Below are positions 1 to 64,000 of a stretch of 64,000 nt of DNA, piece after piece. The DNA is from Thermoplasmatota archaeon (lineage in GTDB: Archaea > Thermoplasmatota > E2 > JACPAO01 > JAHFTW01). The stretch covers positions 18,409 through 82,408 of the forward strand of contig JBBSVQ010000007.1 in assembly GCA_038046725.1 (NCBI GenBank), read 5' to 3'. The notes under the pieces are model-generated. The model saw nothing but the letters and a program-made list of their open reading frames with translations, was not told the origin of the DNA and made no database searches. The translations under genes and the position numbers were made by a program. How positions within the stretch are numbered: the first letter of the stretch is position 1; each line of letters starts with the position of its first letter.

Positions 1-711
1 GCCGTCTCCATCGCGGTCGGCGTCGCCACGCACAAACTCGCCAGCGACCTCTACGACAAGCACGGCGCCGCCTTCGAGGCCGCTGCCAGCCTCGTCGCCG
101 TCGCCATCCTGACCTACATGGTCGTGTGGATGTACAAGCACACGCAGCAGTCGATGGGCGCGCTGCACGCCAAGGCCAAGGACGCCGTCCTGTCCGGGCG
201 CTCATCCGTCCTGCTGGGCCTCGCCTTCGTCGTCGTCGTGCGCGAAGGCCTCGAGACCGTCGTCTTCGTCGCGGCCCAGGCCGGCCAGACCAGCGCGGGC
301 GGCATCGTCCTCGGACTCGCCGTCGGCATCGCAGTGAGCGTCGTCCTCGCGTTGCTGCTGTTCCGCGGCATCGTGCACCTCAGCGTCGAGCGCTTCTTCG
401 CCGTCACGGGCATCCTGCTCATCCTCGTCGGCGGCGGCCTGCTCGGCTACGCGATGCATGAGGGCGCCGAAGTCGGATGGTTCCCCGAGACGCCCCAGGC
501 CTGGGACACGTCCGGCGCGCTGCCGCACAAGTGCCCCGAATCCGGCCCCGTCGATGCCGGCTGCATCACGGGATCGTTCCTGCACGGCCTGATGGGCTAC
601 CGCGACACGCCGGCCTGGCTCGACCTCGGCGTGTGGCTCGCCTACGTCGGCGCCATGAGCGTGTGGTACCTGCGCCCCATGATGGCGCGCCGCGGCCACA
701 CCCAGGCTTGA
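1..711 (+). CDS. FTR1/EfeU-family high-affinity iron permease (5-prime end outside window)
   Basis: Frame 1 is open from base 1 to the stop at 709-711. REGLE motif (VVVREGLETVVF) and several hydrophobic helices. Confidence 0.8.
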   Translation, partial: AVSIAVGVATHKLASDLYDKHGAAFEAAASLVAVAILTYMVVWMYKHTQQSMGALHAKAKDAVLSGRSSVLLGLAFVVVVREGLETVVFVAAQAGQTSAGGIVLGLAVGIAVSVVLALLLFRGIVHLSVERFFAVTGILLILVGGGLLGYAMHEGAEVGWFPETPQAWDTSGALPHKCPESGPVDAGCITGSFLHGLMGYRDTPAWLDLGVWLAYVGAMSVWYLRPMMARRGHTQA

Positions 712-894
712 CACGGCCGACCTCGATGTTGTCCCAGGGACTCCCTGAGGGTCGACCTTAAGCCGAGGAGCGACCACATTGTGGTGCTTCACAACAGAAG
801 GCAAAGACCGCCCCGGAGCGGCCCGCCGCCCCCATCTCTATAGATTCTGGGGGGCGCAGCCAAGTCGCCGCCCGGCCAATTGCAACTCACGAAC

Positions 895-1512
895 ATGAAC
901 GACAACAACAAACTGCGCATCGCCGTCGATTTCGACGGCGTGCTCTTCGACCACGTCCCGTACGTCCTGCGCGGCTTCCGCGACCGGCTTGGCATCGACC
1001 TCGCCGCCGAAGGATTCCGCCACTGGGACTACTACCAGTACCAGCAGGTCAAGGACGCCGACTTGCCGCCCAGCCAAATCCAACGCGTGCTGCGCGACAT
1101 CGAGACCGACTTGAAACTGCACCGCGAGGCGCCGCGCGACAAGCTCGCCGGCCGCGTCATCGCCGAATGGATTGCCGCCGGCCACACCGTCGACATCGTC
1201 ACGGCCCGCAGCCGCGACGCCGAGAAGGCCACCCGCGCGTTCCTCAACGAGCACAGCATCCCCCACCACGGACTCGTGATGGAACGCTGGCTCAAGACCG
1301 GCTGGGACGTCCTCATCGACGACGCCCCGCACAATGCGCTGCTGGCCGCCGCCGACGGCACCCTGGCCCTGCTCATGGACCACCCCTACAACCGCGACGT
1401 GCCCACGCACACCAACCCGGTGCGCGTGCGCGACTGGCAAGAAGTCGCGGAACGCGTCGAGGCCCACCTCGACAAGCTCGCGGTCCATGCCCAGGCCCAG
1501 CACAGCGGTTGA
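895..1512 (+). CDS. HAD-superfamily 5-prime(3-prime)-deoxyribonucleotidase-like nucleotidase
   Basis: N-terminal IAVDFDGVL HAD motif I, TARS motif II, LIDDAP motif. ATG at 895 preferred over the TTG at 880 used by the ORF track. Confidence 0.65.
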   Translation: MNDNNKLRIAVDFDGVLFDHVPYVLRGFRDRLGIDLAAEGFRHWDYYQYQQVKDADLPPSQIQRVLRDIETDLKLHREAPRDKLAGRVIAEWIAAGHTVDIVTARSRDAEKATRAFLNEHSIPHHGLVMERWLKTGWDVLIDDAPHNALLAAADGTLALLMDHPYNRDVPTHTNPVRVRDWQEVAERVEAHLDKLAVHAQAQHSG

Positions 1513-2023
1513 AACGGCCAACCGGGTGCGGCCCGTTGGGGGGCCTTGGATTTAGCAGAAACTCTGCAAATCAAGCGGGCCCCAAGCCTTCGGTTGGCCC
1601 GCGCACGCCTTGCAATTCAGCTGATTCAGGCCGCCCGACGGCGCGCGTTCGGTGACCCGCGCCAGTGCAACGCCTTCCGCCGGCGACTCCGACGCCCACA
1701 AGACGAAAGGCATCGGCGCCCCGCGCCCATTGCATCTGGTTGGTGCCGTCGTCGGAGTCGTCACAAGGCGAAGCATTGCCGTGACTCAGGAACGGGCGCA
1801 GTCAGCCGCTTTGGGCATCCCGTGGATTGGCAGGAATCTGCTGAATCCAAGGTCCCCCAGCGGGAGCCGAAGGCCCCCAGCTGTAGCCGCCGACCAGCGG
1901 CAGGCTCAAGAACACCCTCGGGTCGGCAGGGCTGCTCCGGAAGCCACATGGTGAACTGACCCGAAGCCCAAGCCCGCAAGGGCCGGGGACGAAGGTCGGG
2001 ATACCCGGAGCGAGTTGACCCCC

Positions 2024-2428
2024 ATGGCATCCTTCAAACTCGTCATCAACGACCCCGCGACCGGGAAATCCTTCAACTTCGAAGTGACCGGCCACCACGC
2101 CCAGTCCTTCATGGGCAAGAAGATCGGCGACCAAATCGACGGCATCAACGCCAACCTGCCCGGCTACAAGCTCGCCATCACCGGCGGCTCGGACAAGGCC
2201 GGCTTCCCGATGCGCGGCGACTTCGAGGGCTCCACCCGCCGCCGCCTGCTCCTGACCGAGGGCGTCGGCTTCCACCCGAAGGACTACCCCGGCAAGCGCA
2301 AGCGCATGTCCGTCCGCGGCAACCGCGTGTCCGTCGAGATCGTCCAGGTCAACCTGAAGGTCAGCAAGGCCGGCAGCAAGCCGGTCGGCGACCACTTCGC
2401 GGCCCTCGCGCCCGCTGAGAAGAAGTAG
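2024..2428 (+). CDS. rps6e: 30S ribosomal protein S6e
   Basis: MASFKLVINDP...GSDKAGFPMRGD...KRKRMSVRGN is the S6e signature. ATG at 2024 inside ORF 2015-2428. Confidence 0.9.
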   Translation: MASFKLVINDPATGKSFNFEVTGHHAQSFMGKKIGDQIDGINANLPGYKLAITGGSDKAGFPMRGDFEGSTRRRLLLTEGVGFHPKDYPGKRKRMSVRGNRVSVEIVQVNLKVSKAGSKPVGDHFAALAPAEKK

Positions 2429-2457
2429 GACCGAAAAGCCCGCAGGGTTTTTCGGTC
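2429..2457 (+). terminator. Hairpin with embedded T5 run directly after rps6e stop
   Basis: gaccgaaaagccc / gggtttttcggtc forms a 13-bp stem with one mismatch and a 3-nt loop. T5 at 2448-2452. It starts 1 nt after the TAG at 2426-2428. Confidence 0.55.
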
Positions 2458-2824
2458 TCTAGGCCACGCCCGCAGGGCGGCGCCGTCCGCATCGGACCTA
2501 GCTTGGGCGAACACAGATTCCCCAGACAAATTGGGGCTTGCCTGGCGTTCCAGTGAGAAGCCCACAGATTCATCCTTGGTGTCATCGATCTCTGGCTGAA
2601 GCCAAACCTTCCATGCTTGACCGAGACGCCCCAAATACCTCCGGGCGAGTCTGGGCGGCATGGACGACATCTTCGCACCGCCCACCCGCGCGGAACTCGT
2701 CTGGACCCTGCTCGGCATCGCCGCCGTAGCCATCCTGGCGCACTTTGCCGTGCCCCTCATCGCATCCTAAGGCAAATTCGCGCTCTCAGGTAGGGTTTTC
2801 TCCAGGACCTCCGTCGCGCGCCCC

Positions 2825-4096
2825 GTGGCAGCCAAGAAGGCCGTGACCGAATCCATGACGGAGGGCGCAGCCTTCGAGCAGCCCGAGGTCAACATCGGCC
2901 TCATCGGCCACGTCGACCACGGCAAGACGACGCTCACCAAGGCGCTGTCCGGCACGTGGACCGACACGCACTCCGAGGAAGTCAAGCGCGGCATCAGCAT
3001 CAAGCTGGGCTACGCCGACACCACGTTCTACAAGGGCAAGGACAAGGACGGCGCCGACTTCTACTCCACGAAGCCCGACGACGTCCGCCTCGCCGGAACG
3101 CCCGCCAAGTTGCGCCGCGTCTCCTTCGTCGACGCCCCCGGCCACGAGACCCTCATGGCCACGATGCTGTCCGGAGCCGCCCTCATGGACGGCGCACTCC
3201 TGCTCGTCGCCGCCAACGAGAAGTGCCCGCAGCCACAGACGCGCGAGCACCTGATGGCCCTGCAACTCGCCGGCGTCAAGACCATCGTCATCGTCCAGAA
3301 CAAGATCGACCTCGTCGACGAGAAGCGCGCCCTGCAAAACTACGAGGAAATCAAGGCCTTCGTCAAGGGCACGGTCGCGGCGGGGGCCCCCATCATCCCC
3401 ATTTCGGCGCACCACGACGTCAACATCTCGGCCCTCATCGAGGCCATCGAGAAGACGATTCCCACGCCGACGCACGACCCCAAGGCGGACCCCCTCCTGC
3501 TCGTTGCGCGTTCCTTCGACATCAACAAGCCCGGCACGCGCCCCGAGAAACTCAAGGGCGGCGTCCTGGGCGGCTCCATCATGCGCGGCGCCGTGCGCGT
3601 CGGCGACGACATCGAAATCATGCCCGGCCTGCGCGTCGAGCAGGGCGACAAGGCCACCTACGTGCCGCTGCGCACCAAGGTCGTGAGCCTCATGGTCGGG
3701 ACGCAAGCCGTCGAATCAGCCGGCCCCGGCGGCCTGCTGGCCATCGGCACCGAGCTCGACCCGTCCGTCACCAAGGCCGACAACCTCGTCGGCCGCGTGC
3801 TCGGCCACCCGGGCAAGCTGCCCAAGACCGTCGACCGCATCACGATGCAGGTCCACCTTTTGGAGCGCGTCGTCGGCGCCGAGGACGAGTCGGCCGTCGA
3901 GCCCATCAAGATCAAGGAGCCGCTCATGCTCAACGCGGGAACGGCCACGACTGTCGGCATGGTCCTGAAGTCCGCCAACGACGTCGTCGATGCCGTGCTC
4001 AAGCTGCCGGTGCCCGTCGTGCCCAACCAGCGCATCGCCGTGTCGCGCCGCGTTGGCGGCCGCTGGCGCCTCATCGGCTACGGGATCCTCAAGTGA
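2825..4096 (+). CDS. eif2g: Translation initiation factor aIF2 gamma subunit
   Basis: GHVDHGKTTL G1 motif, DAPGHE, NKIDL, zinc-knuckle-less EF-Tu-like domains II/III. GTG start at 2825, alternative ATG at 2855. Confidence 0.95.
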   Translation: MAAKKAVTESMTEGAAFEQPEVNIGLIGHVDHGKTTLTKALSGTWTDTHSEEVKRGISIKLGYADTTFYKGKDKDGADFYSTKPDDVRLAGTPAKLRRVSFVDAPGHETLMATMLSGAALMDGALLLVAANEKCPQPQTREHLMALQLAGVKTIVIVQNKIDLVDEKRALQNYEEIKAFVKGTVAAGAPIIPISAHHDVNISALIEAIEKTIPTPTHDPKADPLLLVARSFDINKPGTRPEKLKGGVLGGSIMRGAVRVGDDIEIMPGLRVEQGDKATYVPLRTKVVSLMVGTQAVESAGPGGLLAIGTELDPSVTKADNLVGRVLGHPGKLPKTVDRITMQVHLLERVVGAEDESAVEPIKIKEPLMLNAGTATTVGMVLKSANDVVDAVLKLPVPVVPNQRIAVSRRVGGRWRLIGYGILK

Positions 4097-4491
4097 CGCG
4101 CGCCGTCGTCTTCGACACCAACGCGCTCCTGCTGCCGTTCGCCAATGGAACCAAGCTCGAGGATGAGATCCTGACGCTTCTCGGCGCCACCGAGTGGCTC
4201 GTACCATCGAGCGTGATGGTCGAACTCAAGACGCTGGCGCACAAGGGCGAGGGTGCAACGATGCGGCACGCCAAGATGGCCGTCAAGTACGCCGAACGCT
4301 GCAAGGTCGTCACGACGAAGCTCGCCGGCGACGACGGTCTGCTTGACGTTGCCCGCAGCCACAAGGCAGCCGTCGTGACCAACGACAAGACGCTGCAAGA
4401 GGAATGCGTGCGCTCCGGCCTCACGGTCATCGTGGCGCGCGAGAACGGCCGCCGGCTCGCCATCAAGGGCGCGGCTGCTGGTCCGTTCTAG
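4093..4491 (+). CDS. PIN-domain protein (Fcf1/COG1412-like) coupled to aIF2-gamma
   Basis: GTG at 4093 overlaps the aIF2-gamma TGA (GTGA). VVFDTNALL...VTNDKTLQEE matches PIN acidic motifs. It is the C-terminal part of track ORF 2956-4491. Confidence 0.8.
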   Translation: MTRAVVFDTNALLLPFANGTKLEDEILTLLGATEWLVPSSVMVELKTLAHKGEGATMRHAKMAVKYAERCKVVTTKLAGDDGLLDVARSHKAAVVTNDKTLQEECVRSGLTVIVARENGRRLAIKGAAAGPF

Positions 4492-4511
4492 GTTTCGCGC
4501 AGCTCACTCCG

Positions 4512-4586
4512 CCCAAACAGGGATTCCGGTGATCTCGGTGATGCTAGCTTCGGGATCACCGCGCATCACCGGAATCCCTGTTTGGG
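4512..4586. repeat. Perfect 22-bp inverted repeat (long hairpin) between convergent genes
   Basis: cccaaacagggattccggtgat (4512-4533) is the exact reverse complement of atcaccggaatccctgtttggg (4565-4586). A nested ggtgatc/gatcacc pair lies inside the spacer. Confidence 0.55.
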
Positions 4587-4591
4587 AGTCG

Positions 4592-4900
4592 TCAGCGCAG
4601 TTGGCGGCGAGGCAGCGGCATGGGCTGCGGGCCGCGCCCGCGCAGGCGCTTGGCCGCCGAGCGGCGCAACTGCGAATCGACGAGCAGGGGCAGCACCGTC
4701 AGCACGGCGAAGATGCTGATGGCGGACACGACGGTGCCTTGGAAGCGGTACCACAGCCCGAAGCCGATGGCGAGGACCACGATGAGGATGGCTGTGCGCG
4801 CCTCGCTGCGAGCGGACTCAAGGAGGATCTCGGAAGCCACCGCGGGGTCGAGTTCGGATTCCCCGTACCGGAAGACGCCGGTGACGAGGGACTTGGCCAC
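4592..4900 (-). CDS. Hypothetical small membrane protein (2 predicted TM helices)
   Basis: 102-aa ORF with two hydrophobic stretches (ILIVVLAIGFGLW, VVSAISIFAVLTVLPLLV). No recognisable family. Confidence 0.35.
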   Translation of the reverse strand: MAKSLVTGVFRYGESELDPAVASEILLESARSEARTAILIVVLAIGFGLWYRFQGTVVSAISIFAVLTVLPLLVDSQLRRSAAKRLRGRGPQPMPLPRRQLR

Positions 4901-5045
4901 GCCTCACCAAGACCGCCGTTGGGGAAAAGGGCTGCGGATGCTGGAAGGCCAATGGATGTGCGACTTCACCGACCCCGTGGTTTCAGTCAAGGCAACCGGC
5001 CGCATGGACAGATTGATGAACTTGGCAAGCGTATACGGCGTATAC

Positions 5046-5276
5046 ATGACAAAGATGGTCCAGTTGTCGGAGGACGCTTACGTCCGCCTGCGTAGCGTGA
5101 AGAAGTCTGACGAGTCGTTTTCTGACACGGTCATCCGCCTCGTGCGCGGCCAGGCGCGGCGCGTTCCGCTGCAGGGCCTCAAGTCGATGCGAACCGACGC
5201 CGAACGGGACGCGCATCTGCGCTGGATCAAGGAAGTCGACGCTCTCGACAAGCCGAAGCGCTTGCCCCGGAAGTGA
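5046..5276 (+). CDS. vapB: VapB-type antitoxin (archaeal DUF217-like)
   Basis: MTKMVQLSEDAYVRLRSVKKSDESFSDTVIRL matches the archaeal VapB antitoxin N-terminal pattern. It ends 4 nt before the PIN toxin gene. It is an internal ATG of track ORF 4620-5276. Confidence 0.7.
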   Translation: MTKMVQLSEDAYVRLRSVKKSDESFSDTVIRLVRGQARRVPLQGLKSMRTDAERDAHLRWIKEVDALDKPKRLPRK

Positions 5277-5280
5277 CGCC

Positions 5281-5661
5281 ATGGCCGTCCTCGATACGAA
5301 CTTCCTCATCGCGCTTGAGCGCCAAGACCCGAAGGCCATCGCCAAAGTCGACGACCTCGTCAAGTCCGCGGCTCACCTGCGGATTCCCGCGGCGGCCTGG
5401 GTCGAGTATCTGTCCGGGGTCTCGTCCAAGCGTCGCCACGCCGCCCAGGCCGACCTGGACGAAACCTGCGTCTTCGAGCCCTTCACCCGGGACCAGGCAA
5501 TCATCGCGGTGCGGCTCCAGTTGGACTTGATGGAACGCGGGGCACGCATGAGCTGGAACGATCTTCAGATTGCGGCGGCCGCCTTGCACTTTGACGAGCA
5601 GGTCGTTTCCCGGGACGCGGCCTTCGACGACGTCACCGGATTGGTCCGTGTGGCCTTCTGA
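5281..5661 (+). CDS. vapC: VapC PIN-domain toxin
   Basis: MAVLDTNFLIAL (first PIN Asp), later conserved acidic positions (WNDLQIAAAA, SRDAAFD). 126 aa, immediately downstream of the antitoxin. Confidence 0.85.
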   Translation: MAVLDTNFLIALERQDPKAIAKVDDLVKSAAHLRIPAAAWVEYLSGVSSKRRHAAQADLDETCVFEPFTRDQAIIAVRLQLDLMERGARMSWNDLQIAAAALHFDEQVVSRDAAFDDVTGLVRVAF

Positions 5662-5693
5662 AAGGTCTTGAGCACGACCCGCGTCGCCCAATC

Positions 5694-6332
5694 GTGCAGA
5701 CCCGGCTCTGGTTCACCCGCCACGGCGAAGTGGAAGCGCCTTGGGTCGGGACCTTCGTCGGCACCAAGGACGTCGCCTTGAGCGACCTCGGCCGCCACCA
5801 GGCGGAGGCCATCGCCAAGTACCTGGAGGACGCCCCCGTCGACGCCATCGTCAGCAGTCCACGCAAGCGTGCCCTGGACACAATCTCCCCCCTCGCGCGC
5901 GCCAAGGGCCTCAAACTCGACGTCCGCAAGAACCTGGGCGAAATGGACTTCGGCGCCTGGGAGGGACTCGACTGGCCCGCCATCCAGCAACGCGACCCCG
6001 ACGTGGCCCGCGAATGGGCCGCCGACCCCGCCAAGGTCCCCTGCCCGAGTGGCGAGAGCTGCGACCTGTTCTTCGAGCGCTGCAGCGCGGAGATCGGGAA
6101 ACTCGTGGAGGAGTACAAGGGCCGCACCGTCGTGCTGTCCGGCCACGCCGGCGTCAACCGCTGCATCCTGGGAACCGTCCTCAAGCGCCCCTACCTGGAT
6201 TGCTTCGCCTTCGCCCAGGACTACGGCTGCATCAACGCCGCCGGCTGGGGAGCGGATGGCTTCGGGCAGATTGCATTGGTGAACTTCGTTCCGGGGCCGC
6301 GGGCTGCGAAGCAGGGCGATTCGGTGGAGTAG
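5694..6332 (+). CDS. Histidine phosphatase family protein (phosphoglycerate mutase/CobC-like)
   Basis: RHGE catalytic motif near the N-terminus (FTRHGEV), SSPRKRA, LSGHAGV. GTG start. Confidence 0.85.
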   Translation: MQTRLWFTRHGEVEAPWVGTFVGTKDVALSDLGRHQAEAIAKYLEDAPVDAIVSSPRKRALDTISPLARAKGLKLDVRKNLGEMDFGAWEGLDWPAIQQRDPDVAREWAADPAKVPCPSGESCDLFFERCSAEIGKLVEEYKGRTVVLSGHAGVNRCILGTVLKRPYLDCFAFAQDYGCINAAGWGADGFGQIALVNFVPGPRAAKQGDSVE

Positions 6333-6622
6333 TCCGGGCTCCCCCTTCGCGTCCTTGACACGGCCCATCGCTTGTTTGGCAAGCCATTCGAGTTCCTGCA
6401 TGGCACTCACTGTCTTGGTGTTCGTCGCAGAATCGCGCCACAGCCGCACAGCGCGAACCGCAGCCTTGGCTAGGTCTTCCATGCTGTCGGATGTGCGGCG
6501 GTGCAGAACAAGAAATCGAAGGGGTTGGCGGATTCGCTGAAACCTGTTTCCGTGGAGGACTTTCACGTGGTTTCGCGACCTCGCCGCCGTGGACTTGGCT
6601 TTGCAGGTCGTACGCGTCGGCC

Positions 6623-6826
6623 ATGCGGCAGAAAATGGATGTCGTAGAGCTGAAGTCGACCGCGAACGGGTACGAGTTCACGCTGCGAGGCCAGGAGTTC
6701 CGGCTGCGGTTCGAGGATGGGGCCTGGAGGCTGCGCTCGCCGGGCCAACCGGACGTCTCGGCGTTGTTCGAGTCGTTCAATGAGGCGATGAACTTCGCTT
6801 TGGAGAACGGCCCGTTCGATAACTAG
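6623..6826 (+). CDS. Hypothetical small protein
   Basis: 67-aa internal-ATG product of ORF 6491-6826 (MRQKMDVVELKSTANGYEFTLRGQEF...) with balanced composition. No family recognised. Confidence 0.3.
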   Translation: MRQKMDVVELKSTANGYEFTLRGQEFRLRFEDGAWRLRSPGQPDVSALFESFNEAMNFALENGPFDN

Positions 6827-6986
6827 GGTCTCGGGCAACTTCGATTGTCCAATTTCTGCCACAAGGACACGTGGATTGCCAAATCCATCCGCGATAATCC
6901 TTGGTGTCCTCGATGAGCCCAAGCTTCAGAATGCGGCCGCAAGGGCAACCCACTTCGGGGACCAACATGCCTCCGAATATCCCCAA
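6777..6986 (-). CDS. Hypothetical small CPCG...CPCG (zinc-ribbon-like) protein
   Basis: 69-aa ORF starting 29 nt downstream of the DpnI-like stop. Contains GCPCGR and TCPCGR pairs. Its 3-prime end overlaps ORF 6623-6826 by 50 nt, so both may not be real. Confidence 0.25.
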   Translation of the reverse strand: MGIFGGMLVPEVGCPCGRILKLGLIEDTKDYRGWIWQSTCPCGRNWTIEVARDPSYRTGRSPKRSSSPH

Positions 6987-7014
6987 GTCTCTACGTGCTT
7001 GTCCTAGAGGTCAG

Positions 7015-7791
7015 TCAAAGGCGCCTGTATGTGCCGGGCACCACGCGCTCGATGACGCCGCCGGCGACGAGTACCTGAAGTTGTTGGCGAACCTTGGGTC
7101 GAACATTGCGATTCTTGGGGTGGAGGGCCTGGAGCTTGTCCTCGCATCCGTACACATCAGTCAAGGTGAATTGACTGCCTGAACGCAAGGCGAGGTCGTC
7201 CAGACACGAAAGCACGTCCGTCACCCATCCACGTTTCTCGGCTCCAAGGGCTCGCAGAAAGGAAAGCTCGGCGAACTGTTTGCGAACGGCTGCCTTCTTG
7301 GCAAGCCGGCCGTCGGCAACGACTGCAATCTTTCCGACCCGAGGGATTCGGTCCAGGTGGAGGTTCGACCCGATCCAGCCGGCGCGTCGGGCCGTCGCCT
7401 TGAGCGGCTTGCGCTTCGACACGACGCTGAGCGTCATGAAATGGCCCGGGACCCAGACCAGGTCGTTGACGAGCAACGCATCGCGGTCATAGGCCATGAA
7501 ACAATAGTCGGGAGCCCGCCCGGCAAGAATTGCGGCCCGCTTCTTCTCGTATGCAGAATTGCTCACGGTCGAAGCCAGCCGGCCATGCTTGGCCTTGAGT
7601 TGCACGCGGCGAGAGCAGGTCGGACACTGGTAGTCCTCAACCGCCCGGTTGGGCTCGTGGGCTGTGAGGCGGTTGGAAGCGCAAGCGAGGCAGAACAGGT
7701 TCCCCTCGGCCCAGCCTTCAGTGACCTTGCGGGCCCACTGGCTCTTGCTTGTGAAGTGGTCGCCGAGTCGGCCATCCAATGCAAGGTTCAC
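7015..7791 (-). CDS. DpnI-family (Dam-replacing family) methyl-directed restriction endonuclease
   Basis: Colinear with DpnI: KSQWARKVTEGW, CLAC/CPTC cysteine pairs, VQLKAKHG, RKPLKATARRAGWIGSN, C-terminal winged-helix VRQQLQVLVAGGVIERV...YRRL. Confidence 0.85.
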   Translation of the reverse strand: MNLALDGRLGDHFTSKSQWARKVTEGWAEGNLFCLACASNRLTAHEPNRAVEDYQCPTCSRRVQLKAKHGRLASTVSNSAYEKKRAAILAGRAPDYCFMAYDRDALLVNDLVWVPGHFMTLSVVSKRKPLKATARRAGWIGSNLHLDRIPRVGKIAVVADGRLAKKAAVRKQFAELSFLRALGAEKRGWVTDVLSCLDDLALRSGSQFTLTDVYGCEDKLQALHPKNRNVRPKVRQQLQVLVAGGVIERVVPGTYRRL

Positions 7792-8282
7792 TTTGGCCGG
7801 CCCCGCAAGTTGACTTGGAATTGGATGCGCCGCTTGCTGGTCCGTTGTTCGACTTCATTGAGCGTCAGCAGGACGAAGAACGGCGGCTTCCCCTCCGAAG
7901 GCGACAAGACCACGAAGGCGAACTTGTAGCGGTCGCCGAGCCTTGCAGCAAGCTTGTATTCGTTCTCGGTGGCCCCAAAGAAGAAGCCGTACAGGTTGTC
8001 ATCCTCGATGGCCTTCTTCGTGGCCTTGACCTCGACCAACCGGACTCCGTCGATGTGCTCATGCACGTTTTCTGCGGTGAGAGGCGGGGTTGGCACGTCC
8101 GTCTGGATGAGGTCGAAGGCGCGAGCCGAGAACTGCTCCACCCCCAGCAATTCCAGGATGCGTTTTCGCGTGGCCGAATCCGGACGCTGGAACGCAGAAT
8201 CGCGCTTGAGGAGCACGTCGAGGGCCGCGTCCTCCTTGACGTTGTTGAGCTTCGTCTTGCCGTACGAAGCCTCCCGACTCAT
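7788..8282 (-). CDS. PD-(D/E)xK nuclease-fold protein, DUF3883-like
   Basis: 164 aa. AFDLIQTD ... LVEVKATKK (D...ExK) followed by GATENEYKLAARLGDRYKFAFVV, resembling the DUF3883 C-terminal pattern. Its stop overlaps the DpnI-like start by 4 nt. Confidence 0.6.
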   Translation of the reverse strand: MSREASYGKTKLNNVKEDAALDVLLKRDSAFQRPDSATRKRILELLGVEQFSARAFDLIQTDVPTPPLTAENVHEHIDGVRLVEVKATKKAIEDDNLYGFFFGATENEYKLAARLGDRYKFAFVVLSPSEGKPPFFVLLTLNEVEQRTSKRRIQFQVNLRGRPK

Positions 8283-8474
8283 TCAGTCGTTTCAGCCAAG
8301 CGAGATCCATAGATCTGCCGATCACCGGGACTTCGAGGCGCGCGAAGCGCCGCCGAGTCCGGGCCGTAGCCGGCCGAAGGCCGCTGCGGCCCCAGGGGTG
8401 TCGGGGGCGAAGCCCCTGACGCCGACGCCCGCCCGGGGCGCATCAGTGCTCCGGGCGCTAGGAGGCGCCGTAGG

Positions 8475-8558
8475 CGCCGACGCCAGGATTTGAACCTGGA
8501 TGCGCTTGCGCGCGGCGGTTTTCAAGACCGCTACCATACCGGATTAGGTGACGTCGGC
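8475..8558 (-). tRNA. tRNA-Ser (anticodon UGA)
   Basis: Reverse strand reads GCCGACG...GCGGTCTTGAAAACCGC...long variable arm CGCGCGCAAGCGCATC...CCAGGTTCAAATCCTGG CGTCGGC G. Acceptor 7 bp, anticodon loop CU-UGA-AA, class II variable arm. Confidence 0.9.
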
Positions 8559-8670
8559 AGTTGAGGTGGCCGCTGCTCGCAGTGAGCGCGGCCTACGCTG
8601 ATGATTCGCGGGCGTTGTGGCCCAAGCCGTTCATCGCGTCATCCATGCCTGGCCGGGCACTTGAACCCGC

Positions 8671-9795
8671 CTACGATTCGGCCGTGACGGTGACGTGCAG
8701 GCGGTGCTGTCCCTGTGGTTCCGTGTGCTCCACGAAGTACCAGAGGTTCCACGTCCCGGGGGCGGGGTCGTTGACGACGAGGGTGAGTTCGTCGCCGGTG
8801 AAGGCGCCCTGGTCGAAGTAGTCGGCGGGGCCGCGGATGCGTCCGTTGGTGGCGAAGACCTCCAAGGGGGCTTGCAGGCGTTCGAAGTGCGCCGTCATCG
8901 TCAACATCCCGTTGGGGACCTCGAAGTCGGTGATCTTCACGTCGTTGCCAAACGGTCCGCTGGGCACGCCGTTCGTGTAGTTCCAGTCCATGTCGACGAG
9001 GACCTTCGTGCCGGTCGTGGCGACCTCGGTGGCGTCGGCTTCGAGGACCTCGCCGGTCTCGGCGTCGATGAGGACGGTGGCCCCCGTTGTGTCCTTGCCG
9101 TCGGCGGCGGCCTCGAGGTCGGCGTAGGTCACTTGCCAGAACCCGCGGGCCTCGCCGCCGCAGCCATCCAGGAAGCCCTCGTTCATCGTGAGCTCGTACA
9201 GGAACTGCCCGTCGGGCGTGGCTGCGATGGCTGTTTTCATGGCATCCTGGCGCCGCGCGATGTCCGCGGCCTCGGAACTCGTGACCTTCCAGTCGGCGAC
9301 GTCGGATTGCCGGCACACGTTCAGGCCGCCCGCCTTCGGTTCCTCCGTTGAGTCGGCGTCCTGCCCATCCTGGCCGTACACGCGCACGCTGCCGCCGGCC
9401 GTTCCCGTGGCTTCATGGATGGCGATGGCGGCGTTGCCGTCCTCGCCGAGCATGAGGAAGAGGACGACCCAGCCGCCGACGACGCCGTCGCCGAGCCTGC
9501 CGTCGCGTCCGTCCTCCAAGGCGAGGGCGGTGAACGCGTCCGCGAAGGCGTCCCGTTCTCCGATGACGGCCTGCGTGGCGCTGGCGTTGAGGTCGCCCTC
9601 GAACCCGACCAGGCCGACGAACACGCTTTCGGTGTAGCCGCCGGCCTCCATGTTGCGGTCCAGGCTGCTGCGGGCGCGGTCGTAGGCCTCGCGAGCCGTG
9701 ATTGGGTCGTAGCGCCCCGGCATCAGGCAGCCCGAAAGGACGCCTACGAGGAGCAGGCCAGCGGCAACGACAGCGAGACGCATCATGACGCGCAC
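8671..9795 (-). CDS. Secreted lipoprotein, function unknown
   Basis: Signal peptide with lipobox (LLLVGVLSGC). 374 aa, acidic Thr/Gly-rich mature part. Confidence 0.75.
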   Translation of the reverse strand: MRVMMRLAVVAAGLLLVGVLSGCLMPGRYDPITAREAYDRARSSLDRNMEAGGYTESVFVGLVGFEGDLNASATQAVIGERDAFADAFTALALEDGRDGRLGDGVVGGWVVLFLMLGEDGNAAIAIHEATGTAGGSVRVYGQDGQDADSTEEPKAGGLNVCRQSDVADWKVTSSEAADIARRQDAMKTAIAATPDGQFLYELTMNEGFLDGCGGEARGFWQVTYADLEAAADGKDTTGATVLIDAETGEVLEADATEVATTGTKVLVDMDWNYTNGVPSGPFGNDVKITDFEVPNGMLTMTAHFERLQAPLEVFATNGRIRGPADYFDQGAFTGDELTLVVNDPAPGTWNLWYFVEHTEPQGQHRLHVTVTAES

Positions 9796-9882
9796 CGGGG
9801 CTGAAGTAAAGCCTTCTCCGGTGCATCCCTCGGCCAGGGGAAGCGGGAATCCGGGAGCCGACCTTCATAACCGGGCGCCCTC

Positions 9883-11664
9883 GTGCTGGCCCCCGTGCAG
9901 AAGACGGCCCCCGCGACAGCCGAGCTGATGGCCAAGGCCCACCGCGTGGACCATCCCCACCTCGTCGGCGCCGTCCTGCCCAGCTTCGACCTCGGCGTCG
10001 ACGGCATCGGGGACCTGCTCGAGCGCCGCGCCCGCGAGGCCCCCGACAAGCCGTTCCTCGTCTTCTACGACGACGACGCCCGCACGCGGTCTGACTTCAC
10101 GCGCCAGGAATTCCTCGTCGAGGTGCGCAAGGCGTGCAAGGTGCTGGATGACTTGGGGTTGAAGGAAGGCGACGCCATCGCCACCGCGGACGAATTCAAC
10201 CACAGCGACACCCTCGTCGTCTTGTTCGCTGCCTGGGCCTCGGGGATCCTCGCGGTGCCCCTGAACCTGAAGGAGGACGAGGAGCGCCTGCACTACATCC
10301 AGCACCACGCCGGCGTGAAGGCCGTCTTCGTGCGCGACGCCTGCACCGCCCGCGTGGCGCCCATCGCGCGCAAGGCCGGCGCCGAGATCGTCGTGTCCTT
10401 TGGTGAAGAGTGCGTCCGCACCCTGTATGACGCCGAGTGGGGCGAGATGATGTACTCCGTGCAGGACGAGGCCGACCTGCCGCCGCGCCGCCTCGACGCC
10501 CCGGCACTCAACGTCTACACGTCGGGAACCACCGGGCACCCGAAGGGCGTCATCCTGACCCACGAGATGCTGTACGACGCGCACGGCATCGCCACGCACC
10601 ACGGCTTCGCGGAATCGGACGTCTTCATGACGGCCATGCCGCTGTTCCACGTCAACGCCGTCGTCACGACGTGCCTCACCGCCCTGTGGTGCGGCGCAAG
10701 CATCGTGATGAACCGCAAGTGGAAGCCGCAACTGTTCTGGGAGCGCGTGTACGCCGAGAACGTGTCCGCCACTTCCGTCGTGCCCGCGATGCTGAAGTCG
10801 CTGACGGACGTCGGCGACGACCTCGCCAAGTACTCCGGCATCCGCAACCGGTTCCGCACCGTCATTTGCGGCGCGGGCCAGCTCTACGTCGACGTCGCGG
10901 AGGCATTCACCAAGAAATTCGGCGTGCGCATCGCGCACGGCTGGGGCATGTCGGAGACGACGTGCTACTCGTGTTTCCTGCCCTCGGACTTGACGGACGA
11001 GCAATACCGGACTGCCATCACATTCCACGGGTTCCCCTCCATTGGCATCCCCATTGCGCACAACCAGATGGGCATCATCGACCCCGACACCGGCAAGCCG
11101 CGCCCCGCAGCCAAGTTCGGGTCCCCCGTCGGCCGCGAGCACTGGGGCGAAATCGTCGTCTCCGGCCGCAACGTCATGAAGGAGTATTTCCGCAACGAGG
11201 AAGCCAACCGCAAGACGTTCCAGCATGGCGTCCTGCAGACCGGCGACGAAGGCTTCTGCGCCCTCGACGCCAAGGGCCGGCCATTCTTCTTCATCGTCGG
11301 CCGCATCAAGGAACTCATCGAGCGCGGCGGCGAGAAGTACTCCACGTTCGAGATCGACCAACTGCTGCGCGCCATGCCCGGCGTCGAGAACGCCCTCGCG
11401 TACGGCTTCAAGTCGCAGAAGATGGGCCAGGAGATTGGCGCCGTCATCGAATTGCAAAAGGGCGCCAACTTGACCGAGGGCGCCGTGCAGGCGTGGTTCA
11501 AGCGCAAGGGCGTCCCGTGGGAGAAGTCCCCGAAGGTCGTCCAATTCGTCGAGGCCATCCCCAAGACGGCGACCGGCAAGGACCAGCGACTCAAGTTCGC
11601 GCCGCTGTTCGAGTCGCACTACGAAACCCAGTTCAGGCCCAGCGATGCCTGGAAGCAGGCCTAG
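9883..11664 (+). CDS. AMP-dependent acyl-CoA synthetase/ligase
   Basis: YTSGTTGHPKGV AMP-binding motif, TGDEG, GRIKELI, PKTATGK C-terminal lysine motif. 593 aa. Confidence 0.9.
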   Translation: MLAPVQKTAPATAELMAKAHRVDHPHLVGAVLPSFDLGVDGIGDLLERRAREAPDKPFLVFYDDDARTRSDFTRQEFLVEVRKACKVLDDLGLKEGDAIATADEFNHSDTLVVLFAAWASGILAVPLNLKEDEERLHYIQHHAGVKAVFVRDACTARVAPIARKAGAEIVVSFGEECVRTLYDAEWGEMMYSVQDEADLPPRRLDAPALNVYTSGTTGHPKGVILTHEMLYDAHGIATHHGFAESDVFMTAMPLFHVNAVVTTCLTALWCGASIVMNRKWKPQLFWERVYAENVSATSVVPAMLKSLTDVGDDLAKYSGIRNRFRTVICGAGQLYVDVAEAFTKKFGVRIAHGWGMSETTCYSCFLPSDLTDEQYRTAITFHGFPSIGIPIAHNQMGIIDPDTGKPRPAAKFGSPVGREHWGEIVVSGRNVMKEYFRNEEANRKTFQHGVLQTGDEGFCALDAKGRPFFFIVGRIKELIERGGEKYSTFEIDQLLRAMPGVENALAYGFKSQKMGQEIGAVIELQKGANLTEGAVQAWFKRKGVPWEKSPKVVQFVEAIPKTATGKDQRLKFAPLFESHYETQFRPSDAWKQA

Positions 11665-11786
11665 CCGCCCGCCCAATCCGCCGATGACGCCGAGCTCGCC
11701 GATGCGGTGGTCGGCAATCGGCGCCGTCGGCACGATCGGCGGATTGGTTCGCTAGCCTCAAGAGCCAAAGGGAGCGTGGCAAACGC

Positions 11787-12326
11787 GTGGCCAGTCCCCC
11801 GCCTCCCAAGATGCCCGGCAAGCCCAAGGAGCCCACCGCGGCGTGGCGCCTGAAGGTCGGCATGGTCACGCCTTGGCTGTTCGCCGCCTTCGTCATCGGC
11901 GGCCTCATCCAGGTCTTCCTCGCCGGCTACGGCATCGAGAACCTCGGCGCGCAAGGCATGGAGTACCACGGCTTCTTCGGAGGCGCGGTCCTGCACCTCC
12001 TTCCCCTCATCATCGCCCTCGTTGGCTTCCTTGGGGCCGACTGGCGTGCCGGCGTGGGCGGCGTCGTCCTGATGGTGCAGTTCGAGCTTCAATTCGCCTT
12101 GCTCGGCGGCACCTACGCTCCCGTCCTGGCCTTGCACGCCCTCAACGGTGTGCTGATGGTCGTCTTGGCGACCGCGTTCTTCTTCCGCCGCCTGCCCTGG
12201 GCCAAGAAATCCGTCGCGGCCCCGGCATCGGTGGCTGCCCCCAGGCCCATGGTGAGCCTCCGGCCCGCCGCCCCGCCGCTGCACACGCCCAACACCCCGC
12301 GTCCACCCACCCCCCCGCAACGGTGA
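11787..12326 (+). CDS. Hypothetical membrane protein (4 predicted TM helices, Pro-rich tail)
   Basis: 179-aa ORF with four hydrophobic helices and high GC3 in frame. Confidence 0.5.
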   Translation: MASPPPPKMPGKPKEPTAAWRLKVGMVTPWLFAAFVIGGLIQVFLAGYGIENLGAQGMEYHGFFGGAVLHLLPLIIALVGFLGADWRAGVGGVVLMVQFELQFALLGGTYAPVLALHALNGVLMVVLATAFFFRRLPWAKKSVAAPASVAAPRPMVSLRPAAPPLHTPNTPRPPTPPQR

Positions 12327-12351
12327 ATGCCTCCGGGCACCATGGGCGGGC

Positions 12352-12744
12352 ATGCAGTATGCCCTTCGCAAGACCACGAGCAAACCCTTCGCGCAGGCGG
12401 TCGCGCGAGCCCGCGAACTCATCGCAAAGGAGGGCTTCGGGATCCTGTGCGAAATTGACATCCAAGCGAAGATGAAGGAGAAACTCGGGCGGGACATGCC
12501 GCCCTACCTCATCCTCGGGGCCTGCGCTCCCCCCTTGGCATGGAAGGTCCTTGGCGTGGCCCCCGACGTCGGAGTGTTCCTGCCCTGCAACGTCTGCGTC
12601 TACGTTGACGCCACCGGCAAGACCGTCGTCAGCGCAATCGACCCCGACACCATGGAGGCCATCATCCACAACCCAACCGTGGCCGAGGTCGCCAAGGAAG
12701 TCAAGGGGCGCCTCCAGCGCGTCGTGGACGGCACCGCGGCATGA
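12352..12744 (+). CDS. DUF302 domain protein
   Basis: FGILCEIDIQAKMKEKLG...YLILGACAP...LPCNVCVY is the DUF302 pattern. 130 aa. Confidence 0.8.
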   Translation: MQYALRKTTSKPFAQAVARARELIAKEGFGILCEIDIQAKMKEKLGRDMPPYLILGACAPPLAWKVLGVAPDVGVFLPCNVCVYVDATGKTVVSAIDPDTMEAIIHNPTVAEVAKEVKGRLQRVVDGTAA

Positions 12745-13364
12745 GCCTGCACGAGTTGCAACCCGCCGCCGAGGCGCGCTGGTCCACGACCGACAAGGTC
12801 CTGCACAAGGTCTCGAAGAAGACGCCGCTCGACCCCGACCCGCAGATTGCCGAGGCCGACGGCTTCGCCACCCTCGTGACCTCCATCGTGCACCAACAGG
12901 TCTCCATGGCCGCCGCCCGCACCATCCATGGGCGCCTCGTTCAGGCCTTGGGTGGCAAGGTGACCCCGCGCCGCGTCCTCAACCGCACGCCCGACCAGTT
13001 GCGCGCGGCCGGGCTGAGCCGAATGAAGGCCGCCTTCATTCTCGACCTCGCCGACAAGACGTTGCGCAAGGAGGTTGAGTTCGCGCGCTTTCCGGCCATG
13101 ACGGACGACGAAATCCTTGCGGAACTCACGGAAGTCAAGGGAATCGGGACCTGGACGGCGAAGATGTTCCTCATGTTCCACCTCCACCGCCCCGACGTCC
13201 TGCCGTTCGAGGACCTGGGCTTGCGCCTCGCCGTGTCCGAGGTGTACGGGGTGCCGCCCGAAATGGCTCCCCAAGTCATGGCGGAGCACCGCGAGGCGTG
13301 GTCGCCCTATTGTTCAGTGGCCAGCCGCATCCTTTGGCAGTCCCGGCGCACGCCCGCCAAGTAG
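12741..13364 (+). CDS. DNA-3-methyladenine glycosylase II (AlkA-like, HhH-GPD)
   Basis: HhH-GPD signature LTEVKGIGTWTAKMFLMF...PFEDLGL with catalytic Asp. ATGA overlap with the DUF302 gene. Confidence 0.85.
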   Translation: MSLHELQPAAEARWSTTDKVLHKVSKKTPLDPDPQIAEADGFATLVTSIVHQQVSMAAARTIHGRLVQALGGKVTPRRVLNRTPDQLRAAGLSRMKAAFILDLADKTLRKEVEFARFPAMTDDEILAELTEVKGIGTWTAKMFLMFHLHRPDVLPFEDLGLRLAVSEVYGVPPEMAPQVMAEHREAWSPYCSVASRILWQSRRTPAK

Positions 13365-13490
13365 GCCGCGCCCCGCCTCTTCTGGCCGCTTTTCCTCTGT
13401 ATGCAGCAACTCCCGGCAACGGGGTCCATTTCCGGGGAATGGGCGGAACCGAATCGGCGAGGCTAAAGGTCTGTTTCCGGTGGAAGTGGC

Positions 13491-13694
13491 ATGGATGGGG
13501 ACATGTTCACTCGAAACACGCAGCGCACCGGCTTCGACTGGTCCAGCTTCAACTGGTGGGGCCTGTTCATCCTCATCATCGGCGTGCTCTGGCTCGGCGA
13601 CGAACTGGAGTGGTTCAACTTCGATTGGTCCATGATGGCCCCCATCGCCCTCGTCTTCGCCGGCATCATGGCCTTCCTGCCGAAGCGCCGCTAA
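13491..13694 (+). CDS. Small membrane protein (LiaF-N/DUF5668-like)
   Basis: 67 aa, two hydrophobic helices, Trp-rich (FNWWGLFILIIGVLWLGDELEWF). Confidence 0.45.
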   Translation: MDGDMFTRNTQRTGFDWSSFNWWGLFILIIGVLWLGDELEWFNFDWSMMAPIALVFAGIMAFLPKRR

Positions 13695-13795
13695 GGTCAC
13701 CTGGCCAGACGTTCCCCGGCTTCTGTGAGTTCCCCGGAAGCCCGACTAGGGCGCCCACGGCAACCTTGAAGCGCCCTGCCCTAGCTCGGCCGCGC

Positions 13796-15502
13796 ATGCG
13801 CCTGACCCCCATCGTCCTCGTCGCCCTGTCCCTGCTGGCGGGCTGTTTCGGAGGCGAGGATGGCACGTCCGACCCAGTTCAGGACGAGCCGGTGTCCGGC
13901 CTGTCCGCCGACGCGGACCTGACCACATACGCTCCGTTTTCGCTGCAGCTCTGTGATCAAGGATACCGCCTCGTGCAAGTCGCGATGCAAGCTACCGCCG
14001 CTTCCGCAGACCGGTCGTGCGATTTCCGCGTCACGAAGCCCCTCGAGGACCCCACGCGCTTCGATTGGCAGGGCCAACACGGCCCCGGCAACGAAGTCAG
14101 CATGGCCGTCGACCCCAATTCGCCCCTCACGCTGGCCGGCGGCGCCAAGGACTACACAGTCTCCTACATTTCGGACACGGCGGACTGCGGCGAGTACACG
14201 GTGTGGAACGGCCACTTCTGGAGCCACGACGGCGGCCGCACCTGGGCCAACGACCTCGTCCCCGGCTTCGTCGGCGACCCGCGCCCCAGCCCGCTGAAGG
14301 GGAACCTGTGCAACACCGACCCCGTGTCCGTGTTCGACTCCGACGGCACGTACTGGCACAACGGCCTGAACTATCGCGGTGCCCGCGAGGACGTCGGCGA
14401 CCCCATCACGCCCACCGGCGACGGCGGCGTGCTGACCGGGAGCCAGATCTTCTTCGCGCGCAGCACCGACGGGGCGCAGACCTTCGACCGCATCACGTTC
14501 GCCAGCTATGGCCAGAACGACCCGGGCATCTTCAACGACAAGAACTGGGTCGCCGTCGATCCCGACTCGGACCACATGATCCACACCTGGACCAACTTCT
14601 ACGCGGCCGCCCCCCTCATCATGTACGTCGAATCCTTCGACGCGGGCGCGACGTGGTCGCAGCCCGTGCCGCTCACGCCCGGCCCCAGCATCCCGGGCAT
14701 CACGGGGGGCCAGGCCGGCCTCGCCGCACCCACGGGCCAGTTCTCCATGCCGCAGTACGACGCCGACGGCGACGTCTGGGTCATCTGGAGCGCAGCGGGA
14801 GGCGTGGCCATCACACGCGGCGACAGGCACCGCGACCTCATCGAGCAGGACGAACGCGTCGCGACTGTCTTCGAGCCGGCGCGCATCGCCGTCACGCCGG
14901 GCGGCATGGGCGGCACGGGCTGCCTGACGAAAGCCGACTTCCGGACGTCCGTGTACCCGGTCTTCGCGGTGGACACCTATGGAGCCGATCACCGCAACCG
15001 CAAGTACCTCGCCTGGCCCGCCGCCGGGGTAACTGGGACGGGCATCTGGGTGTCCCACTCCGACGACGCCCTCACGTGGACGGCGCCCGTCGAGGTCACC
15101 AAGGACCTGCCCGAGGACCAGTTCATGTCGTGGATTGACGTCGACCCCTTCGGAACCGTGCATGTTGCTTACTACGACTGCTCCGTGGACGTCGGCGGCA
15201 CGAACATGACGATGGGGTACACCTACTCCCTCGACGGCGGCGACACCTGGGCGCCCAACGTCTGGGTCGGCCAAATCCCCTTCGACGGCGACCTCGGCCA
15301 CCACCAGTCCGGTGTGCCCTTCATCGGCGACTACATCGCCGTCGACGCCTCCTGCCAGGCCGTCCACTTCTTCTGGGCCGACACCCGCCACGGCCGCAGC
15401 GACGTCTACGCGGCGACCCTGTTGCGCGACCCGCTGGCGATGAATGCCTACGCCCCCGAACTGGGCTCGGGCGGCGTCAGTTGCGACTACGACGGCCCGT
15501 AG
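13796..15502 (+). CDS. BNR/Asp-box repeat (sialidase-like beta-propeller) lipoprotein
   Basis: Internal ATG gives MRLTPIVLVALSLLAGC lipobox. Repeated SxDxGxTW boxes: SHDGGRTW, STDGAQTF, SFDAGATW, SDDALTWT, SLDGGDTW. Confidence 0.8.
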   Translation: MRLTPIVLVALSLLAGCFGGEDGTSDPVQDEPVSGLSADADLTTYAPFSLQLCDQGYRLVQVAMQATAASADRSCDFRVTKPLEDPTRFDWQGQHGPGNEVSMAVDPNSPLTLAGGAKDYTVSYISDTADCGEYTVWNGHFWSHDGGRTWANDLVPGFVGDPRPSPLKGNLCNTDPVSVFDSDGTYWHNGLNYRGAREDVGDPITPTGDGGVLTGSQIFFARSTDGAQTFDRITFASYGQNDPGIFNDKNWVAVDPDSDHMIHTWTNFYAAAPLIMYVESFDAGATWSQPVPLTPGPSIPGITGGQAGLAAPTGQFSMPQYDADGDVWVIWSAAGGVAITRGDRHRDLIEQDERVATVFEPARIAVTPGGMGGTGCLTKADFRTSVYPVFAVDTYGADHRNRKYLAWPAAGVTGTGIWVSHSDDALTWTAPVEVTKDLPEDQFMSWIDVDPFGTVHVAYYDCSVDVGGTNMTMGYTYSLDGGDTWAPNVWVGQIPFDGDLGHHQSGVPFIGDYIAVDASCQAVHFFWADTRHGRSDVYAATLLRDPLAMNAYAPELGSGGVSCDYDGP

Positions 15503-15554
15503 CGGACCCCACCTCCCGGCCTACCCTTAATATCGCCTGGCATTTGCCACCCTC

Positions 15555-16112
15555 GTGGCATACATCCGGGTCGTCGGGGAGGACGAGGCCGACGGCAAGC
15601 TCTTCGACATCTACGACGAGATTCAACGCAACCGTGGCCGCGTCAGCAACATCCTGCGCGCCTCGAGCCTGGACCCCAAGGCCCTGCGTGCCCACCTCGA
15701 CCTCTACATGGCCACCGTGTTCGGCAAGGGCGGACTGAGCCGCCGCGAGGCCGAGCTTCTCGCCGTCGTCGTGTCGGCCGCCAACGGCGACGACTACTGC
15801 GCCCAGCATCACAGCGAGGCCCTCGACCGCTACGCCAAGGACCCCGCCTGGGTCAAGACCCTGGCCGCCGACCCCGGCAAGGCCAAGCTCAACGAACGCG
15901 AGGCCGCCCTCGCGCACTTCGCCCTCGGCCTGACCAAGCACCCGGCCAAGGGCCAAAAAGAGGCCGTCGCCGCCCTGCGCAGCCGCGGCTTCACGGACGA
16001 GCAGATCCTGCAGGCCGCCCAGGTCGTGGCGTACTTCAACTTCGCAAACCGCATCAGCCTTGGCTTGGGCGTCGAACTCGAGCAAGACGGCGAACGCGAC
16101 TACCACTACTGA
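15555..16112 (+). CDS. Carboxymuconolactone decarboxylase/AhpD-like peroxidase-related protein
   Basis: CMD-domain pattern with the CxxH motif (DYCAQHH). GTG start. Confidence 0.8.
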   Translation: MAYIRVVGEDEADGKLFDIYDEIQRNRGRVSNILRASSLDPKALRAHLDLYMATVFGKGGLSRREAELLAVVVSAANGDDYCAQHHSEALDRYAKDPAWVKTLAADPGKAKLNEREAALAHFALGLTKHPAKGQKEAVAALRSRGFTDEQILQAAQVVAYFNFANRISLGLGVELEQDGERDYHY

Positions 16113-16222
16113 GGTCGCGCCACAGGACAGCATCCGTGATATCGGTGTCATCGGTGGATTGTCGGGCGGCAAGGCACGCCCATCCACCGATGTCACCGAT
16201 GACACCGATGCGGTGACCTGGC

Positions 16223-16804
16223 ATGACTGAACCAATCGTCGCAATGGCCCTCGGCCTCGGCCTTGGGCTTTCCTTGGCCGCCCCGCCGGGGCCAGTCAAT
16301 GCCCTCATCGCCCGCGAGGCCACCGTGGGCGGTGTTCGTGCCGGTGTTCGCGCCGGGCTGCCCGCGCCCATCGTCGATACGGCGTACATGCTGCTCGTCC
16401 TCTTCGGCGTCGCCCGCCTGGTGGACCTCGAGTCCATGACTCCATGGCTGGCCACCATCGGCGCCGCCTTGATGGCCTGGCTTGCCGTGCAGGTCGCCCG
16501 CGTCCGCGACGGGGCCGGCAAGTCCCTGACGGGGCCGGCCGCGGTGTGGATGGTCACCCTGACCAACCCCTTCCAGTACGCCTGGTGGCTGTCGGCCGGC
16601 GCCGGCGACCTCGTCCAACTCGGCGCCTTCGGCATCGCCGGCTTCCTCCTGGCCATCTTCGGTTGGGTGTTCGCCTTCAGCGGCCTCGTGTCGCTCGGCG
16701 CCCTGCGCTGGGCATGGTTCCCGTCCGCCATCACGGTGCTGTCCGCGGACCTGTTGCTGCTCTACGCCATCCGCTTGCTTTGGCGCGGCGGCCTACTCGG
16801 TTAA
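16223..16804 (+). CDS. LysE/RhtB-family amino-acid exporter
   Basis: N-terminal PPGPVNAL motif, about six TM helices, 193 aa. Confidence 0.8.
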   Translation: MTEPIVAMALGLGLGLSLAAPPGPVNALIAREATVGGVRAGVRAGLPAPIVDTAYMLLVLFGVARLVDLESMTPWLATIGAALMAWLAVQVARVRDGAGKSLTGPAAVWMVTLTNPFQYAWWLSAGAGDLVQLGAFGIAGFLLAIFGWVFAFSGLVSLGALRWAWFPSAITVLSADLLLLYAIRLLWRGGLLG

Positions 16805-16858
16805 GCCTTCACAAGGGGCACGGACAACGCGCGGGGTGATGTTTTCAACCGGCCCCCG

Positions 16859-17380
16859 GTGGCCGCGTCCGTGAGCCTGGCCGACGCCGCACGCGACTTC
16901 CTGGAGGGCGCCGGCATCCCGCCTTGGCTCGTCGTGGTCGCGCTCACCCTTGCACCCATCCTTGAGGTGCGCGCCAGCATCCCCGTTGCGATGCTGTTCT
17001 ACGATTGGGGCTGGGCCGTCACGTTCGCAACCACGTTCCTGGCAAGCCTCCTCATCATCCCTCTCGCGTACGGCATCCTGATCCTGTTCGAACGTCTCGC
17101 CCGTTATTCCCGCCGCCTGGCCGCCATCCTCGACTGGCTGTGGCTGCGCACGCGGCGCAAGTCCCTCAAGGCGCAGCGCGCAGGTCACGCCGGGCTGTTC
17201 GCCATCGTGGCCCTGCCCCTGCCGGGCGCTGGAACGTGGACGGCCTGCCTGACCGCGTACGTGCTCGGCATGCCGGCAAAGAAGGCGCTCCCCACCATCG
17301 TGCTCGGTGCCATCGTGGAATGCGCAATCCTCGTCATCGTCGTGCTGTTCTTCCGCGGCGCGCTGCACTACTTGGCCTAG
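16859..17380 (+). CDS. Small multidrug-export-related membrane protein (COG2426-like)
   Basis: PILEVRASIPVAM motif and LPLPGAGTWTA motif typical of the family. 173 aa. Confidence 0.65.
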   Translation: MAASVSLADAARDFLEGAGIPPWLVVVALTLAPILEVRASIPVAMLFYDWGWAVTFATTFLASLLIIPLAYGILILFERLARYSRRLAAILDWLWLRTRRKSLKAQRAGHAGLFAIVALPLPGAGTWTACLTAYVLGMPAKKALPTIVLGAIVECAILVIVVLFFRGALHYLA

Positions 17381-17463
17381 TGGATTTCGGAGGCCCTTGC
17401 GTAGGACGCAACGACGTGGTACGCCTCGCACAGCCGTTGGCCTTCGATGGGTTGGGCCCCGGT

Positions 17464-18117
17464 TCAGCGGCCCGGAACGTCGCCCCAGAGCAATTTGTGC
17501 ATCTGCACGCCTGCATGGACGGCAAGGGGCTGCTTTTCCGCCAGAAGCCATTCCGTGATCGCCTTCGCGTCGGTGCCGCCGACGGGATTGAAGTAAACCG
17601 GGCACGGGAACGGCCCATGCTCGCGCACGACCTTGGCGGCGAAGTCGAAGTCAGCGCGGTCGGCGACGACGAACTTGAGCTGGTCGGGGGCGCGCAGGTC
17701 CGCAAGCAACGAGAGGTCGTTCTTGTCCGCCATGCCCGAGCCGGGGCACTTGACGTCCATGCTGATGCAGAGCCTGTCCCGCACGGCCGGCTCATATTGG
17801 TTCGCGCGGGCGAAGGAAAGGTTGCCTGACGTCTCGATGAGCACCGAATAGCCGTCATCGAGCAGGCGCGTGACGAACTCCCACGCGTCCTTCTGCAGCA
17901 GCGGCTCGCCGCCCGTGAAGCAGACTTCCCTGCTCGGGTTGGCGGCCACCTGGACCATGAGGTCGTCGAGGCTGCGCTTCTCGCCGCCGTAGAAGGCGTA
18001 GGCGGCGTCGCACCAAGTGCAGCGCAGGTGGCAGCCGGTCGAGCGCACGAAGGTGGTGGGCACCCCCATGCGGCGGCCCTCGCCCTGGATGGAGTAGAAC
18101 ACCTCCGTGACCTGCAC
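17464..18117 (-). CDS. queE: 7-carboxy-7-deazaguanine synthase QueE (radical SAM)
   Basis: EVFYSIQGEG...GCHLRCTWCD radical-SAM cluster motif. GTG at 18117 chosen because the upstream part of ORF 17464-18258 overlaps the TerC gene. Confidence 0.85.
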   Translation of the reverse strand: MQVTEVFYSIQGEGRRMGVPTTFVRSTGCHLRCTWCDAAYAFYGGEKRSLDDLMVQVAANPSREVCFTGGEPLLQKDAWEFVTRLLDDGYSVLIETSGNLSFARANQYEPAVRDRLCISMDVKCPGSGMADKNDLSLLADLRAPDQLKFVVADRADFDFAAKVVREHGPFPCPVYFNPVGGTDAKAITEWLLAEKQPLAVHAGVQMHKLLWGDVPGR

Positions 18118-18193
18118 GGGGCCGCCGAGGCCGTCCCCGCTTAAGGCCGATGGCTGCGGGCCGTCTCGCAGGGGGTCGCACCGGGTTGGGCGC

Positions 18194-19096
18194 CTATTCG
18201 CGCGGAAGGTTCTCGCCCGGGTGCTTCGGGTCGCCCTGGGACACGGGCTCGCCGCCATGCTTCGGGTCGGCGATGTCCTTCTCCATGGCGGCGTGTACGC
18301 CGGGGTGGCTCTTGGGGACCTTGAAGACGAGCTTGACGAGCACGGGCACCGCGAACAGGGACAGCGTGATGGCGATTTTCACGGCCTTTTCGACGTGGAA
18401 GAGCACGTGTGGCGCCCCCGCGGCCTCCGGGTTGGCGACCAATTGCAGGCCGTGGACGACGGACACATGCTCGCCGACCATCAGGGCGCCGACGAAGCCG
18501 ACGGCGACGAAGGCCATGTGTTCGAGCAAGGGAAGCCAGTCCATCAGGCGCCCGATGACGGGGGCCAGCAGGCGCAGGCTGAGCAGGCCGAGCGAGGCGG
18601 CGATGACGATGAGGACCGTGGAGTGCCTGAGGGTGAAGCCGGCGACGGTGCTCGTGTCGCTGACGTCGCGCACGAAGCCGACCGCGGCCACGACCTGGTC
18701 GAGGGCGAAGACGAGGTCGATGATTCCGATCTCGACGACGACGGCCGCGAAGGCGGACAAGCCCAGGAAGGCCAGGAGCGGCTTCTTCTCGTGGGCCAGG
18801 TGCTCGTCGCCCTTGCGCTTGAGGGCAACAAAGTGCTTGACCCCGGTGAACAGCAGGTAGGCTCCGCCCAGCACGATGAAGAGCGCGTTCTGGACCAGGA
18901 CTGCGGCGGCTAGGATGGCGCCGATGCGCAGCACGTAGGCGATGGCCAGACCGTAGTTCAGGGCCCGACGCCGCAGGGCCGGGTCGTGCATGCGGCGCGA
19001 CAGCACGGTGAGCATCGCGGCGTTGTCGAAGGACAGCACGGCCTCAAGCAGAATCAGGACAAGGATGATCAGCGCGTAGCCGGCGAGGTCCGCCAT
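18194..19096 (-). CDS. TerC-family integral membrane protein (paralogue 1)
   Basis: LLEAVLSFDNAAML and second DxV(F/A)A(L/I)D motif (IIDLVFALDQVV). 300 aa. Confidence 0.9.
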   Translation of the reverse strand: MADLAGYALIILVLILLEAVLSFDNAAMLTVLSRRMHDPALRRRALNYGLAIAYVLRIGAILAAAVLVQNALFIVLGGAYLLFTGVKHFVALKRKGDEHLAHEKKPLLAFLGLSAFAAVVVEIGIIDLVFALDQVVAAVGFVRDVSDTSTVAGFTLRHSTVLIVIAASLGLLSLRLLAPVIGRLMDWLPLLEHMAFVAVGFVGALMVGEHVSVVHGLQLVANPEAAGAPHVLFHVEKAVKIAITLSLFAVPVLVKLVFKVPKSHPGVHAAMEKDIADPKHGGEPVSQGDPKHPGENLPRE

Positions 19097-19147
19097 CGCG
19101 CCGCCGACGAATTGGCGCGCTTAAGCCTGTGGAAGGGGTGCGGCAGC

Positions 19148-20020
19148 TCAGTGCGGTGGGGGGTCGCGTGGGCGCGGCGGCTGGCGCACGCCGTCAATGT
19201 CGCGCGGCGCGTCCTTGACGTCCTTGTTCGCCGCCGCCAGCTTGACCGCGTCGACGGGCGGCTTGGGGGGGTCGGAGTTCGTGGCGGCCACGTGCATCCC
19301 GGCCGGGGTGCTCTTTGGCCAACCGAAAGCCAGCTTGACGAGGACGGGCACCACGAAGAGCAGCATCGTGACGGCGACGCTGATCGGCGTCGGGATGTGC
19401 ACGCCGTGGCCGTGGTTGATGAACTCCACCGGATAGAGCAAGACCAGCTTCATGCCGACGTACGTGACGGCGACATACGCCATGTGCTCGAGCAGTGGCA
19501 GCCAGTCCATCACACGGGCAATCATGGCAGCGGCGAGGCGCAGGAACAGGATGCCGACGAAGCTCGCGATGACGATGAGCCAGATTTTGGGTGTGAAGGC
19601 AACGGCGACGATGACCTGGTCGATGGCGAAGGCCAAGTCGATGAGCTCGATCTGGATGACGATGGCCACGAGCGCCGGGATGCCCATCCGGGTGAACATG
19701 TCCGTGTGCATCTCGTGCTCTTTGTGCGAGTGCTGCTTGTGCCGCAGCATGCCGTAGAAATGCTTCGCACCAATGAAGATGAGGTAGCCGCCGCCGACCA
19801 CCTTCAGGATGGGGTTGGCGATGAGGAACGATGCGAGCAGGATGGCGGCGAAGCGCAGGGTGTACGCGCCGACCAGGCCGTACAGGAGTGCCTTCTTTCG
19901 GTCGCGCATGGGCAATTTGCGCACCATGGCCGCAAGCACCGCCGCGTTGTCGAAGGACAACACGGCCTCCAGCAGGAGCAGGGTCAGGACGATGGCCGCG
20001 TCTTCGAGGAAGACGTCCAT
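19148..20020 (-). CDS. TerC-family integral membrane protein (paralogue 2)
   Basis: LLEAVLSFDNAAVL, LIDLAFAIDQVI. ATG at 20020, 9 nt after the queC stop. Confidence 0.9.
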   Translation of the reverse strand: MDVFLEDAAIVLTLLLLEAVLSFDNAAVLAAMVRKLPMRDRKKALLYGLVGAYTLRFAAILLASFLIANPILKVVGGGYLIFIGAKHFYGMLRHKQHSHKEHEMHTDMFTRMGIPALVAIVIQIELIDLAFAIDQVIVAVAFTPKIWLIVIASFVGILFLRLAAAMIARVMDWLPLLEHMAYVAVTYVGMKLVLLYPVEFINHGHGVHIPTPISVAVTMLLFVVPVLVKLAFGWPKSTPAGMHVAATNSDPPKPPVDAVKLAAANKDVKDAPRDIDGVRQPPRPRDPPPH

Positions 20021-20029
20021 GAACGCCAC

Positions 20030-20740
20030 CTAGGCCACGCTCCGCACAGGGTCCACGACGCCTGCTGCCTCGAAACCCTTCCGACGGAGCACGCAGGACT
20101 CACAGGTCCCGCAGGCACGGGCGCCGCCCCGGTAGCAGCTCCAGGTCAATTCCAGGGGGGCTTTCAGGCGCATGCCGAGGCGCACGATGTCGGCCTTGGA
20201 CAGGTCGACCAAGGGGGCGAGGATACGCAGCGGCTTGCCCTCGACGCCAGCCTTGGTCGCAAGGTTCGCCATGGTCTCGAAGGCGGTCAGGTACTCGGGC
20301 CGGCAGTCGGGGTAGCCGGAGTAGTCGAGGGCGTTGGCGCCGATGACGATGGCGCGGGCCCCGACGACTTCGGCGTACGCGAGGGCCAAGGACAGGAAGA
20401 CGGTGTTGCGCGCTGGGACGTAGGTCGAGGGGATGCGGTCCCCGATGGTCTTGCCCGCCTTGGGAACGGCGATGGACTTGTCCGTCAACGCAGAGCCACC
20501 CAGGGCGCCGATGGGCACCTTCAGGACCCGGTGTTCGACGACGCCGAGCGCCTTGGCGACCTTGCGGGCGCTGGCGAGTTCGCGGCGGTGACGTTGCCCG
20601 TAGTCGAAGGAGACCGCGTACAGGTCATGCCCCTCGGCCTTGGCCCAGGCAGCGGCCGTCGTCGAATCGAGGCCACCCGAGAGCAAGACGACCGCACGCG
20701 GCTTGCCGCCAGATGGACGGCTGCGACGCGCGGCGAGCAC
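20030..20740 (-). CDS. queC: 7-cyano-7-deazaguanine synthase QueC
   Basis: [14 protein letters not shown]-loop, FDYGQRH, C-terminal CxxCxxC zinc motif ([10 protein letters not shown]). GTG at 20740 avoids overlap with queD. Confidence 0.9.
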
Positions 20741-20828
20741 ACCTTGGCCACGGGTCGGGACTTGAAAACCCCCGCCCCGCGAAATCGACGGGGCCCCGTC
20801 CAGGCGCCCCGTCCCGTCACCTGTTGGG

Positions 20829-21425
20829 TCAGCGCTTCTTTGCGGCTGGCCCTTTTGCCGCCGCGGCCCTGGGCTTCGCCGGCGCTTGGTCGGGTTCGTG
20901 GTCCCCGCCACCCGAGGTCATGCGGACGCCCTTGTGGTCGGAGAACCAGGCGCCCTTGCCGTAGCCCTCGTCCACGCCGACTTCGACGAACGCGGTGTCC
21001 GTCGTGAACTTCGTGCGCCGCATGAATTCGCGGTACACGTACTTCGCCAGGTCCTCCGCCGTCGTGGACGGGATGGGCAGAAGCGCGCAGTCTTGACGAG
21101 GGAAGCTGAACTCCTTCGGCTCACCCGTGTAGGGGTCGGTGACGCGGAACTCGACGACCTTCTTCGTGACCTTGAGGTCGGAGTAGTGGTTGCTGCCCGT
21201 CGGGACCAGGACCAGGTGGTCGATCTCGTCGCCGATTGCCTTCAGGGTATCCGTGATGACGCCGAAGTCGAGCACGATGCCCCACTCGTCCTGGTCGCCG
21301 CGCATGCGCAAATGGATGGCGTAGGTGTGTCCGTGCAGGCGGCCGCACTTCTTGTGCTCGGGGGTGATGTGGGCGCTGCTGAAGCGCAGGCCCTTGCGCC
21401 AGCCGTCGATTTTCAGTTCCAGCAT
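20829..21425 (-). CDS. queD: 6-carboxy-5,6,7,8-tetrahydropterin synthase QueD-like (PTPS family)
   Basis: FSSAHI...CGRLHGHTY zinc/catalytic motif. Basic Ala/Lys/Pro tail at the C-terminus. Confidence 0.85.
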
Positions 21426-21451
21426 CGGACGTGCCGACCCCCGCCTGCGCA

Positions 21452-21766
21452 ATGGCCTTTTCCCTGTCGGCTCGATGGTGCCCCGTGAACGACGGCTGCC
21501 TTGCCTTGGACGCGTGGCTGCTCGCCGCGGGCGCCGTCGGCGTCGTTGTGGTCGTCGCGGACAAGCGCCGCGCTCGGACTGGCCGCCGGCGGGTCCCGGA
21601 ATTGGTCTTCCATGCCCTCGGGTTGCTTGGCTCCTACGGTGTCATCCTGGCCATGTGGCTCGTTCGGCACAAAACTCGCAAGCCGCGCTTCCTGGTCCCC
21701 TTCATGGCCGCGAACGTGCTGAGCCTGGCGTGGGTCATCGCCTTGGGCATCCGTCTGAATTGCTGA
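21452..21766 (+). CDS. DUF1294 membrane protein
   Basis: RRVPELVFHALGLLGSYGVILAMWLVRHKTRKPRF matches the DUF1294 core. Confidence 0.7.
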   Translation: MAFSLSARWCPVNDGCLALDAWLLAAGAVGVVVVVADKRRARTGRRRVPELVFHALGLLGSYGVILAMWLVRHKTRKPRFLVPFMAANVLSLAWVIALGIRLNC

Positions 21767-21834
21767 GGCCAACGGCCGTCCGAGTTCACAGGGCCCCCCG
21801 CAGAAGGAAAACCCTGGGCAACGATTCGTCGAGC

Positions 21835-22071
21835 ATGGACCCCCAGATCCTCACCGTGCTCGTCGCTCTCCTCGGAACCGTAGCGGGTTCACTCGGCACT
21901 TGGATGGTGTCACGCTACCGGGACCGAGAACGCGATGCCAGCCAGGCGGACCAGACACTGCGGGACAAGGTTCATCAGCTTGAGATTCGCATTGTGAAGC
22001 TTGAGGTCGAGAACAATGCCTTCATCGCCGTCGGCCGCCACGAAGCCGAACGAGGTGGCCCTGATGCTTGA
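21835..22071 (+). CDS. Hypothetical small TM plus coiled-coil protein
   Basis: Internal ATG of ORF 21325-22071. N-terminal TM (ILTVLVALLGTVAGSLGTWMV) then a heptad-like stretch (LRDKVHQLEIRIVKLEVEN). Lower GC. Confidence 0.4.
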   Translation: MDPQILTVLVALLGTVAGSLGTWMVSRYRDRERDASQADQTLRDKVHQLEIRIVKLEVENNAFIAVGRHEAERGGPDA

Positions 22072-22291
22072 CGTCCTGGCAATGGAGCGGCTCCGCCAGC
22101 TTGCAGGCAGCGCCGGTCGCGGGACCATCAAGCCCGACGAAAAAGGCGAGGTGCGCTCCATCCTGGCACGAGCCGCTCCCGCGGCCCAGGACCTAGCCTG
22201 GCCCGACGTCCTGCAAGTCGCGTACATGTTCTTGGGTGTCTATTCCATCGGGCGGCTGGCCGCCGAGACGGCTGCGGCGGACGCTTCATAG
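22064..22291 (+). CDS. Hypothetical small protein, coupled to the preceding ORF
   Basis: ATG at 22064 overlaps the upstream stop (22069-22071) by 8 nt. 75 aa. Confidence 0.3.
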   Translation: MLDVLAMERLRQLAGSAGRGTIKPDEKGEVRSILARAAPAAQDLAWPDVLQVAYMFLGVYSIGRLAAETAAADAS

Positions 22292-22313
22292 CCGACCCTT
22301 CCGTGGCGCAAGC

Positions 22314-23255
22314 ATGCCCAAGACCGTCAAGACGCCGGCCAAGGGGAACGCCAGCAAGGCCGAGACGGACTCGCCGGACGTGCAGGCCGCCCTCGCCCCA
22401 CGCCCTTACCGGCTGACGCGCGTCGGCGTCCGCGGCGTCAAGAAACCCGTTACCGTCCACCGCCCTGGTCACAAGCCGACGGGCGTCGTGGCGCGCTTCG
22501 ACCTTTTCGTGGACCTTCCCAAGACGCAGAAGGGCACGCACATGAGCCGCAACCTCGAGGCCCTCGCCGACATCCTCGACGAAGAAGTCGCCACCGAGTC
22601 GCCGAGCCTGGAGAACCTGTGTCGCCGCCTCGCGCTGCGCCTGCTCGACAAACACGACTACGCCAGCCACGCGCACGTCAAGGCCGACGCCGACTACTTC
22701 CTGACGCGCACGAATCCCGGCGGCAAGCCCAGCGTCGAAGCGTACCGCCTGCTTGCGGAGGCCGAGGCGTTCCGCGGCAAAGGCAAGGCCAAGCCCGCAA
22801 CCACGCGTCGCATCGGCGTCGAGGTCGTCGGCATGTCGGCCTGCCCGTGCGCCATGGAGACCGTGCGCCACAAACTCGCCAAGCAAGGCAAGAACGTGCC
22901 CGCCGACCTGCCCTTCATCACGCACAACCAGCGCAACCGCGTCACCCTGCGCCTGGACTTGCCGGGCGACGCCGACGTCGAGGCCGCCGACCTCGTGACC
23001 CTGTGCGAATCTGGCTTGAGCGCCCCCACGTTCGAGTTGCTCAAGCGCGGCGACGAAGGCGACCTCGTTCTGCAGGCCCACCACAACCCGCGCTTCGTCG
23101 AGGACGTCGTGCGCGAAGTCCTGCACAAGGCCGCGGCGCACTACAAGTCGCTTGGGCCCACGGCCGCCCTGTTCGTATCCTCCGAGGCGGAGGAGTCCAT
23201 CCACAAGCACAACGCGTACGCGGAACGCCACACGACCCTGGGTGACTTGATTTGA
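22314..23255 (+). CDS. GTP cyclohydrolase, FolE2/MptA family (type IB / archaeal)
   Basis: KGTHMSRN motif and MSACPCA metal-binding motif. Divergent from the queD-queC-queE operon. Confidence 0.85.
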   Translation: MPKTVKTPAKGNASKAETDSPDVQAALAPRPYRLTRVGVRGVKKPVTVHRPGHKPTGVVARFDLFVDLPKTQKGTHMSRNLEALADILDEEVATESPSLENLCRRLALRLLDKHDYASHAHVKADADYFLTRTNPGGKPSVEAYRLLAEAEAFRGKGKAKPATTRRIGVEVVGMSACPCAMETVRHKLAKQGKNVPADLPFITHNQRNRVTLRLDLPGDADVEAADLVTLCESGLSAPTFELLKRGDEGDLVLQAHHNPRFVEDVVREVLHKAAAHYKSLGPTAALFVSSEAEESIHKHNAYAERHTTLGDLI

Positions 23256-23259
23256 CGAA

Positions 23260-23922
23260 ATGCCGCGTTGGATTCGCCGAATTGGCGGTGCCTTGATGGC
23301 CAAGGCCACACGCACGTCGCGCCCATCCGGCAAATCCCCCGGCCAATCCGGCGAATCAAGGTTCACCGTCTTCCTCGACCGCGACGGCGTCTTCAACGTC
23401 AACCCCCGGCTCGGCGTGCGCCTCTACCGCAACCTCAAGTGGCTTCCCGGGACCCGCGAGGCCTTTGCTCGGCTCAACCAGCCGCACGTCCAGACCAGCC
23501 TCGCCACCAACCAGCCGTGGGTTGGCCTGCTCACCGCGACGCCCGGGATGATGCGCCGGCTGCACGAACGGTTCAAGGCCGAACTCGAGGCGTACGGCGG
23601 CCGGCTGGACCACATCGAGATGGCGTTCGCGCCGCCCCTGATTGGCAACCGCCGCAACAAGCCCCGCCCGGGCATGCTCGAGGACGGCGCCGCCGCGTTC
23701 GCTTCCGAGGGCCGCTTCGTCGACAAGCGCCGCGCCGTCATGGTCGGCGACAAACTGAAGGACGCGCAAGCCGCGGCCGCCTTCGGCATTCCAGCCATCC
23801 TGTTGGCAACCACGTCGGACGCGGCGAGCCTTGAGGACAGCGCCCGTCGCCACAACGTGCCGTATGCGGCCATCGTGCCGGACCTCGCGGCCGCAGTGGA
23901 CCTCATCCTGTCGTGGGCCTGA
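23260..23922 (+). CDS. HAD-IIIA phosphatase (GmhB/histidinol-phosphatase-like)
   Basis: FLDRDGV motif I, TNQ motif II, KPRPGM, MVGDKLKD motif. Confidence 0.75.
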   Translation: MPRWIRRIGGALMAKATRTSRPSGKSPGQSGESRFTVFLDRDGVFNVNPRLGVRLYRNLKWLPGTREAFARLNQPHVQTSLATNQPWVGLLTATPGMMRRLHERFKAELEAYGGRLDHIEMAFAPPLIGNRRNKPRPGMLEDGAAAFASEGRFVDKRRAVMVGDKLKDAQAAAAFGIPAILLATTSDAASLEDSARRHNVPYAAIVPDLAAAVDLILSWA

Positions 23923-23986
23923 ACCGACGCCGAAGTCCCGGCGCGCGGTTCCAACACGTTCATGATGGCGGGCCCGCGTCGGGACG

Positions 23987-24640
23987 TTGGTGGCCCCTTT
24001 GGCGTTCATCCGCTGTCCCCAATGCAAGACGACGATCGAGAAGCCCGCGACGGGGAAGCCCGTCTGCCCGAACTGCGGCTTCGGAGCGCCCAAGACCGCC
24101 AAGAAGACGACAAAGACCGCGTCCGCCCCGGCCCCGATGGCCGCCCCGGCGACGTGGACCCCTGCCCCCGTGACCCCAGCCTTCTCGTCCCCCGGTGAGG
24201 GCATGATGCCGATGCAGAGGAACTCGGGCAAGGCCGTGACGGCCATGATTCTCGGCATCGTGGCCTGCTGCATCGGATTCGTCCCCTTCATCGGCGGCTT
24301 CCTTGCCCTTCCCTGTGGCATCGCCGCCCTGATTCTCGGCATCCTCGGCGTGAAGGAATGCAACCGCGACCCGGCCACCTTCAAGGGCAAGGGCATGGCA
24401 GTCACGGGCATCGTCCTCGGCTGCATCATGATCGTCCTCGGCATCGTCCTGCTCATCCTCGTCACGGTGGGCCTCGAAGCCCTCGAGGACGCCGTCTGCG
24501 AGGACGACCCCAACAGCGACGCATGCAAGAGCCTGCGCGACCGCTCTGCCATGGTGCCCCCGTCCACGATGGCCGTCACCAGCGACCGCCTGTGGGTCGC
24601 GGGCTTCGCGGCCCCAGGCAACCGGCCTGTTCCCGCATGA
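23987..24640 (+). CDS. Zinc-ribbon plus DUF4190 membrane protein
   Basis: CPQC...CPNC ribbon at the N-terminus. DUF4190-like double helix (AMILGIVACCIGFVPFIGGFLALPCGIAALILGILG). Confidence 0.7.
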   Translation: MVAPLAFIRCPQCKTTIEKPATGKPVCPNCGFGAPKTAKKTTKTASAPAPMAAPATWTPAPVTPAFSSPGEGMMPMQRNSGKAVTAMILGIVACCIGFVPFIGGFLALPCGIAALILGILGVKECNRDPATFKGKGMAVTGIVLGCIMIVLGIVLLILVTVGLEALEDAVCEDDPNSDACKSLRDRSAMVPPSTMAVTSDRLWVAGFAAPGNRPVPA

Positions 24641-25155
24641 GGGACGAGGCGCGCGTCGCCGTCCGCCTGCTGCTGCAGCACCATCCGCTATGCGGGTGGT
24701 TCGCCTCGGACCGCATTCGCATCGGCCCGCTCACGGTGTGCTCGGGCTGCCTCGCAGCTGCCCCCGCAGCATGTGTCGGGCTCGCCGTCGGGCTCGTGCT
24801 TGCCATCAAGGGCACGCCAGCCGAAGCCGTGGTGGCCGGCGGCCTGGTGTTTGGTTTGCCGCAGCTCACGACTTACCTGCACCGCGGCACGCGCGGCTGG
24901 CGGTTCGCCGTCAAGCTGCTGGGCGGCTTCGGGCTTGGAGCCCTGCTTGGCGGCGCGCTCTTCCTGCCTGTGTCCAATGCCTGGCTGGTCGGCGGCGCGG
25001 TGTTGCTGGCCGCCACGTTCGTTGGCCTGCAAGCCGTGCGCGTCCGATCCATCCTGGCCACCTGCGACGCCTGCCCTTACCGGCGGGACTGGGACGCCTG
25101 CCCCGGCTTCCGCGTGACCCCGCCGCAACCTGCCTCCGGCAGCGCGGAGCCCTGA
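24637..25155 (+). CDS. Cys-rich multi-pass membrane protein, function unknown
   Basis: ATGA overlap with the upstream gene. HHPLCGW...CSGC at the N-terminus and CDACPYRRDWDACPGF at the C-terminus flank four TM helices. Confidence 0.55.
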   Translation: MRDEARVAVRLLLQHHPLCGWFASDRIRIGPLTVCSGCLAAAPAACVGLAVGLVLAIKGTPAEAVVAGGLVFGLPQLTTYLHRGTRGWRFAVKLLGGFGLGALLGGALFLPVSNAWLVGGAVLLAATFVGLQAVRVRSILATCDACPYRRDWDACPGFRVTPPQPASGSAEP

Positions 25156-25233
25156 GCGCGCTGCGCGCCTGCCACCCGGCCTGGCGTCCGCTTGCCAAGC
25201 CCCTTAAGCCGGCCAACGATACGTCGAGGCGAA

Positions 25234-26199
25234 ATGCGGGTCCTGCACATCGAGGATGATGCGGCGGAGGCCCAACAACTGCGCGACGCCCTGCGCAGCG
25301 GGCCCATGCCCTCGCGCTACGACCCCGTCCGCGTGGAGACGCTCGCGGCCGGCCTCGAATCCTTGCGCAAGGGCAAGTTCGACGTCGTCGTCACCGACCT
25401 CGGCCTGGCGGATTCGCAAGGCCTGGCGACGTACCGCGCCATCCGGGCGGCGTATCCCCACGTGCCAACCGTGGTTCTCGGTGGGCCCGACGACGAGTCC
25501 ATGGCGCTGCAGGCCCTGCGTGAAGGCGCGCACGACTACCTCGTCAAGGGCGCCTACGCCAGTGGCGAGCTCACGCGCGTGCTGCGGCACAGCATCGCGC
25601 GTGCCAGCATCCAGACGCAACTGCGCGACGAGCGCCGGCGGCTGAAGAAGCCGGAGCGGCCGGGCCGCATCCGCCTCGTGCACGTCCAGCCGGACGAGCA
25701 CCAGGCCGCCGTCGCCGCCCACCTGCGCCGCATCGAATCGCAGGGGGCGCTCATCGTCCTGGCCTGCTTCGAACGCGGCCACGAGGCCGTGCGGGCGCAA
25801 CTGCACCACGACCACGTCAAGACGTCCGCCGTGGTCTTCGTGGACGCCAGCGGCCTCGCCGCCGTCGGAGCCGCGCCGGCCGGCGTCGTCATGGCAGGCT
25901 CCTCCGCCCACCTTGACACCGTGGCGCTGCGCCTCGAGCAGGCCTGCGGCCGCCTTGGTCTGCAGACGCACGTCGTCATCGACGCACTCAACCCCATCCT
26001 GCGCCAGACGGACGCCCGGCAGACGCTGCACTTCATGCACCTCGTCGCCGGCCGCATCCGCGCCCTCGGCATTGGCCTCGACTTCATCGTGGCCGACGAC
26101 GCCGTGGGGCGCGGCCTGTCCGCTGCGGTGCAGGACATCGTGGACACCGTCCTCGGGGCCTGGCCGGCGCCGCGCGGGCCCGGACCTAGCACGGCTTGA
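25234..26199 (+). CDS. Response-regulator receiver domain fused to a P-loop-less KaiC/RecA-like domain
   Basis: MRVLHIEDD...VVVTDLGLADS...YLVKG is CheY-like REC. The C-terminal 190 aa are colinear with ORF 51395-51934 (FVDA, V(V/M)I(D/L)(A/S)L, DF(I/V)V). Confidence 0.75.
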   Translation: MRVLHIEDDAAEAQQLRDALRSGPMPSRYDPVRVETLAAGLESLRKGKFDVVVTDLGLADSQGLATYRAIRAAYPHVPTVVLGGPDDESMALQALREGAHDYLVKGAYASGELTRVLRHSIARASIQTQLRDERRRLKKPERPGRIRLVHVQPDEHQAAVAAHLRRIESQGALIVLACFERGHEAVRAQLHHDHVKTSAVVFVDASGLAAVGAAPAGVVMAGSSAHLDTVALRLEQACGRLGLQTHVVIDALNPILRQTDARQTLHFMHLVAGRIRALGIGLDFIVADDAVGRGLSAAVQDIVDTVLGAWPAPRGPGPSTA

Positions 26200-26300
26200 C
26201 CCGGGCGGGCCGCAAGGTCCGTTGGCAACGGCTAAGACCCGGCGGTGGGCTCGACGCTAGGGATGCACATGGTCGCCAAGCGAGCCGGAGGCTGGACCTG

Positions 26301-27008
26301 ATGGACGTCATGGACGCGGGCGTGTACGTCAGCAAGTGGGAGGCGGCCGTTCCCAAGCACACCAAGATGACGCTGTGGGGCCCGCTGCAGGCCAAGGAAA
26401 TGGGCCTGGACGGATGGGAGGTGCAGGACGGCGGCGAGACTGGCTTCGTCATGCACAACCCCGGCGTGCGCCTGACGATGGGGCGCGCCACATCCACGTT
26501 GATCTTCGTGCGCCGCCTCGAGCGTGCCTTCCTCACCGTGTACTTCGGCGGCTACCCCACCGATGCACCGGGGCCGCAGCGCAAGCTCGACATGCAGAAG
26601 GTCGTGGGCGCCTGCGAAATCTTCCTCGCCAAGCTCGCCAAGGACCGGGTGCGCTTCGAGTTCCAGGGCGAGATTGCCCTCGTCGACAACTCGGACGACG
26701 CGACCGCCGTGCGCGGAGGGGCCCGGGCGCCGTCGAAGGCCATCGGCGGCGGCAAGCTGTCCAAGTCCGGCGACATCATCGACGCGGACGAGGAGCTCGC
26801 CAAGAAGGCAGGCTATGTCTCCGTCACGGAGAGCAAGAAGACCAAGAAAGCCACCGGCCGCAGCGACGAACCCGAGGCCGAACACGTCGACGGCGCGCCA
26901 TCGTGGGTGCGCGTGCCCAAATCCGCCAAGGGCGGCAAAGTCATCGACGCCGACGTCGTGGCGAAGAAGACGTCGGGCAAGGACAAGAACGAAGTGTGGG
27001 AAGTCTAG
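26301..27008 (+). CDS. Hypothetical protein with Lys-rich repeated C-terminus
   Basis: Internal ATG of ORF 26196-27008. The C-terminal half repeats GGGKLSKSGDIIDADEELAKKAG / KGGKVIDADVVAKKTSG. No family recognised. Confidence 0.45.
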   Translation: MDVMDAGVYVSKWEAAVPKHTKMTLWGPLQAKEMGLDGWEVQDGGETGFVMHNPGVRLTMGRATSTLIFVRRLERAFLTVYFGGYPTDAPGPQRKLDMQKVVGACEIFLAKLAKDRVRFEFQGEIALVDNSDDATAVRGGARAPSKAIGGGKLSKSGDIIDADEELAKKAGYVSVTESKKTKKATGRSDEPEAEHVDGAPSWVRVPKSAKGGKVIDADVVAKKTSGKDKNEVWEV

Positions 27009-27071
27009 GGAAGCCTCGCGGACTTCATGGGAACGGGCCGGCGCGGGCGCCCAAGCGACCAACCGGCTTGC

Positions 27072-27191
27072 AACCTCCTCGCCAACGCCGTGACGTTCAC
27101 GCCGGCGGGAAAGGCCGTGCATGTGCGCTCCGTGCGGGCGTCCGGCGGCGTCGCCGTGTTCATCCAGGACGAGGGCATCGGCATCAGCTAG
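27072..27191 (+). pseudogene. Histidine-kinase HATPase_c remnant (N-box to G1-box only)
   Basis: Translates to NLLANAVTFTPAGKAVHVRSVRASGGVAVFIQDEGIGIS-stop. No DHp/H-box upstream and no G2 box downstream. Confidence 0.5.
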
Positions 27192-27254
27192 ACGCTGTCG
27201 AGCCGCGCTGGCATCCCAGCGTTTCCAGACCCCTGTTTCGCGTGGACTAACGGC

Positions 27255-27284
27255 TTTATAGGGGGTCGGTGTCGGCGACTAGCC
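27255..27284 (+). promoter_or_regulatory. Putative TATA-box promoter of the L1-P0-P1 operon
   Basis: tttatagggggtcggtgtcggcgact lies about 40-70 nt upstream of the L1 start. It is nearly the same extended motif as the two rRNA-leader elements at 39386 and 39523. Confidence 0.45.
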
Positions 27285-27322
27285 GGCAGGAGACGGGTTT
27301 CCCGTCGCACGCACTGCCCTAG

Positions 27323-27976
27323 GTGATTCCCATCGCCGAGAAATCCACCATCGAAGCTGTCGCCAAGGCCCTTGAACAGGCCAAAGCCCAGGACCGCAAG
27401 TTCACGCAAACCGTGGACCTCGCCATCCTGCTGAAGAACGTCGACCTGTCGGTCCCCAAGAACCGCATCGACGAAGACATCATCCTGCCCAAGGGCCGCG
27501 GCAAGCTCGCCAAGGTCGGCGTGTTCGCCGCCGGCGAAGGCGCTGCCAAGGCCAAGAAGGTCGCGGACGTCGTCATCCAGCCCGACGAGTTCGAGGCCCT
27601 GCAGAAGAACAAGCGCAACTTCAAGCGCGTCGTCAACGAGACGACGTACTTCCTCGCCGAGGCCCCCCTGATGGCCAACATCGGCAAAACGTTGGGTGTG
27701 GTCCTGGGTCCCCGCGGCAAGATGCCCCGCCCCCTGCCCCCCGGCTCCGACCCGTCGCCGCAGATCAACAACCTGCGCAACACGGTCAAGGTCCGCTCCA
27801 AGGACAAGAAGGTCTTCCACTGCGTCGTCGGCTCCGAGACCATGAAGGTCGAGGACATCGCCGACAACATCGAGGCGGTCATGAAGCGTGTCGAGGCCAA
27901 GCTTGAGCACGGCCGCATGAACGTCGGCTCCGTCTACGTCAAGACGTCGATGGGCCCCTCCGTGAGGATGATGTAA
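27323..27976 (+). CDS. rpl1: 50S ribosomal protein L1 (uL1)
   Basis: Full-length uL1 pattern (KFTQTVDLAI...LGPRGKMP...). GTG start. Confidence 0.95.
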   Translation: MIPIAEKSTIEAVAKALEQAKAQDRKFTQTVDLAILLKNVDLSVPKNRIDEDIILPKGRGKLAKVGVFAAGEGAAKAKKVADVVIQPDEFEALQKNKRNFKRVVNETTYFLAEAPLMANIGKTLGVVLGPRGKMPRPLPPGSDPSPQINNLRNTVKVRSKDKKVFHCVVGSETMKVEDIADNIEAVMKRVEAKLEHGRMNVGSVYVKTSMGPSVRMM

Positions 27977-27977
27977 G

Positions 27978-29021
27978 ATGACGAAGGGCACCACCGAGGG
28001 CCACGCGCACGTCGCCCCCTGGAAGAAGGAGGAAGTCTCCCGCCTGAGCCGCATCCTCATCGACAACCCCGTCGTCGCCGTCGCCGAAGTGTCCGGCATC
28101 CCGGCCCCCCAGATGCAGCAGATGCGCGCCAGCCTGCGCGGCTCCGTCGCCGTCCTCGGCTCGAAGAACCGCCTGCTCGTCATCGCCATCAAGGAAGCCG
28201 CCAAGCAGCGCCCCGGGCTCGAGGGCCTGGCCGACAAGCTGCACGGCCAGTCCGTCATCCTGGCGACGAAGAACAACCCGTTCAAGCTGTTCAAGGCCCT
28301 GAAGGCCGGCGCCTCGATGGCGCCCCTGAAGGCCAACCAGCTCGCCCCCCACGACATCGTCATCCCCAAGGGCCCGACCCCGTTCGGCCCCGGACCGATC
28401 GTCGGTGAGCTGCAGAAGGTCGGCATCGCGGCCAAGATCGAGGCCGGCAAGGTCGTCATCTCGAAGGAGTCCACCCCGGTCAAGGCCGGCGGCGTCGTCT
28501 CCGCCGAGCTGGCCTCCATGCTCGCCAAGCTCGAGATCCGCCCCCTGGAACTCAAGATCGACTTGAAGGCCGCCTTCGAGAAGGACACGCTGTTCCTGCC
28601 CGAAGCGCTCGCCGTCGATGAAACGGTCATCATGGGCCAGATTGGCCTCGCCGTGCGCACGGCCAACGAACTGTCGCTGCAGATGGCCTGGATCACCCCC
28701 CAGACCGCTGACGCCCTGCTCGGCCGCGCCTACAAGCAGGCCATCGCCCTGGTCCTCGAGAAGGGCCTGGACGTCGACGAGGCCGTCAAGCAGACGGTCA
28801 CCGAAGACTACGCCAAGCTGCTGGCCACCATCGGCAAGAAGGAGAGCGACCTCTCCGACGAGCTGAAGGCCCGCCTCGGCGACGCCGTCAAGATCCTCAG
28901 CCAAGTGGCCGTTGCTGCTCCCAGCTCGGCCGGTGCCAAGGCCCCCGCGGCCGAGGCGCCCGAGGAGAAGGGAGTCAGCGAAGAAGAAGCGGCCGCCGGT
29001 CTCGGCGCGCTGTTTGGTTAA
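27978..29021 (+). CDS. rplP0: 50S ribosomal stalk protein P0 (uL10)
   Basis: PWKKEEV N-terminus and C-terminal [13 protein letters not shown] stalk tail. 347 aa. Confidence 0.95.
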   Translation: MTKGTTEGHAHVAPWKKEEVSRLSRILIDNPVVAVAEVSGIPAPQMQQMRASLRGSVAVLGSKNRLLVIAIKEAAKQRPGLEGLADKLHGQSVILATKNNPFKLFKALKAGASMAPLKANQLAPHDIVIPKGPTPFGPGPIVGELQKVGIAAKIEAGKVVISKESTPVKAGGVVSAELASMLAKLEIRPLELKIDLKAAFEKDTLFLPEALAVDETVIMGQIGLAVRTANELSLQMAWITPQTADALLGRAYKQAIALVLEKGLDVDEAVKQTVTEDYAKLLATIGKKESDLSDELKARLGDAVKILSQVAVAAPSSAGAKAPAAEAPEEKGVSEEEAAAGLGALFG

Positions 29022-29027
29022 GGAGGA

Positions 29028-29336
29028 ATGAACACCATGGAATACGTCTACAGCGCGCTGCTCCTGCACAGCGCCAAGAAGGAAGTCAACGAAGCGAACG
29101 TCACCGCCGTCCTGAAGGGCGCCGGAATCCCGGCCGACTCCGGTCGCGTCAAGGCCCTGTGCGCCGCCCTCGAGGGCGCCGACATCGCCGCCGCGATCAA
29201 GAACGCCAGCGCCGCCCCGGTCGCGATGGCCGCCGCCCCCGCGGCTGCCGCCGCCCCCAAGGCCGAGGAGAAGCCCGAAGAGAAGGGTGTCTCCGAGGAA
29301 GAGGCCGCCGCCGGCCTCGGCGCCTTGTTCGGCTAA
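29028..29336 (+). CDS. rpl12: 50S ribosomal stalk protein P1 (L12)
   Basis: [11 protein letters not shown]... and the identical C-terminal [13 protein letters not shown] tail. 102 aa. Confidence 0.9.
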
Positions 29337-29350
29337 TCGCTTCGCGACAG

Positions 29351-29392
29351 CCCCCTCTTCCCTCTCTCTTCCCTTTCCCTCCCTTTCTTTTT
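29351..29392 (+). terminator. 42-nt pure pyrimidine tract ending in T5 after the stalk-protein operon
   Basis: ccccctcttccctctctcttccctttccctccctttcttttt contains only C/T. T5 at 29388-29392. Archaeal termination uses oligo-T. Confidence 0.45.
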
Positions 29393-29417
29393 GTAATCCA
29401 ATGAGCGTAGCCGGGGC

Positions 29418-29699
29418 ATGGACCCTGCGCAACGCGAGGCGACCTTCCTCGAACAAGCGGGACGCGGCAGCCGACGGTGGAACAAGGCCGCGAGCTGGAG
29501 CCTTGCGTTTGCAGGCGTCTTCGGCCTCGTGGCGCTGTATGGGTTCGTTAGCCTCGTCCTCACGAGGGACTCCAGCAACGTCACCACAATGGTTCTCGGG
29601 CTTGGGATGGTCACCTGGCAGATGACGCTGTTCGGCCAATACCGCTTGCTCGAAGGCGCCGCGATTCACCTGGAACGGTCGCGCGCCCCCGTAGCCTAG
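29418..29699 (+). CDS. Hypothetical small membrane protein (2 TM)
   Basis: 93-aa ORF with two hydrophobic helices and plausible codon bias. Confidence 0.4.
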   Translation: MDPAQREATFLEQAGRGSRRWNKAASWSLAFAGVFGLVALYGFVSLVLTRDSSNVTTMVLGLGMVTWQMTLFGQYRLLEGAAIHLERSRAPVA

Positions 29700-29988
29700 G
29701 CGCTTGACGCGACCCCTTGTTATTGCATTAGCCAGTCGTGTTGTTCCCAAGCCAGGCACGTGCCGCATCGACTGCATTTGCAAGTCGGGCATTGCCTGTG
29801 GCTTCGCCCCAGGTCCGGAAAATCCTGCAGGTCAGACGTCTCGCACCGGCGACCATAGAAGTGCCGCACGTACATCCAGGACAACAGTCGGTCAAGGGGC
29901 CGAGTGAGCATATGTCCGAGAGCGCCTGACGGTTCTTGGACCTCCAAGTTTCATCGCAATCTATCTCCGGACCTCGGGTTGCTAGCTC

Positions 29989-30894
29989 GTGGCCGACGAC
30001 CCCGAGTGGACCCTTTCCGCCGGCCCCTGGCGCGCCACCGTCTCCCCCGTCGGCGCCTCCCTTCGCCGCCTGTCGCTTGAGCGTCCCGGCGAAGCGCCAC
30101 GCGACGTCCTGTGGGGTTATTCCGGAACCGCCAACAAGAAAGGCGGGCAAGGGGACGTCCTCATGCCGTGGCCCGGCCGCATCCGCGACTGCAAGTATTC
30201 GTTCGCGGGCAAGGCCCATGACCTTCCGAAGAACGACAAGGAGGGGCCGAACGCCATCCACGGCTTCCTGCGCTCGCGCACCTGGGAGGGCGAGCACGAC
30301 GGCGCGACGGCCCGCTTCCGCACGCGCATCCGCGCAGACGACCATTCCGGGTACCCCTTTGACCTCGACGTCGTGCTCGGCTACGAACTGTTGCCCGCTG
30401 GCTTGGCGTGTGCCTTCGTCGTGCGGAACGCCGGGACTGGGCCGGCCCCGTTCGGCGCCGGATTCCACCCCTACGTCCTGGCCGGTGGCGGCCGCGTGGA
30501 CGACGTGACCTTGCGCTCGCCGGCGGCGCACGTCGTCGAATTCGACGGCCTGCTGCCCACGGGCCGCGTCGCTGAGGTGCCCGCGGAACTCGATTTCCGA
30601 GCGCCGCGCCGCGTCGGCGCCACGCGGTTCAACCACTGCTTCACGGGGCTCGGGCGCGAGGCGGACGGCTTCGCCCGCGTGCGCGTCGACGACATCGAGG
30701 TGTGGATGGACCGGGGCTATCCCTACGTCGTCCTCTACACGGGGGAGGCATTGGGCAGCGATGCGCGACGGGCGCTGGCCATCGAGCCCATGACGTGCGC
30801 CACGGACGCGTTCAACCACCCCAAGTGGGGGTTGCGCGTGCTCGGACCTGGCGAGGCCATGACGGGAACCTGGGGCGTCGGGCTGCGGCCCTAG
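29989..30894 (+). CDS. Aldose 1-epimerase (galactose mutarotase-like) family protein
   Basis: GASLRRL, IHGFLR, GFHPYV and EPMT motifs of the aldose epimerase fold. GTG start. Confidence 0.8.
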   Translation: MADDPEWTLSAGPWRATVSPVGASLRRLSLERPGEAPRDVLWGYSGTANKKGGQGDVLMPWPGRIRDCKYSFAGKAHDLPKNDKEGPNAIHGFLRSRTWEGEHDGATARFRTRIRADDHSGYPFDLDVVLGYELLPAGLACAFVVRNAGTGPAPFGAGFHPYVLAGGGRVDDVTLRSPAAHVVEFDGLLPTGRVAEVPAELDFRAPRRVGATRFNHCFTGLGREADGFARVRVDDIEVWMDRGYPYVVLYTGEALGSDARRALAIEPMTCATDAFNHPKWGLRVLGPGEAMTGTWGVGLRP

Positions 30895-31661
30895 CCGGGC
30901 CGCTTGGCTTGCTTGCGGGCGTCGAGGACCTCGCCGAGGATGCCCCACAGCACCAGGGACGCGACGATGGCGAAGGTCAGGATGGGTGGGATGCGGGGGT
31001 CGAGATTCTCGATGAGGCCGAAGAGGAGGTCGTAGGCGTACGTCCAGATGATGGCCGCGACGATGGTCGCCCCGACAACGGGAAGGATGAGCCACTTCGT
31101 CGCGATGCCCGACACGCGCCCCACCGCCGCGCCGAGCAGGGGGCCGTTGACGAGGAACGGGACGAGCATGAAGACGAAGATGCCGAACGGCCCCCAGCGG
31201 TGAACGAAGGTCCGGTGCTTGACGGCGTGGGCCTGCAGGCGGCGCATGCGGCGCATGACAAAGTTGTCGCGGTCCTGGTAGCGGTGCAGCGCCCACAGGA
31301 ACGCGGGGTACGCGATGCAGACGACGCCGATGTCCTGCGTGGCGCTGACCTGGGCGACGATCCAGGGTGGCGCGCCGCCGCCGAGGGAGAGCGGGATGCC
31401 GACCTCGCGACCGGAGAACATCTCGAAGACGAGACCGCGCCACAGTGCCTGGCCGGCTTGCGGCCAGACGTAGGTCCCGATGGCCAGCTCGACAAGGACG
31501 GCGCCCAGCAGGATGCAGCCGACGACGATGATGCGCACCTCGAGCACGCGGCTGGAGATGCGGTGGAAGCCCTCATTCAAGTCGGGGTTGGCCGCCGTGG
31601 CCGCGGCCTGGTCCGCGGACGGCGGTGGCGGCAGCGACGTCAGGTCCGGGTCCTCGGCCAT
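30891..31661 (-). CDS. Multi-pass membrane protein, COG2426-like
   Basis: FSGREVGIPLSLGGG motif and FMLVPFLVNGPLLGAAVG. Its ATG overlaps the upstream AI-2E gene stop (ATGA). Confidence 0.55.
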   Translation of the reverse strand: MAEDPDLTSLPPPPSADQAAATAANPDLNEGFHRISSRVLEVRIIVVGCILLGAVLVELAIGTYVWPQAGQALWRGLVFEMFSGREVGIPLSLGGGAPPWIVAQVSATQDIGVVCIAYPAFLWALHRYQDRDNFVMRRMRRLQAHAVKHRTFVHRWGPFGIFVFMLVPFLVNGPLLGAAVGRVSGIATKWLILPVVGATIVAAIIWTYAYDLLFGLIENLDPRIPPILTFAIVASLVLWGILGEVLDARKQAKRPG

Positions 31662-32779
31662 CAGGACGTTGGCTCCGACGGCGGCGCTGCAGGAGGCGGC
31701 CCGTCGGCGGGCGGCTCATCCTGCAAGTGCAAGGGGTCGAGGTACTCCTCTTCCCAGACCTTGAGGACGGACACGGTGACGCCAACGAGGAGTGGGCCGA
31801 GGAAGAGTCCGATGAAGCCGAAGGCCGCCACGCCGCCGAGCACGCCGACGAGGACGAAGAGCGGGTGGATGCCCGTGCTGCGGCCGATGAGCAGTGGGCG
31901 GACGATGTTGTCGATGTTGCTGACGACGATGAAGCCGTACAGGAGCAGGAAGATGCCCCAGCCCACCTTTCCGATGACGAGCAGGTAGATGCCGGCGGGC
32001 AGCCAGATGAGGAAGGCGCCGAGAACCGGCAGCAGCGAGAACACCGCCATGACCGCCGACCACAGCACGACGCCGGGGACCCCGGCGATGAAGAACCCGA
32101 TGCCGCCAACGATTCCTTGGATGATGCTGGTGAGGATCTGCCCGACGAACACGGCGCGCAAGCCGCGGTGACCTTCGCGCAGCAGGTAGTCCATTTGGCG
32201 GGCAGGCAGCGGCGCGGCGCGGCGCAGGAAGCGCACGAGGCGGTCGCCATCCGTGAGCACGTAGTACGTCACGAACAGGATGACTGTGAAGGCAATGAGG
32301 AAATTGCCCAACCCCTCGAGGAGCCGTTGCCCGAACGCCGTCAGGAAGGCATTGGCGCGATCCTCGGTCGTATTGACGATGCGGTCGATGGTCTGGTTGC
32401 GCTCCTGGGCCGTCTGCGGCGGGAACCACTGGTCCACGATGCCATAGGCTTGGTCCGCCCACTCCTCGAGCTTGCCATCGTTGATGTCCTGCGCGATGTC
32501 GGACACGTCCTTGTACAGGGCCCACCCCAGGCCGGCCATGGGGGCCGTGATGAGCACGAGGATGCTCAGGATTGTCATGATGGCCGCGACGCGGTTGGGG
32601 AAGATGCGTTCCCAAAGTCGGTCGATGGGAAAGGCGAGAACGGCCACGAATGCGCCCGTGACCATGTAGATGACGAAAGGCTGGAACACCTTCCACGTCA
32701 GGAAGAGCATGAGGAAGAGCAGGCCGAGGAAGAACCACTGGCTCTGCTTCGACAAGCGGGCCCTCGTCTTCGTCGTCAT
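31661..32779 (-). CDS. AI-2E family transporter (PerM/UPF0118)
   Basis: Internal ATG (MTTKTRARLSKQSQWFFLGLLFL...). Typical 8-TM AI-2E layout with the GIPGVVLW / PLLIGRS-type motifs. Confidence 0.85.
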   Translation of the reverse strand: MTTKTRARLSKQSQWFFLGLLFLMLFLTWKVFQPFVIYMVTGAFVAVLAFPIDRLWERIFPNRVAAIMTILSILVLITAPMAGLGWALYKDVSDIAQDINDGKLEEWADQAYGIVDQWFPPQTAQERNQTIDRIVNTTEDRANAFLTAFGQRLLEGLGNFLIAFTVILFVTYYVLTDGDRLVRFLRRAAPLPARQMDYLLREGHRGLRAVFVGQILTSIIQGIVGGIGFFIAGVPGVVLWSAVMAVFSLLPVLGAFLIWLPAGIYLLVIGKVGWGIFLLLYGFIVVSNIDNIVRPLLIGRSTGIHPLFVLVGVLGGVAAFGFIGLFLGPLLVGVTVSVLKVWEEEYLDPLHLQDEPPADGPPPAAPPSEPTS

Positions 32780-33060
32780 CGGGGGCGCGGCCTCGTCGGG
32801 CACGCGCACGGGACCCAGCGGGCGCTTGATAGCCTTCGCGGCGACCTTCAAGCGAAGGTCGATCACGCTGGGTGACGGCGCACTGCCAAACGGCAGTGCA
32901 CAACGTTGGGTGACGGCGGGGGTCGCTGCGCGACCCCCGGGAGAACCCGTTCGGCGCCGCCCGCTGCGCGTGCCGGCGGCCAGAGGCCAGCTAGCCGAAA
33001 GCGCGCAGCGCCCCGCGCCCGATGCGAGTGCTTCAACCCTCCAGCCGACCCGGAATCCAG

Positions 33061-33642
33061 CTAGCGCTTGGCCGCTTCCTCGCAGATTCGGACGAAATTC
33101 TTGAAGATGGTCACGCCCGCGACGGTGTGCTCGACCTCGGGGTGGAACTGCAAGCCGAAGAGGGGGCGCGTCTCGTGGCGCATGGCCTGCACCGGGCACG
33201 AGGGGCTGGTGGCCAGGACGCGGAAGCCCTTCGGCACGACGCTGACCTCGTCATTGTGGTTGGCCCACACGACGGTCTTGGCCGGGACGCCGCGCAGGAT
33301 GTCGTCGTGGTCCTGGATGTCGATCTCGGTGGAGCCGAATTCGGGCGAGTGGCCGGGCTTCAGCTTGCCGCCGAAGTGGTGCGCCATGTACTGGTGGCCG
33401 GCGCAGATGCCGAGGATGGGGACCTTCAGGCCGTCGAGGTAGTCGCTGACGGAGCCGAGTTTGCCGTCGGCAGCGGGGGATGCCGCTCCACCTGAGAGCA
33501 CGATGCCGTCCAGGTTGGCGGCCTGCAATTCGGCCAGCGGCTTGTTGTTGGGTACAATCTGCGTGTCGACCTTGAGGTAGCGCAGGACACGCCATTCCCG
33601 GTGCGTCCATTGACTGCCGTTGTCCACGACCCAGATCTTCAC
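33061..33642 (-). CDS. guaAA: GMP synthase, glutamine amidotransferase subunit A (split archaeal GuaA)
   Basis: GICAGHQ nucleophile elbow and QFHPEV His-Glu motif. GTG start at VKIWVVDNGSQ. Confidence 0.9.
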   Translation of the reverse strand: MKIWVVDNGSQWTHREWRVLRYLKVDTQIVPNNKPLAELQAANLDGIVLSGGAASPAADGKLGSVSDYLDGLKVPILGICAGHQYMAHHFGGKLKPGHSPEFGSTEIDIQDHDDILRGVPAKTVVWANHNDEVSVVPKGFRVLATSPSCPVQAMRHETRPLFGLQFHPEVEHTVAGVTIFKNFVRICEEAAKR

Positions 33643-33739
33643 GGGGTTCGCCACAGCGGACCCCAAGAAAAAGGGGCCGAAGGTGGAGAGGCCGTGCCGG
33701 CCTGTCTGCGGGGCCGCAGGCCCGCTAGTGAACCGCTGG

Positions 33740-33990
33740 ACTGACGAACGTGAGTCCCCGGGCGACCTGAAGGTCGCCCGGGGGGCCACTGCCCAACAGC
33801 GTAACGGGGCCCGCGCGCTGCTCCTTGCGGAGCCGCGCGCGCCCGGTAGCCTTCCGGGCTACCGGCCTTCATCCAATCCCGATGACGGGACCGTCGGACC
33901 CTTGACCCGCCAGTTGGCGCAAAGCCAAGGCGCCGTCCCCGTGAGGGGCAGCAGAGGCGCCAAGGCCTGGGACTGTGTCGTGTTCGTGGC
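33740..33990. ncRNA. Candidate structured ncRNA (multi-hairpin domain closed by a long-range helix); class and strand unresolved
   Basis: ORF-free 570-nt gap. acgaacgtgagtcccc (33743-33758) pairs with gggactgtgtcgtgttcgt (33967-33985), enclosing four or more GC-rich hairpins with perfect 8-13-bp stems. On the minus strand two loops are GGAA and GCAA, followed by GGAGCAGC. T5 on the minus strand at 33668-33672. Confidence 0.35.
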
Positions 33991-34284
33991 CGTGTGTGGA
34001 CCGTTGTTGTCTCCCCCCTCATTGGGTGACGTCGCGTCTGGAGCCTAGGGGGAGGGCCGCCCCGGGAGGGGCACGGTCCTTGGTCCGGCACAGCCGGTGG
34101 GTGATCGGCCGGGACCGAAGTCCCCGCCGCCCTGTCGCACGGCCATTGCGCCCCCTCTCACGGTCCGCCTGACGGCGGTCTCGGGGGGCCTTCGGGCCGG
34201 GCAACGCCTCCCGTGGCGCGCCAGGGCATAACCCTATCGCTGCTGGACCGCCGCCTCCTTGTGCAGGGGGCGCCTGCAGCAAGC

Positions 34285-34605
34285 ATGGTCTCCTGGCGCG
34301 ACGCGGTCCAACCCGCCGACGGCGGCGTCCGCCTCCTGCTCGAGGCGTCTCCGGGGGCCGGCCATGCCCGCTTCCCCGACGGCTACAACCCTTGGCGCAA
34401 GCGCCTGGGCATCCGCGTCAAGGAGCCAGCGCGCGACGGCCGCGCCAACGAGGCCGTCCTCGCCATGATTGCGGACTTCTTCGGCGTGAAGTCCACGCAA
34501 GTGGTGCTGGAGGCCGGCGCGCTGGACAGCCGCAAGACGGTGCTCGTCCTCGGAGTAAGCGTCGCCGACGCTCGCATGCGCCTCGTACCGGCCCTGGGCG
34601 CCTGA
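34285..34605 (+). CDS. DUF167 (YggU/UPF0235) family protein
   Basis: RLGIRVKEPARDGRANEAVLAMIADFFGV is the DUF167 core. Internal ATG of ORF 34213-34605. Confidence 0.75.
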   Translation: MVSWRDAVQPADGGVRLLLEASPGAGHARFPDGYNPWRKRLGIRVKEPARDGRANEAVLAMIADFFGVKSTQVVLEAGALDSRKTVLVLGVSVADARMRLVPALGA

Positions 34606-34607
34606 GG

Positions 34608-35021
34608 ATGCGCGGAACGCCGGCGGACGAGGAACGGCTGCTGCGCCTCGAGGACGCCATCGACCGGCTGCGCGAAGCGGCCGAGACCGGCACGGTCGTC
34701 GTCGAAGGGGCACGTGACTTGTCGGCCCTCGACTGGCTGGGCATCGGCGGCCACCACGTCACCGTGCACCACGGGGCTCCCCTCGCGGGCCTCGTGGAAG
34801 AACTTGCATCGTGTCCAGTGCCCATCGTCCTCCTCGTGGACTGGGACCGCACCGGGGGAACCCTGGCCCGGCGCCTGGGCGAGGGGCTGGCCGGGCGCGT
34901 GGCCGTCGACGTCGACTGCCGGCGACGGCTTGCCGGGGCGACGCGCGCCCGGACGCTGGAGGAGTTGCCGTCGGAGTTGACGGCGCTGAGACGGGCCGTG
35001 CATGGGGCCGGGCGACCATGA
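34608..35021 (+). CDS. Small Toprim-domain protein (RNase M5/primase-like)
   Basis: VVVEGARDLSAL (Toprim Glu) and LLVDWDRTG (DxD). Starts 3 nt after the DUF167 stop. Confidence 0.7.
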   Translation: MRGTPADEERLLRLEDAIDRLREAAETGTVVVEGARDLSALDWLGIGGHHVTVHHGAPLAGLVEELASCPVPIVLLVDWDRTGGTLARRLGEGLAGRVAVDVDCRRRLAGATRARTLEELPSELTALRRAVHGAGRP

Positions 35022-35168
35022 CGGACCTGAGGGGACGCCGCAGCCCCCAGGCCAGCCGGGTCGAAGAACCGGTTCGGCGTCTGGCCGCGTCGTCGAACCG
35101 TTGCTTGACGTGGCCAATTCCCTCCCGTTGACCTGGCATTTGACCAGCAACAAAGCGTAAGAAGTCAC

Positions 35169-36704
35169 GTGAGGGTCCGCCCCCGAATGGTCGTTCGAGT
35201 CGCCACCCTCGCGTTCCTCCTGCTCGCCGCCCTGTGGCTTCCAGCCGCCTGGGCCCAGGACCCGCCCGTCGCTGATGCCACGCAGACGCGCGAAGACATC
35301 CTCAAGCAGCCTGGCTTGCCGGTCACCTTCTATGGGCACATCTTCGCCCACGGCACGGGCGATCCGATGCCGATGAACACACAGTTCCCCACTGGCGAGG
35401 CCGACTACTCGATTGGTGAGGCAGGGGGTTGCGGACAGCCTCCGCCGCTTCCGGCCGGCCCGCCCCACGTGGCTGGCGGCGAGGATTGCGAGACCTGGGG
35501 CTCGAACACGCAGCTGTGGTACAGCACCGCCGGGTTCGTGCAGGTCAAGACCGCCGAGGCCGCAGGGTGCCCGGACTGCGACTACACGCTCTTCCACAAC
35601 GAACGCGGGTTGACGAAGGACGTCTTCGTCGACCTGTCGCAAAAACCGGTCTCGACGTACTACATGAGCGCCGACTTCCACGGGTGGGTCGTCACCCTTT
35701 GCCAAGCCGTTTGCTGGAACTGGGACCCTGGAATGTTCCAGGATTGGGTCGTGGAGTCCTGGATGTTCCATGCCCCGCTCGGCGAATTGCACGCGGACGC
35801 GGACAAGGAACCGGACCTGACGCCTGTCCTGAACCGGGATGCAAAGGCAGTCCTCATGGCGCACGGCAAGACGGAACCAATCGACATGGTGAGTCTGGAT
35901 CCCACCATTCCCACGGGCGTGCAGACCGTGTATCCGTTCGTGAGCGAGATGGAATGGGATCCGGCGTTCGCCGCGACGGACGGCTCGGTGCCGAACACCT
36001 CGAACATCGTGATGCAGTTCCGCTGGTACCAGGAGACGGACGGCCAGAAGTACATCCTTGGGTACGCCACGGCCTTCCCCAACTGGAATGTCAACAGTGG
36101 CGAGGACTACCCCGCCAACGTCGTCGTGCCAGTCCGCAACCCCATCGATGTCGAGCTCGTGTACCCCCAGTTCATCCACGACAAGCTCGTCCTCCTCTCG
36201 GTCATCAACACTCCCTGGGGATCCTACGACATCGACCCCTCGCTCATCACGCTGACCGTGAAGGACGCCTCCGGCAACAAGGTCGCGTTCAAGGACGGCA
36301 CGCTGGCGCAGGTCCTGGAGCAGAGCGTCGCGCACAGCGGGCACTACATGCCAATCAAGCCGACCTGGGTTTGGGACTACAAGACCCAGGGCTTGGAGCC
36401 GGGAGATTATTCGGTGACGGTCGGAGTCACCAACTTCCAGCATTCCGTCACGACGGAAACAACGGCCCTGTTCACCATCAACAAGGATGGCGGCGGTGAG
36501 GCACAGGAAGGTCGCAGCGGGATCCAAACCCTGCAAGGCAACCTGCATGCCGGGCATGAAGGGACTGCCGCTGACCCCAACAGCCAAGGGAAAGCCACGA
36601 GCACGGCACCGGCAACGACCACGGAGAAGAGCCCCGGTCTGGCGCTGCCATTGTTCGTAGCCGGTCTCGTGGCCCTCGTCGTGCTGCGGAGGCGCAAGGC
36701 ATGA
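35169..36704 (+). CDS. Secreted surface protein with PGF-CTERM-like anchor
   Basis: N-terminal signal peptide. C-terminus has a Thr-rich linker, then SPGLALPLFVAGLVALVVLRRRKA (PGF-CTERM architecture with PGL). Confidence 0.75.
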   Translation: MRVRPRMVVRVATLAFLLLAALWLPAAWAQDPPVADATQTREDILKQPGLPVTFYGHIFAHGTGDPMPMNTQFPTGEADYSIGEAGGCGQPPPLPAGPPHVAGGEDCETWGSNTQLWYSTAGFVQVKTAEAAGCPDCDYTLFHNERGLTKDVFVDLSQKPVSTYYMSADFHGWVVTLCQAVCWNWDPGMFQDWVVESWMFHAPLGELHADADKEPDLTPVLNRDAKAVLMAHGKTEPIDMVSLDPTIPTGVQTVYPFVSEMEWDPAFAATDGSVPNTSNIVMQFRWYQETDGQKYILGYATAFPNWNVNSGEDYPANVVVPVRNPIDVELVYPQFIHDKLVLLSVINTPWGSYDIDPSLITLTVKDASGNKVAFKDGTLAQVLEQSVAHSGHYMPIKPTWVWDYKTQGLEPGDYSVTVGVTNFQHSVTTETTALFTINKDGGGEAQEGRSGIQTLQGNLHAGHEGTAADPNSQGKATSTAPATTTEKSPGLALPLFVAGLVALVVLRRRKA

Positions 36705-37993
36705 AGGCCCTCCTGGTCGTGGCCCTTGTGGCCGCGCTCACCCTTGCCGGGTGCAGTGGCGGAAAAGGCAAGAAGGAGCAGCCGACGTTCGTCCTGCCCC
36801 CGGAAATCAACGAGCGCGACATCAACCGCCTCAGCAACCTCGCCTCGAAGTTCCCGACCGCCTTCAGTTTCGAGGGTCAGCAGGCGCTTGAGCCAGTCAT
36901 TCATTGGATCAACGGCACGGTGGAGGCTGGAACCGGCTCCACCGGCATTGAACTCCCGAACGACGACGGACCGATAGACTACGGCGGGGACATCCTGACA
37001 TTCGACTTGGCCGACAAGGTGCCCGTGGGGCAACCCGTCGAGGTCCGCATCAACCTCAAATGGTGGGGGGACCCGGGGCGCGGGGCCGATCTCGACATTT
37101 ACGTCGACATGCCCGGCGAGCGAGGGGCCCTGAACCCGGAGCAGTATGACGAATCGAACAACTGGAACATCGTCAACAAGGCACGCGTGGTCAACTCCGT
37201 GCACCTGGAAGGCAAGCCGTTCCTCGTTGGGCTTCAGGTCAACAATGGCCGCATCGTCGACCCTGCCGGCATCCCCTATTCCATGAAGGTGGACCTCAAC
37301 TTCGTCGCCAACGTGTTGCCGCCGGCCACACCGTACGCCTTGCAGGTCCCGGAGAATTCGACCTTCATTGTCGTGGACACGGAACGCGTGGTCGGCGATG
37401 AACACGTCGACGTGGACTTCGTCGTCGTCGGGCCGGACGACAAGCGCATCTGGTCCATGCACCACAATGACATTGGCCAGGAAACGTTGTCGATCAGCGT
37501 CCGGGGCGGCGGGGAGTACATCGTCTACGCGCAACGAATGCACGGTGGCTTCCTGCGCATTGAAAGCGAAATCCCGAACGAGCAGTTCATCGCCCGCCAA
37601 CTCGAGTTGACCGAGACGGAAGTGATGCTGCACGCCGGCCCAGCACCGGCTCCTGGCACCTACGCTGAACAGGGCGGCGTGTCGTCCAACTCCTTCGGCG
37701 CCGAAGGAACGTTCGACGTCGGGCCCACGTTCCCCCTGGACATCATCCCGGTGATCACCGCCAGCGGCGGCAGCGTGGACGTCGCCATCAACGTCACGTC
37801 ACCCGTCGGGTGGCTCATCACGACCTTCGCGCGGGGAGCCTACGAGGACGAACGCGGCCGCGTCGGCGACTCCGCGACCGTTCGCATGGCGCCCGGTCGC
37901 GAGACCATGGACGTCGGGACGTACAGCTTCGGCGTCGTATCGAACACGGCGGGCGCCTCCCTTAGCGTGCTCGTCCTGTCGTACGTCCGGTGA
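36701..37993 (+). CDS. Secreted lipoprotein, function unknown
   Basis: MKALLVVALVAALTLAGC lipobox. ATGA overlap with the upstream gene. Confidence 0.75.
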   Translation: MKALLVVALVAALTLAGCSGGKGKKEQPTFVLPPEINERDINRLSNLASKFPTAFSFEGQQALEPVIHWINGTVEAGTGSTGIELPNDDGPIDYGGDILTFDLADKVPVGQPVEVRINLKWWGDPGRGADLDIYVDMPGERGALNPEQYDESNNWNIVNKARVVNSVHLEGKPFLVGLQVNNGRIVDPAGIPYSMKVDLNFVANVLPPATPYALQVPENSTFIVVDTERVVGDEHVDVDFVVVGPDDKRIWSMHHNDIGQETLSISVRGGGEYIVYAQRMHGGFLRIESEIPNEQFIARQLELTETEVMLHAGPAPAPGTYAEQGGVSSNSFGAEGTFDVGPTFPLDIIPVITASGGSVDVAINVTSPVGWLITTFARGAYEDERGRVGDSATVRMAPGRETMDVGTYSFGVVSNTAGASLSVLVLSYVR

Positions 37994-37997
37994 TCCG

Positions 37998-39266
37998 ATG
38001 CAACGGCTTTCGGCACTCCTCGTGCTTGCCTTCGTTGTTGCCGGATGCTCGGGCTCTCCAGGAAAGACGGAGGGTGGGCCGACAGGGGATGTGATTCTCT
38101 CCATCACCGATTCGCTGGCGACCGGCCGCATCGAGCTCCAAGGCGCATACCTGCGGGGAAGCGAGGGCTATGCACAAGCCATCGAAAACGGGACCACGTT
38201 CGCCTTCACGGGCACGGGCACCAATGTGTCCTCCGCCGGTCAGGTTCCTGCGGGCGCCTACGACCGCTTGCGTCTCTCGTTCGCCTCCGTCGAGTCGGGA
38301 GGACGCAAGGCGCTGATGACGCAAAGTGGCGTCGAGGTCGCCGTCAACATCACCGTCACGGACGGGGGAACGACGTCGATCAACTTGGCGTTCGCCTGGG
38401 CCGACTCGTTCTTCCCGAGCGAAAATGGCCTTGCCTTCACACCAATCCTGTCGAAGCTCCTCGTCACCGTGGACGGGGCCGAGACCCTTCGCCTCGAGGC
38501 CGCGCAAATCTCGACCGGGTCGGGCAAGGCGCCGGTGGCGCGCATGCGCGTCTTCGACGCAACAGGCCTCGAGGCCTTCGCCAGCACCTTCGTGGCCGAC
38601 AGTCCAGACAAGCCCGTCGTGGCGAACGCTGGGAACCTCACCTTCACGGCGACGCAATCCGAGCCGCTGCAGCCGGGCACCAAGCTCGCGAAGTATTCGT
38701 GGGACATCCAAGGGTTGCAACTCACTGGCAACACGGTCAAGTGGACGTCGCCTCTGAGCGGCGGGAACTTCACTGCGCGCCTGACCGTCGAGGACTCGGA
38801 CGGCAACACGGACGCGCAGACGATCAAGCTGGCATTGAAGCCGGGTGTGGCGTCGAAATCCGTGACATTCACCGGCGAGGCAACGGGCGCGGGCGGGACG
38901 CAAGGCGTCGTGGAACATCTCTTCGCGGTCAACACGACGGCGTTTGACAATGCGTCGGCTGCCCTCTCGCACGTCCTGCTGGTGATGGCGCCGGGTGCAG
39001 CGACCGTCCCCGCAAGTGACCTGGACGTGACGTTGGATGACGCTGCTGCCAAACGCATCGGCGCGCAGACGGGCCAAGGGTCCCAGCACAAGATCGACGT
39101 GGATGTCAGCGGCGTGGCCTCCGGGGATTGGAAGATCCGCGTCATCCCGGATCCTGCCGTGGGAGCCGCATACACCGTCACGGTGACGCTCACCTGGAAG
39201 GGCGTCAACCCGGGCATGGAAGCCTTCCTGGCTGCCTACGAAGACGGCCACTCGCACGTGCACTGA
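37998..39266 (+). CDS. Secreted lipoprotein with PKD-like domain
   Basis: LAFVVAGC lipobox. PKD-like segment YSWDIQG...FTARLTVEDSDGNTD. Confidence 0.75.
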   Translation: MQRLSALLVLAFVVAGCSGSPGKTEGGPTGDVILSITDSLATGRIELQGAYLRGSEGYAQAIENGTTFAFTGTGTNVSSAGQVPAGAYDRLRLSFASVESGGRKALMTQSGVEVAVNITVTDGGTTSINLAFAWADSFFPSENGLAFTPILSKLLVTVDGAETLRLEAAQISTGSGKAPVARMRVFDATGLEAFASTFVADSPDKPVVANAGNLTFTATQSEPLQPGTKLAKYSWDIQGLQLTGNTVKWTSPLSGGNFTARLTVEDSDGNTDAQTIKLALKPGVASKSVTFTGEATGAGGTQGVVEHLFAVNTTAFDNASAALSHVLLVMAPGAATVPASDLDVTLDDAAAKRIGAQTGQGSQHKIDVDVSGVASGDWKIRVIPDPAVGAAYTVTVTLTWKGVNPGMEAFLAAYEDGHSHVH

Positions 39267-39290
39267 GGCCTCCAGGAGGCCTCCAGGAGG
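39267..39290. repeat. Tandem 11-mer (ggcctccagga x2), self-complementary, directly after stop codon
   Basis: ggcctccaggaggcctccaggagg. ggcctccaggaggcc is a perfect palindrome. Likely a terminator hairpin. Confidence 0.4.
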
Positions 39291-39385
39291 GGGCAGAGAC
39301 GCGTTTCAAGGGAAAACCTTCATAAGCAACCAGGGACAACAATGGGTCCCCGACCCGGAATCGACCCCATGGGCTCCAAACGCTC

Positions 39386-39414
39386 ATATAGGGGTCCTCT
39401 TTGGGCGAAACTCC
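39386..39414 (+). promoter_or_regulatory. Putative rRNA operon promoter P1 (TATA-like element plus conserved downstream block)
   Basis: atataggggtcctctttgggcgaaactcc is similar to the copy 137 nt downstream and to the L1 promoter. Confidence 0.4.
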
Positions 39415-39522
39415 CCACATGGGGACCCCGGTGACCCGCCCTCTGGCGGCAAGGGGATGTGCGCCTTGATGCGCACGAGATCCACAATCCGTACCTCGGA
39501 ACCTTCGGGCTCCGAAGTGTAC

Positions 39523-39549
39523 AAATAGGGGTCGTGTTTCGGCGACTCC
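39523..39549 (+). promoter_or_regulatory. Putative rRNA operon promoter P2
   Basis: aaataggggtcgtgtttcggcgactcc, compared with tttatagggggtcggtgtcggcgact at the L1 operon. Confidence 0.4.
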
Positions 39550-40019
39550 TACCCCCAGTGGCCATATGCCATGGGGGGCTGACCGAGTCGCCCCGCAAGG
39601 GGGCAGGCGCGGGACCATTGGGTCCCTTTGAGGTCGCAACGAAGCCGGGTCTCTTCGGAGATTCGGCACAACCGATTCCGGCCATGTGCCGGAGTCAACA
39701 ATGGACACGACAGTGTCCTTGCCGGCGAAACTCCGTTTCGTCGGCGCAACGCGCGGGTCCGTTGGACCTTGAGAGGGCATCGCCCACGATGAGGCGGTCC
39801 ATCCAACCCGCTCGACATTCATGAGGGCCCTGAAACCCGACACGTCGTCTTCGGACGACCTCTGACGTGACCTCAACGGCCTGATGCACGAGACAGCAAG
39901 CAAGAAGATTGGTGCAAACTGAACCGGGATCGAGTGATCCCTGGTCGGTCCGCTGATTCCTAGAACGGATGGTGCACAACGTGTGTATCATCCACTAACA
40001 TGACCGTGTTGGTGGATCA

Positions 40020-41489
<1,470 letters not shown>

Positions 41490-41707
41490 ATAATTTCGTA
41501 CCACTCCGTTCTGGAGTAGTTGGTGCGCTCAACAGCGCATCGGCCTGCGGGCCGACCGGGCACTAGACGGTCCCGGTTCAAGTGAGCACCAATCTGAAGT
41601 CTGTCTCGTGCTGTCGCGGAAAACCAGCGCCTCGAGCGCGGAGCTGCCATGGCTCCGGGTCCGGTCATGCCTCAGGCAAGACCGAGCCCGGCGCGCTGCG
41701 GCGCACC

Positions 41708-41780
41708 GGGCTCGTAGCTCAGCTGGTAGAGCACCCCGTTTGCAACGGGGTGGCCTCGGGTTCAAATCCCGACGAGTCCA
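41708..41780 (+). tRNA. tRNA-Ala (anticodon UGC) in the 16S-23S spacer
   Basis: gggctcgtagctcagctggtagagcaccccgtttgcaacggggtggcctcgggttcaaatcccgacgagtcca. G3:U70 identity pair, anticodon loop UU-UGC-AA. Confidence 0.95.
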
Positions 41781-42065
41781 TGGGAGCAATCCCAGCCTGG
41801 ACCTCGCAAGAGGTCCGCGACAAATCCAAAATCCGTCTGCCATGCAACTCATGGTCGACGGGAACACCCTAGGCGGCCTGTCAAGACAGCAGGCATGTCC
41901 CGCACGTCAGTGCGTGGATCGCCGATGAAGGTGGTCGGTGCAAAATGTCAGCCCGTCGATGCCCTTTGGGGCGTCGATGCGGCTGATGCCGCATCGACGT
42001 GCATACGCAGCCTGGACTAAGCAGAGTGCCGAAGTCAATTTTATTAGAGTTCGACTTCAGGAATG

Positions 42066-44945
<2,880 letters not shown>

Positions 44946-45103
44946 ATGACTGAATGTCCGATCTAGGAGAACCGACTTCGGTACTCTGCTTCCAAAAGGC
45001 TGCGTATGTATGCGCAGATTCCACAGATTGCAAAACAACATTCCGCAGATTGATTTCTGCGAAATCGTTGGTCCGCGATCTGCGAAATCTGTGCTTCACA
45101 CTC

Positions 45104-45229
<126 letters not shown>

Positions 45230-45371
45230 TCCCTCTCCATCCCTTCGGGGTTGGGGAGGTTAGGCTCCGGCCGCAAGGCCGGGGTCTTCCTATCCATCGT
45301 CCAGGCTGCAATCACCCTGGATTCCTTCCCCCTTGCATCTCGGTCGAGCCACGAAGGCTCCCCTTCCCACC

Positions 45372-48300
45372 ATGGCGGTCCTCCGCTACTGCCCCCACGG
45401 CAACCTGCGCTCCACGTGCCCTCAGTGCCGGGGCGATGTCGTCGCGGAGGCCGAGACCCGAGCCGCCGCCAACCGCGCCCGTGGCGAGTCGGGCAGCATG
45501 GGCCGCATCGAGGGCGCCGAGCTGCACTATCCTTGGCAGCGCTCGGCCTTGGAGGCTTGGACCGACGGGGGCCGCACCGGCCTCGTCGCCTTCTCGCTCG
45601 GACTGCCGACCGGCGATCTGCCCTACGCCGTCATCGCCGACATCGTCAACGCCAGTCCCACGTCGAATGTCCTGGTCGCATGTGCTCCCAGCGAGTCCGA
45701 GGAGATGCGGTCCACGCTCGAGGGCCGGTTTGGCCTGCGGCCCACGGCCCTCGTCGACCACCACTTCCTTGAGCCGCGCAACGACGGTGCCCTGGTCATT
45801 GCCGACTTGCAGGAGCTCGAGACCATCGACGTCTCCTCGTGGGGCCGCTTCGCGAGCAACGGCCTTCTCCTTCTGTTGGACGCGGACGGCGTCACGCAGG
45901 GTCTTGGTGCCCACCTCGTCGAGGCGCAGTTCCGCCACCGCTTCTGCCTGAGCCGCCAGCCCAGCGCCATCGACCTCCTGTGGACCCGCCCTTGGGCCCG
46001 CGCCTTCGGTCCCCTGCTGTTCCGCAGCACGGAGGAGGAGGCCCGCGACCTCGGCATCCTGCCGCGCATCAAGTACAGACTGCACGTCGAAATGCTCAAG
46101 CCGGAGGCCCGCGGCAACTCTGGCTTCGGACCGGAGGGGCCGTGGGAAGCCGCGGACATCCCGACGCGCCTCCCGGCCCTGCAAGCAGGGCCGTTCATCC
46201 GTAGCCGCGCCCGCGACGTGGCCATCCGCCGCGCCAAGGAATCGCCGGACCTTCTCGTCATCCACGACGGCGTTCCCGTGCCAGGTGCCCAGGCAACCCT
46301 CAAGCTCTCGGAGCTTCCCGACAAGCGCGATCCGGCTCCGGCTGCTTGGGTCCTCGCCACGCCGACGGCGGACGGCAAGGCCATCCTGCGTCTTGCAACC
46401 GTGGCCTTCAAGACCATCGGGCAACCCGGTGCCATTGGCGCCGTGGAGGACGCCGTCGTTCTGCCCGTCCCCGTTGACCTGTGCCGTCAGCCGCCATGGA
46501 GCGACCAGTGGCGCATGGCCGCCAACCAGCTTGACCGCGTCGCGGCGGGCCTCTTGCTGGCCACGGATGTCAGCCAGGCGATGATGGTCGAGGACCTCGA
46601 GTCCCTCGTCGGCGTTGCCCTTGCCTTGCGCGGCATTCCCGCGGAGGAACTCTACAAGCTCACGCCCGTCGTCGCCGAGGCCGCCCAGGCTGCGCATGCC
46701 GGCGAATCGATTGCCCCCGACCGCGTCCGCGCCGCGGCACGCTCGGCCGGCGGCCTCGCTGCGTCCCTTCTCGTCGCCGCCGAATCCGGTCCTCTGCACC
46801 TGCTTCGCATCGCGCATCCGCGCTTCACGCCCGTCGTGCCCGACCTGCCGCATCCTAGCCTATACGATGCGCGTCGGCACGCGTGGCGCGGCCGGGCCTT
46901 CGCCGCCCTCGCAAACGCAGCCAAGGCCGCCGACCTGGTCACCGCCTGGGGCCGCTACCCGGAGCTGCGCTTCGTCTTCCCGTCCTCCGCCTTGCTCGAG
47001 GCCGCCACGGCCTACTGCGCCAAGCACAAGCTGCGCGGCCCCCTCGATGACGAGGAGTTCAAGCCCATCCCGGACAAGACGGCCATCGCCAAGGGCGACC
47101 GCGCCGGCGCAGCCGCCGTCCTGAAGGAATGGAACGACGCCCTGGTGCTCGCCGAGGAGCACGAACGCGAATTCCTGGCGGACATGCACGCCCGCCAGCC
47201 CGAGCGTGAGCGCCGCCGCGAAGGCGCCGCCCTGCCCAACGTGTACGTCGTGGACCGCAGCCCGGACGCCATGACGCTTGAGGCGCAGGAAGGCCGCTTC
47301 CCACCCACCAACATTTCCCCCGGGTCCGAGGTCGCCCTCGTGGAGATTGGCCTGCGCGACGAGCTGTGCCGCGGCATCGTGTCCAAGATCAGCCGCCGGC
47401 GCATCGTCATCGAGTTCCCGGCGGGCGCGCCACGGCACCGCATGCCGCCCAAGCTCACCGTCAACCTGGTCTTCGATGCCAAGGTGTTCGAGGCCTACCA
47501 CTCGGCGGTCCTCGGGGCGCAGCGCGCCCTCTCGGCCACGACTCCAGTGGACGACGGCCCGGACGGCCTGCTGCGCGCCGCCCTCCTTGGCGAGTCCGAC
47601 CCGCCCGAGTCCATTCGCCAGTCCCTCCGGGGCGGCTCCCTCACGGATTCGCAGCGCACCTCCATCAACCAGGTCCTGTCGGGCGGCCGCGTCCGCCTCG
47701 TGCACGGCCCGCCCGGCACCGGCAAGACGCACACCCTGGTGCACCTCGCCCTGGCGCTCGCCCGCGCAGGCCACTCCGTTCTCGTCACGGCAGATTCCAA
47801 CGCCGCCGTGGACAACCTCGTCGTCGGCTTGCGGCGCAACGGCGGCCTCGCGGTGCGCATCGGACACGCCGTCAACCTGCGTGACGAGGCGGCCGAGGCT
47901 GCGCGCATCGACCCCATGGAAGCCCCGCCCTTCGTGCGCTGGGCCGCCCAGCAGGGCATCATCGTCGCCACGACGAACTACGGCGCCTTCCGCTACATCG
48001 ACCCCAAGGGCGGCATGAGCCCCTTCGTCTTCGACTACGTCATCCACGACGAAGCCGGGCAGGCGACGGCGCCGTCCAGCCTTGCCGCCGTCATGCGCGG
48101 CCGCCGCCTCGTGCTCGCCGGCGACCCCAAACAGCTTCCCCCGACGGTCGTCTCGATGGATGCCAAGGAGGCCGGCCTCGACGTCACGTTGTTCGAGCGC
48201 ATCGAGTCGCTCACCGGGCGCACGCGCACGCGCATGCTCGAGACGCAGTTCCGCATGCGGACGGAGATTGCCGCATTCAGCAATCTCCGTTACTACGAAG

Positions 48301-49643
48301 GAAAACTCAAGACGGACGAGAGCGCCGCGAAGCAGGAAGGCCTGCCCGACCTGCCTGCCGCCGCATTCCAGCACGTCACCGGGCGCGAGAACGAGCGCCA
48401 ACGCAACGGCTCCATCTCCAACGACTTCGAGGTCGCCTGCGTCGCCGACCTCGTGGAGAAGTTCACGCCGGCCTGCCGCGAGCAGGGCTGGACGATGGCC
48501 GTGCTCACGCCGTACCAGGCGCAACGCGAAGCCATCCGCCGCCGCCTGCCGGACACGGAAGTCTCCACGGTCGATGGCGCGCAGGGCCGCGAATGGGACG
48601 TCGTGCTGTACTCGACGGTGCGTTCCAACCCGCAGCACCGCCTCGGCTTCGTCGAGGACGAGCGCCGCCTCAACGTTGCCGTCACGCGCGCCAAGCGCAA
48701 CTTCATGCTCGTCGGCGATGAGCGCACCTTGGCCGACAACGACGCCTTCCGTTCGCTGCTTTCGACGCTCGGCAAGGTTCGCCTGCACTATCCGCCCCGC
48801 GACGCGCACGGCCGTGACCAGCGCGGCGCCCCGTTGCCGCCGCAGCGCCACCAGGCGCCGCAGGACGGCGGATTCGACGGTGGCCGCCGCCGGCGCCGCC
48901 GCCGGCGCGGCGGACGCGGCCGCGGCGACGACGTGGGCGGCCCCGAGGAAGGCATGCCGCGTCCGGCGCCCGGTCCGACGTACAGTCCGCCGCCGCGCCA
49001 AGCGCAGCCCGCACCGCAGCAGCGCCCGGACGATCGCCAAGCCGCGCCGCGCCGCGACGAGCGCGCGCCGCAGCGTCAGCGCCCCGATCCGCGCGTCGAT
49101 CTCCCACTGCCCGAGTTGCCCACGGGGCCGCGCCCCGAGCGGCGCAAGTTCGTCGTGGGCGAAGCCCACGACGCGGCGCAGCCGCCCGATGTGTCACCTG
49201 AACCACAGTCTTCGGCATCGCCCGCCGCAAAGCCGGCGACGCCGGAACCGTCCCTGCCAATGCGTCCGTCGGCGCCTGCCATCCCCTTGGCGGCCAGCGA
49301 CGACCGCCCCGTCAAGGGCAAGCGGTCGGCCAAGGCAGCCAAACCCGGATCCAAGTCAGGCCGGGCCGGCACCAAGTCCGAAGCGCCCGTCGCTGCCGCT
49401 GTAGTGCCGACGGCCGCCAGGCCGAAGGCCGCGGGCAAGGCTCCCAAGGCGGCCAAGGCCGACGCGCCGACGGACAAGCTTGCCGGGAAGACGGGCAAGC
49501 CGGAGAAACCGGCCAAGGCTGCGAAGGCCGCGAAGCCGGCCGCGGGCAAGGGCGGGCTGTGCGCTGGAGCAACGCAGGCCGGCGGCGCTTGCAGGAACAA
49601 GGCGCAGCCCGGTTCCCGGTTCTGCGCGCGCCACGCCGTCTAA
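45372..49643 (+). CDS. Giant multidomain helicase: Zn knuckle, degenerate SF2/ResIII-like module, Upf1/IGHMBP2-like SF1 helicase (AAA_11/AAA_12), RGG and AKP-rich tail, C-terminal CCCH knuckle
   Basis: VHGPPGTGKTH (Walker A), IHDEAGQ (Walker B), LAGDPKQLPP, TQFRM, LTPYQAQ, VDGAQGRE, RRLNVAVTRAK. The N-terminal region has PWQRSALEAW plus LPTGDLPYAV in place of a P-loop. Tail has GGRRRRRRRGGRGRGDD and KAAKAAKPAAGK. Ends CAGATQAGGACRNKAQPGSRFCARH. Confidence 0.85.
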   Translation: MAVLRYCPHGNLRSTCPQCRGDVVAEAETRAAANRARGESGSMGRIEGAELHYPWQRSALEAWTDGGRTGLVAFSLGLPTGDLPYAVIADIVNASPTSNVLVACAPSESEEMRSTLEGRFGLRPTALVDHHFLEPRNDGALVIADLQELETIDVSSWGRFASNGLLLLLDADGVTQGLGAHLVEAQFRHRFCLSRQPSAIDLLWTRPWARAFGPLLFRSTEEEARDLGILPRIKYRLHVEMLKPEARGNSGFGPEGPWEAADIPTRLPALQAGPFIRSRARDVAIRRAKESPDLLVIHDGVPVPGAQATLKLSELPDKRDPAPAAWVLATPTADGKAILRLATVAFKTIGQPGAIGAVEDAVVLPVPVDLCRQPPWSDQWRMAANQLDRVAAGLLLATDVSQAMMVEDLESLVGVALALRGIPAEELYKLTPVVAEAAQAAHAGESIAPDRVRAAARSAGGLAASLLVAAESGPLHLLRIAHPRFTPVVPDLPHPSLYDARRHAWRGRAFAALANAAKAADLVTAWGRYPELRFVFPSSALLEAATAYCAKHKLRGPLDDEEFKPIPDKTAIAKGDRAGAAAVLKEWNDALVLAEEHEREFLADMHARQPERERRREGAALPNVYVVDRSPDAMTLEAQEGRFPPTNISPGSEVALVEIGLRDELCRGIVSKISRRRIVIEFPAGAPRHRMPPKLTVNLVFDAKVFEAYHSAVLGAQRALSATTPVDDGPDGLLRAALLGESDPPESIRQSLRGGSLTDSQRTSINQVLSGGRVRLVHGPPGTGKTHTLVHLALALARAGHSVLVTADSNAAVDNLVVGLRRNGGLAVRIGHAVNLRDEAAEAARIDPMEAPPFVRWAAQQGIIVATTNYGAFRYIDPKGGMSPFVFDYVIHDEAGQATAPSSLAAVMRGRRLVLAGDPKQLPPTVVSMDAKEAGLDVTLFERIESLTGRTRTRMLETQFRMRTEIAAFSNLRYYEGKLKTDESAAKQEGLPDLPAAAFQHVTGRENERQRNGSISNDFEVACVADLVEKFTPACREQGWTMAVLTPYQAQREAIRRRLPDTEVSTVDGAQGREWDVVLYSTVRSNPQHRLGFVEDERRLNVAVTRAKRNFMLVGDERTLADNDAFRSLLSTLGKVRLHYPPRDAHGRDQRGAPLPPQRHQAPQDGGFDGGRRRRRRRRGGRGRGDDVGGPEEGMPRPAPGPTYSPPPRQAQPAPQQRPDDRQAAPRRDERAPQRQRPDPRVDLPLPELPTGPRPERRKFVVGEAHDAAQPPDVSPEPQSSASPAAKPATPEPSLPMRPSAPAIPLAASDDRPVKGKRSAKAAKPGSKSGRAGTKSEAPVAAAVVPTAARPKAAGKAPKAAKADAPTDKLAGKTGKPEKPAKAAKAAKPAAGKGGLCAGATQAGGACRNKAQPGSRFCARHAV

Positions 49644-50230
49644 GGTGCCTTTCGTTCCTTGACGAGGCGCCGGACCTTGCGTCCCACGGTGACGATGACG
49701 AGAAGGACACTTGGCGTGGCGGCGATGTAGCCGAGAACCAGGCTGCGCGATTCCTCCTCGAGGTACCGGATGGTGATCTGAACGCTTACGGCCCCCTGCG
49801 TCGGTCCCGTCAAGTCAGGCACCGTGTCGTTGCTGTAGTGGTTGTCGGAGTTGTCGAAGACCAGGAGGTACTCGGTGACGCCGTCGGACAGCAAAGCGAA
49901 GACGGCTTCTCCGTCCACCCCGATGCGCGAGTGCTCGGCGTAGTAGCTGAACGGCTGCTGCAGCGACAGGCGGCCATTGTCGGCCAGGGAATCGGACCAT
50001 TCTTTTTCCATGACGTACAGGTCGAAGGCGCCGCCCGTGGCGTGGACCTCGATGGCGATGGGGGTGCCAGCAATGGTCGGTTGCAAGGTCGTCTGGCGGG
50101 CCTCCCCCGGCGCAAGTTGGAAGGCGGGGGCGCTGTCGACCTTCAGTTCGTTGTCGGGGTCGTAGTAGATGAGCGCGAAGATTGCGCCGAAGACGGCGAG
50201 GCCGACGAGGGCAACGGTGAGACGGATCAC
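49640..50230 (-). CDS. Bitopic/double-anchored membrane protein, function unknown
   Basis: GTG at 50230 overlaps the upstream stop (GTGA). N-terminal TM (LTVALVGLAVFGAIFALI), about 140-aa extracytoplasmic beta-rich domain, C-terminal TM and basic tail. Confidence 0.55.
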   Translation of the reverse strand: MIRLTVALVGLAVFGAIFALIYYDPDNELKVDSAPAFQLAPGEARQTTLQPTIAGTPIAIEVHATGGAFDLYVMEKEWSDSLADNGRLSLQQPFSYYAEHSRIGVDGEAVFALLSDGVTEYLLVFDNSDNHYSNDTVPDLTGPTQGAVSVQITIRYLEEESRSLVLGYIAATPSVLLVIVTVGRKVRRLVKERKAP

Positions 50231-50586
50231 GGCGACCCTCCGCCCAACCAATTGCCGGATTCCGGTTGCGCGCCGCGCTGGCCCCGCTCGACGTCGCGGT
50301 CGCTGGCGCAGGTGCGGCACAGGCGAAGCATGATCCACAGATCAGCCGCACAGGCGGCCCGGCCACACATCGCGCACGTGCCGCGCGCGGGGCGGGTGGC
50401 GCACAAGGAGCACATGCCGTTGCTGGCCGCGTTGGAGGAGGGCGGGGGCTCGACGGCCTGCGTCTGTGCGTTTGCCGGCTTGCCGGCTGCGCGGCGTCGC
50501 CGTTCCTCCTCGAGGACGGCCGCAGGGTCGGTGGATTTGGCGCGGCGGCGCAAGTCAATCAGTGACTCGTCGTCAAGCAGGTCCAT
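50227..50586 (-). CDS. Small Cys-rich (zinc-ribbon-like) protein
   Basis: CSLC...CAMCGRAAC...LCRTC gives eight Cys in about 45 aa. The N-terminal half is acidic/basic and low-complexity. Starts 2 nt after the carS stop. Confidence 0.5.
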   Translation of the reverse strand: MDLLDDESLIDLRRRAKSTDPAAVLEEERRRRAAGKPANAQTQAVEPPPSSNAASNGMCSLCATRPARGTCAMCGRAACAADLWIMLRLCRTCASDRDVERGQRGAQPESGNWLGGGSP

Positions 50587-50587
50587 G

Positions 50588-51289
50588 TCACCACCAGACT
50601 TCCTTGAGTTTCAGGACGTATCCGAGGACGTTGACGAGGAAATGCAGCAGGGGCGTGAGGACGATGAGGGTGGCGAGCACGACCCAGTCGTCGAGCAGGG
50701 CCGCCTTGACCCAGCCGTCGGCAAGCAGTGGGCTCGCGATGGCCATGGCCAACAAGCCGAAGACGACGAAGTCGAGTTGGTCGAAGGGCACCCAGGGCCG
50801 GCCGCGGTCCCGGCCGGTGCGGCGCTTGAAGTAGGATTTCACGGCGTCGCCGACGAGGGCCATGAAGCCGACGAAGGCACCGAAGAGGGCGATGGCCCAG
50901 AGGGGGGAAGACGGCGGTGCGGCGCATATGGCGGCGATTGGGTCAGGCGTGTCGTTGCAGGGTTCGTCGGAGCCGATGGGCGCGCCGTCGAAGCCGTTGT
51001 ACCCGTAATCCCAGCCGTCCCAGAGGCCGGCGGCATCGTAGGGGGGGACAAGGAGTGCCACCGCGACGGCGGTCGCCGCACCGAGCAAGGTGCCGCCCGC
51101 GAGCCCGCGCCACGTCTTGCCGGGTCCGAGCAGGCGTTTGCCGTCCTTGCCGAGCCGTCCGCCGTCGATGGGCGCCTTCCAGCCCGGGATGAGCTTGGCG
51201 ACGAGCACGGGACTCATGTTCGCCACATAGGCCGGCAGGAACACGAGCAAAGCGTGCAGAATTGAGGCGACGACCATGCCCGGCCGCAT
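50588..51289 (-). CDS. carS: CDP-archaeol synthase CarS (start uncertain: 51289, 51316 or 51361)
   Basis: LPAYVANMSPV...PGKTWRG...GDAVKSYFKRR...PFDQLDF are the CarS/DUF46 motifs. It contains an insertion of about 45 aa (PPYDAAGLWDGWDYGYNGFDG...). Confidence 0.8.
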   Translation of the reverse strand: MRPGMVVASILHALLVFLPAYVANMSPVLVAKLIPGWKAPIDGGRLGKDGKRLLGPGKTWRGLAGGTLLGAATAVAVALLVPPYDAAGLWDGWDYGYNGFDGAPIGSDEPCNDTPDPIAAICAAPPSSPLWAIALFGAFVGFMALVGDAVKSYFKRRTGRDRGRPWVPFDQLDFVVFGLLAMAIASPLLADGWVKAALLDDWVVLATLIVLTPLLHFLVNVLGYVLKLKEVWW

Positions 51290-51394
51290 CCACGAGACCC
51301 CGTCAATTAAAGGCATCAGGGACCGGCCGGAGGCCCTCCCTGACCCTGGCGCACCCCACACCTTTTATGGGGCCAGAGGTGAGACCGCCCGAGC

Positions 51395-51934
51395 GTGGTG
51401 GCTGTGGGGCGGGTGAGAGTGATTGTGCCGGCGTCGGGCGCCCATGTCCGCAGCCTCGGCGCCCACATCTTGAGGCTGCAGAACGACGGCCGGAAGGTCG
51501 TCTTCGTCTCAGCCGACCGTCCCTACCATTCCTTGACGCAGGCCCTGCGCGAACACGGGGTCGCCGTCGATGACATCCACTTCGTTGACGCGGTGAGCTC
51601 CCTCAGCGGATCCGCTCCGGCCCACCGGCCGAGCAACGCAACGTTCCTGCCGTCGCCAACGATGCTCGAGATGCTGGCCATGCGCGTCGAACAGGCCGTC
51701 CTGCGGTTCGGTCCAGGGGCGCACATGATTCTGGACTCGCTGGACACCCTGAGCCTGTACAACGGCGCCAACCCCGTGCAAGAGTTCAGCCACTACCTCG
51801 CCAACCGCCTGCGCCTGCACGGCATCAACGGCGACTTCGTTGTCCGCGACGGCCCCAACGGCCGCCAGTTGCACGACAACATCCTTGCCTTCAGTGACGA
51901 CCGCCTCGAGTTGCCCTCTGGAGCCCCCGCATGA
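51395..51934 (+). CDS. P-loop-less KaiC/RecA-like domain protein
   Basis: Colinear with the KaiC single-domain layout. The Walker A position reads VPASGAHV. VVFVSADRPY, IHFVDAVS, HMILDSLDTL (Walker-B-like strand). Paralogue of the C-terminal domain at 25.6-26.2 kb. Confidence 0.55.
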   Translation: MVAVGRVRVIVPASGAHVRSLGAHILRLQNDGRKVVFVSADRPYHSLTQALREHGVAVDDIHFVDAVSSLSGSAPAHRPSNATFLPSPTMLEMLAMRVEQAVLRFGPGAHMILDSLDTLSLYNGANPVQEFSHYLANRLRLHGINGDFVVRDGPNGRQLHDNILAFSDDRLELPSGAPA

Positions 51935-53304
51935 GCCGCCTCTCCCTCCTTTGCGCAGCCGTCGCCCTCGTCCTGGCGGCCCCGATGGTCGTGGGCGCCA
52001 ACGCCGACGTGCATGAGGTGTCCTTCGACCGCATCGAAGCCGTCGCCGTCGCGGACTTCCGCTTCATTCCCTGCCAGGACACCGGCGCCTTCGTTCTCTT
52101 GGAAAACGGGTTCCGTTTCGAGGAGCGGCAACCCGGCACCGGGGACGCTCAACCCTACCCCGGCGGCTATCTGGCCATCGGATGCGGAGAAGCCGCCGTG
52201 ACGCGCACCGCCCCCGCAGGAGCCCGTAGCGTCGAGGTCCTGTTCCAAGGGGACCGCGTCGTCGAGGAGTTCGACGTCCAAGGCAATTCCGTCACCCGGC
52301 CTGGAGTCGCCTTCGACCAGCGCATCGCCTTCCGCAGCGGCAACGCCTCCAGCGACCGCCAGGTGGATTACATGGATCCCGGCGCCGGGTCGCTGCCGAT
52401 GCAGCCCGTCGCGCCGGACAGCTTCCTGCTGGCGCGCAGCGCGGCGACCTTCGACCTGGCGTGGGTGTTCAGTGACCAGAGTTACTTCGTCGGACCGGAC
52501 TTCCCTGACGTCCTGTCCGGCCAGGCCTTCAGCGCGACCGTGCAGAACGTCACCTTGCGCTACCCCGGGTTGCCCGTGGCCAGCAAGGTGACGGACAGCC
52601 TGCAGCGCGAGGGGACGCTGCTCGTCGGCAAGACCCGCATCGCCGCCGACATCTCCGACCCCGAGGCCGGCGACTTGCGCGTCGTGGTTGCCAACGGCCT
52701 CGCCTTCTCGCACCTGCGCGCACCCGACGGCACCAAGTTCGACACCCAGGCCAGCCGCCTCGCGGCGGGGCCCGACGGCTTCGACCGGTCGGCCGTGCTC
52801 GTCGAGACCTTGGAGGACGGCTCCGTCCAAGTCACGGTGCCTCGGGAAGTGCTCACGGACTTCGGGGCCGGCCGCTATACGGTCTCCTTCACCAGCGTGG
52901 GTGCCGTCCACACCTTCCCCTGGTTGATCCCCGTCGCGGTGCTCGTCCTCTTGGCCCCCCTGCCGTTCGCCTTGTTGGCCTACCTGCACGTGCGCCGCTT
53001 CGAGGATGAGGCCTTTGGGGGCTTCCGCCGGTCCGCCCGCAACCTGCGCATCGCGCTCGTCGTCGCCTTCGCCTATTACGTCGCGGTCCTGGTGAGTCAC
53101 TTCGCCGGCTCGCGCCTTGACCTCATGACGGCGTGGCCACTGCCATTCGAGGCGTTCCTGCTTTACCTCCAAGTCGTCATCGCCGTCGGCGCCTTCCTGG
53201 CGCTCTTCGCCGTCGCACGCGAGCTCTACCGCATCACCGTTCCCAAGGCCCTGCCCGACGCCGCTCGGGCCGGCCCTGCCCCCATGCACGAGGACGCCGA
53301 ATGA
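51931..53304 (+). CDS. Membrane protein with about 310-aa extracytoplasmic domain and 3 C-terminal TM helices
   Basis: Signal peptide (LLCAAVALVLAAPMVVGANA). ATGA overlap at both ends with neighbouring genes. Confidence 0.7.
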   Translation: MSRLSLLCAAVALVLAAPMVVGANADVHEVSFDRIEAVAVADFRFIPCQDTGAFVLLENGFRFEERQPGTGDAQPYPGGYLAIGCGEAAVTRTAPAGARSVEVLFQGDRVVEEFDVQGNSVTRPGVAFDQRIAFRSGNASSDRQVDYMDPGAGSLPMQPVAPDSFLLARSAATFDLAWVFSDQSYFVGPDFPDVLSGQAFSATVQNVTLRYPGLPVASKVTDSLQREGTLLVGKTRIAADISDPEAGDLRVVVANGLAFSHLRAPDGTKFDTQASRLAAGPDGFDRSAVLVETLEDGSVQVTVPREVLTDFGAGRYTVSFTSVGAVHTFPWLIPVAVLVLLAPLPFALLAYLHVRRFEDEAFGGFRRSARNLRIALVVAFAYYVAVLVSHFAGSRLDLMTAWPLPFEAFLLYLQVVIAVGAFLALFAVARELYRITVPKALPDAARAGPAPMHEDAE

Positions 53305-54575
53305 CCCCCGAAAAGACCGCCCCGGGTTCCGTGACCATGCAGATGCGACCGGAGCAACTGCTCGAAATCTGGCACCGCGCCAACGACGTCCTGTACGTGC
53401 ATGACCTGGGCGGCCGGTTCCTGGCCGTCAATGCGACGGCGAGCCAAACGTACGGGTACACGCCGGCCGAGTTCCTCGGGATGTCCATCAAGGACCTCGT
53501 TGACCCCGAGCACCTCGGGACGGCCATGGCCAACCTGACCGCCAAGGCAAGCGGCGCCACCGAACAGACCGTCCCCTACGAGTTGTTGACGCGCGCCAAG
53601 GACGGGCGCCCCGTTTGGGTGGAGGTCAGCACGCGCGTCCTCGCCGAAGACGGCCACGCAACGGCAATCCAGGGCTCCGCCCGCGACATCACCAAGCGCA
53701 AGCTAGCCGAAGCCGTGGCGGACCTCGTGCACGAGACCGCGCTCGCCGTGCATGAGGCGCGTTCGCTGGAGGCCGGCATCCAGGCCGTCCTCGGGCGCAT
53801 CGCAACGGTGGCGGGCTGGTCGTACGGCGAGGCCTGGTTCCCGGACGTCGACGGACGGTGCCTCACGCTGGGCCCGCAATGGGTCGGCGGCAACGGCTTG
53901 GAGAAGTTCAGCCGGCTCGCCCGGCAATACCAGTTTGCCCCCGGCGAAGGCGTCCCCGGCCGCATCTGGGCGGACGGCAAGCCGGTGTGGGGCAGCGAAC
54001 TGCCCGGCGAGGCCGACTGCCCCCGTCGTGCTGCGGCCCATGCGGCGGGCCTGCGCACGTTTGCCGCAATCCCCGTCGCCAACGGCGGCCAAGTCGCGGC
54101 AGTCTTGGTCTTCTTCGGCACGCAGGCCCGCCACGAGGACGCGCGCTGGGTGGCTGCGGCCGAGAAGGTCGCGGCGCACCTCGGCGCCTCCATCGGCCGC
54201 CGCCTGGACGTCGAGCGCGTGCGCAGCGCGGGCCGCTTGTTCGCAGCCCAGTTCGAGGCCCTGGGCGACGCGATGCTCATGCTCGATGCCGAGGGCGTTC
54301 CCCGTCAGGCCAACGCGGCGTTCCTGCGCCTGTGCGACGTCACGGTCAGCAGCAACGACGCAGCCGTCCCGCTGACGGAACGCGTCGACGACCTGCCGAA
54401 GTTCCTCGCCGCCGTCACGACGCTGTACGAGGACCGCAGCGCCGGCCGCGACACGGTCAGCTTCGAGGGCCGCAACTTGTGGCGCAACGTTGCCCCGCTG
54501 CGTTCACGCAACGGCACGAGCCTGGGCGTGCTGCTGCAAGTGCGCGAGGACGCTGCAGCGTCCTCGCGAGCATAG
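53301..54575 (+). CDS. Cytoplasmic PAS-GAF(-PAS-like) sensor protein without recognisable output domain
   Basis: PAS: VLYVHDLGGRFLAVNATASQTYGYTPAEFLGMSIKDLV...VWVEVSTRV. GAF-like: IATVAGWSYGEAWF...GEGVPGRIW...AIPV. The C-terminal 110 aa are PAS-like. No HisKA/HATPase. Confidence 0.8.
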   Translation: MTPEKTAPGSVTMQMRPEQLLEIWHRANDVLYVHDLGGRFLAVNATASQTYGYTPAEFLGMSIKDLVDPEHLGTAMANLTAKASGATEQTVPYELLTRAKDGRPVWVEVSTRVLAEDGHATAIQGSARDITKRKLAEAVADLVHETALAVHEARSLEAGIQAVLGRIATVAGWSYGEAWFPDVDGRCLTLGPQWVGGNGLEKFSRLARQYQFAPGEGVPGRIWADGKPVWGSELPGEADCPRRAAAHAAGLRTFAAIPVANGGQVAAVLVFFGTQARHEDARWVAAAEKVAAHLGASIGRRLDVERVRSAGRLFAAQFEALGDAMLMLDAEGVPRQANAAFLRLCDVTVSSNDAAVPLTERVDDLPKFLAAVTTLYEDRSAGRDTVSFEGRNLWRNVAPLRSRNGTSLGVLLQVREDAAASSRA

Positions 54576-54614
54576 TCGGCGAGCCAGCGCCGGCGCTTGC
54601 CTGGACGCGATGAG

Positions 54615-54644
54615 GTGACGCGACGGACGCGGCCGTCGCGTCAC
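54615..54644. terminator. Perfect 12-bp hairpin between convergent genes
   Basis: gtgacgcgacgg-acgcgg-ccgtcgcgtcac. The right arm overlaps the stop codon of the minus-strand KaiC-like gene. Confidence 0.4.
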
Positions 54645-55435
54645 ACAATCCGTTCCAGCGTCTCGAGGCGGAAGCCCTGCGGCGTGATGTCGTACGTGCT
54701 GACGCCGATGCCGTAGGCGCGGTTCTTGACTTTCTTCACCATGAAGAAGCGCTCGAACGTCGTGCCCTTGCGGGTGACTTCGAGTTCGAGGAGGCAGTCG
54801 GCCAGCAGCTCCAAGCGGCGTTCGGCGGCCACGCCGTGCGCTCCCTTCGACAGCACCCACAGGGCGAGGCTGCCGTTGCGGGACGTGGCGGCCTTGATGG
54901 CCGTGAGTGCTGCGACGACCTCTTCGAGGGAGTGGTGGTTGAGGAAAAAGTCGAGGCTGTGCACGACGACGCGGTCCGGCGGCCGGATGCGCGACTGGAC
55001 GCCGACGAGGCGCTGCAGGTAGTCGGCGCCGCCTCCTGGCTTGCCTGGTGCCGGCTTGGCTTGGCGCAGGTAATCCATGGAGTCGGCGCCCTCGAGGAGC
55101 CGGCGCGGGTCCATGCGCGGGCGCTCGTCGGTGGCCTTGCGGCGCTCCTGCGACGCCATCATGCTCTCGGCGAATTCCGTCTGCAGGTCGATGACCTCGA
55201 CGTGGGCGAAGTCCCAGCCGGCTTCCTTGACGGCCTGGCGCACTTCGTTTGCGGACTCGTCCGTCGTGATGTAGGCGACCTTGTCGCCGGGGTTGCCGAC
55301 GCAGAACTGCTTGGCGAAGATCTCGGCTCCGGCGCCGGCGGGGGCGAGCAGGAGGCTCGTGAATCCGCGAGGCAGGCCCCCTTTGAGGAAGGCGTCGAGG
55401 GCTTCGATGCCGGTGCTGACGACGCCGTCCGTCAC
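54641..55435 (-). CDS. KaiC-like protein with degenerate Walker A
   Basis: STGIEALDAFLKGGLPRGFTSLLLAPAGAGAEIFAKQF: KaiC N-terminal pattern, but GxGKT is replaced by GAGAE. The GTG start overlaps the upstream stop (GTGA). Confidence 0.7.
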   Translation of the reverse strand: MTDGVVSTGIEALDAFLKGGLPRGFTSLLLAPAGAGAEIFAKQFCVGNPGDKVAYITTDESANEVRQAVKEAGWDFAHVEVIDLQTEFAESMMASQERRKATDERPRMDPRRLLEGADSMDYLRQAKPAPGKPGGGADYLQRLVGVQSRIRPPDRVVVHSLDFFLNHHSLEEVVAALTAIKAATSRNGSLALWVLSKGAHGVAAERRLELLADCLLELEVTRKGTTFERFFMVKKVKNRAYGIGVSTYDITPQGFRLETLERIV

Positions 55436-56184
55436 GGCGTCACCGCAGTCGTGTCCCCGAACTTCTTCAAGAGGGGGGCCAGGCTGATGCCGTACTCGGA
55501 CAAGTCCATCATGAAGCGGGCGCGGCTGTGCTCGGTTCCGCGCATCTTGATGACCTGCAGGGTGCGCACGAGGTCGTTGTGGCGCTCCAGCTCGGAGAGG
55601 AAAATGATGCCGTCCGCGATGAACTCCTCCACGCCGAACATGCTGTAGCGCAACTCGCGTGGCGGCGTCTCGCTCGTCAGAAACGTCGTGCACCCGAGGC
55701 CGGACAGCATGGCGCCCAGGCGGAAGGTGAAGTCGCGGATGCGGCCCCTGTCCTCGAGGCGTTGGCAGATGGCGGTGATGGAGTCGATGACGAGGCGCTT
55801 GATCTGGAACTCCTTGACGATGGATTCCAGGGCGTCCACGAGGGCGGCACCGTCCTCCATGGAGTACGTGCGCTCCTGCGTGATGCCCATGCGGTGCAGG
55901 ATGGTGCGCAGATCGACGAGGCGGATGGAGCCGTCGCGCAGAAACTTGCCGTCCAGGAAGGCGTACTCCTTGGCGTTTCGTTCCAGGATTGCGACCGGTT
56001 CCGTGACGGAGAGGAACATGCCCTTCTGGCCCTTCTCGGCGCCGTGGGCGAGGAACTCCAGGGCGAGCGTGGTCTTGCCCATGCCGGAGCCCCCGGCGAG
56101 CAGGACGACGTTGCCTTCCGGGATGCCGCCGCGCAGGATCTGGTCCAGCTCCTGGATGCCGGTCTCGCAGCGGTGGATGGTCAT
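55432..56184 (-). CDS. KaiC-like single-domain RecA-superfamily ATPase (FlaH/ArlH-like size and layout)
   Basis: TGIQELDQILRGGIPEGNVVLLAGGSGMGKTTLALEF (intact Walker A), LVIDSITAI (Walker B), LQVIKMRGTEH. 250 aa. Confidence 0.88.
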   Translation of the reverse strand: MTIHRCETGIQELDQILRGGIPEGNVVLLAGGSGMGKTTLALEFLAHGAEKGQKGMFLSVTEPVAILERNAKEYAFLDGKFLRDGSIRLVDLRTILHRMGITQERTYSMEDGAALVDALESIVKEFQIKRLVIDSITAICQRLEDRGRIRDFTFRLGAMLSGLGCTTFLTSETPPRELRYSMFGVEEFIADGIIFLSELERHNDLVRTLQVIKMRGTEHSRARFMMDLSEYGISLAPLLKKFGDTTAVTP

Positions 56185-56224
56185 GCCCGCGCCCTCCTGT
56201 ACCCTTGCGGCTTGTAAGAGTTGC

Positions 56225-57550
56225 TCAGTTGACGGTGGCCTCGGCGTCTACGACGTGCAGACGCACAAGCCAACTGGAAACCCCGGTCGCCCCGCCGGCG
56301 GACAGGGTCAGGGTCGCCGCGTCCCCGGACCCCCCAGAGGCGGCGGCATCCTCGCTGGAGGAGGCCAGGATGCGGTCGGCGAAGAAACCGCGCCAAGCGG
56401 CGGCGTTGCTCGAGTCAAGGGTGAAGGTGGCGCCCGTCACCTCGAACAGGAGGTCCGAGGAGCCGTCGTGCCGCACGGACACGGTAGCCGTGTCACTCCC
56501 GGCGCGCTGGCCGGAGCCGGTCAGGTCCACGACAGTCCAGCGCAGGTGGCCGGTCCCGGTGGTGGCATCGACCTCCAGGTCGAAACCGGGGTCAACGAGG
56601 ACGACGCCGCCGAGCGTGCCCTGGCTGGCGAGCACGGCGCCACCCTCGTAGGCCAAGGTCTGGGAGGGGAAGCGCTGGTAGCGGGGGTCGAAGACGATGC
56701 GGCCGCCCGAGCGGTCCAGGGAATACGTGGTGGCGGCACCGGCCCCCGCGGCATGCTGCAGGCCATCGACGTCCGTCCACACAGCGGCGTAGGTGCCGGC
56801 CACCGTGGCACCGACGGCTCCGTCCGTGACCGTCAGGGTGTAGCCGTCCTCGAGGTCGCGCAAGGCCGAGGCGAAGGCAGGTTGCGCGAGGAGGTCGACG
56901 CTGTACTGGGGGACGGCGATGTCGACGTCGCACAGCAGCGGCACCGTGCGCGTCCCCGTGGCCGCGGTGACCGTCAGGATGATGCCGGGGCCGCCGCACC
57001 CAGCGGGGCTCGCGTCGGCGTCATGCGTCAGGCGGGCGGTGACCGTTGCGCCGGCCCCGTCGTCCGCCACGGCCTCGACCCAGGAGAGGTCGTTGTTGTC
57101 GACGCTGCCCGACTGCAGGCCAAGCGAGAACGCCTCGAGGCCCGTCACATCGGTGATTGGGGCGCCGTTGGCGGGTTCCGCCGGAACGCCGACGGCGACG
57201 CCGTCCTGCAGATGGAGGACGGCGCCCGTGAAGGTCACCTGGACCGCGAATGTCGCGTCCTCGTAGGCCAAGTGCCCCGACGCGGCCGCGCCTTGCAGGA
57301 GGGGCACCTTGGCGGGCGCGAGGTCGAACACCGTCGTCGAGGGTCCAGGGGCGTCTTGGGCCGCCAGGGCGTCGAGGCCGGCCTTGACCTGGCCCATGGC
57401 CTCCTGCGCATCGCCTTGGTGGTTGGCTTCGCGCTCCTGGATCCACACGGGCAGCGTCGTGAAGGTCCAGATGGTCATCGCCGTCGTGAAGAGTGCGACG
57501 AGAAGGACGGCGGAGACCACGCTCGAGACGCCCTCATCGTTGCCGGTCAC
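56225..57550 (-). CDS. Large archaeal type IV pilin-like protein (class III signal peptide)
   Basis: N-terminus MTGNDEGVSSVVSAVLLVALFTTAM matches the archaeal pilin N-terminal (DUF1628-type) pattern. 441 aa, Thr/Ala/Gly-rich beta-type body. GTGA overlap with the upstream pilin-like gene. Confidence 0.75.
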   Translation of the reverse strand: MTGNDEGVSSVVSAVLLVALFTTAMTIWTFTTLPVWIQEREANHQGDAQEAMGQVKAGLDALAAQDAPGPSTTVFDLAPAKVPLLQGAAASGHLAYEDATFAVQVTFTGAVLHLQDGVAVGVPAEPANGAPITDVTGLEAFSLGLQSGSVDNNDLSWVEAVADDGAGATVTARLTHDADASPAGCGGPGIILTVTAATGTRTVPLLCDVDIAVPQYSVDLLAQPAFASALRDLEDGYTLTVTDGAVGATVAGTYAAVWTDVDGLQHAAGAGAATTYSLDRSGGRIVFDPRYQRFPSQTLAYEGGAVLASQGTLGGVVLVDPGFDLEVDATTGTGHLRWTVVDLTGSGQRAGSDTATVSVRHDGSSDLLFEVTGATFTLDSSNAAAWRGFFADRILASSSEDAAASGGSGDAATLTLSAGGATGVSSWLVRLHVVDAEATVN

Positions 57551-59232
57551 AAGGTCACCACGCGGACCGTGTCAAGAAGGAGGCTGCCTTGCGTCGTGCT
57601 GGTTGGAGTGAGGTCGACGAGCCGGATGCGCGGGGCCCCGCCGTTGTACTCCGCCGTCGTGAGGGCGTGGGTGAAGGTCGCGACGGACGCCGAGGACAAG
57701 GTGCCTCGCGTGGTGTAGCTTGCGCCGTTCCAGACCTGGACCTCGAAGGTCTCGCCCGCCGTACGGTAGACGAGTTCGAGCGTCTCGCTCGAGCCGTCCG
57801 GGACGCCGGCGAGGTCCATCGTGACGTCAAGCGTGTAGGCCGGAGTGAAGGCAACCTCGACCCAGGCTTGGTCGACACGCCAAGTCTCCCCCGTCGCGCC
57901 GGCTCGGATGCTGGTGAGGCGGACTTCGAGGTCCTGGATGTCGGTCCACGTCCAGGAGCCGCCGCCCGGTCGCGCCGAGGTGACGATCCATTCAATCTGC
58001 GAGTCTGACGATGTCGCGGTGCGCGTGGGAGACGTCGTGCCGCAGGTGTTGTCGAAGCAGGCGCCCAGGGTGAAGCCGTCCGCCCCGTTTTGGCCCAAAA
58101 TGGACACGTCGGCGCGCAACGTGACGGCGGTGATTGTGCCCGTGGAGAGGGTGGGGTTGACGAGCGTGAGTTGGAGGTCGCGGTTGGCGCTCGTCGTCGT
58201 CGCGTACGACGCGTCGTCGAGGAACGTGTTCGCTGTGCCACTCCATTGGGCCGTCGTCCGGCTGGACACGCCGTTGGCCGCCAGCGTCAGTGGGCTTGAC
58301 CCCGTTGCGCCTTCAAGGACGGTTGCCTCTGCCCCGCCATCATCGCCGTCTTGGGCCGCCGCGAACGCGGCGACTGAACCCGCCGTGTCCGTGTGCGCCG
58401 AGACGTAGGTGATGAGGGTGACGGCCTCGATGAGTTCATCCTGGGAGCCGGGCGATGCGGCCAGGTTGCCGTTGAGGTCCTGCATGCCGGAGACTTGAAG
58501 GCCCAACGTCTGGCCGCCCAGGAGGTTCCAGGACTGCGCGGGCACGTCGGCGCTCCACTGGTTCGCCCCCAAGGGCGCCATGGCTCCGACGGTCGTGTAG
58601 GATGGCCCGCTGCCGTCGTCGATGCGGAAAGCCAGCGAGGGGGCGACGCTGTCGTCAATGCCCACGCAGTCGTCAGCAAGCGTCGCCGTCACCGTCACGG
58701 CCCCCGTCGTCGTGCTGAGGACGTCGGCGGGGGAAAGGGTCCAGGCAGCCACCGTCGGGGCCGTGCCGTCGAGCGGGCAGACACTGAACTCGCCGCGTTC
58801 GCCTTCATCAGCCAGAAGGGTGGAGGAGGCAATCACGGCGGCGCCGAGGATGGTGCGCTCCTGCAGCAGGCAGCTGCGCGACGGGTCCGGGGGCGAGGGG
58901 CCGGACAGGCATAGGCTGTCGCCGATGCGCCACGTCCTGCCGTCCGCGACCTGGTCGGCGACGGCCGTGAGGTCGTAGCGCACCTCGAAGCCGTCGACGT
59001 TGAGGACGAGTTCCCCGTTCGACAAGGCAATGGCCTCGCCGCCCCGGTGCACGAGCACGGCGCGCGTGCCTTCCTGCTGCAGCACGAGGTCGGCTTGGGG
59101 GGCGGGGGCATTTGACCGCAATTCGCCGAGGACGACGAAGCTGATGCCGCCGAAGACCGCCACCGTGATGGCCAGCATGAGGATGGTTCCGACGACGCTT
59201 GAGACTCCCTGCTCACCTGCGCCAGCGTTCAC
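57547..59232 (-). CDS. Large archaeal type IV pilin-like protein (class III signal peptide, DUF1628-type N-domain)
   Basis: MNAGAGEQGVSSVVGTILMLAITVAVFGG followed by the LVLQQEG...VLVHRGGEAI...WRIGD pilin-N domain. 561 aa. Confidence 0.8.
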   Translation of the reverse strand: MNAGAGEQGVSSVVGTILMLAITVAVFGGISFVVLGELRSNAPAPQADLVLQQEGTRAVLVHRGGEAIALSNGELVLNVDGFEVRYDLTAVADQVADGRTWRIGDSLCLSGPSPPDPSRSCLLQERTILGAAVIASSTLLADEGERGEFSVCPLDGTAPTVAAWTLSPADVLSTTTGAVTVTATLADDCVGIDDSVAPSLAFRIDDGSGPSYTTVGAMAPLGANQWSADVPAQSWNLLGGQTLGLQVSGMQDLNGNLAASPGSQDELIEAVTLITYVSAHTDTAGSVAAFAAAQDGDDGGAEATVLEGATGSSPLTLAANGVSSRTTAQWSGTANTFLDDASYATTTSANRDLQLTLVNPTLSTGTITAVTLRADVSILGQNGADGFTLGACFDNTCGTTSPTRTATSSDSQIEWIVTSARPGGGSWTWTDIQDLEVRLTSIRAGATGETWRVDQAWVEVAFTPAYTLDVTMDLAGVPDGSSETLELVYRTAGETFEVQVWNGASYTTRGTLSSASVATFTHALTTAEYNGGAPRIRLVDLTPTSTTQGSLLLDTVRVVTL

Positions 59233-59339
59233 GACCCAGCCTCCACCCTTTGGTCGGCCATGGGCCTAAAAGGCTTGCCTCATCAACCCGTGCCCACGGC
59301 CCCCTCTCAGCGGTGCGGCATCCGAAGGGTCATACCCCG

Positions 59340-60368
59340 GTGCCCAGTGAGCAACGCGTGGACGAGCCGGCCGAGGACACCGAGTCTGTGCTCGCCGCCT
59401 ACCGCGAGCGCAAACGCAAGGCCCTGGAGGCTGCCCGCGGCTCCGGCCTTGCCGAGGCGGCGCCCGCCCCCGATGCCCCCGTTCCAACGCGCGCCCTCAA
59501 TTCTGCCGTCGCCCCGCCCGTGGCTCCACCTGAGCCGCCCCAACAGGCCCCCGTCCAGGTGCCTGAACGCGAAGTCCTCCCCGCCGCGCCGGTGCAGGAG
59601 GATTGGGGGTCGCGCTCGCTTGAGGTGCAGCGGCCGGCGCCCATCTCCGTCCCTGGCGCGACCCTGAGCCCGCTCGGCCCCGTGCTGCGGTTGTCGGAGG
59701 CCCTCCTGAAGGACACCAAGGTGTCACTGCGGGGATCCCCCCGGGCCCGCGTGGCCGGCGTGACGATGCTGCTGCTTGGCCTGGGGTTGGCCGTGCTCGA
59801 GCGCCGACAAGCCGCCGTCGGTGCGCCCATCAATGGGCTCGACCTCGCCGCAGTCGCCCTTGCCTCCGTCGGCTTGGTGACGGCCGTCGTCGGCATGCTG
59901 TGGCCGCGCAACCGTCGCCTCGCCGTGCGCCTGGCGGCCAGCCAAAAGGAGGAGTGGCAACGAATCCAAGGCGAAACGCGCCGCCTGCAGGTCCAGTCGC
60001 GCATCGGCTTGGGGCTCACCATTGTCGGCCTCCTCACCCTCGTTGCGGGGTATGCCTTGCTGTCCCTGGGGATCCTCGCCGCCGGTGCCGCCATTGCAGG
60101 CGTCGGAATCCCCGTTCTCGTCATCGCCCAGGTGCGCCGCAGCCTGGCGCGCCGCCTGTACGTCCAGACCCTGGTCTTGAGCGGCCTCGAGGCCTCCGGC
60201 ATCGGCGGTGCCGCCCCCGACGGGCGCGTGCAACCCGTCATCATCGCCCTCGACCGTCTCCTTGGCGCGCTTCCGGAAGCGGAGGTCCAAGCCTTCCTGG
60301 CCACGCCGCAAGCGCGGGCCTACCTCGAACTGGTGGACGAGGCGACGAGGTCGCAGCGTGGACCCTGA
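59340..60368 (+). CDS. Membrane protein with Pro/Ala-rich N-terminal region and 4 TM helices (start uncertain)
   Basis: GTG at 59340 chosen to avoid overlapping the divergent pilin-like start at 59232. High GC3 in frame. No family recognised. Confidence 0.5.
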   Translation: MPSEQRVDEPAEDTESVLAAYRERKRKALEAARGSGLAEAAPAPDAPVPTRALNSAVAPPVAPPEPPQQAPVQVPEREVLPAAPVQEDWGSRSLEVQRPAPISVPGATLSPLGPVLRLSEALLKDTKVSLRGSPRARVAGVTMLLLGLGLAVLERRQAAVGAPINGLDLAAVALASVGLVTAVVGMLWPRNRRLAVRLAASQKEEWQRIQGETRRLQVQSRIGLGLTIVGLLTLVAGYALLSLGILAAGAAIAGVGIPVLVIAQVRRSLARRLYVQTLVLSGLEASGIGGAAPDGRVQPVIIALDRLLGALPEAEVQAFLATPQARAYLELVDEATRSQRGP

Positions 60369-62328
60369 CGACGCGGCCGAGGAGAGGCCCGGCCTGGCCG
60401 CGCGCCTGCGCGAAGCCGGCAACGCCGACGACGCGGCCGTGGCGCGTGCGCGCGCGCACAAGGCTGGCCTGGCGGAGCGCATGCGCGCCATGGTGGCGGA
60501 CGGCGGCGTGGAGCCGGTTGCGGCCGTCGCGGACCTCGGCACGACGACGTCGCGTGCCGATGTGGCGCCCGTCGAGCCCGAGGTCGCGACGTTCGCGCAG
60601 CGGCTGCGCGGCGGCAAGGCTGCTCCGGCCGCCCTGTTCGAGCGCGCGGCGCAGGCTCCAGCGCGCAACGAATCCCCTTCGGATTCCGCTCGCGCCCCCG
60701 CTGGCGTTCCGCGTGCACAACCCCCGCCGGCGCGGGTCCAGCCGGCAGCCACCACGCGCATGGTGCGCTGGTTCCTCGGGCGCGAGGAGCAAACGGCGGG
60801 CGAGGGCCCGGTCACGCCGATTCCTCCGCTGGAAGCCGGTTGGGAGCAGGTGGACTTCTACGACCTCGACCCGCCCTTCTCGTTCGTGCGCATCGTGCGC
60901 CAGAGCGACAACGGGCAGTTGCGCTACGAGGCCATCGAGCCCGTGCTGTCGGAGCGTGAACAACGCACCTTCGAGTTCGTGCAGGACGCCCTGGTGCGCG
61001 GCCTGAACATCGACCCGGGGCCGATGAAGCCGGAGCAGCGCGAGGGGTACCTGCTTGGGGCGGTGCGCCAGATCCTGAAGGACTACCGCATCCGCCTCGA
61101 CACCCGGGAGCAACTGCGCGTCGAGTACTACCTGCGCCGCGACTTCCTTGGGCTCGGAACAATCCATTCCGTCATGGTGGACCCGCGCATCGAGGACATC
61201 TCGTGCGACGGGGCCGCGGAGCCGCTCTTCATCTTCCACCGCGAACACGAATCCATCCCGTCCAACATCCGCTTCCGCTCCGACGGCGAGCTCGACGCTT
61301 TCGTCATCCGCCTGGCGCAGCGCTCCGGCAAGGCCATCTCCATCTCCGACCCCATCCTGGACGCAGCCCTCCCGGACGGGTCTCGCCTGCAGGCGACGTT
61401 GGGTCGCGAGGTGACGCAGAACGGATCCACGTTCACCATCCGGCGCTTCAAGCCCGACCCGTTCACGCCGCTCGACCTGGTGCGCTTCGGGACCATGAGC
61501 ATCGACATGCTGACGTGGTTCTGGCTCACCGTCGAAGCCGGCCAATCGCTCATTTTCTCGGGTGGAACGGCCTCGGGCAAGACGACGGGCCTGAACGCCA
61601 TCGCCCAATTCATCCCGCCCCAGGCAAAAGTGGTGTCCATCGAGGACACGCGCGAAGTCAACCTGCCGCACCACAACTGGATCAAGGCCGTCACGCGCAG
61701 CGGATCGACGTCCGAGGGCACGGGGGAGATCGGCATGTTCGACCTGCTCAAGGCGTCGCTGCGCCAGCGCCCGGAATACATCCTCGTCGGTGAAGTGCGT
61801 GGCATCGAGGCGACGGTCGCGTTCCAGGCCATGGCGACCGGCCACACGGTGTACTCGACGATGCACGCCGACTCAGCGCGCTCCGTCGTCTATCGGTTGG
61901 AGAACGACCCCATCAACGTCCCGCGCCTGGTGCTGCAGGCCCTCGACATCATCGCCATCCAGGCCCAAGTCCGCTACAAGGGCAAGCGCGTGCGCCGCGT
62001 CAAGGAAATCGTCGAACTCGTCGGCATGGACCCGTCGACGAAGGAGATTCTCACGAACACCGTGTTCAAGTGGGACGCGGCGAACGACACGTTCGAGATG
62101 GGCGCGCGCTCGTACCTCATCGACGACATCGCCAGCGACCGCAACTGGAGCAAGGCGCGCATGGCCGAGGAGCAGGCGAACCGCCGCCGCGTCCTGCAAT
62201 GGATGATTGACCAGGGGTACCGCGACGTGCGCGAGATCACGGCCGTCGTGCAGGCCTACTACCGCGACCCAGCCTCCGTCCTGCAACGCATCGCCGCCTC
62301 CCCAGCCGCTCCGGGGGCCAAGGCGTGA
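60358..62328 (+). CDS. Type II/IV secretion-family ATPase (FlaI/PilB/VirB11-like) with N-terminal Ala-rich extension
   Basis: FSGGTASGKTTGLNAI Walker A, EDTREV Asp box, YILVGEVRG Walker B, TGHTVYSTMHA His box. GTG at 60358, alternative ATG at 60760. Confidence 0.9.
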   Translation: MDPDDAAEERPGLAARLREAGNADDAAVARARAHKAGLAERMRAMVADGGVEPVAAVADLGTTTSRADVAPVEPEVATFAQRLRGGKAAPAALFERAAQAPARNESPSDSARAPAGVPRAQPPPARVQPAATTRMVRWFLGREEQTAGEGPVTPIPPLEAGWEQVDFYDLDPPFSFVRIVRQSDNGQLRYEAIEPVLSEREQRTFEFVQDALVRGLNIDPGPMKPEQREGYLLGAVRQILKDYRIRLDTREQLRVEYYLRRDFLGLGTIHSVMVDPRIEDISCDGAAEPLFIFHREHESIPSNIRFRSDGELDAFVIRLAQRSGKAISISDPILDAALPDGSRLQATLGREVTQNGSTFTIRRFKPDPFTPLDLVRFGTMSIDMLTWFWLTVEAGQSLIFSGGTASGKTTGLNAIAQFIPPQAKVVSIEDTREVNLPHHNWIKAVTRSGSTSEGTGEIGMFDLLKASLRQRPEYILVGEVRGIEATVAFQAMATGHTVYSTMHADSARSVVYRLENDPINVPRLVLQALDIIAIQAQVRYKGKRVRRVKEIVELVGMDPSTKEILTNTVFKWDAANDTFEMGARSYLIDDIASDRNWSKARMAEEQANRRRVLQWMIDQGYRDVREITAVVQAYYRDPASVLQRIAASPAAPGAKA

Positions 62329-63251
62329 GCGGCACGGCGGCCGCCGAGGGGGAGGCGCCCCCGCCGGTCGCCACCATCGGGCCAACGGCGTTCGAGCGCC
62401 TGTGCGGCCGCTGGTTCGGCAGCGCCGGCGCCCGCAACCTTGCCAATCATCCGTTGCTGGGAATCCGGCTGGCCCAGGCGCGCAACCCGCTCGTGCCCTC
62501 CGTGTACCTCGCCTCCGTGTACGGCCAGGTCGGAGTCGCGGTCCTCGTCGGCCTCCTTCCATTGGTCATCGCTCTCGTGCTCGCGGGGGGCCCCGTTGCC
62601 CTCGGCGTGCGCTGGATCGTCCCCTTGACGGGCCTGCCGGGCTTGCTGGCCACGGCGACCTACGCGTGGGGCATGCTGCGCCCCGACCTGGAAGCCAAGG
62701 CGCGGCGGCGCGACGTGGAATCGCACCTTCCGTACGCGCTCAACTTCATGGCCGCATTGGCGTCGGCCGGCGTGGTCCCCGTCGAGGTCTTCGGGGCCCT
62801 CGGTTCGCAACGGGTGTATGGCGAAATGGCGGCGGAGGCCAACCTCATCTACCGCGACACGAAGCTGTTCTCGCGCGACCTCGTCACGGCGTTGCAGGCC
62901 GCGGCGCGGCGCAGCCCAAGCCAGCAGCTCGAGGAGTTCCTGCAGGGCGCCGTCAGCACGATCACGTCGGGCGGCGACCTGAAAACGTACCTCCTTGCCA
63001 AGGCTGAGCAGTTCGCGCAGGAGAACCGCCGCGAGCAGAAGGCGTTCCTGGAATCGCTGGGGGTCATGGCCGAGTCCTACGTCGTCGTCGCCGCGGCGGC
63101 GCCACTGTTCCTGCTCGTGATCCTGTCCGTCATGATGCTGGTCAGCGAGGGCCTCGACCCCACGTTCATGCTCAACATCCTCGTGCTCGTGGCCTTGCCC
63201 GTCATCCACAGCATGTTCGCCTACATCCTGCGCACCATGAGGCCCGATTGA
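62325..63251 (+). CDS. T2SSF-domain platform protein (FlaJ/TadC-like, single domain)
   Basis: LPYALNFMAALASAGVVPVEVF...LQGAVSTITSGGDL...LGVMAESYVV is a T2SSF domain. GTGA overlap with the ATPase gene. Confidence 0.85.
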   Translation: MSGTAAAEGEAPPPVATIGPTAFERLCGRWFGSAGARNLANHPLLGIRLAQARNPLVPSVYLASVYGQVGVAVLVGLLPLVIALVLAGGPVALGVRWIVPLTGLPGLLATATYAWGMLRPDLEAKARRRDVESHLPYALNFMAALASAGVVPVEVFGALGSQRVYGEMAAEANLIYRDTKLFSRDLVTALQAAARRSPSQQLEEFLQGAVSTITSGGDLKTYLLAKAEQFAQENRREQKAFLESLGVMAESYVVVAAAAPLFLLVILSVMMLVSEGLDPTFMLNILVLVALPVIHSMFAYILRTMRPD

Positions 63252-64000
63252 TGCCCGAAGCATCCCTTCCCGCGCCCCGCGGTCCGCGCCCGTCGTGGGC
63301 CGTCGGCCTCCTCGTGCTCGGGGTTGCCGCGGTGCTGTGCGGAGCGGGTGCCGCCGTGACGGAAGGCACGCTGCGCCGCGTGCTTCTCGTTCTCCTCTTC
63401 GCGACGGCGATTGCCGTTGCCTGGCTCGCCTCGGGCCGTTTCATCGAACGGCCACCGAGCACCGTCGTTGGTGGCGCGGGCTACACGGCGCCGCGCACCG
63501 GCTTCGAGAAGGTCCTGCATTCCGTCCTGAGCCTGCTCTACAACGCCGGCATCATGATCGTCGTCTTCGCGGCCCTGCTGCGCTTGAAACTGGTCCTGCT
63601 CGAATTCCCCGCCATCGTGACGGCCTGGTTCCCGGTCGTCGTCGGCGGCTACGTGGCGTTGCTGGCCGTCGCCGCTGAACGACGCATCCTCGAACAGGGC
63701 GGCGTCCTGCGCACATGGTACACCCGCGCCCACGGCTGGGTGCTGGCCGGCATCAGCGTCCCCATCCTGGCCGCCGGGCTCATTCTCGCCATCGTTGGCG
63801 AAGTCGAAAGCGGCGGCGTGCGCTACCTCGTCGAAGACGACTTGGTCGTGCTCGTCCTGGTCGGCGTCATGGGCGTCGGGACGCAGCTCTTCCTTGCTGC
63901 GAACCTGCCCACCATGTTCGACTTGGCCACGGCGTTCCTGCGCGTCGTCACGACGCGGCGACGCGTGGGCGACACGCCACCCTTCGTGTATGCCGCGGTC
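63251..64000 (+). CDS. Multi-pass membrane protein, 3-prime end outside window (possible second platform subunit)
   Basis: ATG at 63251 overlaps the upstream TGA by 1 nt. The frame is open to the window edge. My own translation gives at least six hydrophobic helices. Not in the ORF track because no stop is reached. Confidence 0.6.
   Translation, partial: MPEASLPAPRGPRPSWAVGLLVLGVAAVLCGAGAAVTEGTLRRVLLVLLFATAIAVAWLASGRFIERPPSTVVGGAGYTAPRTGFEKVLHSVLSLLYNAGIMIVVFAALLRLKLVLLEFPAIVTAWFPVVVGGYVALLAVAAERRILEQGGVLRTWYTRAHGWVLAGISVPILAAGLILAIVGEVESGGVRYLVEDDLVVLVLVGVMGVGTQLFLAANLPTMFDLATAFLRVVTTRRRVGDTPPFVYAAV

Follow-up and report, generated by a model that had tools for sequence, protein, structure and literature searches.

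The window analysed here, a stretch of 64,000 nucleotides from a Thermoplasmatota archaeon, carries a three-gene module whose middle gene encodes a homologue of the restriction enzyme DpnI. The homologue, in which glutamine takes the place of the metal-binding Glu64 of DpnI, is probably an active nuclease that depends on Gm6ATC. It is preceded by the gene for a DUF3883-like nuclease-fold protein and followed by a gene for a zinc-ribbon-like protein, and a cluster of three GATC sites was found in the promoter region of the module. A DpnI-family gene in an archaeon without a methyltransferase is ordinary by itself; such genes are already known, and archaeal members of the family are present in public databases (PMC3424549). 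Interest lies instead in the altered catalytic residue, the two partner genes and the cluster of presumed target sites in the promoter.

Identification of the DpnI homologue

The open reading frame at 7015–7791 (minus strand) starts with GTG and encodes a product of 258 aa, exactly as given in an earlier sequence-only reading of this DNA. That reading had assigned the product to the DpnI family with colinearity along its full length, and the assignment was borne out by Pfam, by a phmmer search of the PDB and by a structure model. In the Pfam scan, both domains scored above the curated cut-offs, with 171.4 bits against a cut-off of 26.7 for PF06044 (DpnI; E 2e-50, residues 1–180) and 69.7 bits against 23 for PF17726 (DpnI_C winged helix; E 2.5e-19, residues 185–256). 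The PADLOC model mREase_II, which covers type II methyl-directed enzymes, matched at E 1e-62. The phmmer search aligned residues 8–258 of the archaeal protein with residues 11–257 of DpnI (4ESJ/4KYW; E 7.4e-52), the identity to DpnI being only 37–38%. An AF2 model built from 62 homologues reached a pLDDT of 95.2. When compared using Foldseek, this model superimposed on chain 4esj_B with TM values of 0.83/0.89 and an rmsd of 2.7–3.0 Å, and matched 4kyw_A at E 1.8e-28, showing the DpnI fold over the whole protein.

The sequence motifs that had been quoted in support of the family assignment were all found in the protein, namely TSKSQWARKVTEGW, C34-L-A-C37, C56-P-T-C59, VQLKAKHG, RKPLKATARRAGWIGSN and VRQQLQVL...YRRL. 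The fourth of these had been written as an xxLKxKxG strand. The strand is indeed present; however, the pattern masks the position of the catalytic Glu of DpnI (FELK), which is a Gln in the archaeal protein (VQLK).

Active-site and specificity residues

Residues were numbered and mapped according to DpnI, following PMC3424567 and PMC4117772. The catalytic residues of DpnI are E25, D53, E64 and K66, and its site-1 metal is bound by E64 together with D53 (PMC3424567, PMC4117772). The substitution E64A abolishes the activity of DpnI (PMC3424567). The family assignment had been made dependent on the catalytic PD-(D/E)xK residues being present in a proper alignment: E25, D53 and K66 were found, whereas E64 was replaced by Gln (Q64).

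Gln was observed at position 64 in 110 of the 120 best homologues. Within a sample of 80 GTDB loci, every archaeal locus was of the Gln type, which was also seen in Dehalococcoidia, Acidobacteriota, Nitrospirae and Opitutaceae; the Glu type was found in the copies from Firmicutes, Bacteroidota, Proteobacteria and CPR bacteria. The Gln-type sequences formed a single, monophyletic clade in a neighbour-joining tree calculated without support values. Judged from the sequences, Q64 is a trait of a clade and not a private lesion of the protein in the window. Throughout the Gln group D53, K66 and E25 were invariant, and nearby acidic residues had been neutralised as well, with E62 changed to Arg and D78 to Asn.

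The remaining functional positions were also inspected. The Cys4 zinc site made up of the two CxxC pairs (C34, C37, C56 and C59) was invariant. The archaeal protein has kept both the methyl-binding cleft (L129, R135, W138 and G140) and the contacts to the G:C pairs (R126 and N48), the roles of these residues being taken from PMC4117772. For the winged helix, where the recognition residues are E228, K229, R231 and Q232 (PMC3424567), the last three were invariant and E228 was replaced by Pro in the clade of the archaeal protein.

Because D53, K66 and E25 are still invariant, and because a Gln in the middle of the motif has a precedent in Mrr-type enzymes, whose catalytic domain is given as PD-QXK (PMC11037411), the Q64 homologue is predicted as likely to be active as a nuclease. 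The characterised members of the family (DpnI, Drg, FcyTI and Psp4BI) are either Glu-type enzymes or close relatives of DpnI. The Gln branch is very large and includes every archaeal copy examined, and the substitution therefore bears on whether thousands of annotated ‘restriction endonucleases’ cut or not.

Partner genes of the module

The gene directly upstream (7788–8282, minus strand) encodes a stand-alone protein of 164 aa, and its stop codon overlaps the GTG start of the DpnI homologue (GTGA), indicating translational coupling. Based on Pfam, a structure model and synteny, the product was classed as a DUF3883/NOV_C-like protein with a PD-(D/E)xK fold. The Pfam match to NOV_C (DUF3883) was borderline, at 22.9 bits against a cut-off of 22.1; among 52 members of the partner family, 32 matched NOV_C at E ≤ 0.01, and D57, E84 and K86 were invariant across the family. 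The AF2 model had a pLDDT of 85.9, and its structural matches were weak (best Foldseek E 0.027), yet all of them were PD-(D/E)xK nucleases. The partner is thus linked to the DUF3883/NO VEIN C-terminal domain (PF13020) by a profile match that, although weak, recurs among its relatives, and by the conserved D...ExK signature. The DUF3883 family has been placed in the PD-(D/E)XK superfamily (PMC3424549); the domain mostly occurs in fusions with ATPases, helicases or methyltransferases, whereas the partner is a minimal, stand-alone version of about 165 aa. No match was found when the partner profile was compared with the PDB, or when the partner was searched against PHROGs and against plasmids. 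The idea that the partner arose from the DpnI catalytic domain by duplication and divergence was rejected, the hhalign probability being 0.1.

The partner lies directly 5′ of the DpnI homologue in five further genomes (L002, L003, L093, L143 and L222), with 64–74% identity to the protein in the window. The DpnI homologues of the same five genomes were 55–60% identical, and are thus less conserved than the partner. The same pair of genes was present in one Moraniibacteriota bacterium (L053), whose DpnI homologue is a Glu-type protein. Apart from L053, the partner gene was absent from all other GTDB loci searched by tblastn. More remote homologues of the partner (48–52% identity) are encoded singly in bacteria, away from any DpnI gene, and at L095, a Gln-type locus outside the clade of the window, the gene table shows a solitary DpnI gene. 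The pairing is thus clade-specific and does not extend to the family as a rule.

The third gene (6777–6968, minus strand) was recognised by its conservation and encodes a zinc-ribbon-like Cys4 protein with the pattern CxCG...IWQSxCxCGRxxT(V/I)EVAxDPxYP; counted from the ATG at position 6968, the protein is 63 aa long. It also directly follows the DpnI homologue in L003, L093 and L222 (51–57% identity), and hence occurs in four of the six genomes; in L002 and L143 its place is taken by a convergent gene for a 239-aa class-I methyltransferase with an NPPF motif. No family match was found for the zinc-ribbon protein. Its gene has a low GC3 (0.51) and was called by gene callers in only some of the genomes. 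With its conserved partner nuclease and its zinc-ribbon protein, the module looks like a composite system.

Given that E64 is a direct metal ligand and that the E64A substitution kills DpnI (PMC3424567), and given that the acidic residues around the site have been lost in concert in the Gln clade, the Q64 protein could instead be a weak or dead reader of methylated GATC, which recruits or licenses the DUF3883-like nuclease with its intact D-ExK motif to do the cutting. Such a two-protein system would suit a partner that is translationally coupled to the DpnI homologue, is the better conserved of the two and is paired with a DpnI gene again in an unrelated CPR bacterium. In that bacterium, however, the DpnI gene is of the Glu type, and the invariance of D53, K66 and E25 would be unexpected for a dead site. 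The partner is, furthermore, missing at L095 and at all the other GTDB loci searched by tblastn save L053, and its remoter homologues are solitary, with no DpnI gene in the vicinity. A division of labour of this kind is considered unlikely, and cleavage by the Q64 protein itself is preferred.

GATC sites in the promoter region

A block with the sequence GATCGGCAGATCTATGGATC, containing three GATC sites at 8-nt spacing, was identified in the promoter region by cross-genome conservation (8304–8323, minus strand). It is located 19–38 nt upstream of the ATG of the partner gene in the window and approximately 22–42 nt upstream across the six genomes. The 19-nt core ATCGGCAGATCTATGGATC was 100% identical in these six module-bearing genomes, whereas the DNA on either side had diverged, including the 21–24 nt leading down to the ATG. 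The block was absent from two relatives that lack the module at the corresponding site (L100 and L101). It was unique within the window and accompanies the module to its new neighbourhood in L222. One further copy of the motif with two mismatches (50332–50347) was discarded as a chance match, being inside a coding region. The position of the block would fit the BRE/TATA region of a leaderless archaeal transcript. A scan for sigma-70 promoters, which do not apply to archaea, gave no match.

Similar sites were found beyond this clade. Of 11 archaeal DpnI-family loci, 9 had a GATC at a distance of 20–45 nt before the start codon, which would place it in the TATA region, against 0.94 loci expected by chance (P ~5e-10, or ~1e-5 after collapsing related loci, with the position range chosen after seeing the data). 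The typical archaeal form was cGAAAA...TTTA-GATC, and it occurred even in genomes with only 0.2–0.4 GATC per kb. For the bacterial loci, the same test gave 9 of 67 against 5.1 expected, which was not significant (P 0.06). Five or six of the bacterial loci had in common a −10-like sequence, TGATCTAAT, at −14 to −16, and no GATC was seen upstream of the neisserial drg gene. A metagenome scan with the 16-nt promoter core yielded 120 matches; among the 80 that were examined, only L143 was a true module, the other 79 having arisen by chance.

Host, methyltransferase search and GATC usage

The DNA had been taken to be part of an archaeal chromosome, and this was confirmed by an archaeal 16S-tRNAAla-23S-5S operon at 40020–45227. 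Also encoded in the window are aIF2-gamma, ribosomal protein S6e and further archaeal housekeeping genes, and the best named relatives of the aIF2-gamma (79–83% identity) belong to uncultured Thermoplasmatota. The proposed lack of a neighbouring DNA methyltransferase was upheld as well, since none was detected in the 64-kb window, either by Pfam among about 20 flanking genes or by a motif-IV scan of all open reading frames. One motif-IV-like DPPF, the sole one within a real open reading frame, was discarded as a chance match, since the product is a PilB-type ATPase and not a methyltransferase.

GATC had been described as common in the surrounding genes, and this did not hold. Under a maximal-order Markov model, 133 sites were observed in the window against 249 expected (ratio 0.53), making GATC the most depleted of 244 testable tetranucleotides. 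The depletion was uniform along the window. In the relatives, the observed/expected ratio was 0.44–0.57, and those without the module at this locus were equally depleted (L100, 0.45; L101, 0.46); the depletion is therefore a trait of the lineage and no proof that the copy in the window is acting. GATC has been found to be under-represented in 38 of 42 genomes with DpnI-like enzymes, a pattern that is still unexplained (PMC4687349). The present data bear on this published puzzle of GATC avoidance. As 133 sites nevertheless occur in the 64 kb, an active enzyme would be incompatible with Dam methylation of the host, and the earlier prediction that the host lacks Dam-type m6A at GATC still stands.

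Little credence is given to the idea that the enzyme, while still directed by methylation, has shifted to a different target or modification and that GATC is irrelevant to it. Identity to DpnI is only 37–38%, E228 of the recognition helix has become Pro, and DpnI itself has star activity on other m6A contexts, all of which would be compatible with drift. The base-contacting and methyl-pocket residues are, however, all conserved; GATC is strongly depleted in the genome, and six genomes have it fixed in the promoter of the gene itself. Gm6ATC thus stays the preferred target.

Distribution and history of the module

The module occupies a slot with two recognisable edges. At one edge, a conserved gene for a 67-aa protein (6623–6826, plus strand), which has homologues in L002 and L100, is convergent with the zinc-ribbon gene. 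The opposite flank, outside the module, is a tRNA-Ser(UGA) gene (8473–8558, minus strand) identified by ARAGORN and Rfam. Genes for a His_Phos_1 protein, aIF2-gamma and an AMP-binding ligase lie nearby. The same slot holds the module in the window, in L002, L003 and L093, and on the contig with P0003. A locus identical to that of the window is present in sample ERR3858122. The tRNA-Ser(UGA) gene likewise flanks the module in L002 and L003 and is present upstream of the module in L093. In total, at least five Thermoplasmatota relatives have the module in the tRNA-Ser/His_Phos_1 slot, and their DpnI homologues are only 57–74% identical to that of the window.

The identities among the window, L002 and L003 were star-like, at 82–86% for aIF2-gamma, 76–81% for the ligase and 64–65% for the His_Phos_1 protein. 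The corresponding values for the module were 71–74% for the partner and 55–58% for the DpnI homologue. These values, which come from sequence comparison, fit a module that has long been resident under selection. In L100, a closer relative of the window (aIF2-gamma 91%), the site is empty, the 67-aa gene being followed by 110 nt and then by the same tRNA-Ser(UGA). In L101 the slot is occupied by other genes, and in L222 the module is found in a different neighbourhood. The slot is therefore a variable defence islet whose content has been exchanged or lost within the lineage.

The islet had been reported to be lower in GC than its surroundings, and this was reproduced, with 57–63% GC in the 500-nt intervals overlapping the module compared to 67% for the whole window. 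Similarly, GC3 was 0.74 for the DpnI homologue and 0.81 for the partner, against 0.89–0.94 in the flanking genes. In the neighbour-joining tree without support values, the sister clade of the DpnI homologue was archaeal, of the Halobacteriales type; the best bacterial protein among the GTDB matches listed was approximately 45% identical. No integrase was found at the islet, no att-like direct repeat of the 3′ end of the tRNA-Ser was present at its far edge, and an alignment of the filled site with the empty site of L100 gave no recognisable junction repeats. A plasmid search with the DpnI homologue returned only Neisseria chromosomes (drg) and no close plasmid copy, and a phage search gave one partial winged-helix match and no close copy.

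The least credence is given to the sequence-only reading's view that a bacterial DpnI cassette was recently transferred across domains into this archaeon: the GC and GC3 values below those of the flanks, the adjoining tRNA gene and the patchiness of the family in both domains (PMC3424549) speak for it, but several diverged Thermoplasmatota genomes have this module at the corresponding position, the clades closest to the DpnI homologue in the tree are archaeal, the best bacterial match among those listed is only about 45% identical, neither an integrase nor an att-like repeat is present, and no plasmid or phage searched holds a close copy. Recent cross-domain transfer is accordingly not supported. 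An ancient exchange is likely within the DpnI family, which is patchy across the domains (PMC3424549).

Proposed mechanism

From the promoter, the operon would be read in the order DUF3883-like nuclease-fold protein, DpnI homologue and zinc-ribbon protein, from a variable slot beside the tRNA-Ser gene. The DpnI homologue would be a type IIM, DpnI-type endonuclease, most likely cutting GATC only when both adenines are N6-methylated, and its Gln in place of the metal-binding Glu64 would probably still support catalysis, as in the PD-QxK enzymes. The chromosome would be safe, as its GATC sites are few and presumed to be unmethylated. DNA arriving from hosts with Dam-type methylation, or methylated by a virus-encoded Dam, would be cleaved. 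Persistent orphan methyltransferases of a Dam-like kind occur in several archaeal taxa (PMC10609329), and methylated targets therefore exist.

The three GATC sites of the promoter may provide feedback. The enzyme could bind to its own promoter, or methylation at these sites could shift transcription; in one variant, the promoter sites would be methylated by an incoming Dam-type enzyme. We tentatively extend this to a wider possibility, namely that methyl-GATC nucleases of archaea and some bacteria are wired, via a site in the core promoter (the TATA region in archaea, the −10-like TGATCTAAT in bacteria), to GATC methylation or to their own occupancy, and that in this Thermoplasmatota clade a QxK DpnI core forms a multi-component, three-gene defence system with the DUF3883-like and zinc-ribbon proteins as subunits.

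Comparison with known systems

The archaeal protein shares with R.DpnI of Streptococcus pneumoniae (4ESJ, 4KYW) the architecture of a PD-(D/E)XK domain followed by a winged helix, the Cys4 zinc site, the catalytic residues E25, D53 and K66, and the specificity residues L129, R135, W138, G140, R126, N48, K229, R231 and Q232. R.DpnI is without a cognate methyltransferase; for the archaeal enzyme, none was detected in the 64-kb window. The archaeal protein differs from R.DpnI in having Q64 for Glu64, E62R, D78N and Pro for E228, and its operon differs in its archaeal host, in its DUF3883-like and zinc-ribbon partners and in the GATC cluster of its promoter. The partners in the archaeal operon did not match the DpnD family of pneumococci.

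Neisserial Drg, the Dam-replacing protein and namesake of PF06044, belongs to the same family and is GmeATC-specific in a dam-negative host. The GC content of the Drg locus is also below that of its genome (PMC4269198). Unlike the archaeal protein, Drg is of the Glu type (EQYELK) and has His at the position of W138; its gene replaces dam at the leuS locus and is without a partner gene. FcyTI and Psp4BI have the same PD-(D/E)XK-wH architecture as the archaeal protein (PMC11037411). Their identity to DpnI is about 58%, and they are therefore close bacterial relatives of it. FcyTI cuts within Gm6A^TC, and its toxicity is limited to Dam+ Escherichia coli (PMC11037411). The enzymes characterised in that study include neither an archaeal protein nor a member of the Q64 clade (PMC11037411).

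Mrr-type enzymes resemble the archaeal protein in the Gln in the middle of the motif (PD-QxK) and in cutting only modified DNA; however, they form an unrelated family with another domain order and without sequence-specific cleavage within GATC. The Mrr of Haloferax restricts Dam-methylated DNA. In the literature searched, no report was found of promoter control through its own site for a methyl-directed restriction enzyme, or of such control in archaea. Promoters governed via the recognition site of the system itself are known from pIN of IS10, where a GATC lies in the −10 box, and from restriction–modification control of the CfrBI type. The likeness to the archaeal module lies in the embedding of the recognition sequence in the core promoter, by which methylation or binding of the enzyme could feed back on expression. 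With its presumed target site fixed in the promoter while the genomes purge GATC, the module offers a testable model for the control of a nuclease that is dangerous to its own host.

GATC sites in the operon promoter region, the window and related genomes

The region directly upstream of the DpnI operon was found to contain a triple-GATC block, GATCGGCAGATCTATGGATC (8304–8323), in which the sites are spaced by 8 nt. The 19-nt core of this block was identical in all six module-bearing genomes, despite the diverged DNA on either side. Among the archaeal DpnI-family loci, nine of 11 carried GATC in the TATA region. Across the whole 64-kb window, GATC was the lowest-represented tetranucleotide, with 133 occurrences observed and 249 expected. 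In the related genomes (L002, L003, L093, L100 and L101), GATC was down to 0.44–0.57, including those in which the module is missing from this locus.

Genes and repeats around the module

In two module-bearing relatives, L002 and L143, the zinc-ribbon gene was replaced by a convergent gene for a 239-aa class-I methyltransferase directly after the DpnI homologue. This methyltransferase has motif I (EPGCGAG) followed by IIGNPPF; its L002 copy (9658–10377, minus strand) and L143 copy (1746–2399, minus strand) shared 82% identity, and GC3 was low in both. The substrate of this methyltransferase may be DNA, RNA or protein.

On the tRNA-Ser side of the slot, a 10-nt direct repeat, CGCCGACGCC, was present at 8411–8420 and 8472–8481, the second copy being the 3' end of the tRNA. 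The approximately 61 nt bracketed by the pair were missing from L002 and L093, where the conserved TCAGGGGCTGCGCCCCCGACACCCC element directly follows the tRNA. The repeat pair may be a small scar of integration or excision.

Two genes from the module, a VapB-like antitoxin and a PIN-domain VapC toxin are encoded at 4620–5661 (plus strand); the antitoxin ORF as listed is probably too long, with its true start around residue 145. Between this pair and the PIN_9 gene downstream of aIF2-gamma lies a 32-nt inverted repeat (4502–4596; arms 88% complementary, loop 31 nt). Since the matching neighbourhood of relatives holds ParE- or HicAB-type pairs, the region gathers small defence and addiction genes.

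Elsewhere in the window, a superfamily-1 helicase gene (45333–49643, plus strand; 1436 aa, AAA_11/AAA_12, Upf1-like) directly follows the 5S rRNA gene; the N-terminal region of its product is CxxC-rich.

The gene pair in a CPR bacterium

A homologue of the partner gene (40% identity) followed by a DpnI of the Glu type was found in Candidatus Moraniibacteriota (L053, 7200–8759). The 40 nt upstream of this pair contained four GATC sites, including GATCTAATCAGATC. The same gene pair in a CPR bacterium indicates that the partner–DpnI association recurs across domains.

Follow-up and report, generated by a model that had tools for sequence, protein, structure and literature searches.

Methylation-dependent restriction enzymes are one of the main barriers to phages and plasmids that bring their own methyltransferases, and to our knowledge the regulation of these enzymes is poorly understood. 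One such enzyme, DpnI, has a small partner, DpnD, which belongs to a DpnD/PcfM-like Pfam family. In Streptococcus pneumoniae the two genes (dpnC, encoding R.DpnI, and dpnD; PDB 4esj, 4kyw) form a cassette in a Dam-less host, and DpnI is a self-sufficient monomer that works alone in vitro, starts with a nick and is inefficient on hemi-methylated sites (PMC3424567). YenY4I and McaZI, which are modification-dependent, are DUF3427-DUF3883 fusions whose DUF3883 part is catalytic (Lutz et al. 2019, PMC6765204), and they also adjoin GATC C5 methyltransferases and Sau3AI/MutH-like genes (PMC6765204).

We analyzed a 64,000-nt stretch of the genome of a Thermoplasmatota archaeon (the window), in which a small 164-aa ORF directly precedes a DpnI-family gene (Table 1). 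Like the pneumococcal cassette, this locus has two genes, a small partner and a host in which no Dam was found, but its small gene lies upstream, overlaps the DpnI gene, encodes a predicted nuclease fold and has no DpnD-like match, and its DpnI has QxK in place of ExK; the expectation of the sequence-only reading that DpnD is a different protein was thus borne out. With YenY4I and McaZI the 164-aa protein shares a predicted PD-(D/E)xK core, the Pfam model (NOV_C/DUF3883, PF13020), the defence context, the GATC-type C5 methyltransferase and Sau3AI/MutH-like neighbours of its family and an apparent independence from a cognate methyltransferase. It differs from them in that it stands alone without a DUF3427 or PUA-like sensor domain (Pfam), scores marginally (22.9 bits against a gathering cut-off of 22.1) and belongs to a family with a GATC-studded promoter, which is not described for those enzymes. 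Regulated restriction-modification systems provide a further comparison: one clade of the family has an abutting upstream HTH_3 gene and a palindromic operator, as in systems controlled by C proteins, and other clades repeat the palindromic GATC inside the promoter, as CfrBI-type promoters contain their own recognition site, although most family loci lack a cognate methyltransferase.

Our main reading, to which we assign a probability of roughly 0.55, is that the 164-aa protein is a second, independent restriction or abortive-infection nuclease with GATC-state-dependent expression, and not a DpnI subunit. In a host without Dam methylation, DNA carrying GATC methylation of foreign origin would be the target; the small protein would act independently of DpnI, and its expression would depend on whether the GATC sites of its own promoter are methylated or occupied. 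In the window archaeon the same control would extend to DpnI through the shared operon.

Gene pair, active site and fold of the predicted small nuclease

Table 1. Features of the nuclease-DpnI locus (window positions)
Feature	Position	Strand	Remarks
Histidine-phosphatase (His_Phos_1) gene	5694..6332	+	Conserved downstream boundary; Pfam annotation of the L001 orthologue
Variable lower-GC interval, restriction-gene hot spot	6333..8472		Between histidine-phosphatase gene and tRNA-Ser
69-aa CPCG...CPCG zinc-ribbon-like ORF	6777..6986	-	28 nt downstream of DpnI
DpnI-family gene, 258 aa	7015..7791	-	GTG start
GTGA junction, nuclease stop/DpnI start	7788..7791	-	Operon junction, probable translational coupling
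164-aa nuclease ORF	7788..8282	-	ATG start, TGA stop
Triple-GATC element GATCGGCAGATCTATGGATC	8304..8323	-	GATC at -41, -33 and -25 from ATG
tRNA-Ser(UGA)	8473..8558	-	Upstream islet boundary; ARAGORN

The 164-aa ORF is a real gene and not a chance frame, because it has 276 homologues (E<=1e-3) and 22 columns are invariant among 39 diverse members. It is promoter-proximal, with DpnI downstream in the same operon, and its TGA (7790-7788) shares 4 nt with the DpnI GTG (7791-7789), so that the stop which the sequence-only reading had placed 4 nt inside the DpnI start proved to be a GTGA overlap, consistent with probable translational coupling. An overlap is also present in the three related archaeal loci: L105 repeats the GTGA, L001 has 17 shared nucleotides and L021/G007 has as many as 29 (counted from the first listed start). 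Its retention in all four archaeal loci supports the co-expression with DpnI proposed earlier. The 69-aa zinc-ribbon-like ORF, which may be a third gene of the operon, had no Pfam match; it is 58% identical over 59 aa to an ORF at the same position in L021/G007, and no counterpart was found in L001 or L105. The zinc-ribbon ORF downstream of DpnI in the patescibacterial locus L074 was considered as a relative and rejected as not homologous.

The three motifs quoted by the sequence-only reading (AFD57LIQTD, LVE84VK86ATKK and GATENEYKLAARLGDRYKFAFVV) are all present in the 164-aa ORF. D57 (8114-8112), E84 (8033-8031) and K86 (8027-8025) are the candidate catalytic residues, with D57 and E84-V-K86 forming the D...(D/E)-x-K motif of PD-(D/E)xK nucleases, and they are invariant in the 39 diverse homologues together with T88, FGAT102-105 and E108. 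In the AF2 model (mean pLDDT 83.4) D57 opens strand 58-60 and the ExK lies within strand 81-88, in an order of secondary-structure elements that fits the restriction-endonuclease-like alpha-beta-beta-beta-alpha-beta fold. The best Foldseek matches of this model were nearly all PD-(D/E)xK nucleases and did not point to a non-nuclease fold. The top ones, the SPARDA DREN-type nuclease domain (9qcc, 9jt2), archaeal Hjc (1gef, 2wiw) and HincII, share the restriction-endonuclease-like alpha/beta core, but the matches are weak (best E = 7e-3, TM 0.3-0.4, 10-16% identity), and PDB sequence searches with the single protein and with a profile returned no significant match. The NOV_C match is partial, running from residue 79 to residue 129 and taking in positions 41-84 of the 91 in the profile, and was found in 22 of the 39 homologues (E<=0.01); at E<=1 the only other Pfam match was a chance one to SCAN, and NCBIfam and PADLOC gave nothing meaningful. 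The nuclease fold proposed from sequence is supported by the conserved motif, the above-cut-off NOV_C score and the weak Foldseek matches, and the ORF is predicted to encode a stand-alone NOV_C/DUF3883-type PD-(D/E)xK nuclease whose intact motif suggests activity. Family proteins measure 150-200 aa and have a helical N-terminus of roughly 50 aa; ten long members showed no extra Pfam domain and so gave no fusion hints. Duplication of the catalytic domain of DpnI was rejected as its origin (hhalign probability 0.2%, E = 0.36).

The downstream gene matches PF06044 (2e-50, profile positions 1-181 of 183), DpnI_C (PF17726, 2.5e-19) and PADLOC mREase_II (1e-62), and its product has a catalytic domain followed by a C-terminal winged helix. 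The Cys4 site (C34, C37, C56, C59) is invariant, as are D53 and K66, and by these sequence criteria the gene is a bona fide member of the type IIM (G-m6A-TC-dependent) restriction endonuclease family. Its QxK is common to solitary archaeal DpnI genes, and the idea that the variant is an attenuated enzyme in need of a helper was rejected on that account.

A restriction hot spot beside tRNA-Ser

The gene pair occupies an interval with a GC content of 0.58-0.63, against 0.65-0.70 in the flanks, bounded by tRNA-Ser and by a histidine-phosphatase gene that has orthologues with 57-65% identity in six related genomes. The same tRNA-Ser precedes the cassette in L001 and L021 and other cargos in sister species: the allele of G006 is 86 nt long and without cargo, whereas G002 carries DpnI_C-HNH_2, G005 carries GmrSD and G008 carries a C5 methyltransferase with Vsr and a MutH-like gene. 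All cargo-bearing alleles in sister species thus consist of restriction genes, and the nuclease and DpnI move as a cassette in a tRNA-Ser(UGA)-linked restriction hot spot of Thermoplasmata, a setting that suggests a defence role. No methyltransferase gene lies inside the islet. A search around it for integration att repeats detected no second copy of the tRNA 3' end.

The hot spot also bears on the possibility that the small protein is a repair-type nicking enzyme, a Vsr or MutH analogue linked to methylation rather than to defence. Its Vsr-like size, the C5 methyltransferases adjacent to the family in several lineages and the GATC theme in common with MutH would fit such a role. Nevertheless, the protein matched neither the Vsr (PF03852) nor the MutH (PF02976) model in a search that did recognize true Vsr and MutH-like genes in neighbouring loci, and its gene is rare and patchy, being present in 4 of 61 related genomes. 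Its location among restriction genes, where a true Vsr is an alternative cargo, and the lack of Dam or C5 methyltransferases in most carrier hosts likewise make a repair function highly improbable.

Distribution of the family and its linkage to DpnI

About 570 family loci were found. Species genomes contributed 201 and metagenomes, scanned again with an alignment since the single protein had given no matches, another 372; 160 of these loci (80 from each source) were read. The family is rare (about 0.1% of species), stand-alone and chromosomal; it was not found in the virus, phage and plasmid collections IMG/VR, INPHARED and PLSDB, and 401 sampled Patescibacteria genomes contained no further member. 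Every named member sampled is annotated as a hypothetical protein. This is a previously uncharacterized, predicted nuclease family that spans bacteria and archaea.

DpnI was present at 4 of the 160 sampled loci, namely L021 and L074 (2 of 80 species genomes), L105 (1 of 80 metagenomes) and L001. No DpnI accompanied 78 of the 80 loci from genomes or 79 of the 80 from metagenomes; about 97% of the sampled family loci lack it. The survey of neighbourhoods established that the pairing is kept in other genomes, namely in the three related Thermoplasmata loci L001, L021/G007 and L105, and that it recurs in L074 (Patescibacteria), where the two genes are 96 nt apart. The DpnI-linked members fall into two separate clades, a single clade being rejected by the AU test (p = 3.7e-8), which shows at the level of sequence that the linkage arose twice, independently; the two linkages could nonetheless reflect clustering of defence genes in islands.

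These data weigh against an accessory role, in which the small protein would form a complex with DpnI or follow it in action, cleaving for instance the second strand or hemi-methylated GATC. Such a role would account for the overlap kept in four archaeal loci and for the second adjacency in L074, and it would suit a monomeric DpnI that nicks first and performs poorly on hemi-methylated sites (PMC3424567). However, besides the scarcity of DpnI across the family, no DpnI was seen on the short downstream flanks of L092 and L096, which at 75% identity are closest to the L074 copy, DpnI occurs in six archaeal genomes with no small-nuclease neighbour, and in L074 itself 96 nt separate the two genes. 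The accessory role is therefore unlikely, and the specificity or regulatory subunit that the sequence-only reading had offered as one option, a dedicated DpnI partner, loses ground on the same counts. Because about 97% of the sampled loci lack DpnI and DpnI works alone (PMC3424567), a second effector, the other option of that reading, is the likelier role and fits best.

The recurrent neighbours of the family are, by sequence annotation, GATC-directed restriction genes. A C5 methyltransferase was nearby in 16 of 80 loci and a MutH/Sau3AI-like gene in 10 of 80. HNH_2 occurred at 17 of the 80 loci from genomes and at 25 of the 80 from metagenomes, and a controller-like HTH_3 gene abutted the family gene upstream in 27 of 80; 66 of 161 loci showed no neighbour of the kinds sought, many of these contigs being short. 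Together with the promoter motif described below, these neighbours suggest that the small nuclease may be specific for GATC or its methylation.

The same neighbours could be taken as signs of a classical type II enzyme that cuts unmethylated GATC or another site, with its methyltransferase encoded elsewhere. A C5 methyltransferase adjoins the family gene in several independent lineages, the upstream HTH_3 gene resembles a C-protein gene, and the window genome carries C5 methyltransferases on other contigs. Most family loci lack a methyltransferase, however, and the hosts G067 and G063 had no PF02086, PF00145 or PF01555 match above cut-off. Moreover, the DNA of Actinomycetota hosts is rich in GATC (about 1 per 100 nt), as is that of two hosts without any of the three methyltransferase classes searched, and the Bacteroidota methyltransferase is already paired with a separate Sau3AI/MutH-like enzyme, so that we give a type II enzyme hardly any weight.

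GATC sites upstream of the family genes

The 20-nt element GATCGGCAGATCTATGGATC is 100% identical in L001, L021 and L105, whose proteins are only 58-74% identical. It is the sole GATC-N4-GATC-N4-GATC of the 2.07-Mb genome and is absent from the hot-spot alleles without the cassette. In the archaeal clade this triple repeat lies over the expected BRE/TATA position, and from its sequence and position it is presumed to be the promoter or operator of the operon. The bacterial form is TTGATC-N16-18-GATCAT, preceded at a distance of 6 nt by another GATC, and TTGATC-N16-18-GATC(AT) recurs across phyla at the start of family genes, where 98 of the 107 matches to TTGATC-N16-18-GATC in 1.09 Mb fell within 140 nt upstream of a family gene. 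When members were collapsed at 60% identity into 13 clusters, GATC was the top enriched upstream 4-mer (26 observed against 2.6 expected), with at least two upstream sites in 10 of the 13 clusters, against 0.32 expected; the remaining three had no upstream GATC cluster. That GATC clusters stand in the promoters of most lineages points to an unstudied GATC-methylation defence module.

The bacterial sites lie inside -35-like and -10-like hexamers at 16-18-nt spacing and about 12 nt before the start codon, a distance that would suit a leaderless transcript. Because a sigma-70 consensus scan of two bacterial loci left the GATC element below threshold and called no promoter, the promoter reading is an argument from geometry. 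TTGATC and GATCAT could also have been inherited as a promoter in which GATC occurs incidentally. Clusters of GATC were considered as a property of DpnI genes in general, and this was rejected since solitary DpnI genes have 0-1 upstream GATC. An RNA structure behind the conserved upstream element was likewise rejected, the seven upstream folds differing from one another (z from -2.2 to +0.9).

No Dam-type (D12) methyltransferase was detected in any of 11 hosts with GATC promoters, the window genome included, in a search that covered one Pfam class, with two more classes in a few hosts, and metagenome-assembled genomes that are incomplete (86% for the window genome). A more novel reading is that the GATC-built promoter acts as an epigenetic tripwire, sensing foreign Dam in a Dam-less host and switching on the small nuclease, and in the window archaeon also DpnI, whereupon the methylated DNA or the infected cell would be destroyed. 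We put this forward tentatively, as a possibility with the odds against it. Should the promoter indeed read GATC methylation, it would act as a simple, natural detector of foreign Dam, and defence genes of bacteria and archaea would have a new form of regulation. The family signature of a conserved active site, promoter-embedded GATC and repeated linkage to GATC-directed restriction genes is testable, and the small enzyme could become a new methylation-state-specific tool alongside DpnI.

Much of this evidence would also fit a non-specific toxic DNase of which only the promoter reads GATC methylation. Methylation of the host by an invader with its own Dam would turn the gene on, with abortive infection as the outcome. 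The placement of GATC within the bacterial hexamers and just before the start codon, its position in archaea where BRE and TATA are expected and the apparent lack of Dam in the hosts all agree with this, as do the clade placed under a controller-like HTH and a palindromic operator, as toxic genes are, and the precedent of the methylation-controlled CfrBI promoter (bioRxiv 10.64898/2025.12.04.692298). On the other hand, a non-specific DNase leaves unexplained why the frequent neighbours are GATC-specific rather than any defence gene, and it assumes an effect of methylation on the activity of a promoter that the sigma-70 scan placed below threshold. We consider it an unlikely alternative to the main reading of an independent second nuclease.

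The two outer half-sites upstream of the family genes lie about two helical turns from each other and make up a dyad, WTGATC-N17-GATCAW. Such a dyad might be bound by the small protein itself if it were a GATC-binding, C-protein-like transcription regulator, catalytically active or inactive, and its gene, like C genes, lies upstream of and overlaps a restriction gene. Against this, the D...ExK triad and E108 are invariant, which favours a catalytic role, and the Pfam search found no HTH or other DNA-binding domain in the 164-aa protein. Gene order is also at odds with a controller, since in Actinomycetota the HNH_2 gene is upstream of or convergent with the family gene, in Bacteroidota the family gene itself follows an HTH controller, and at most loci there is no neighbouring nuclease that it could control; we therefore regard this role as very unlikely. 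The GATC-studded promoter and the tRNA-linked hot spot are both additions to the sequence-only reading, which had neither.

The small nuclease gene and its fold

A conserved small PD-(D/E)xK protein is encoded in an operon with DpnI, and this operon lies in a restriction hot spot of the window. The sequence-only reading had described a 164-aa ORF whose stop falls inside the DpnI start region, and the ORF calls bear this out, the nuclease TGA and the DpnI GTG start sharing a GTGA overlap. The downstream product is unambiguously a DpnI-family enzyme, as it matched PF06044 over the entire domain (2e-50), the DpnI_C winged helix (2.5e-19; both Pfam) and the PADLOC model 'type II methyl-directed restriction enzyme' (1e-62). 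The 164-aa ORF is a genuine gene, with 276 homologues at E<=1e-3 in the sequence search and 22 invariant columns in an alignment of 39 diverse family members (K9, F56, D57, E84, K86, T88, L97, F102-G-A-T105, E108, A112, F121, F123, F135, V137, L138, R152, Q154, Q156 and N158).

Coordinates of features in the window and, where a locus is named, in sampled relatives
Feature	Position	Strand	Basis or content
Histidine-phosphatase gene	5694-6332		
DpnI-family gene, GTG start	7015-7791	-	ORF call and profile matches
Small nuclease gene, 164 aa, ATG to TGA	7788-8282	-	ORF call
GATC element GATCGGCAGATCTATGGATC	8323 to 8304	coding strand	directly upstream of nuclease ATG
tRNA-Ser(UGA)	8473-8558		
PIN-domain and VapB-like toxin-antitoxin genes	4089-5661		synteny with annotated L001
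Convergent 111-aa ORF	6491-6826	+	
Zinc-ribbon-like ORF, 69 aa	6777-6986	-	CPCG...CPCG
GC-rich hairpin GGGGCTTCGCCCC	8395-8420	-	
Class-I SAM methyltransferase	L001:6242-6961		Methyltransf_23/25
G006 interval	L103:4924-5011		86 nt, empty of cargo
G002 interval	L101:3832-4974	-	380-aa DpnI_C winged-helix / SRA-like / HNH_2 protein
G005 interval	L102:2220-4103		GmrSD type IV enzyme
G008 interval	L104:800-3235		C5 methyltransferase, Vsr and MutH-like enzyme

The nuclease core resembling DUF3883/NO-VEIN that had been proposed for the protein was recovered by profile search: NOV_C/DUF3883 matched residues 79-129 at 22.9 bits, barely over the Pfam cut-off of 22.1, and was matched by 22 of the 39 homologues at E<=0.01, and the invariant D57 and E84-x-K86 make up a classical PD-(D/E)xK triad. 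An AlphaFold2 model built from the same alignment (mean pLDDT 83.4) has two N-terminal helices (4-27 and 36-45) and strands at 58-60, 81-88, 101-103, 119-125 and 135-139. When compared with the PDB by Foldseek, its top matches were nearly all PD-(D/E)xK nucleases, including the SPARDA nuclease domain, Hjc resolvases, HincII, HinP1I and MGME1, though the matches were weak (best E=7e-3, TM 0.3-0.4); neither single-sequence nor profile search found a PDB chain with a sequence match. Comparison by hhalign with the DpnI catalytic domain (probability 0.2%) shows that the protein is no duplicate of it, and in the Pfam search no model for an HTH domain, Vsr, MutH or a DpnD-like protein was matched, in agreement with its supposed unlikeness to DpnD. 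In two modification-dependent restriction enzymes, YenY4I and McaZI, DUF3883 is the domain that carries out catalysis, and DUF3427-DUF3883 fusions adjoin GATC-type C5 methyltransferases and Sau3AI/MutH-like genes (PMC6765204).

This is a small family of stand-alone proteins. Among 1.84 billion representatives it accounts for 283 clusters (50% identity), with lengths almost always between 140 and 200 aa, and no extra Pfam domain was found in the longer members. Matches in species genomes numbered 201 among 185,579 genomes; of 61 relatives of the window's genome 4 have a member, as does 1 of 401 Patescibacteria; IMG/VR and the phage and plasmid collections gave no match. By record titles, the closest relatives of the window protein are Thermoplasmata, and other members belong to Actinomycetota, Chloroflexota, Bacteroidota, Acidobacteriota, Verrucomicrobiota, Patescibacteria, Campylobacterota and Bacillota; all five members looked up in RefSeq/GenBank are labelled 'hypothetical protein'. 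The fold, the NOV_C/DUF3883 domain and the part of DUF3883 nucleases in modification-dependent restriction were already known. For the stand-alone family, its GATC promoter and its operon with DpnI, no description was found in the literature searched, as had been claimed for the nuclease-DpnI architecture.

Linkage to DpnI and other restriction genes

Conservation of the pairing was found in three related Thermoplasmata loci, namely L001 (nuclease and DpnI identities of 74% and 58%, 17-nt overlap), L105 (64% and 57%, with the GTGA junction of the window) and L021 (58% and 54%, genes overlapping). A distant pair arose independently in a Candidatus Moraniibacteriota locus, L074 (40% and 38%, 96-nt spacer), where it lies in a defence island alongside DUF3800 and an OLD-family ATPase. 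In the family tree, L074 was placed in a Patescibacteria/Omnitrophota/Bdellovibrio clade that the deepest, fully supported split divides from the archaeal clade, and a single clade of DpnI-linked members was rejected (AU test p=3.7e-8, for a group that was defined with the first tree already in view). The sequence-only reading had taken the protein for a partner of DpnI, and the pairing does hold beyond the window. Of the family loci sampled, 80 in genomes and 80 in metagenomes, DpnI was missing from 78 and 79, respectively. Six other Thermoplasmata genomes carry DpnI without the small nuclease gene, and DpnI is a self-sufficient monomer (PMC3424567). These facts argue against a dedicated partnership; the two genes are thus linked facultatively, though more than by chance. 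An independent second effector is favoured over a subunit of DpnI.

Restriction genes are recurrent neighbours of the family, and DpnI became one on two independent occasions. At 16/80 genome loci, from several independent lineages, a C5 DNA methyltransferase is encoded within 3.5 kb; 10/80 have a MutH/Sau3AI-like type II enzyme nearby (PADLOC REase_II 4.6e-102); and an HNH_2 endonuclease, often just upstream on the same strand, accompanies 17/80 genome and 25/80 metagenome loci, mostly of Actinomycetota. An unannotated family of ~170-aa proteins, often accompanied by the HNH_2 gene, is encoded convergently just downstream of the nuclease gene (17/80 genome and 21/80 metagenome loci; L022-L051 and many metagenome loci; Actinomycetota), and no Pfam or PADLOC match was found for it. 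At 27/80 genome loci (Bacteroidota, Acidobacteriota) a controller-like HTH_3 gene adjoins the nuclease start or overlaps with it, and in 10 loci the HTH and nuclease gene pair splits a Sau3AI/MutH-like restriction gene from its C5 methyltransferase.

The upstream GATC element and host methylation

A GATC-built presumed promoter region is conserved in bacteria and archaea. The 20-nt element of the window, with GATC sites at -41, -33 and -25 from the ATG, is identical in L001, L021 and L105 despite diverged flanks and proteins, and its spacing to the ATG is constant while that to the tRNA is variable. The pattern GATC-N4-GATC-N4-GATC occurs once in the 2.07-Mb assembly, at 8304-8323, and the other alleles of the hot spot lack the element. 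L074 has four upstream sites (-39, -33, -14 and -4), and most family members without the HTH gene carry 2-4 at fixed positions. When the family was condensed at 60% identity into 13 clusters, GATC was by far the top enriched 4-mer in the interval -50 to -5 (26 observed vs 2.6 expected, z ~13), and 10 of the 13 clusters had at least two sites (0.32 expected; never more than 4 among 2000 random draws).

GATC-N16-18-GATC was present in 101 of 134 non-HTH loci, whose consensus is gatcTTGATC ... GATCaT; the left site is preceded by TT in 82-83 of 85 unique sequences, and the commonest distance from the right site to the start codon is 12 nt. For TTGATC-N16-18-GATC, 98 of 107 matches in 1.09 Mb (both strands) lay within 140 nt upstream of a family gene. 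In its spacing, this arrangement matches the layout of -35 and -10 hexamers in front of a leaderless transcript; a sigma-70 consensus scan of two bacterial loci did not call the element as a promoter, RNA folding gave no consistent structure upstream, and no GATC cluster was found upstream of solitary DpnI genes. In the HTH clade (L063-L100, Bacteroidota and Acidobacteriota), a conserved C-box-like palindrome, GATACATATTGT-N16-ACAATATGTAT, precedes the HTH and nuclease operon, its centre being TTGATC in about two-thirds of cases.

Neither the window's genome (86% complete) nor, provisionally, the incomplete MAGs of ten further GATC-promoter hosts gave a Dam-type (D12, PF02086) methyltransferase, which was present in 3 of 5 HTH-clade hosts. 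Seven of 10 GATC-promoter hosts (incomplete MAGs) had no intact C5 methyltransferase, and PF02086, PF00145 and PF01555 were all absent from two incomplete MAGs, G067 and G063. GATC is abundant in the Actinomycetota loci, at ~1 per 100 nt. Because some hosts appear to lack methyltransferases despite abundant GATC, an absence that is provisional since the MAGs are incomplete, we rejected the candidate role of a classical restriction enzyme for unmethylated GATC.

We infer that the 164-aa protein has nuclease activity and serves in defence; it presumably deals with GATC methylation, and expression of its gene would depend on the state of GATC sites. Such control could act through methylation, as in CfrBI-type promoters, which are methylation-dependent (bioRxiv 10.64898/2025.12.04.692298). 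Alternatively, the nuclease protein itself could bind the GATC sites.

The tRNA-Ser(UGA) hot spot

The interval between tRNA-Ser(UGA) and the histidine-phosphatase gene is a clean example of a Thermoplasmata restriction-gene hot spot, and its GC content is 0.58-0.63 vs 0.65-0.70 in the flanks. The same tRNA also precedes the cassette in L001 and L021, and the tabulated intervals of G002, G005, G006 and G008 are from sister species of the window's genus. No att-like repeat was found around the hot spot. The N-terminus of the G002 protein matched the DpnI_C winged helix (PF17726, 7e-18; 4esj, 3e-5) and is followed by a ScoMcrA SRA-like stretch and a C-terminal HNH_2 nuclease; it may be a methyl-GATC reader joined to a different nuclease.

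Every archaeal DpnI homologue examined, whether solitary or not (window residues 64-66; L012-L017), has Q-x-K, in contrast to the E-x-K of S. pneumoniae-type and Patescibacteria DpnI. The zinc-ribbon-like ORF lies 28 nt past DpnI and is conserved in L021 (genome G007); a 71-aa Cys-rich ORF that follows DpnI in L074 is unrelated to it. The convergent 111-aa ORF has a counterpart in L001 (40%). The L001 methyltransferase, convergent with and overlapping DpnI in this 74%-identical relative, belongs outside the recognised DNA methyltransferase families and is absent from the window. The hairpin lies between tRNA-Ser and the GATC element, and L001 has it too; the toxin-antitoxin genes flank the region.

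Follow-up and report, generated by a model that had tools for sequence, protein, structure and literature searches.

Which kind of helicase is encoded directly behind the rRNA operon of an uncultured Thermoplasmatota archaeon, and what has become of its N-terminal half? A preliminary description of the window (64,000 nt of contig JBBSVQ010000007.1) had placed a gene for an approximately 1420-aa helicase immediately downstream of the 5S rRNA and proposed that a catalytically dead SF2-like module precedes an active SF1 core. We examined this proposal by comparison with orthologues, profile searches and structure prediction.

The helicase is encoded by a single reading frame

An uninterrupted plus-strand ORF extends from 45333 (TTG) or 45372 (ATG) to 49643. 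The ATG at 45372 (MAVLRYCPHG) is the start common to all orthologues, and conservation was absent from the in-frame segment 5′ of it. The length of 1423 aa agrees with the proposed size, and the strings quoted earlier were all recovered from the translation: CPHGNLRSTCPQC (aa 7–19), PWQRSALEAW (aa 54–63), GLPTGDLPY (aa 77–85), LLLDADG (aa 167–173), GSEVALVEIG (aa 651–660) and CRGIVSKISRRRIVIEF (aa 666–682). The SF1 strings GPPGTGKT and DEAGQ occupy residues 779–786 and 893–897. An artefact, in which an assembly error or a frameshift joined two adjacent genes or in which the N-terminal half is untranslated, is ruled out by comparative data. One database gene call (P0005) does begin internally at residue ~284, but the open frame at that locus actually reaches the shared start. 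Moreover, the same single ORF of about 1200–1490 aa is present in 14 independent loci from other genomes and in 45 database orthologue clusters, which derive from different samples and assemblers, and the N-terminal half shows a dN/dS of 0.07–0.2. Features of the locus are compiled in Table 1.

Table 1. Features of the helicase gene and its upstream region (positions in the window).
Feature	Position	Strand	Evidence or remark
5S rRNA	45108..45227	+	Rfam RF00001, 86.5 bits; directly upstream of the helicase gene
Spacer between 5S rRNA and start codon	45228..45371	+	144 nt, structured
Predicted spacer hairpins	45232-45259; 45262-45287	+	RNA folding
Predicted spacer hairpin CCAGGCUGC...CCUGG	45299-45322	+	Recurs in relatives
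Predicted spacer hairpin GAGCC/GGCUC	45346-45360	+	Recurs in relatives with compensatory changes
Complete CDS	45372..49643	+	1423 aa and TAA stop; single ORF kept in all orthologues
N-terminal CHCC zinc knuckle (C7, H9, C16, C19)	45390..45428	+	Invariant in 15 aligned orthologues
Pseudo-RecA1 lobe, XPB-like SF2 helicase (aa ~50–245)	45519..46106	+	Sequence matches and AF2
Pseudo-RecA2 lobe (aa ~272–376)	46185..46499	+	Predicted structure only; AF2 pLDDT 82–94
All-helical domain (aa ~378–560)	46503..47051	+	AF2 and conservation
Long helix leading into 1B barrel (aa 577–616)	47100..47219	+	AF2 secondary structure, pLDDT 58–73
1B β-barrel (aa ~624–700)	47241..47471	+	Aligned to IGHMBP2 4b3g from residue 77; model strands aa 624–638
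SF1 RecA 1A (aa ~750–930)	47619..48161	+	Pfam AAA_11 5e-35, above cut-off
Motif I GPPGTGKT	47706-47729	+	RecA 1A
Motif II DEAGQ	48048-48062	+	RecA 1A
SF1 RecA 2A (aa ~936–1130)	48177..48761	+	Pfam AAA_12 6e-48, above cut-off; IGHMBP2, Upf1 and Sen1 alignments
Basic low-complexity tail (aa 1131–1395)	48762..49556	+	P/A/R/G/K-rich; net charge +27; pI 11.2
Conserved short tail motif PRPERRxFVV	49128-49157	+	Orthologue alignment
C-terminal CCCH zinc knuckle C-x2-T-x2-G-x2-C-x9-C-x2-H	49560..49634	+	Orthologue alignment

The N-terminal half harbors an XPB-like pseudo-helicase

The N-terminal half was unmatched in Pfam, NCBIfam, PADLOC and PDB sequences, and the database protein names were generic. 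Pfam likewise gave no significant match for the CxH...CxxC knuckle noticed at the N-terminus, which was confirmed by the invariance of its Cys and His residues across orthologues. It is followed by a long helix (aa 17–37) in an AlphaFold2 (AF2) model built from a 46-sequence alignment. In this model, residues ~50–450 form the two lobes of an SF2 helicase, with XPB as the nearest fold. A Foldseek search with the model returned XPB as best match, aligned over 405–440 columns to chains of 435–616 residues (best E 4.1e-8).

The first lobe (pLDDT 83–95) was recovered at the sequence level as well. It matched the live SF2 helicase P0013 at E 4.5e-6 in hmmsearch, as one match among 1.84 billion protein representatives, with 29% identity in BLASTP. 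Comparison with the XPB-like DEAD/DEAH family gave 96.6% and an E of 5.9e-10 in hhalign, in a register that places SLGLPTG on ATGTGKT, LDAD on DECH and SRQ on SAT. The lobe has retained PWQR..AW, the Q-motif-like string reported previously, and carries GLPxGDL for Walker A, (L/T)(D/E)AD for DExH and SRQ for SAT; the RED motif of XPB is likewise replaced. The P-loop and DEAH positions had thus been assigned correctly. For the second lobe, no sequence-level signal was obtained with hhalign (probability 0.4%), and Pfam ResIII, Helicase_C and ERCC3_RAD25_C did not match the N-terminal module even at E 10.

Profile comparison and AlphaFold modelling recovered an XPB-like fold. The identification as a dead ResIII/SF2-like module is supported by hhalign, Foldseek and the P0013 match; its extent proved larger than noted, as it comprises both RecA lobes followed by a helical domain. 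No intact N-terminal P-loop was present, each orthologue containing exactly one conserved Walker A motif. Judged from its sequence, a module without Walker A (GKT), DExH and SAT is predicted to be ATPase-dead. The first lobe resembles actinobacterial XPB-like DEAD/DEAH helicases (P0013 family) including PWQR..AW and the RRG-strand lead-in. The two-lobed fold is shared with XPB/Rad25/ERCC3, including archaeal XPB-Bax1 (PDB 6p4w, 5tnu), and XPB chains were the top Foldseek matches (4e-8). In contrast to XPB, the Walker A, DExH, SAT and RED motifs are replaced here, the module shares its polypeptide with an SF1 motor, and the damage-recognition domain and the Bax1 partner were not seen.

An intact SF1B helicase and a basic tail form the C-terminal half

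Conservation within the protein peaks at residues 451–560 of the helical domain (85% mean pairwise identity), and PDB sequences provided no match for this domain. The subsequent long helix probably forms the N-terminal stalk of the SF1B core, its register being deduced from the IGHMBP2 alignment. The β-barrel-like insert described ahead of the core corresponds to the 1B domain, and the barrel region (aa 644–839) aligns to IGHMBP2 residues 77–272 (PDB 4b3g, 3e-49). In addition to motifs I and II, RecA 1A contains motif Ia (TADSNAAVDN) and motif III (GDPKQLPP), while RecA 2A carries motifs IV–VI including TVDGAQGRE and NVAVTRAKR. The full set of Upf1/IGHMBP2-type motifs recognized earlier was confirmed by AAA_11, AAA_12, TIGR00376 and 4b3g, and these motifs are invariant or nearly so (at least 90%) across orthologues. 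The match to the IGHMBP2 family TIGR00376 (1e-83) scored 281.9, which is below the cut-off of 348.9. Structures of IGHMBP2, Upf1, Sen1 and DNA2 matched the core at 1e-30 to 1e-49. Matches of this strength lie far outside chance expectation, and residues ~575–1130 constitute an intact SF1B helicase of the Upf1/IGHMBP2 type with a 1B barrel.

The tail includes a run of eight arginines (R8) and is weakly conserved (31% identity; dN/dS 0.25–0.72). Of 13 aligned orthologues with a complete C-terminus, 10 carry the terminal knuckle. Its profile matches were sub-threshold: zf-TRM13_CCCH at 1e-3 and, in orthologues, DUF5763 at 1.5e-5 (24.8 bits versus a cut-off of 26.3).

By sequence, IGHMBP2 (Smubp-2; PDB 4b3f, 4b3g) is the closest characterized relative of the core, with the best match including 1B barrel and stalk. 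The two proteins share a general plan in which nucleic-acid-binding extras follow the motor on its C-terminal side and end in a zinc finger. Unlike IGHMBP2, the archaeal protein is devoid of R3H and AN1, whose place is taken by the basic, disordered tail and the CCCH knuckle, whereas IGHMBP2 has nothing resembling the 575-residue N-terminal extension with its pseudo-SF2 helicase.

The fused architecture is conserved downstream of the 5S rRNA

About 45 orthologue clusters (62–95% identity) were identified, all of them from uncultured high-GC Thermoplasmatota. N-terminal segments display 69–85% pairwise identity. With dN/dS values of 0.07–0.21 in the pseudo-lobes and 0.02–0.23 in the live core, purifying selection acts equally on the dead module and on the active one (about 0.1–0.2). 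The helicase is 69–83% conserved compared to 49–72% for the neighboring CarS, and loci ranked by similarity follow broadly the same order for both proteins. Inheritance looks vertical and housekeeping-like.

The rRNA operon has the order 16S-tRNAAla-23S-5S. In all 18 loci having upstream sequence, including those with a 16S only 90% identical to that of the window, the helicase gene is immediately preceded by the 5S rRNA on the same strand. This orientation had been described correctly; the gap, given as 143 nt, measures 144 nt. The spacer folds at -70.2 kcal/mol (z = -3.4 versus shuffles), with GC-rich hairpins and pyrimidine tracts 3′ of the 5S rRNA. Recurrence of the hairpins was read directly from the spacers of relatives, and Rfam contained no match for the spacer. 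Because the clade is narrow (16S 90–97% identical to that of the window) and synteny extends to the downstream CarS gene, the conserved 5S adjacency may merely reflect shared ancestry. With 16S identities of at least 90%, synteny is weaker evidence than its appearance suggests.

Possible function of the dead and the active module

From its N-terminus onwards, the protein comprises a CHCC knuckle, a dead two-lobed XPB-like module, a helical domain and an SF1B motor that includes stalk and 1B barrel; behind the motor, a basic and disordered tail leads to a terminal CCCH knuckle. The SF2 catalytic motifs are lost. As far as these tools can tell, a live Upf1/IGHMBP2-type motor and a dead XPB-like module in one protein are an undescribed combination. 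The same had been supposed from the sequence, and this view stands given the absent N-terminal family matches and a literature search confined to helicases, IGHMBP2 and Thermoplasmata, which returned nothing relevant.

Upf1 (CH), coronavirus nsp13 (ZBD), ZNFX1 and Aquarius belong to the same motor family and also present an N-terminal Cys/His module and an accessory domain ahead of stalk and 1B barrel. In contrast to these proteins, to which sequence similarity was found only in the core, the archaeal protein has a degenerate SF2 helicase as accessory module rather than CH, ZBD or ARM. The Upf1 N-terminal domain regulates its motor in cis. Inactive helicase modules serve as scaffolds in the C-terminal Ski2-like cassette of Brr2, RecC of RecBCD and AddB of AddAB, and as in these systems a dead helicase fold is kept under selection beside a live motor. 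There, the dead module and the live one come from a single superfamily, whereas here an SF2-derived dead and an SF1B live module share one polypeptide.

We favor, with a probability of about 50%, a lineage-specific 5′–3′ RNA/RNP helicase with the pseudo-helicase as its docking or regulatory module and with a target probably tied to rRNA or ribosome production. ATP binding and hydrolysis would be restricted to the SF1B core, which would translocate 5′–3′ on single-stranded nucleic acid like Upf1, IGHMBP2 and Sen1. The pseudo-helicase would no longer be a motor and may have been retained for docking or for cis-regulation of the adjacent live motor, comparable to the Upf1 CH domain or the inactive Brr2 cassette. 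Basic tail and terminal knuckle might supply non-specific RNA affinity, replacing R3H and AN1 of IGHMBP2. An RNA or RNP connected with rRNA or ribosome production would be the most likely target, because the gene is fixed behind the 5S rRNA on the same strand, the spacer is structured and conservation is housekeeping-like. Published work connects IGHMBP2 with translation and with ABT1, a pre-rRNA factor (PMC11109757, PMC9977310). The position of the gene makes an RNA/RNP rather than a defence role plausible, as previously proposed. On the other hand, two points speak against an RNA helicase: Upf1-like cores also work on DNA (DNA2; IGHMBP2 in vitro), and XPB translocates on DNA.

A Sen1-like transcription-coupled helicase at the rDNA is a possible but unlikely alternative. 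Its motor would track nascent RNA 5′–3′ and clear R-loops or dislodge RNA polymerase at the end of the rRNA operon, where transcription is very heavy, while the XPB-derived module grips duplex DNA or the polymerase. Sen1/senataxin has an Upf1-like core, its structures match the core of the archaeal protein strongly (5mzn 2e-31, 8ram 5e-30), and XPB, from which the dead module derives, is a duplex-DNA translocase that serves transcription and repair. Sen1 works on nascent RNA where transcription is intense, and this would agree with the location of the gene, which in 18/18 loci lies precisely where the rRNA operon ends; GC-rich hairpins and pyrimidine tracts follow the 5S rRNA. However, gene location is no direct guide to the site of action, IGHMBP2 is the nearer core relative, the N-terminal domain of Sen1 is different, and a link to RNA polymerase was not indicated here. 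Moreover, the nucleic-acid-contacting SF2 motif Ia is not conserved, and P71, Q78 and W79, invariant in the P0013 family (VVPT..LQ.QW), align to non-matching residues in the helicase family.

Somewhat less probable still is a DNA repair or replication helicase of the DNA2 or XPB style, for which the rRNA adjacency would be a historical accident kept in a young clade. The DNA2 match to the core (3e-36), the derivation of the N-terminal module from the repair helicase XPB and the synteny of downstream genes, which indicates that the whole neighborhood is conserved, are consistent with it. Yet the protein has no nuclease domain, and none of the genes called in five related loci (L001, L017, L019, L020, L021) had a nuclease match in Pfam, although several of these genes lack any match. 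Furthermore, the XPB-like part is devoid of any catalytic motif and of RED, and a basic tail with a CCCH knuckle is commoner among RNA-binding helicases.

A helicase for defence against phages (Mokosh, Hhe or ProA type), suggested by PADLOC MkoA (1e-72) and partial NCBIfam matches to ProA, Hhe and PLuB, is very improbable: these matches span only the generic SF1B core (aa ~860–1130), a partner gene or fused nuclease was not found, and, while defence genes are typically patchy and mobile, this single-copy gene occupies one fixed core-genome position in 18/18 loci, appears vertically inherited, exceeds CarS in conservation and shows strong purifying selection along its whole length.

Genomic context and distribution of the helicase gene

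The window is archaeal with a G+C content of 66.6%. A single open frame downstream of the rRNA genes holds the helicase gene, which encodes a product of 1423 aa and ends with a TAA stop codon. Translation was assigned to the ATG common to all orthologues, since conservation does not extend into the in-frame sequence that precedes it. All strings quoted from the protein in a preliminary description of this gene were found in their places in the helicase. Two database orthologues differ at their annotated 5′ ends: P0002 opens with a junk peptide (MCSFFVFFFSSRRRHTRCSRDWSSDVCSSDL..., residues 1-48) before the true start, and P0005 is a truncated gene call, as the open frame in its contig reaches the shared start approximately 280 codons upstream of the call.

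Features of the helicase locus and of the encoded protein (window positions)
Feature	Position	Strand	Remark
16S rRNA	40020-41489	+	rRNA operon member
tRNA-Ala	41708-41780	+	rRNA operon member
23S rRNA	42059-44951	+	rRNA operon member
5S rRNA	45108-45227	+	rRNA operon member
Spacer	45228-45371		144 nt between 5S rRNA and ATG
GC hairpin	45262-45287		35 nt after 5S rRNA
Second recurring spacer hairpin	45299-45322		variable loop length
Start-proximal hairpin	45346-45360		variable inner stem pairs
Single open frame	45333-49643	+	holds the helicase gene
Helicase gene	45372-49643	+	ATG to TAA
DHHFLEPRxDG	45756-45788		aa 129-139, dead RecA1 lobe
(D/E)AD	45870-45890		aa 167-173, dead RecA1 lobe
PRPERRxFVV	49128-49157		aa 1253-1262, C-terminal tail
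232-aa ORF	49640-50338	-	convergent; 4-nt overlap with the helicase stop codon; in some relatives only
CarS-like CDP-archaeol synthase homologue	50588-51361	-	convergent; conserved in most related loci

A full-length search recovered 45 orthologue clusters with 62-95% identity, all of them 1100-1445 aa long. The next match was a bacterial IGHMBP2-type protein of 629 residues, which was 35% identical over the core only. In the source databases the orthologues carry generic names ('AAA domain-containing protein', 'ATP-dependent RNA/DNA helicase IGHMBP2' or 'hypothetical protein'). Scanning one genome per GTDB species yielded 15 loci, 13 of them labelled Thermoplasmata or Thermoplasmatota. The remaining two are L005 (CAZXUC010000031.1), labelled 'uncultured Halobacteriales archaeon', with a 5S rRNA 94.9% identical to that of the window, and L006 (JAZJZE010000001.1), labelled 'bacterium', with a 16S rRNA 95.9% identical. 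Both labels look wrong, because both sequences carry the helicase locus and match Thermoplasmata-labelled loci. Three loci had 16S rRNAs 95.9-96.8% identical to that of the window, and the most divergent of those measured had 90.0% identity. Judged from orthologue clusters, locus labels and 16S identities, the helicase family is therefore confined to approximately one family-level clade.

The 5S rRNA gene is located directly upstream on the same strand in all 18 loci with upstream sequence, including L017 and L018, in which only its 3′ part is present at the contig end. The spacer varies from 89 to 183 nt. Many contigs end within the rRNA operon, a repeat-like region where such breaks are to be expected. 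On the downstream side the convergent CarS gene is usually found, and the insertions between it and the helicase gene vary. Helicase identities of 69-83% compare with 49-72% for CarS, and the similarity ranking of the loci is broadly alike for both genes. Higher conservation than CarS together with the similar ranking is consistent with a core gene inherited vertically. Synteny extends over the entire neighbourhood in this shallow clade, so the linkage to the 5S rRNA is only suggestive.

An intact SF1B motor

The C-terminal core matched Pfam AAA_11 (121.9 bits, 5e-35) and AAA_12 (163.4 bits, 6e-48), both above the 27-bit cut-off. Motif I (GPPGTGKT, aa 779-786) and motif Ia (TADSNAAVDN) are invariant among 15 aligned orthologues, and motifs II (DEAGQ, aa 893-897), III (GDPKQLPP), V (TVDGAQGRE) and VI (NVAVTRAKR) are at least 90% conserved. 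Each orthologue has one conserved Walker A motif, which is always that of the SF1B core. The best solved-structure match was IGHMBP2 (4b3g, 3e-49), followed by Upf1, DNA2, Sen1, ZNFX1 and nsp13. Residues 644-839 align with IGHMBP2 residues 77-272, so that the beta-barrel which the preliminary description had placed ahead of the core is the 1B domain; the alignment begins at residue 644 and covers the barrel. In the AlphaFold2 model, strands at aa 624-638, of modest confidence, follow the long helix that leads from the N-terminal half into this barrel (aa 577-616). Thus the features of a Upf1-like SF1B enzyme are present, namely motifs I-II and III-VI with AAA_11 and AAA_12, and a 1B barrel on a helical stalk. 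On account of the Pfam, NCBIfam and structure matches and the conserved motifs, the motor is, as judged from its sequence, an intact Upf1-like SF1B helicase of the IGHMBP2 type. By analogy with this family it would move with 5′-3′ polarity. The protein nevertheless falls below the curated cut-off of the IGHMBP2 family model TIGR00376, scoring 281.9 bits (1e-83) against 348.9.

Protein termini

At the N-terminus C7, H9, C16 and C19 are invariant and thus indicate a real zinc knuckle, which bears out the CxH...CxxC knuckle proposed earlier. The opposite end (residues 1131-1395) is a P/A/R/G/K-rich tail with a net charge of +27 and a pI of 11.2. It is poorly conserved except for arginine runs and the motif PRPERRxFVV. 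Kept within a fast-evolving disordered tail, this motif is a candidate for protein docking. The last 25 residues form a knuckle (C-x2-T-x2-G-x2-C-x9-C-x2-H) found in most orthologues. Known families came close to their gathering thresholds: the window tail scored 18.8 bits with zf-TRM13_CCCH (threshold 20.9), and the orthologue P0040 scored 24.8 bits with DUF5763 (threshold 26.3). Eukaryotic IGHMBP2 carries a C-terminal R3H domain and an AN1 zinc finger, whereas the window helicase has no Pfam R3H or zf-AN1 match.

The N-terminal half contains a dead XPB-like module

Residues 1-623 gave no match in Pfam and NCBIfam even at an E-value of 10, and Pfam ResIII, Helicase_C and ERCC3_RAD25_C were likewise without match there. 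An exhaustive search of 1.84 billion representative proteins with an N-terminal profile returned eight matches, seven orthologues or orthologue fragments and P0013 (E 4.5e-6). The latter is a live SF2 helicase of 448 residues with ResIII and Helicase_C domains. Its relatives, actinobacterial 'DEAD/DEAH box helicases', have ERCC3/RAD25-type matches and are therefore XPB-like. Profile-profile comparison of the helicase family with the P0013 family (hhalign) gave a probability of 96.6% and an E-value of 5.9e-10 for residues 53-245. In this alignment the lead-in motif PWQRSALEAW corresponds to PWQREALAAW of the P0013 family. In contrast, the catalytic positions differ: SLGLPTG replaces the Walker A sequence ATGTGKT, LDAD replaces DECH in motif II, and LSRQPSAID replaces LSATPERADDG in motif III and the RED region. 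The module hence lacks the Walker A GxGKT, the motif II DExH, the motif III SAT/TAT and the RED motif, and a conserved Walker A is absent from the N-terminal half of every orthologue. The dead P-loop and the dead DEAH box of the preliminary description were correctly recognized.

Other candidates in this region were discarded. The sequence TPTADGKA (aa 330-337) is no second P-loop, since neither its G nor its K is conserved, the pattern GxxxxGK[ST] is not matched and the BLAST segment had an E-value of 0.24. A likeness of DHH...DADG to DHH-family phosphoesterases was rejected because the motif order is reversed and sequence and fold evidence favour SF2. Profile searches of PDB sequences with aa 40-255 and aa 256-625 gave no match, and an hhalign comparison of aa 256-625 with the XPB-like family yielded no significant one either (probability 0.4%). 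The sole alignment placed GVPVPGA on the motif V sequence GIDVPEA, which is suggestive and not evidence.

An AlphaFold2 model built with only six close sequences had a pLDDT of 48, and its Foldseek matches to SF2 helicases, all with E-values above 0.05, served as a lead only. With 46 sequences, the model of residues 1-640 reached a pLDDT of 79.7 and a pTM of 0.74. Foldseek then found 199 matches in the PDB at an E-value of 0.001 or better, the top 50 of which were SF2 helicases and remodelling ATPases. Archaeal XPB (6p4w_A) led with 4.1e-8 over 405 aligned columns, followed by TFIIH XPB and XPB II chains (7egb_6, 5tnu); the top XPB matches had 386-438 aligned columns. As these aligned lengths span both lobes, the predicted fold shows both RecA lobes, at approximately residues 50-245 and 272-376. 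For the second lobe no signal was detectable at the sequence level, and it is assigned from the predicted structure. The dead SF2 module suggested earlier is hence real and extends to what is predicted to be a complete, two-lobed XPB-like unit. A helical domain at residues 378-490 is confidently modelled. The helical region behind it is less confident, yet it is the most conserved stretch of the protein (85% identity for residues 451-560).

The dead module is under selection

Pairwise dN/dS values (NG86, eight pairs) were 0.07-0.21 for pseudo-lobe 1, 0.08-0.19 for pseudo-lobe 2 and 0.04-0.20 for the helical domain, compared with 0.02-0.23 for the live core and 0.25-0.72 for the tail. The dead module is maintained by selection, and as it is conserved as tightly as the motor, it must do something. 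Its invariant strings (DHHFLEPRxDG, WGRFAS, PWxRAFGP and ARDxGxLPRIxYRL) are not SF2 motifs. The acidic and histidine residues of DHHFLEPRxDG and of the conserved (D/E)AD are candidates for a new binding or metal site. With one weak match among 1.84 billion representatives the module is nearly an orphan in sequence space, which shows rapid divergence of a helicase fold after its release from catalysis.

RNA elements in the spacer

Several potential RNA structures were found between the 5S rRNA and the start codon. A pyrimidine tract follows a very stable GC hairpin (GGCUCCGGCCGCAAGGCCGGGGUC), and tracts of the CCUUUUCC type occur in the spacers of many relatives. Hairpin and tract may represent an rRNA operon terminator or a processing stem. 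Of the two recurring hairpins, UCCAGGCUGC...CCUGGA has a 5′ arm (CCAGGCUGC) conserved in most loci. The other, GGU(C/U)GAGC...GCUCC(C), lies 12-45 nt before the start codon and recurs in L002, L005, L010-L013, L015, L017 and L019. Its inner stem pairs vary between loci yet remain complementary, the fifth pair being C-G, U-A, G-C or A-U. This looks like compensatory change in an RNA element, be it a 5′UTR regulator, a processing site or a terminator. The covariation was read directly from the sequences, because MAFFT/RNAalifold misaligned the 3′ arms and was uninformative.

In 12 of 17 loci (L002, L003, L005-L014) the ATG is preceded, at a distance of 7-10 nt, by a Shine-Dalgarno-like GGAG/GAGG. 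The window and four other loci lack it, and the window has no equivalent at 45361-45371. In approximately nine of the 12, the predicted fold pairs GGAG/GAGG with an upstream CUCC, a sequence that matches the 16S 3′ end (the window 16S rRNA ends ...GGAUCACCUCCU). The predicted pairing suggests translational control by occlusion of the Shine-Dalgarno-like sequence. Rfam at permissive thresholds revealed no family in the spacer. A simple TATA-like pattern was absent both from the spacer and upstream of the 16S rRNA and is thus uninformative on promoters.

Possible function of the helicase

We found no description of a dead XPB-derived SF2 module and a live Upf1/IGHMBP2-type SF1B motor in one polypeptide in searches of the helicase, IGHMBP2 and Thermoplasmata literature, and the architecture is covered by none of the libraries searched. 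The preliminary description, which had not recognised it as a described one, is confirmed in its observation and supported and extended in its structural interpretation. The domain fusion is unusual and the clade narrow and uncultured. Domain order, an intact SF1B active site, the loss of SF2 active-site motifs, selection acting on the dead module and a conserved location behind the 5S rRNA were observed; from these we can only infer a function.

The SF1B core would be the only ATPase and would move 5′-3′. The pseudo-helicase may be a docking or cis-regulatory module, analogous to the Upf1 CH domain, the inactive Brr2 cassette and RecC; dead helicase folds beside live motors regulate important machines such as Brr2 and RecBCD. 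Basic tail and knuckle would increase the affinity for RNA, as R3H and AN1 do in IGHMBP2. An RNA or RNP tied to rRNA or ribosome production would be the substrate. Both translation and the pre-rRNA factor ABT1 have been connected with IGHMBP2 (PMC11109757, PMC9977310). With the gene so strictly placed behind the 5S rRNA, ribosome production and an archaeal IGHMBP2-type helicase can be linked in a concrete way that lends itself to testing; little in this area has been characterised.

One far-reaching reading, to which we give a chance of roughly 15%, regards the helicase gene as the rRNA operon's protein-coding tail. The rRNA primary transcript would give rise to the helicase mRNA through read-through or processing across the structured spacer, coupling the amount of helicase to rRNA synthesis. 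The protein would act back on pre-rRNA or rDNA in ribosome assembly, 3′-end processing or termination, and the dead XPB-like module would serve as a docking platform of a new kind for an RNP or the polymerase. A bolder variant of this operon-tail reading assumes that the DHHFLEPRxDG and (D/E)AD residues of the dead lobe form a new metal-dependent active site.

Alternatively, the location at the end of the rRNA operon might reflect a Sen1-like role on nascent rRNA or R-loops, or be coincidental for a helicase of DNA repair or replication. A role in anti-phage defence is argued against by the fixed gene position and strong conservation and by PADLOC and NCBIfam defence models (MkoA, MkoC, Hhe, ProA, PLuB) that match only the generic core, within aa 757-1130, and not the N-terminal 750 residues. 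Mokosh MkoA, for example, has its best-scoring stretch at aa 862-1123 against model positions 771-1082 of 1112, which differs from a full-length match. Moreover, no nuclease Pfam match (PLD/MkoB partner) was present among the called genes in the immediate neighbourhood of five loci (L001, L017, L019-L021), although several of these genes have no Pfam match at all; the called neighbours there include CarS, DUF2238, rhomboid and lipid-synthesis genes.

Follow-up and report, generated by a model that had tools for sequence, protein, structure and literature searches.

Within a window of 64,000 nt, this being the whole stretch of DNA analysed, the genome of an uncultured soil archaeon of the Thermoplasmatota carries three overlapping genes that appear suited to receiving signals, yet that encode nothing with which to pass them on. 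Their products (ORF1, ORF2 and ORF3) resemble a KaiC-type protein devoid of its ATPase motifs, a membrane-bound sensor and a PAS-GAF protein, respectively, and the genes converge on the KaiC genes of a pilus locus. The question is where a signal perceived by such proteins could go. Genome-based predictions of archaeal 'KaiC hub' signalling date back to 2017, and no test of it was found in the literature; an obstacle to such tests is that most KaiC-like proteins have no identified input or partner. The reading put forward here, to which a probability of roughly 0.5 is attached, is that the three genes form a signalling operon, the core of which is a transmitter-less membrane sensor (ORF2) and a dead KaiC-fold adaptor (ORF1), with a predicted route to KaiC and the pilus.

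Organisation of the operon and the facing pilus locus

ORF1 (51395–51934), ORF2 (51931–53304) and ORF3 (53301–54575) are all open on the plus strand, with a third-position GC content of 0.83–0.89, as is typical of coding sequence. They are joined by ATGA stop/start overlaps at 51931–51934 (ORF1/ORF2) and 53301–53304 (ORF2/ORF3), such that the three genuine, overlapping frames described in an earlier note on this DNA are borne out. Related contigs preserve the 4-nt overlaps, L026 and L027 at both junctions and L028 at the first. Approximately 26 nt 5′ of the ORF1 GTG, a TATA-like box can be read from the sequence (CTTTTAT, 51362–51368, plus strand), which is unchanged in four related loci, including one in which ORF1 is just 52 % identical, and which is probably the promoter from which an operon transcript with a very short leader, or with none, is made. 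AT-rich heptamers are uncommon in the source genome, which has a GC content of 68 %. A mirror-image TTTAATT at 51305–51311 serves the divergent CarS gene, the true start of which is the ATG at 51277.

Whilst ORF3 stops at 54575, the convergent minus-strand KaiC-like gene stops at 54641, and a hairpin occupies the junction between the two (54601–54658, unstranded). This contains a perfect stem of 12 bp (54615–54626 / 54633–54644) with a 6-nt loop and an imperfect extension, and its right arm holds the stop codon of the minus-strand gene, iKaiC264. Folding of 54570–54660 results in a minimum free energy of −52.6 kcal/mol (z = −4.87), with 0 of 200 shuffles being as stable. As no T-run occurs 3′ of the stem, the hairpin can be regarded only as a candidate archaeal terminator.

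The iKaiC264 gene (54641–55435, minus strand) encodes a second inactivated KaiC-like protein, of 264 aa (KaiC PF06745, 74.7 bits; orthologues called at 260–268 aa), in which Walker A reads APAGAGAE and VVVHSL replaces the aspartate of Walker B. A GTGA overlap couples it translationally to the upstream gene for a single-domain KaiC-like ATPase (55432–56184, minus strand; PF06745 191.6 bits, and NCBIfam KaiC models), alignment of which reveals Walker A (GGSGMGKT) and Walker B (LVIDS) to be intact. The 'KaiC pair' upon which the module was said to converge is thus one active and one inactivated KaiC, whilst the position, the pilus locus and the 12-bp stem were all correctly described. Beyond the pair lie large pilin-like genes (56225–59232, minus strand; Pilin_N 44.3 bits, DUF7289 38 bits, NCBIfam arch_flag_Nterm) and a divergent pilus-machinery operon of four genes (59199–64000, plus strand), the last of which runs past the window end. 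All on the plus strand, these encode a membrane protein with no assigned family (59199–60368), a PilB-type ATPase (60208–62328; T2SSE 137.6 bits plus PilB3_C), TadC (62325–63251; T2SSF 51 bits) and, followed on the genome contig, a second TadC-like protein of 610 aa (63248 to about 65080), which is TadC-like by sequence reading rather than by Pfam scan. The locus therefore combines the PilB-family ATPase, TadC platform protein and pilins with class III signal peptide of an archaeal type IV pilus, and no archaellum genes are found beside ORF1–ORF3.

Identity of the three proteins

Searches of Pfam and NCBIfam (E ≤ 0.1) returned no kinase, cyclase, HTH or other output domain for any of the three proteins, as had been claimed. 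For ORF1 (179 aa, GTG start), homologues of 170–180 aa that cover 95–98 % of its length favour the long GTG start. The motifs originally quoted for it (VVFVSADRPY, IHFVDAVS, HMILDSLDTL and VPASGAHV) can all be read in the translation. Pfam places the protein in DUF7504 (PF24336; 43.3 bits against a gathering cut-off of 27, E = 7.3e-11, profile positions 11–161 of 179), whilst KaiC PF06745 reaches 20.1 bits, which is under its cut-off of 26.6. For the AlphaFold2 model (pLDDT 92.4, pTM 0.89), the best Foldseek matches are KaiC (CI/CII), PH0284, Sso2452 and RecA, with a probability of 1.0 and TM scores of 0.62–0.73; the ORF1 family profile retrieved nothing meaningful from PDB sequences, and the KaiC likeness is seen by fold comparison alone. 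In alignment, VPASGAHV occupies the Walker A site, where the family has a variable consensus, VPxxxxHxR, that lacks GK[ST]. Whilst the P-loop position varies, ADRPY, SPTMLEM, DSL and LYNGxxPVQEFSHYLANRLR are kept across the family, with SPTMLEM and LYNG..PVQEFSHYLANRLR amongst the invariant residues. The N-terminal TGIxxLDxxLxGG motif and approximately 70 C-terminal residues of KaiC proper are absent. With a modelled KaiC/RecA fold, the loss of Walker A (GxxxxGK[ST]) and an operon link to signalling parts, ORF1 is a stand-alone iKaiC, composed of a single domain of this fold without a P-loop, in keeping with the earlier description of a KaiC-like protein lacking this element. KaiC proper can be ruled out (PF06745 below cut-off, no P-loop and no NCBIfam KaiC match), as can ArlH (FlaH), for which no NCBIfam model matched and in place of whose arl genes a PilB3-type ATPase, TadC and large pilins are the neighbours. 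No paper on DUF7504 was found in the literature.

ORF2 (457 aa) possesses a signal peptide, an ectodomain and three TM helices, and has no transmitter domain; its C-terminus lies about 10–20 residues past the last TM helix. No Pfam or NCBIfam model matches it (E ≤ 0.1), and thus neither HisKA nor HATPase_c is present. The extracytoplasmic part, of approximately 300 aa and spanning residues ~26–325, is a double β-sandwich, for which Foldseek comparison of the AlphaFold2 model (pLDDT 82.5) produced generic jelly-roll/β-sandwich matches alone (CBM61, Eph ligand-binding domain, MAM), with low whole-chain TM scores and no specific structural match for the ectodomain amongst the results. Conservation is strongest not in this region but in the TM module and the cytoplasmic loop at residues ~352–375, which is invariant (RRFE-EAFGGFRRSARNLR).

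The kinship of ORF2 with histidine kinases is shown by blastp, which aligns residues 58–446 with a histidine kinase of 693 aa (L022:718–2799; 30 % identity, E = 7e-34) that carries HisKA and HATPase_c and has a REC gene adjacent. The family comprises 148 representatives, with 77 being longer than 500 aa, 32 kinase-less and 20 TM-only. An H-box is found in 74 of the 77 long members, and all eight of those sampled are kinases, in two of which a PAS domain separates the membrane module from HisKA. Because the ectodomain and TM module are fused to HisKA-HATPase_c in most family members, they can be considered a signal-input module, and the earlier identification of ORF2 as a membrane sensor is upheld. 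Judged by homology, ORF2 corresponds to the sensor half of the histidine kinases in a small Thermoplasmatota family, and it stops where HisKA-HATPase_c would begin. Kinase-less copies share an invariant loop of their own, EAFGGFRRSAR, and the iKaiC-linked sensors form one group in the family tree (support 80/97). Kinase-type sequences occur on both sides of the midpoint in this unrooted tree, which gives no more than a hint of kinase loss rather than gain.

ORF3 is a cytoplasmic PAS-GAF-PAS protein of 424 aa (PAS_4 61.2 bits, GAF_2 44.6 bits and PAS_8 32.9 bits in Pfam, and nothing further), and is a genus-specific addition to ORF1–ORF2. Its orthologues (405–443 aa), as well as three longer relatives of 547–592 aa, similarly contain PAS/GAF domains alone, which agrees with the output-less PAS-GAF protein first described. 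The closest solved PAS domains belong to multi-sensor hybrid histidine kinases, and are presumably of the LOV type; ORF3 as a LOV photoreceptor can nonetheless be ruled out, as the NCRFL cysteine motif is absent from its sequence.

Conservation of the ORF1–ORF2 pair

The conserved core of the operon is the ORF1–ORF2 pair, which is adjacent in six genera of one family, with ORF1 directly 5′ of ORF2 in 14 of the 17 genomes that have ORF1. The complete triplet occurs at six loci, all within one GTDB genus, with ORF2 identity falling as low as 37 %; ORF3 being confined to the source genus, conservation of all three genes together holds within this genus and fails beyond it. The earlier note had staked its case on the triplet being conserved as a unit elsewhere, and on the first protein having a RecA/KaiC fold; the fold is present and the triplet does recur, albeit narrowly, such that neither expectation was fully overturned.

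With regard to gene neighbourhood, ORF1–ORF2 usually converges on two KaiC genes, one active and one dead, that form part of a complete type IV pilus locus. Convergence on KaiC/iKaiC264 is seen in genera g1, g3, g4 and g9, with the PAS-GAF gene being absent from the readable sites of the latter three. In genus g5, the pair instead lies between CarS and a Cas4-like gene, the pilus block is absent, and no iKaiC264 orthologue is found anywhere in the genomes (85–86 % complete), whilst in contig L026 the triplet is followed by unrelated genes. Of 32 family genomes, 13 have ORF1 together with iKaiC264, 13 have neither and the remaining 4 + 2 have just one of them, although this counts relatives rather than events and may reflect just a few losses. 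In two genomes from which ORF2 is gone (G024 and G032), ORF1 still adjoins iKaiC264. In other families of the Thermoplasmatota, the homologues closest to ORF1 are encoded directly downstream of an active KaiC at 6 of 6 loci, and this KaiC is 41–48 % identical to that of the window. Synteny across the family covers approximately 18 kb surrounding the module and takes in the helicase and CarS genes, which have no relation to it; adjacency to the pilus locus could therefore be inherited gene order.

Further readings were also set aside. Gain or loss of the triplet and pilus locus as a single block is hinted at by a clean empty site in G010 and G012, but is weakened by g5 and L026. A mobile island was considered, and no integrase-like gene was seen in the block. 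Finally, ORFs of 655–700 aa in L014 and L026 that might be taken for ORF1–ORF2 fusions are artefacts of stop-poor, high-GC frames.

A predicted route to KaiC and its alternatives

From these observations we infer a signal path leading from ORF1–ORF2 to KaiC and the pilus. ORF2 would respond to a cue outside the cell, for which the CBM-like fold of its ectodomain suggests a glycan or a surface as possibilities, and, instead of autophosphorylating, would use its invariant cytoplasmic loop to relay a conformational change to bound ORF1. ORF1, as a KaiC subunit devoid of catalytic activity, could then dock on, or be incorporated into, rings formed by KaiC-family ATPases, amongst which the neighbouring KaiC/iKaiC264 pair is the most likely target. 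Such docking may alter the ATPase or phosphorylation state of the pair, or its contact with the PilB motor, and in this way tune pilus assembly. Within the source genus, ORF3 would let the ORF1 adaptor also respond to a ligand or redox signal from the cytoplasm. A more specific scenario, in which a histidine-kinase sensor module was detached from the phosphorelay to which it belonged and instead wired in trans to a KaiC adaptor that has no P-loop and reports to a pilus-controlling KaiC/iKaiC ring, is less likely than not. The earlier assertion that the module feeds an active KaiC was overstated, as one genus keeps ORF1–ORF2 without the KaiC pair or pilus block.

It is conceivable, if rather doubtful, that the sensor/iKaiC module is unrelated to the pilus locus and acts on other KaiC paralogues or another process, with adjacency being inherited. 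Synteny that extends to helicase and CarS genes would fit this, as would g5 and L026, and the source genome harbours other KaiC/iKaiC loci (C14, with a pilin, and C16, beside orc1/cdc6). Less easily accommodated are the concordance of ORF1 and iKaiC264 (13 + 13 genomes against 6), the persistence of ORF1 against iKaiC264 after ORF2 loss, and the fact that the subfamily of the window's KaiC shares operons with distant homologues of ORF1, all of which argue for the proposed route from ORF1 to KaiC.

That no signal is transduced at all, with ORF2 as a structural surface protein (an adhesin, or a pilus anchor or stator) and ORF1 as a cytoplasmic scaffold like ArlH, appears improbable. Generic β-sandwich/CBM-like folds are common in adhesins, large pilin-like genes are nearby, and ArlH, itself KaiC-like, is a structural motor component (PMC5019145). 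However, fusion of the ORF2 ectodomain and TM module to HisKA-HATPase_c in most relatives, the peak of conservation in the loop and TM module, and the lack of an ArlH match for ORF1 all weigh against a structural role. In bacteria, some truncated sensors are known to act as inhibitors of their own kinases, and ORF2, the sensor and membrane module of which are common to full kinases, might likewise be a kinase-less decoy that heterodimerises with full-length paralogues and damps a two-component pathway, ORF1 being incidental. This is very improbable, given that the source genome (86 % complete) has no kinase-type ORF2 paralogue, only one further kinase-less copy and one TM-only copy, that kinase-less copies have their own invariant loop, and that the tight, widely kept coupling of ORF1 and ORF2 would be left unexplained.

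The preferred reading of ORF1–ORF2 as a sensor and its KaiC-fold adaptor has several precedents. Inactivated KaiC-like domains (iKaiC; DUF835, MEDS and others) were reportedly recognised in archaeal signalling by Makarova, Galperin and Koonin in mBio in 2017, and iKaiC proteins, fused to or co-encoded with REC/PAS, have been proposed as non-catalytic partners of KaiC hubs. ORF1 is similar in having a KaiC/RecA fold with ATPase motifs lost and in being encoded with signalling parts. It differs in belonging to another Pfam family (DUF7504), in being a minimal stand-alone domain, and in that its fixed partner is a separate membrane protein, seemingly the sensor half of a histidine-kinase family; in the iKaiC/KaiC literature, no pairing of a DUF7504 iKaiC with such a sensor half was found. 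REC-iKaiC architectures, and iKaiC domains as archaeal signalling parts, have been published (Galperin et al. 2018, PMC5847659), as have KaiC genes in or beside archaeal type IV pilus loci, which are predicted pilus regulators, mostly with no second interacting component apparent (Makarova, Koonin & Albers 2016, PMC4858521). The earlier phrase 'undescribed signalling route' is therefore too strong. Whilst the KaiC genes here likewise lie in or beside a PilB/TadC/pilin locus, they are accompanied by three further components (two iKaiCs and a sensor), plus the PAS-GAF protein in one genus. ArlH of the archaellum motor (PMC5019145; bioRxiv 10.1101/2021.03.19.436134) is also single-domain and KaiC-like and works with a PilB-family ATPase; it binds ATP, autophosphorylates and sits in the arl operon, whereas ORF1 has no P-loop. 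The ectodomain and three-helix module of ORF2 recur in membrane sensor histidine kinases of this lineage, beside whose genes receivers are encoded, whereas the gene partner of ORF2 is an iKaiC rather than a response regulator.

Given that iKaiC signalling and KaiC–pilus links are already predicted, what differs here is the pairing of a sensor half with a dead KaiC; new is the identity of ORF2, as judged from its longer paralogues, which carry HisKA-HATPase_c with a receiver gene adjacent. If the rewiring is true, it would represent a natural, still traceable hand-over between bacterial-type two-component and archaeal KaiC-hub systems, which would then accept the same membrane sensors. A real route would likewise reveal a means by which archaea link extracellular perception to KaiC-type ATPases with no phosphotransfer, and a way for sensor modules to pass from one signalling system to another. 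The locus offers a compact test case, comprising a sensor vouched for by kinases, a minimal dead-KaiC adaptor, an active KaiC with its dead partner, and a pilus as candidate output. A further DUF7504 domain, fused to REC, is encoded at 25192–26199 of the same window.

The three coupled genes and their predicted products

In the window, which has a GC content of 68 % and derives from an uncultured soil Thermoplasmatota genome, ORF1 (51395–51934, GTG start, 179 aa), ORF2 (51931–53304, 457 aa) and ORF3 (53301–54575) are open reading frames on the forward strand with third-position GC of 0.86, 0.89 and 0.83, respectively, values in line with genuine genes of this genome. The ATGA overlaps that an earlier note described as joining them are present (51931–51934 and 53301–53304) and recur in related metagenomic contigs. 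A CTTTTAT box (51362–51368, +) lies approximately 26 nt 5′ of the ORF1 GTG and is unchanged in four related loci; judged by known archaeal promoter spacing, it fits a TATA box with a leaderless or near-leaderless transcript. CarS, the divergent neighbour, has its true start at an ATG at 51277 and a TTTAATT box of its own, and therefore the 33-nt ‘intergenic’ gap obtained from the longest ORFs is an artefact. Upstream of the module, a 1436-aa superfamily-1 helicase (45333–49643, +), in whose orthologues AAA_11/AAA_12 are found, carries a long, low-complexity C-terminal tail rich in Pro, Ala, Lys and Arg; synteny of helicase and CarS is held across the family.

In Pfam, the DUF7504 match of ORF1 passes the cut-off and its KaiC match does not. 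Its long GTG start is backed by 43 homologues of 143–186 aa, in the alignment of which the P-loop position (VPASGAHV in ORF1) varies, with GxxxxGK[ST] in none, and ADRPY, SPTMLEM-AMR-EQ, a Walker-B-like DSL and LYNG--PVQEFSHYLANRLR show no or almost no variation. The AlphaFold2 model is confident (pLDDT 92.4), its closest PDB folds being KaiC domains, PH0284, Sso2452 and RecA (TM 0.62–0.73), so that the KaiC-like protein lacking a Walker A, as first proposed, is borne out by a predicted fold of KaiC/RecA type. Compared with the neighbouring KaiC, ORF1 is without the N-terminal TGIxxLD..GG motif and ~70 C-terminal residues. With these parts missing, a DUF7504 match, no P-loop and the modelled fold, ORF1 is an inactivated KaiC domain in minimal form, of the kind termed ‘iKaiC’ by Galperin et al. 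2018 (PMC5847659).

ORF2 has no match in Pfam or NCBIfam. In its model (pLDDT 82.5), a signal peptide is followed by a pair of beta-sandwich domains and, at the C-terminal end, by three TM helices; a fold search with this model returned only generic jelly-roll matches (e.g. CBM61, the Eph ligand-binding domain and MAM). Conservation is highest in the membrane module, with its cytoplasmic loop RRFE-EAFGGFRRSARNLR. Paralogues of 675–780 aa in related genomes have the ectodomain and membrane module in common with ORF2 (30 % identity to a long paralogue over ORF2 residues 58–446, E 7e-34), and beyond it the long forms carry HisKA and HATPase_c; a gene for a receiver adjoins them. Because these kinase-bearing paralogues possess the same ectodomain and membrane module, ORF2 is the sensor half of a histidine-kinase family confined to this lineage. 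Only 148 members were found among 1.84 billion representative proteins: 77 exceed 500 aa (H-box in 74; each of the eight sampled proved to be a kinase, and two of these have an additional PAS), 32 measure 400–500 aa and lack the kinase, and 20 are TM-only at <160 aa. The iKaiC-linked copies form a single group on the tree. A conserved secreted protein of ~315 aa without a Pfam match precedes kinase-type paralogues (L022:2796–3749 and L024:284–1225 on related contigs), and may serve that two-component sensor as an accessory binding protein.

ORF3 has the domain order PAS-GAF-PAS and, in agreement with the earlier note, no output domain, which is likewise absent in 23/23 homologues at E < 1e-85 (orthologues and three longer relatives).

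The convergent pilus locus and its conservation

ORF3 (stop at 54575) converges on the gene for iKaiC264, a 264-aa inactivated KaiC-like protein (54641–55435, −, stop at 54641; APAGAGAE, VVVHSL), and the 12-bp hairpin reported between them has a perfect stem (54615–54626/54633–54644, z = −4.87). A GTGA overlap joins iKaiC264 to the intact KaiC (55432–56184, −; GGSGMGKT); the ‘KaiC pair’ previously placed here is thus correctly positioned, but consists of one intact and one inactivated protein. A 13-bp perfect palindrome (CGCGAGGACGCTG/CAGCGTCCTCGCG, 54543–54568) within the final ORF3 codons and a 9-bp palindrome at 54583–54600 make, with the hairpin, three consecutive stem–loops at this junction. 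Beyond KaiC lie two large pilin-like genes and, divergent from them, genes for an unknown membrane protein, a PilB-type ATPase and two TadC-like proteins, all of which make up a full type IV pilus locus of archaeal type. The occurrence of KaiC genes within such loci has already been published (PMC4858521).

The order helicase, CarS, ORF1, ORF2, iKaiC264, KaiC, pilins, PilB, TadC is held in four genera of the same GTDB family (g1, that of the window, g3, g4 and g9). ORF3 occurs between ORF2 and iKaiC264 solely at own-genus loci (three genomes, two contigs and the window itself; the lowest ORF2 identity is 37 %); the suggested triplet is therefore a conserved unit within the genus but not in other genera, and in g3, g4 and g9 ORF1–ORF2 meet iKaiC264 without ORF3. 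ORF2 directly follows ORF1 in 14 of the 17 genomes with ORF1, and in two genomes (G024, G032) ORF2 is absent and ORF1 adjoins iKaiC264. Orthologues of ORF1 and iKaiC264 are both present in 13 of 32 family genomes, both absent from 13, and found singly in 4 (ORF1) and 2 (iKaiC264, both at contig breaks), counts that overstate the number of independent events because the genomes are related. Two congeners (G010, G012) lack ~13.7 kb from ORF1 through the second TadC gene, CarS being followed directly by a Cas4-like membrane nuclease gene, which in the window’s genome is on the far side of the pilus block; this empty site is a presence/absence polymorphism with flanks at 51278–51394 and ~65081–65673, past the window end.

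A candidate signalling route and its alternatives

Translational coupling and co-inheritance thus link a histidine-kinase sensor module that lacks its kinase to a dead KaiC domain, and the two usually adjoin the KaiC/iKaiC pair of the pilus locus. The reading preferred here, with a probability of roughly 0.5, is that the ORF2 sensor would act via its conserved cytoplasmic loop on the iKaiC ORF1, which would modulate KaiC-family rings and, through these, the PilB motor, with ORF3 supplying extra cytoplasmic input in the window’s genus. At all six loci examined, the gene immediately upstream of the nearest ORF1 homologues outside the family encodes an active KaiC from the subfamily of the window’s KaiC, a finding in favour of KaiC as natural partner for this type of iKaiC. 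Genus g5, which has ORF1–ORF2 at the same site but no pilus block, and no iKaiC264 anywhere in its genomes, speaks against a strict module–pilus unit, as does contig L026, where the triplet is followed by other genes. The main rival, a less probable one, retains the identical sensor/iKaiC module but gives it a different target, pilus adjacency being merely inherited. A purely structural role for the module fits the data more poorly and is improbable, as is, to at least the same degree, a kinase decoy, also a poorer fit.

The ‘undescribed signalling route’ of the earlier note stands in part. iKaiC adaptors in KaiC hubs are a published concept (PMC5847659), as are KaiC genes at pilus loci; in the literature covered, no description was found of an iKaiC being paired with a histidine-kinase family’s sensor half. 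The literature search likewise returned no paper mentioning DUF7504.

Further iKaiC genes

A second iKaiC signalling gene within the window (25192–26199, +) encodes a receiver domain (response regulator) fused to a DUF7504-like iKaiC domain (335 aa); together with the gene whose start it overlaps, which encodes a 270-aa protein matching no family, it spans 25192–27008. Many relatives (L028:4776–6388, L042, L045, L046, L049, L050) carry between CarS and ORF1 an extra divergent pair, not present in the window: a soluble protein of ~352 aa that matches no family, and another DUF7504 iKaiC. Elsewhere in the genome, contig C14 (51795–56296) harbours a second pilin-linked cluster: a 122-aa protein without a Pfam match, a fusion protein with a weakly KaiC-like N-terminal half and a Ras-family small GTPase, a KaiC/DUF7504 protein whose Walker A reads GPPFLGKE and, last, a pilin-like protein of 670 aa. 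On contig C16 (117–1953), a 179-aa P-loop-less KaiC-like paralogue is immediately downstream of orc1/cdc6. Small ORF1-homologous iKaiCs of ~190–200 aa are widespread in the phylum, with matches in 155 of the 301 genomes searched.
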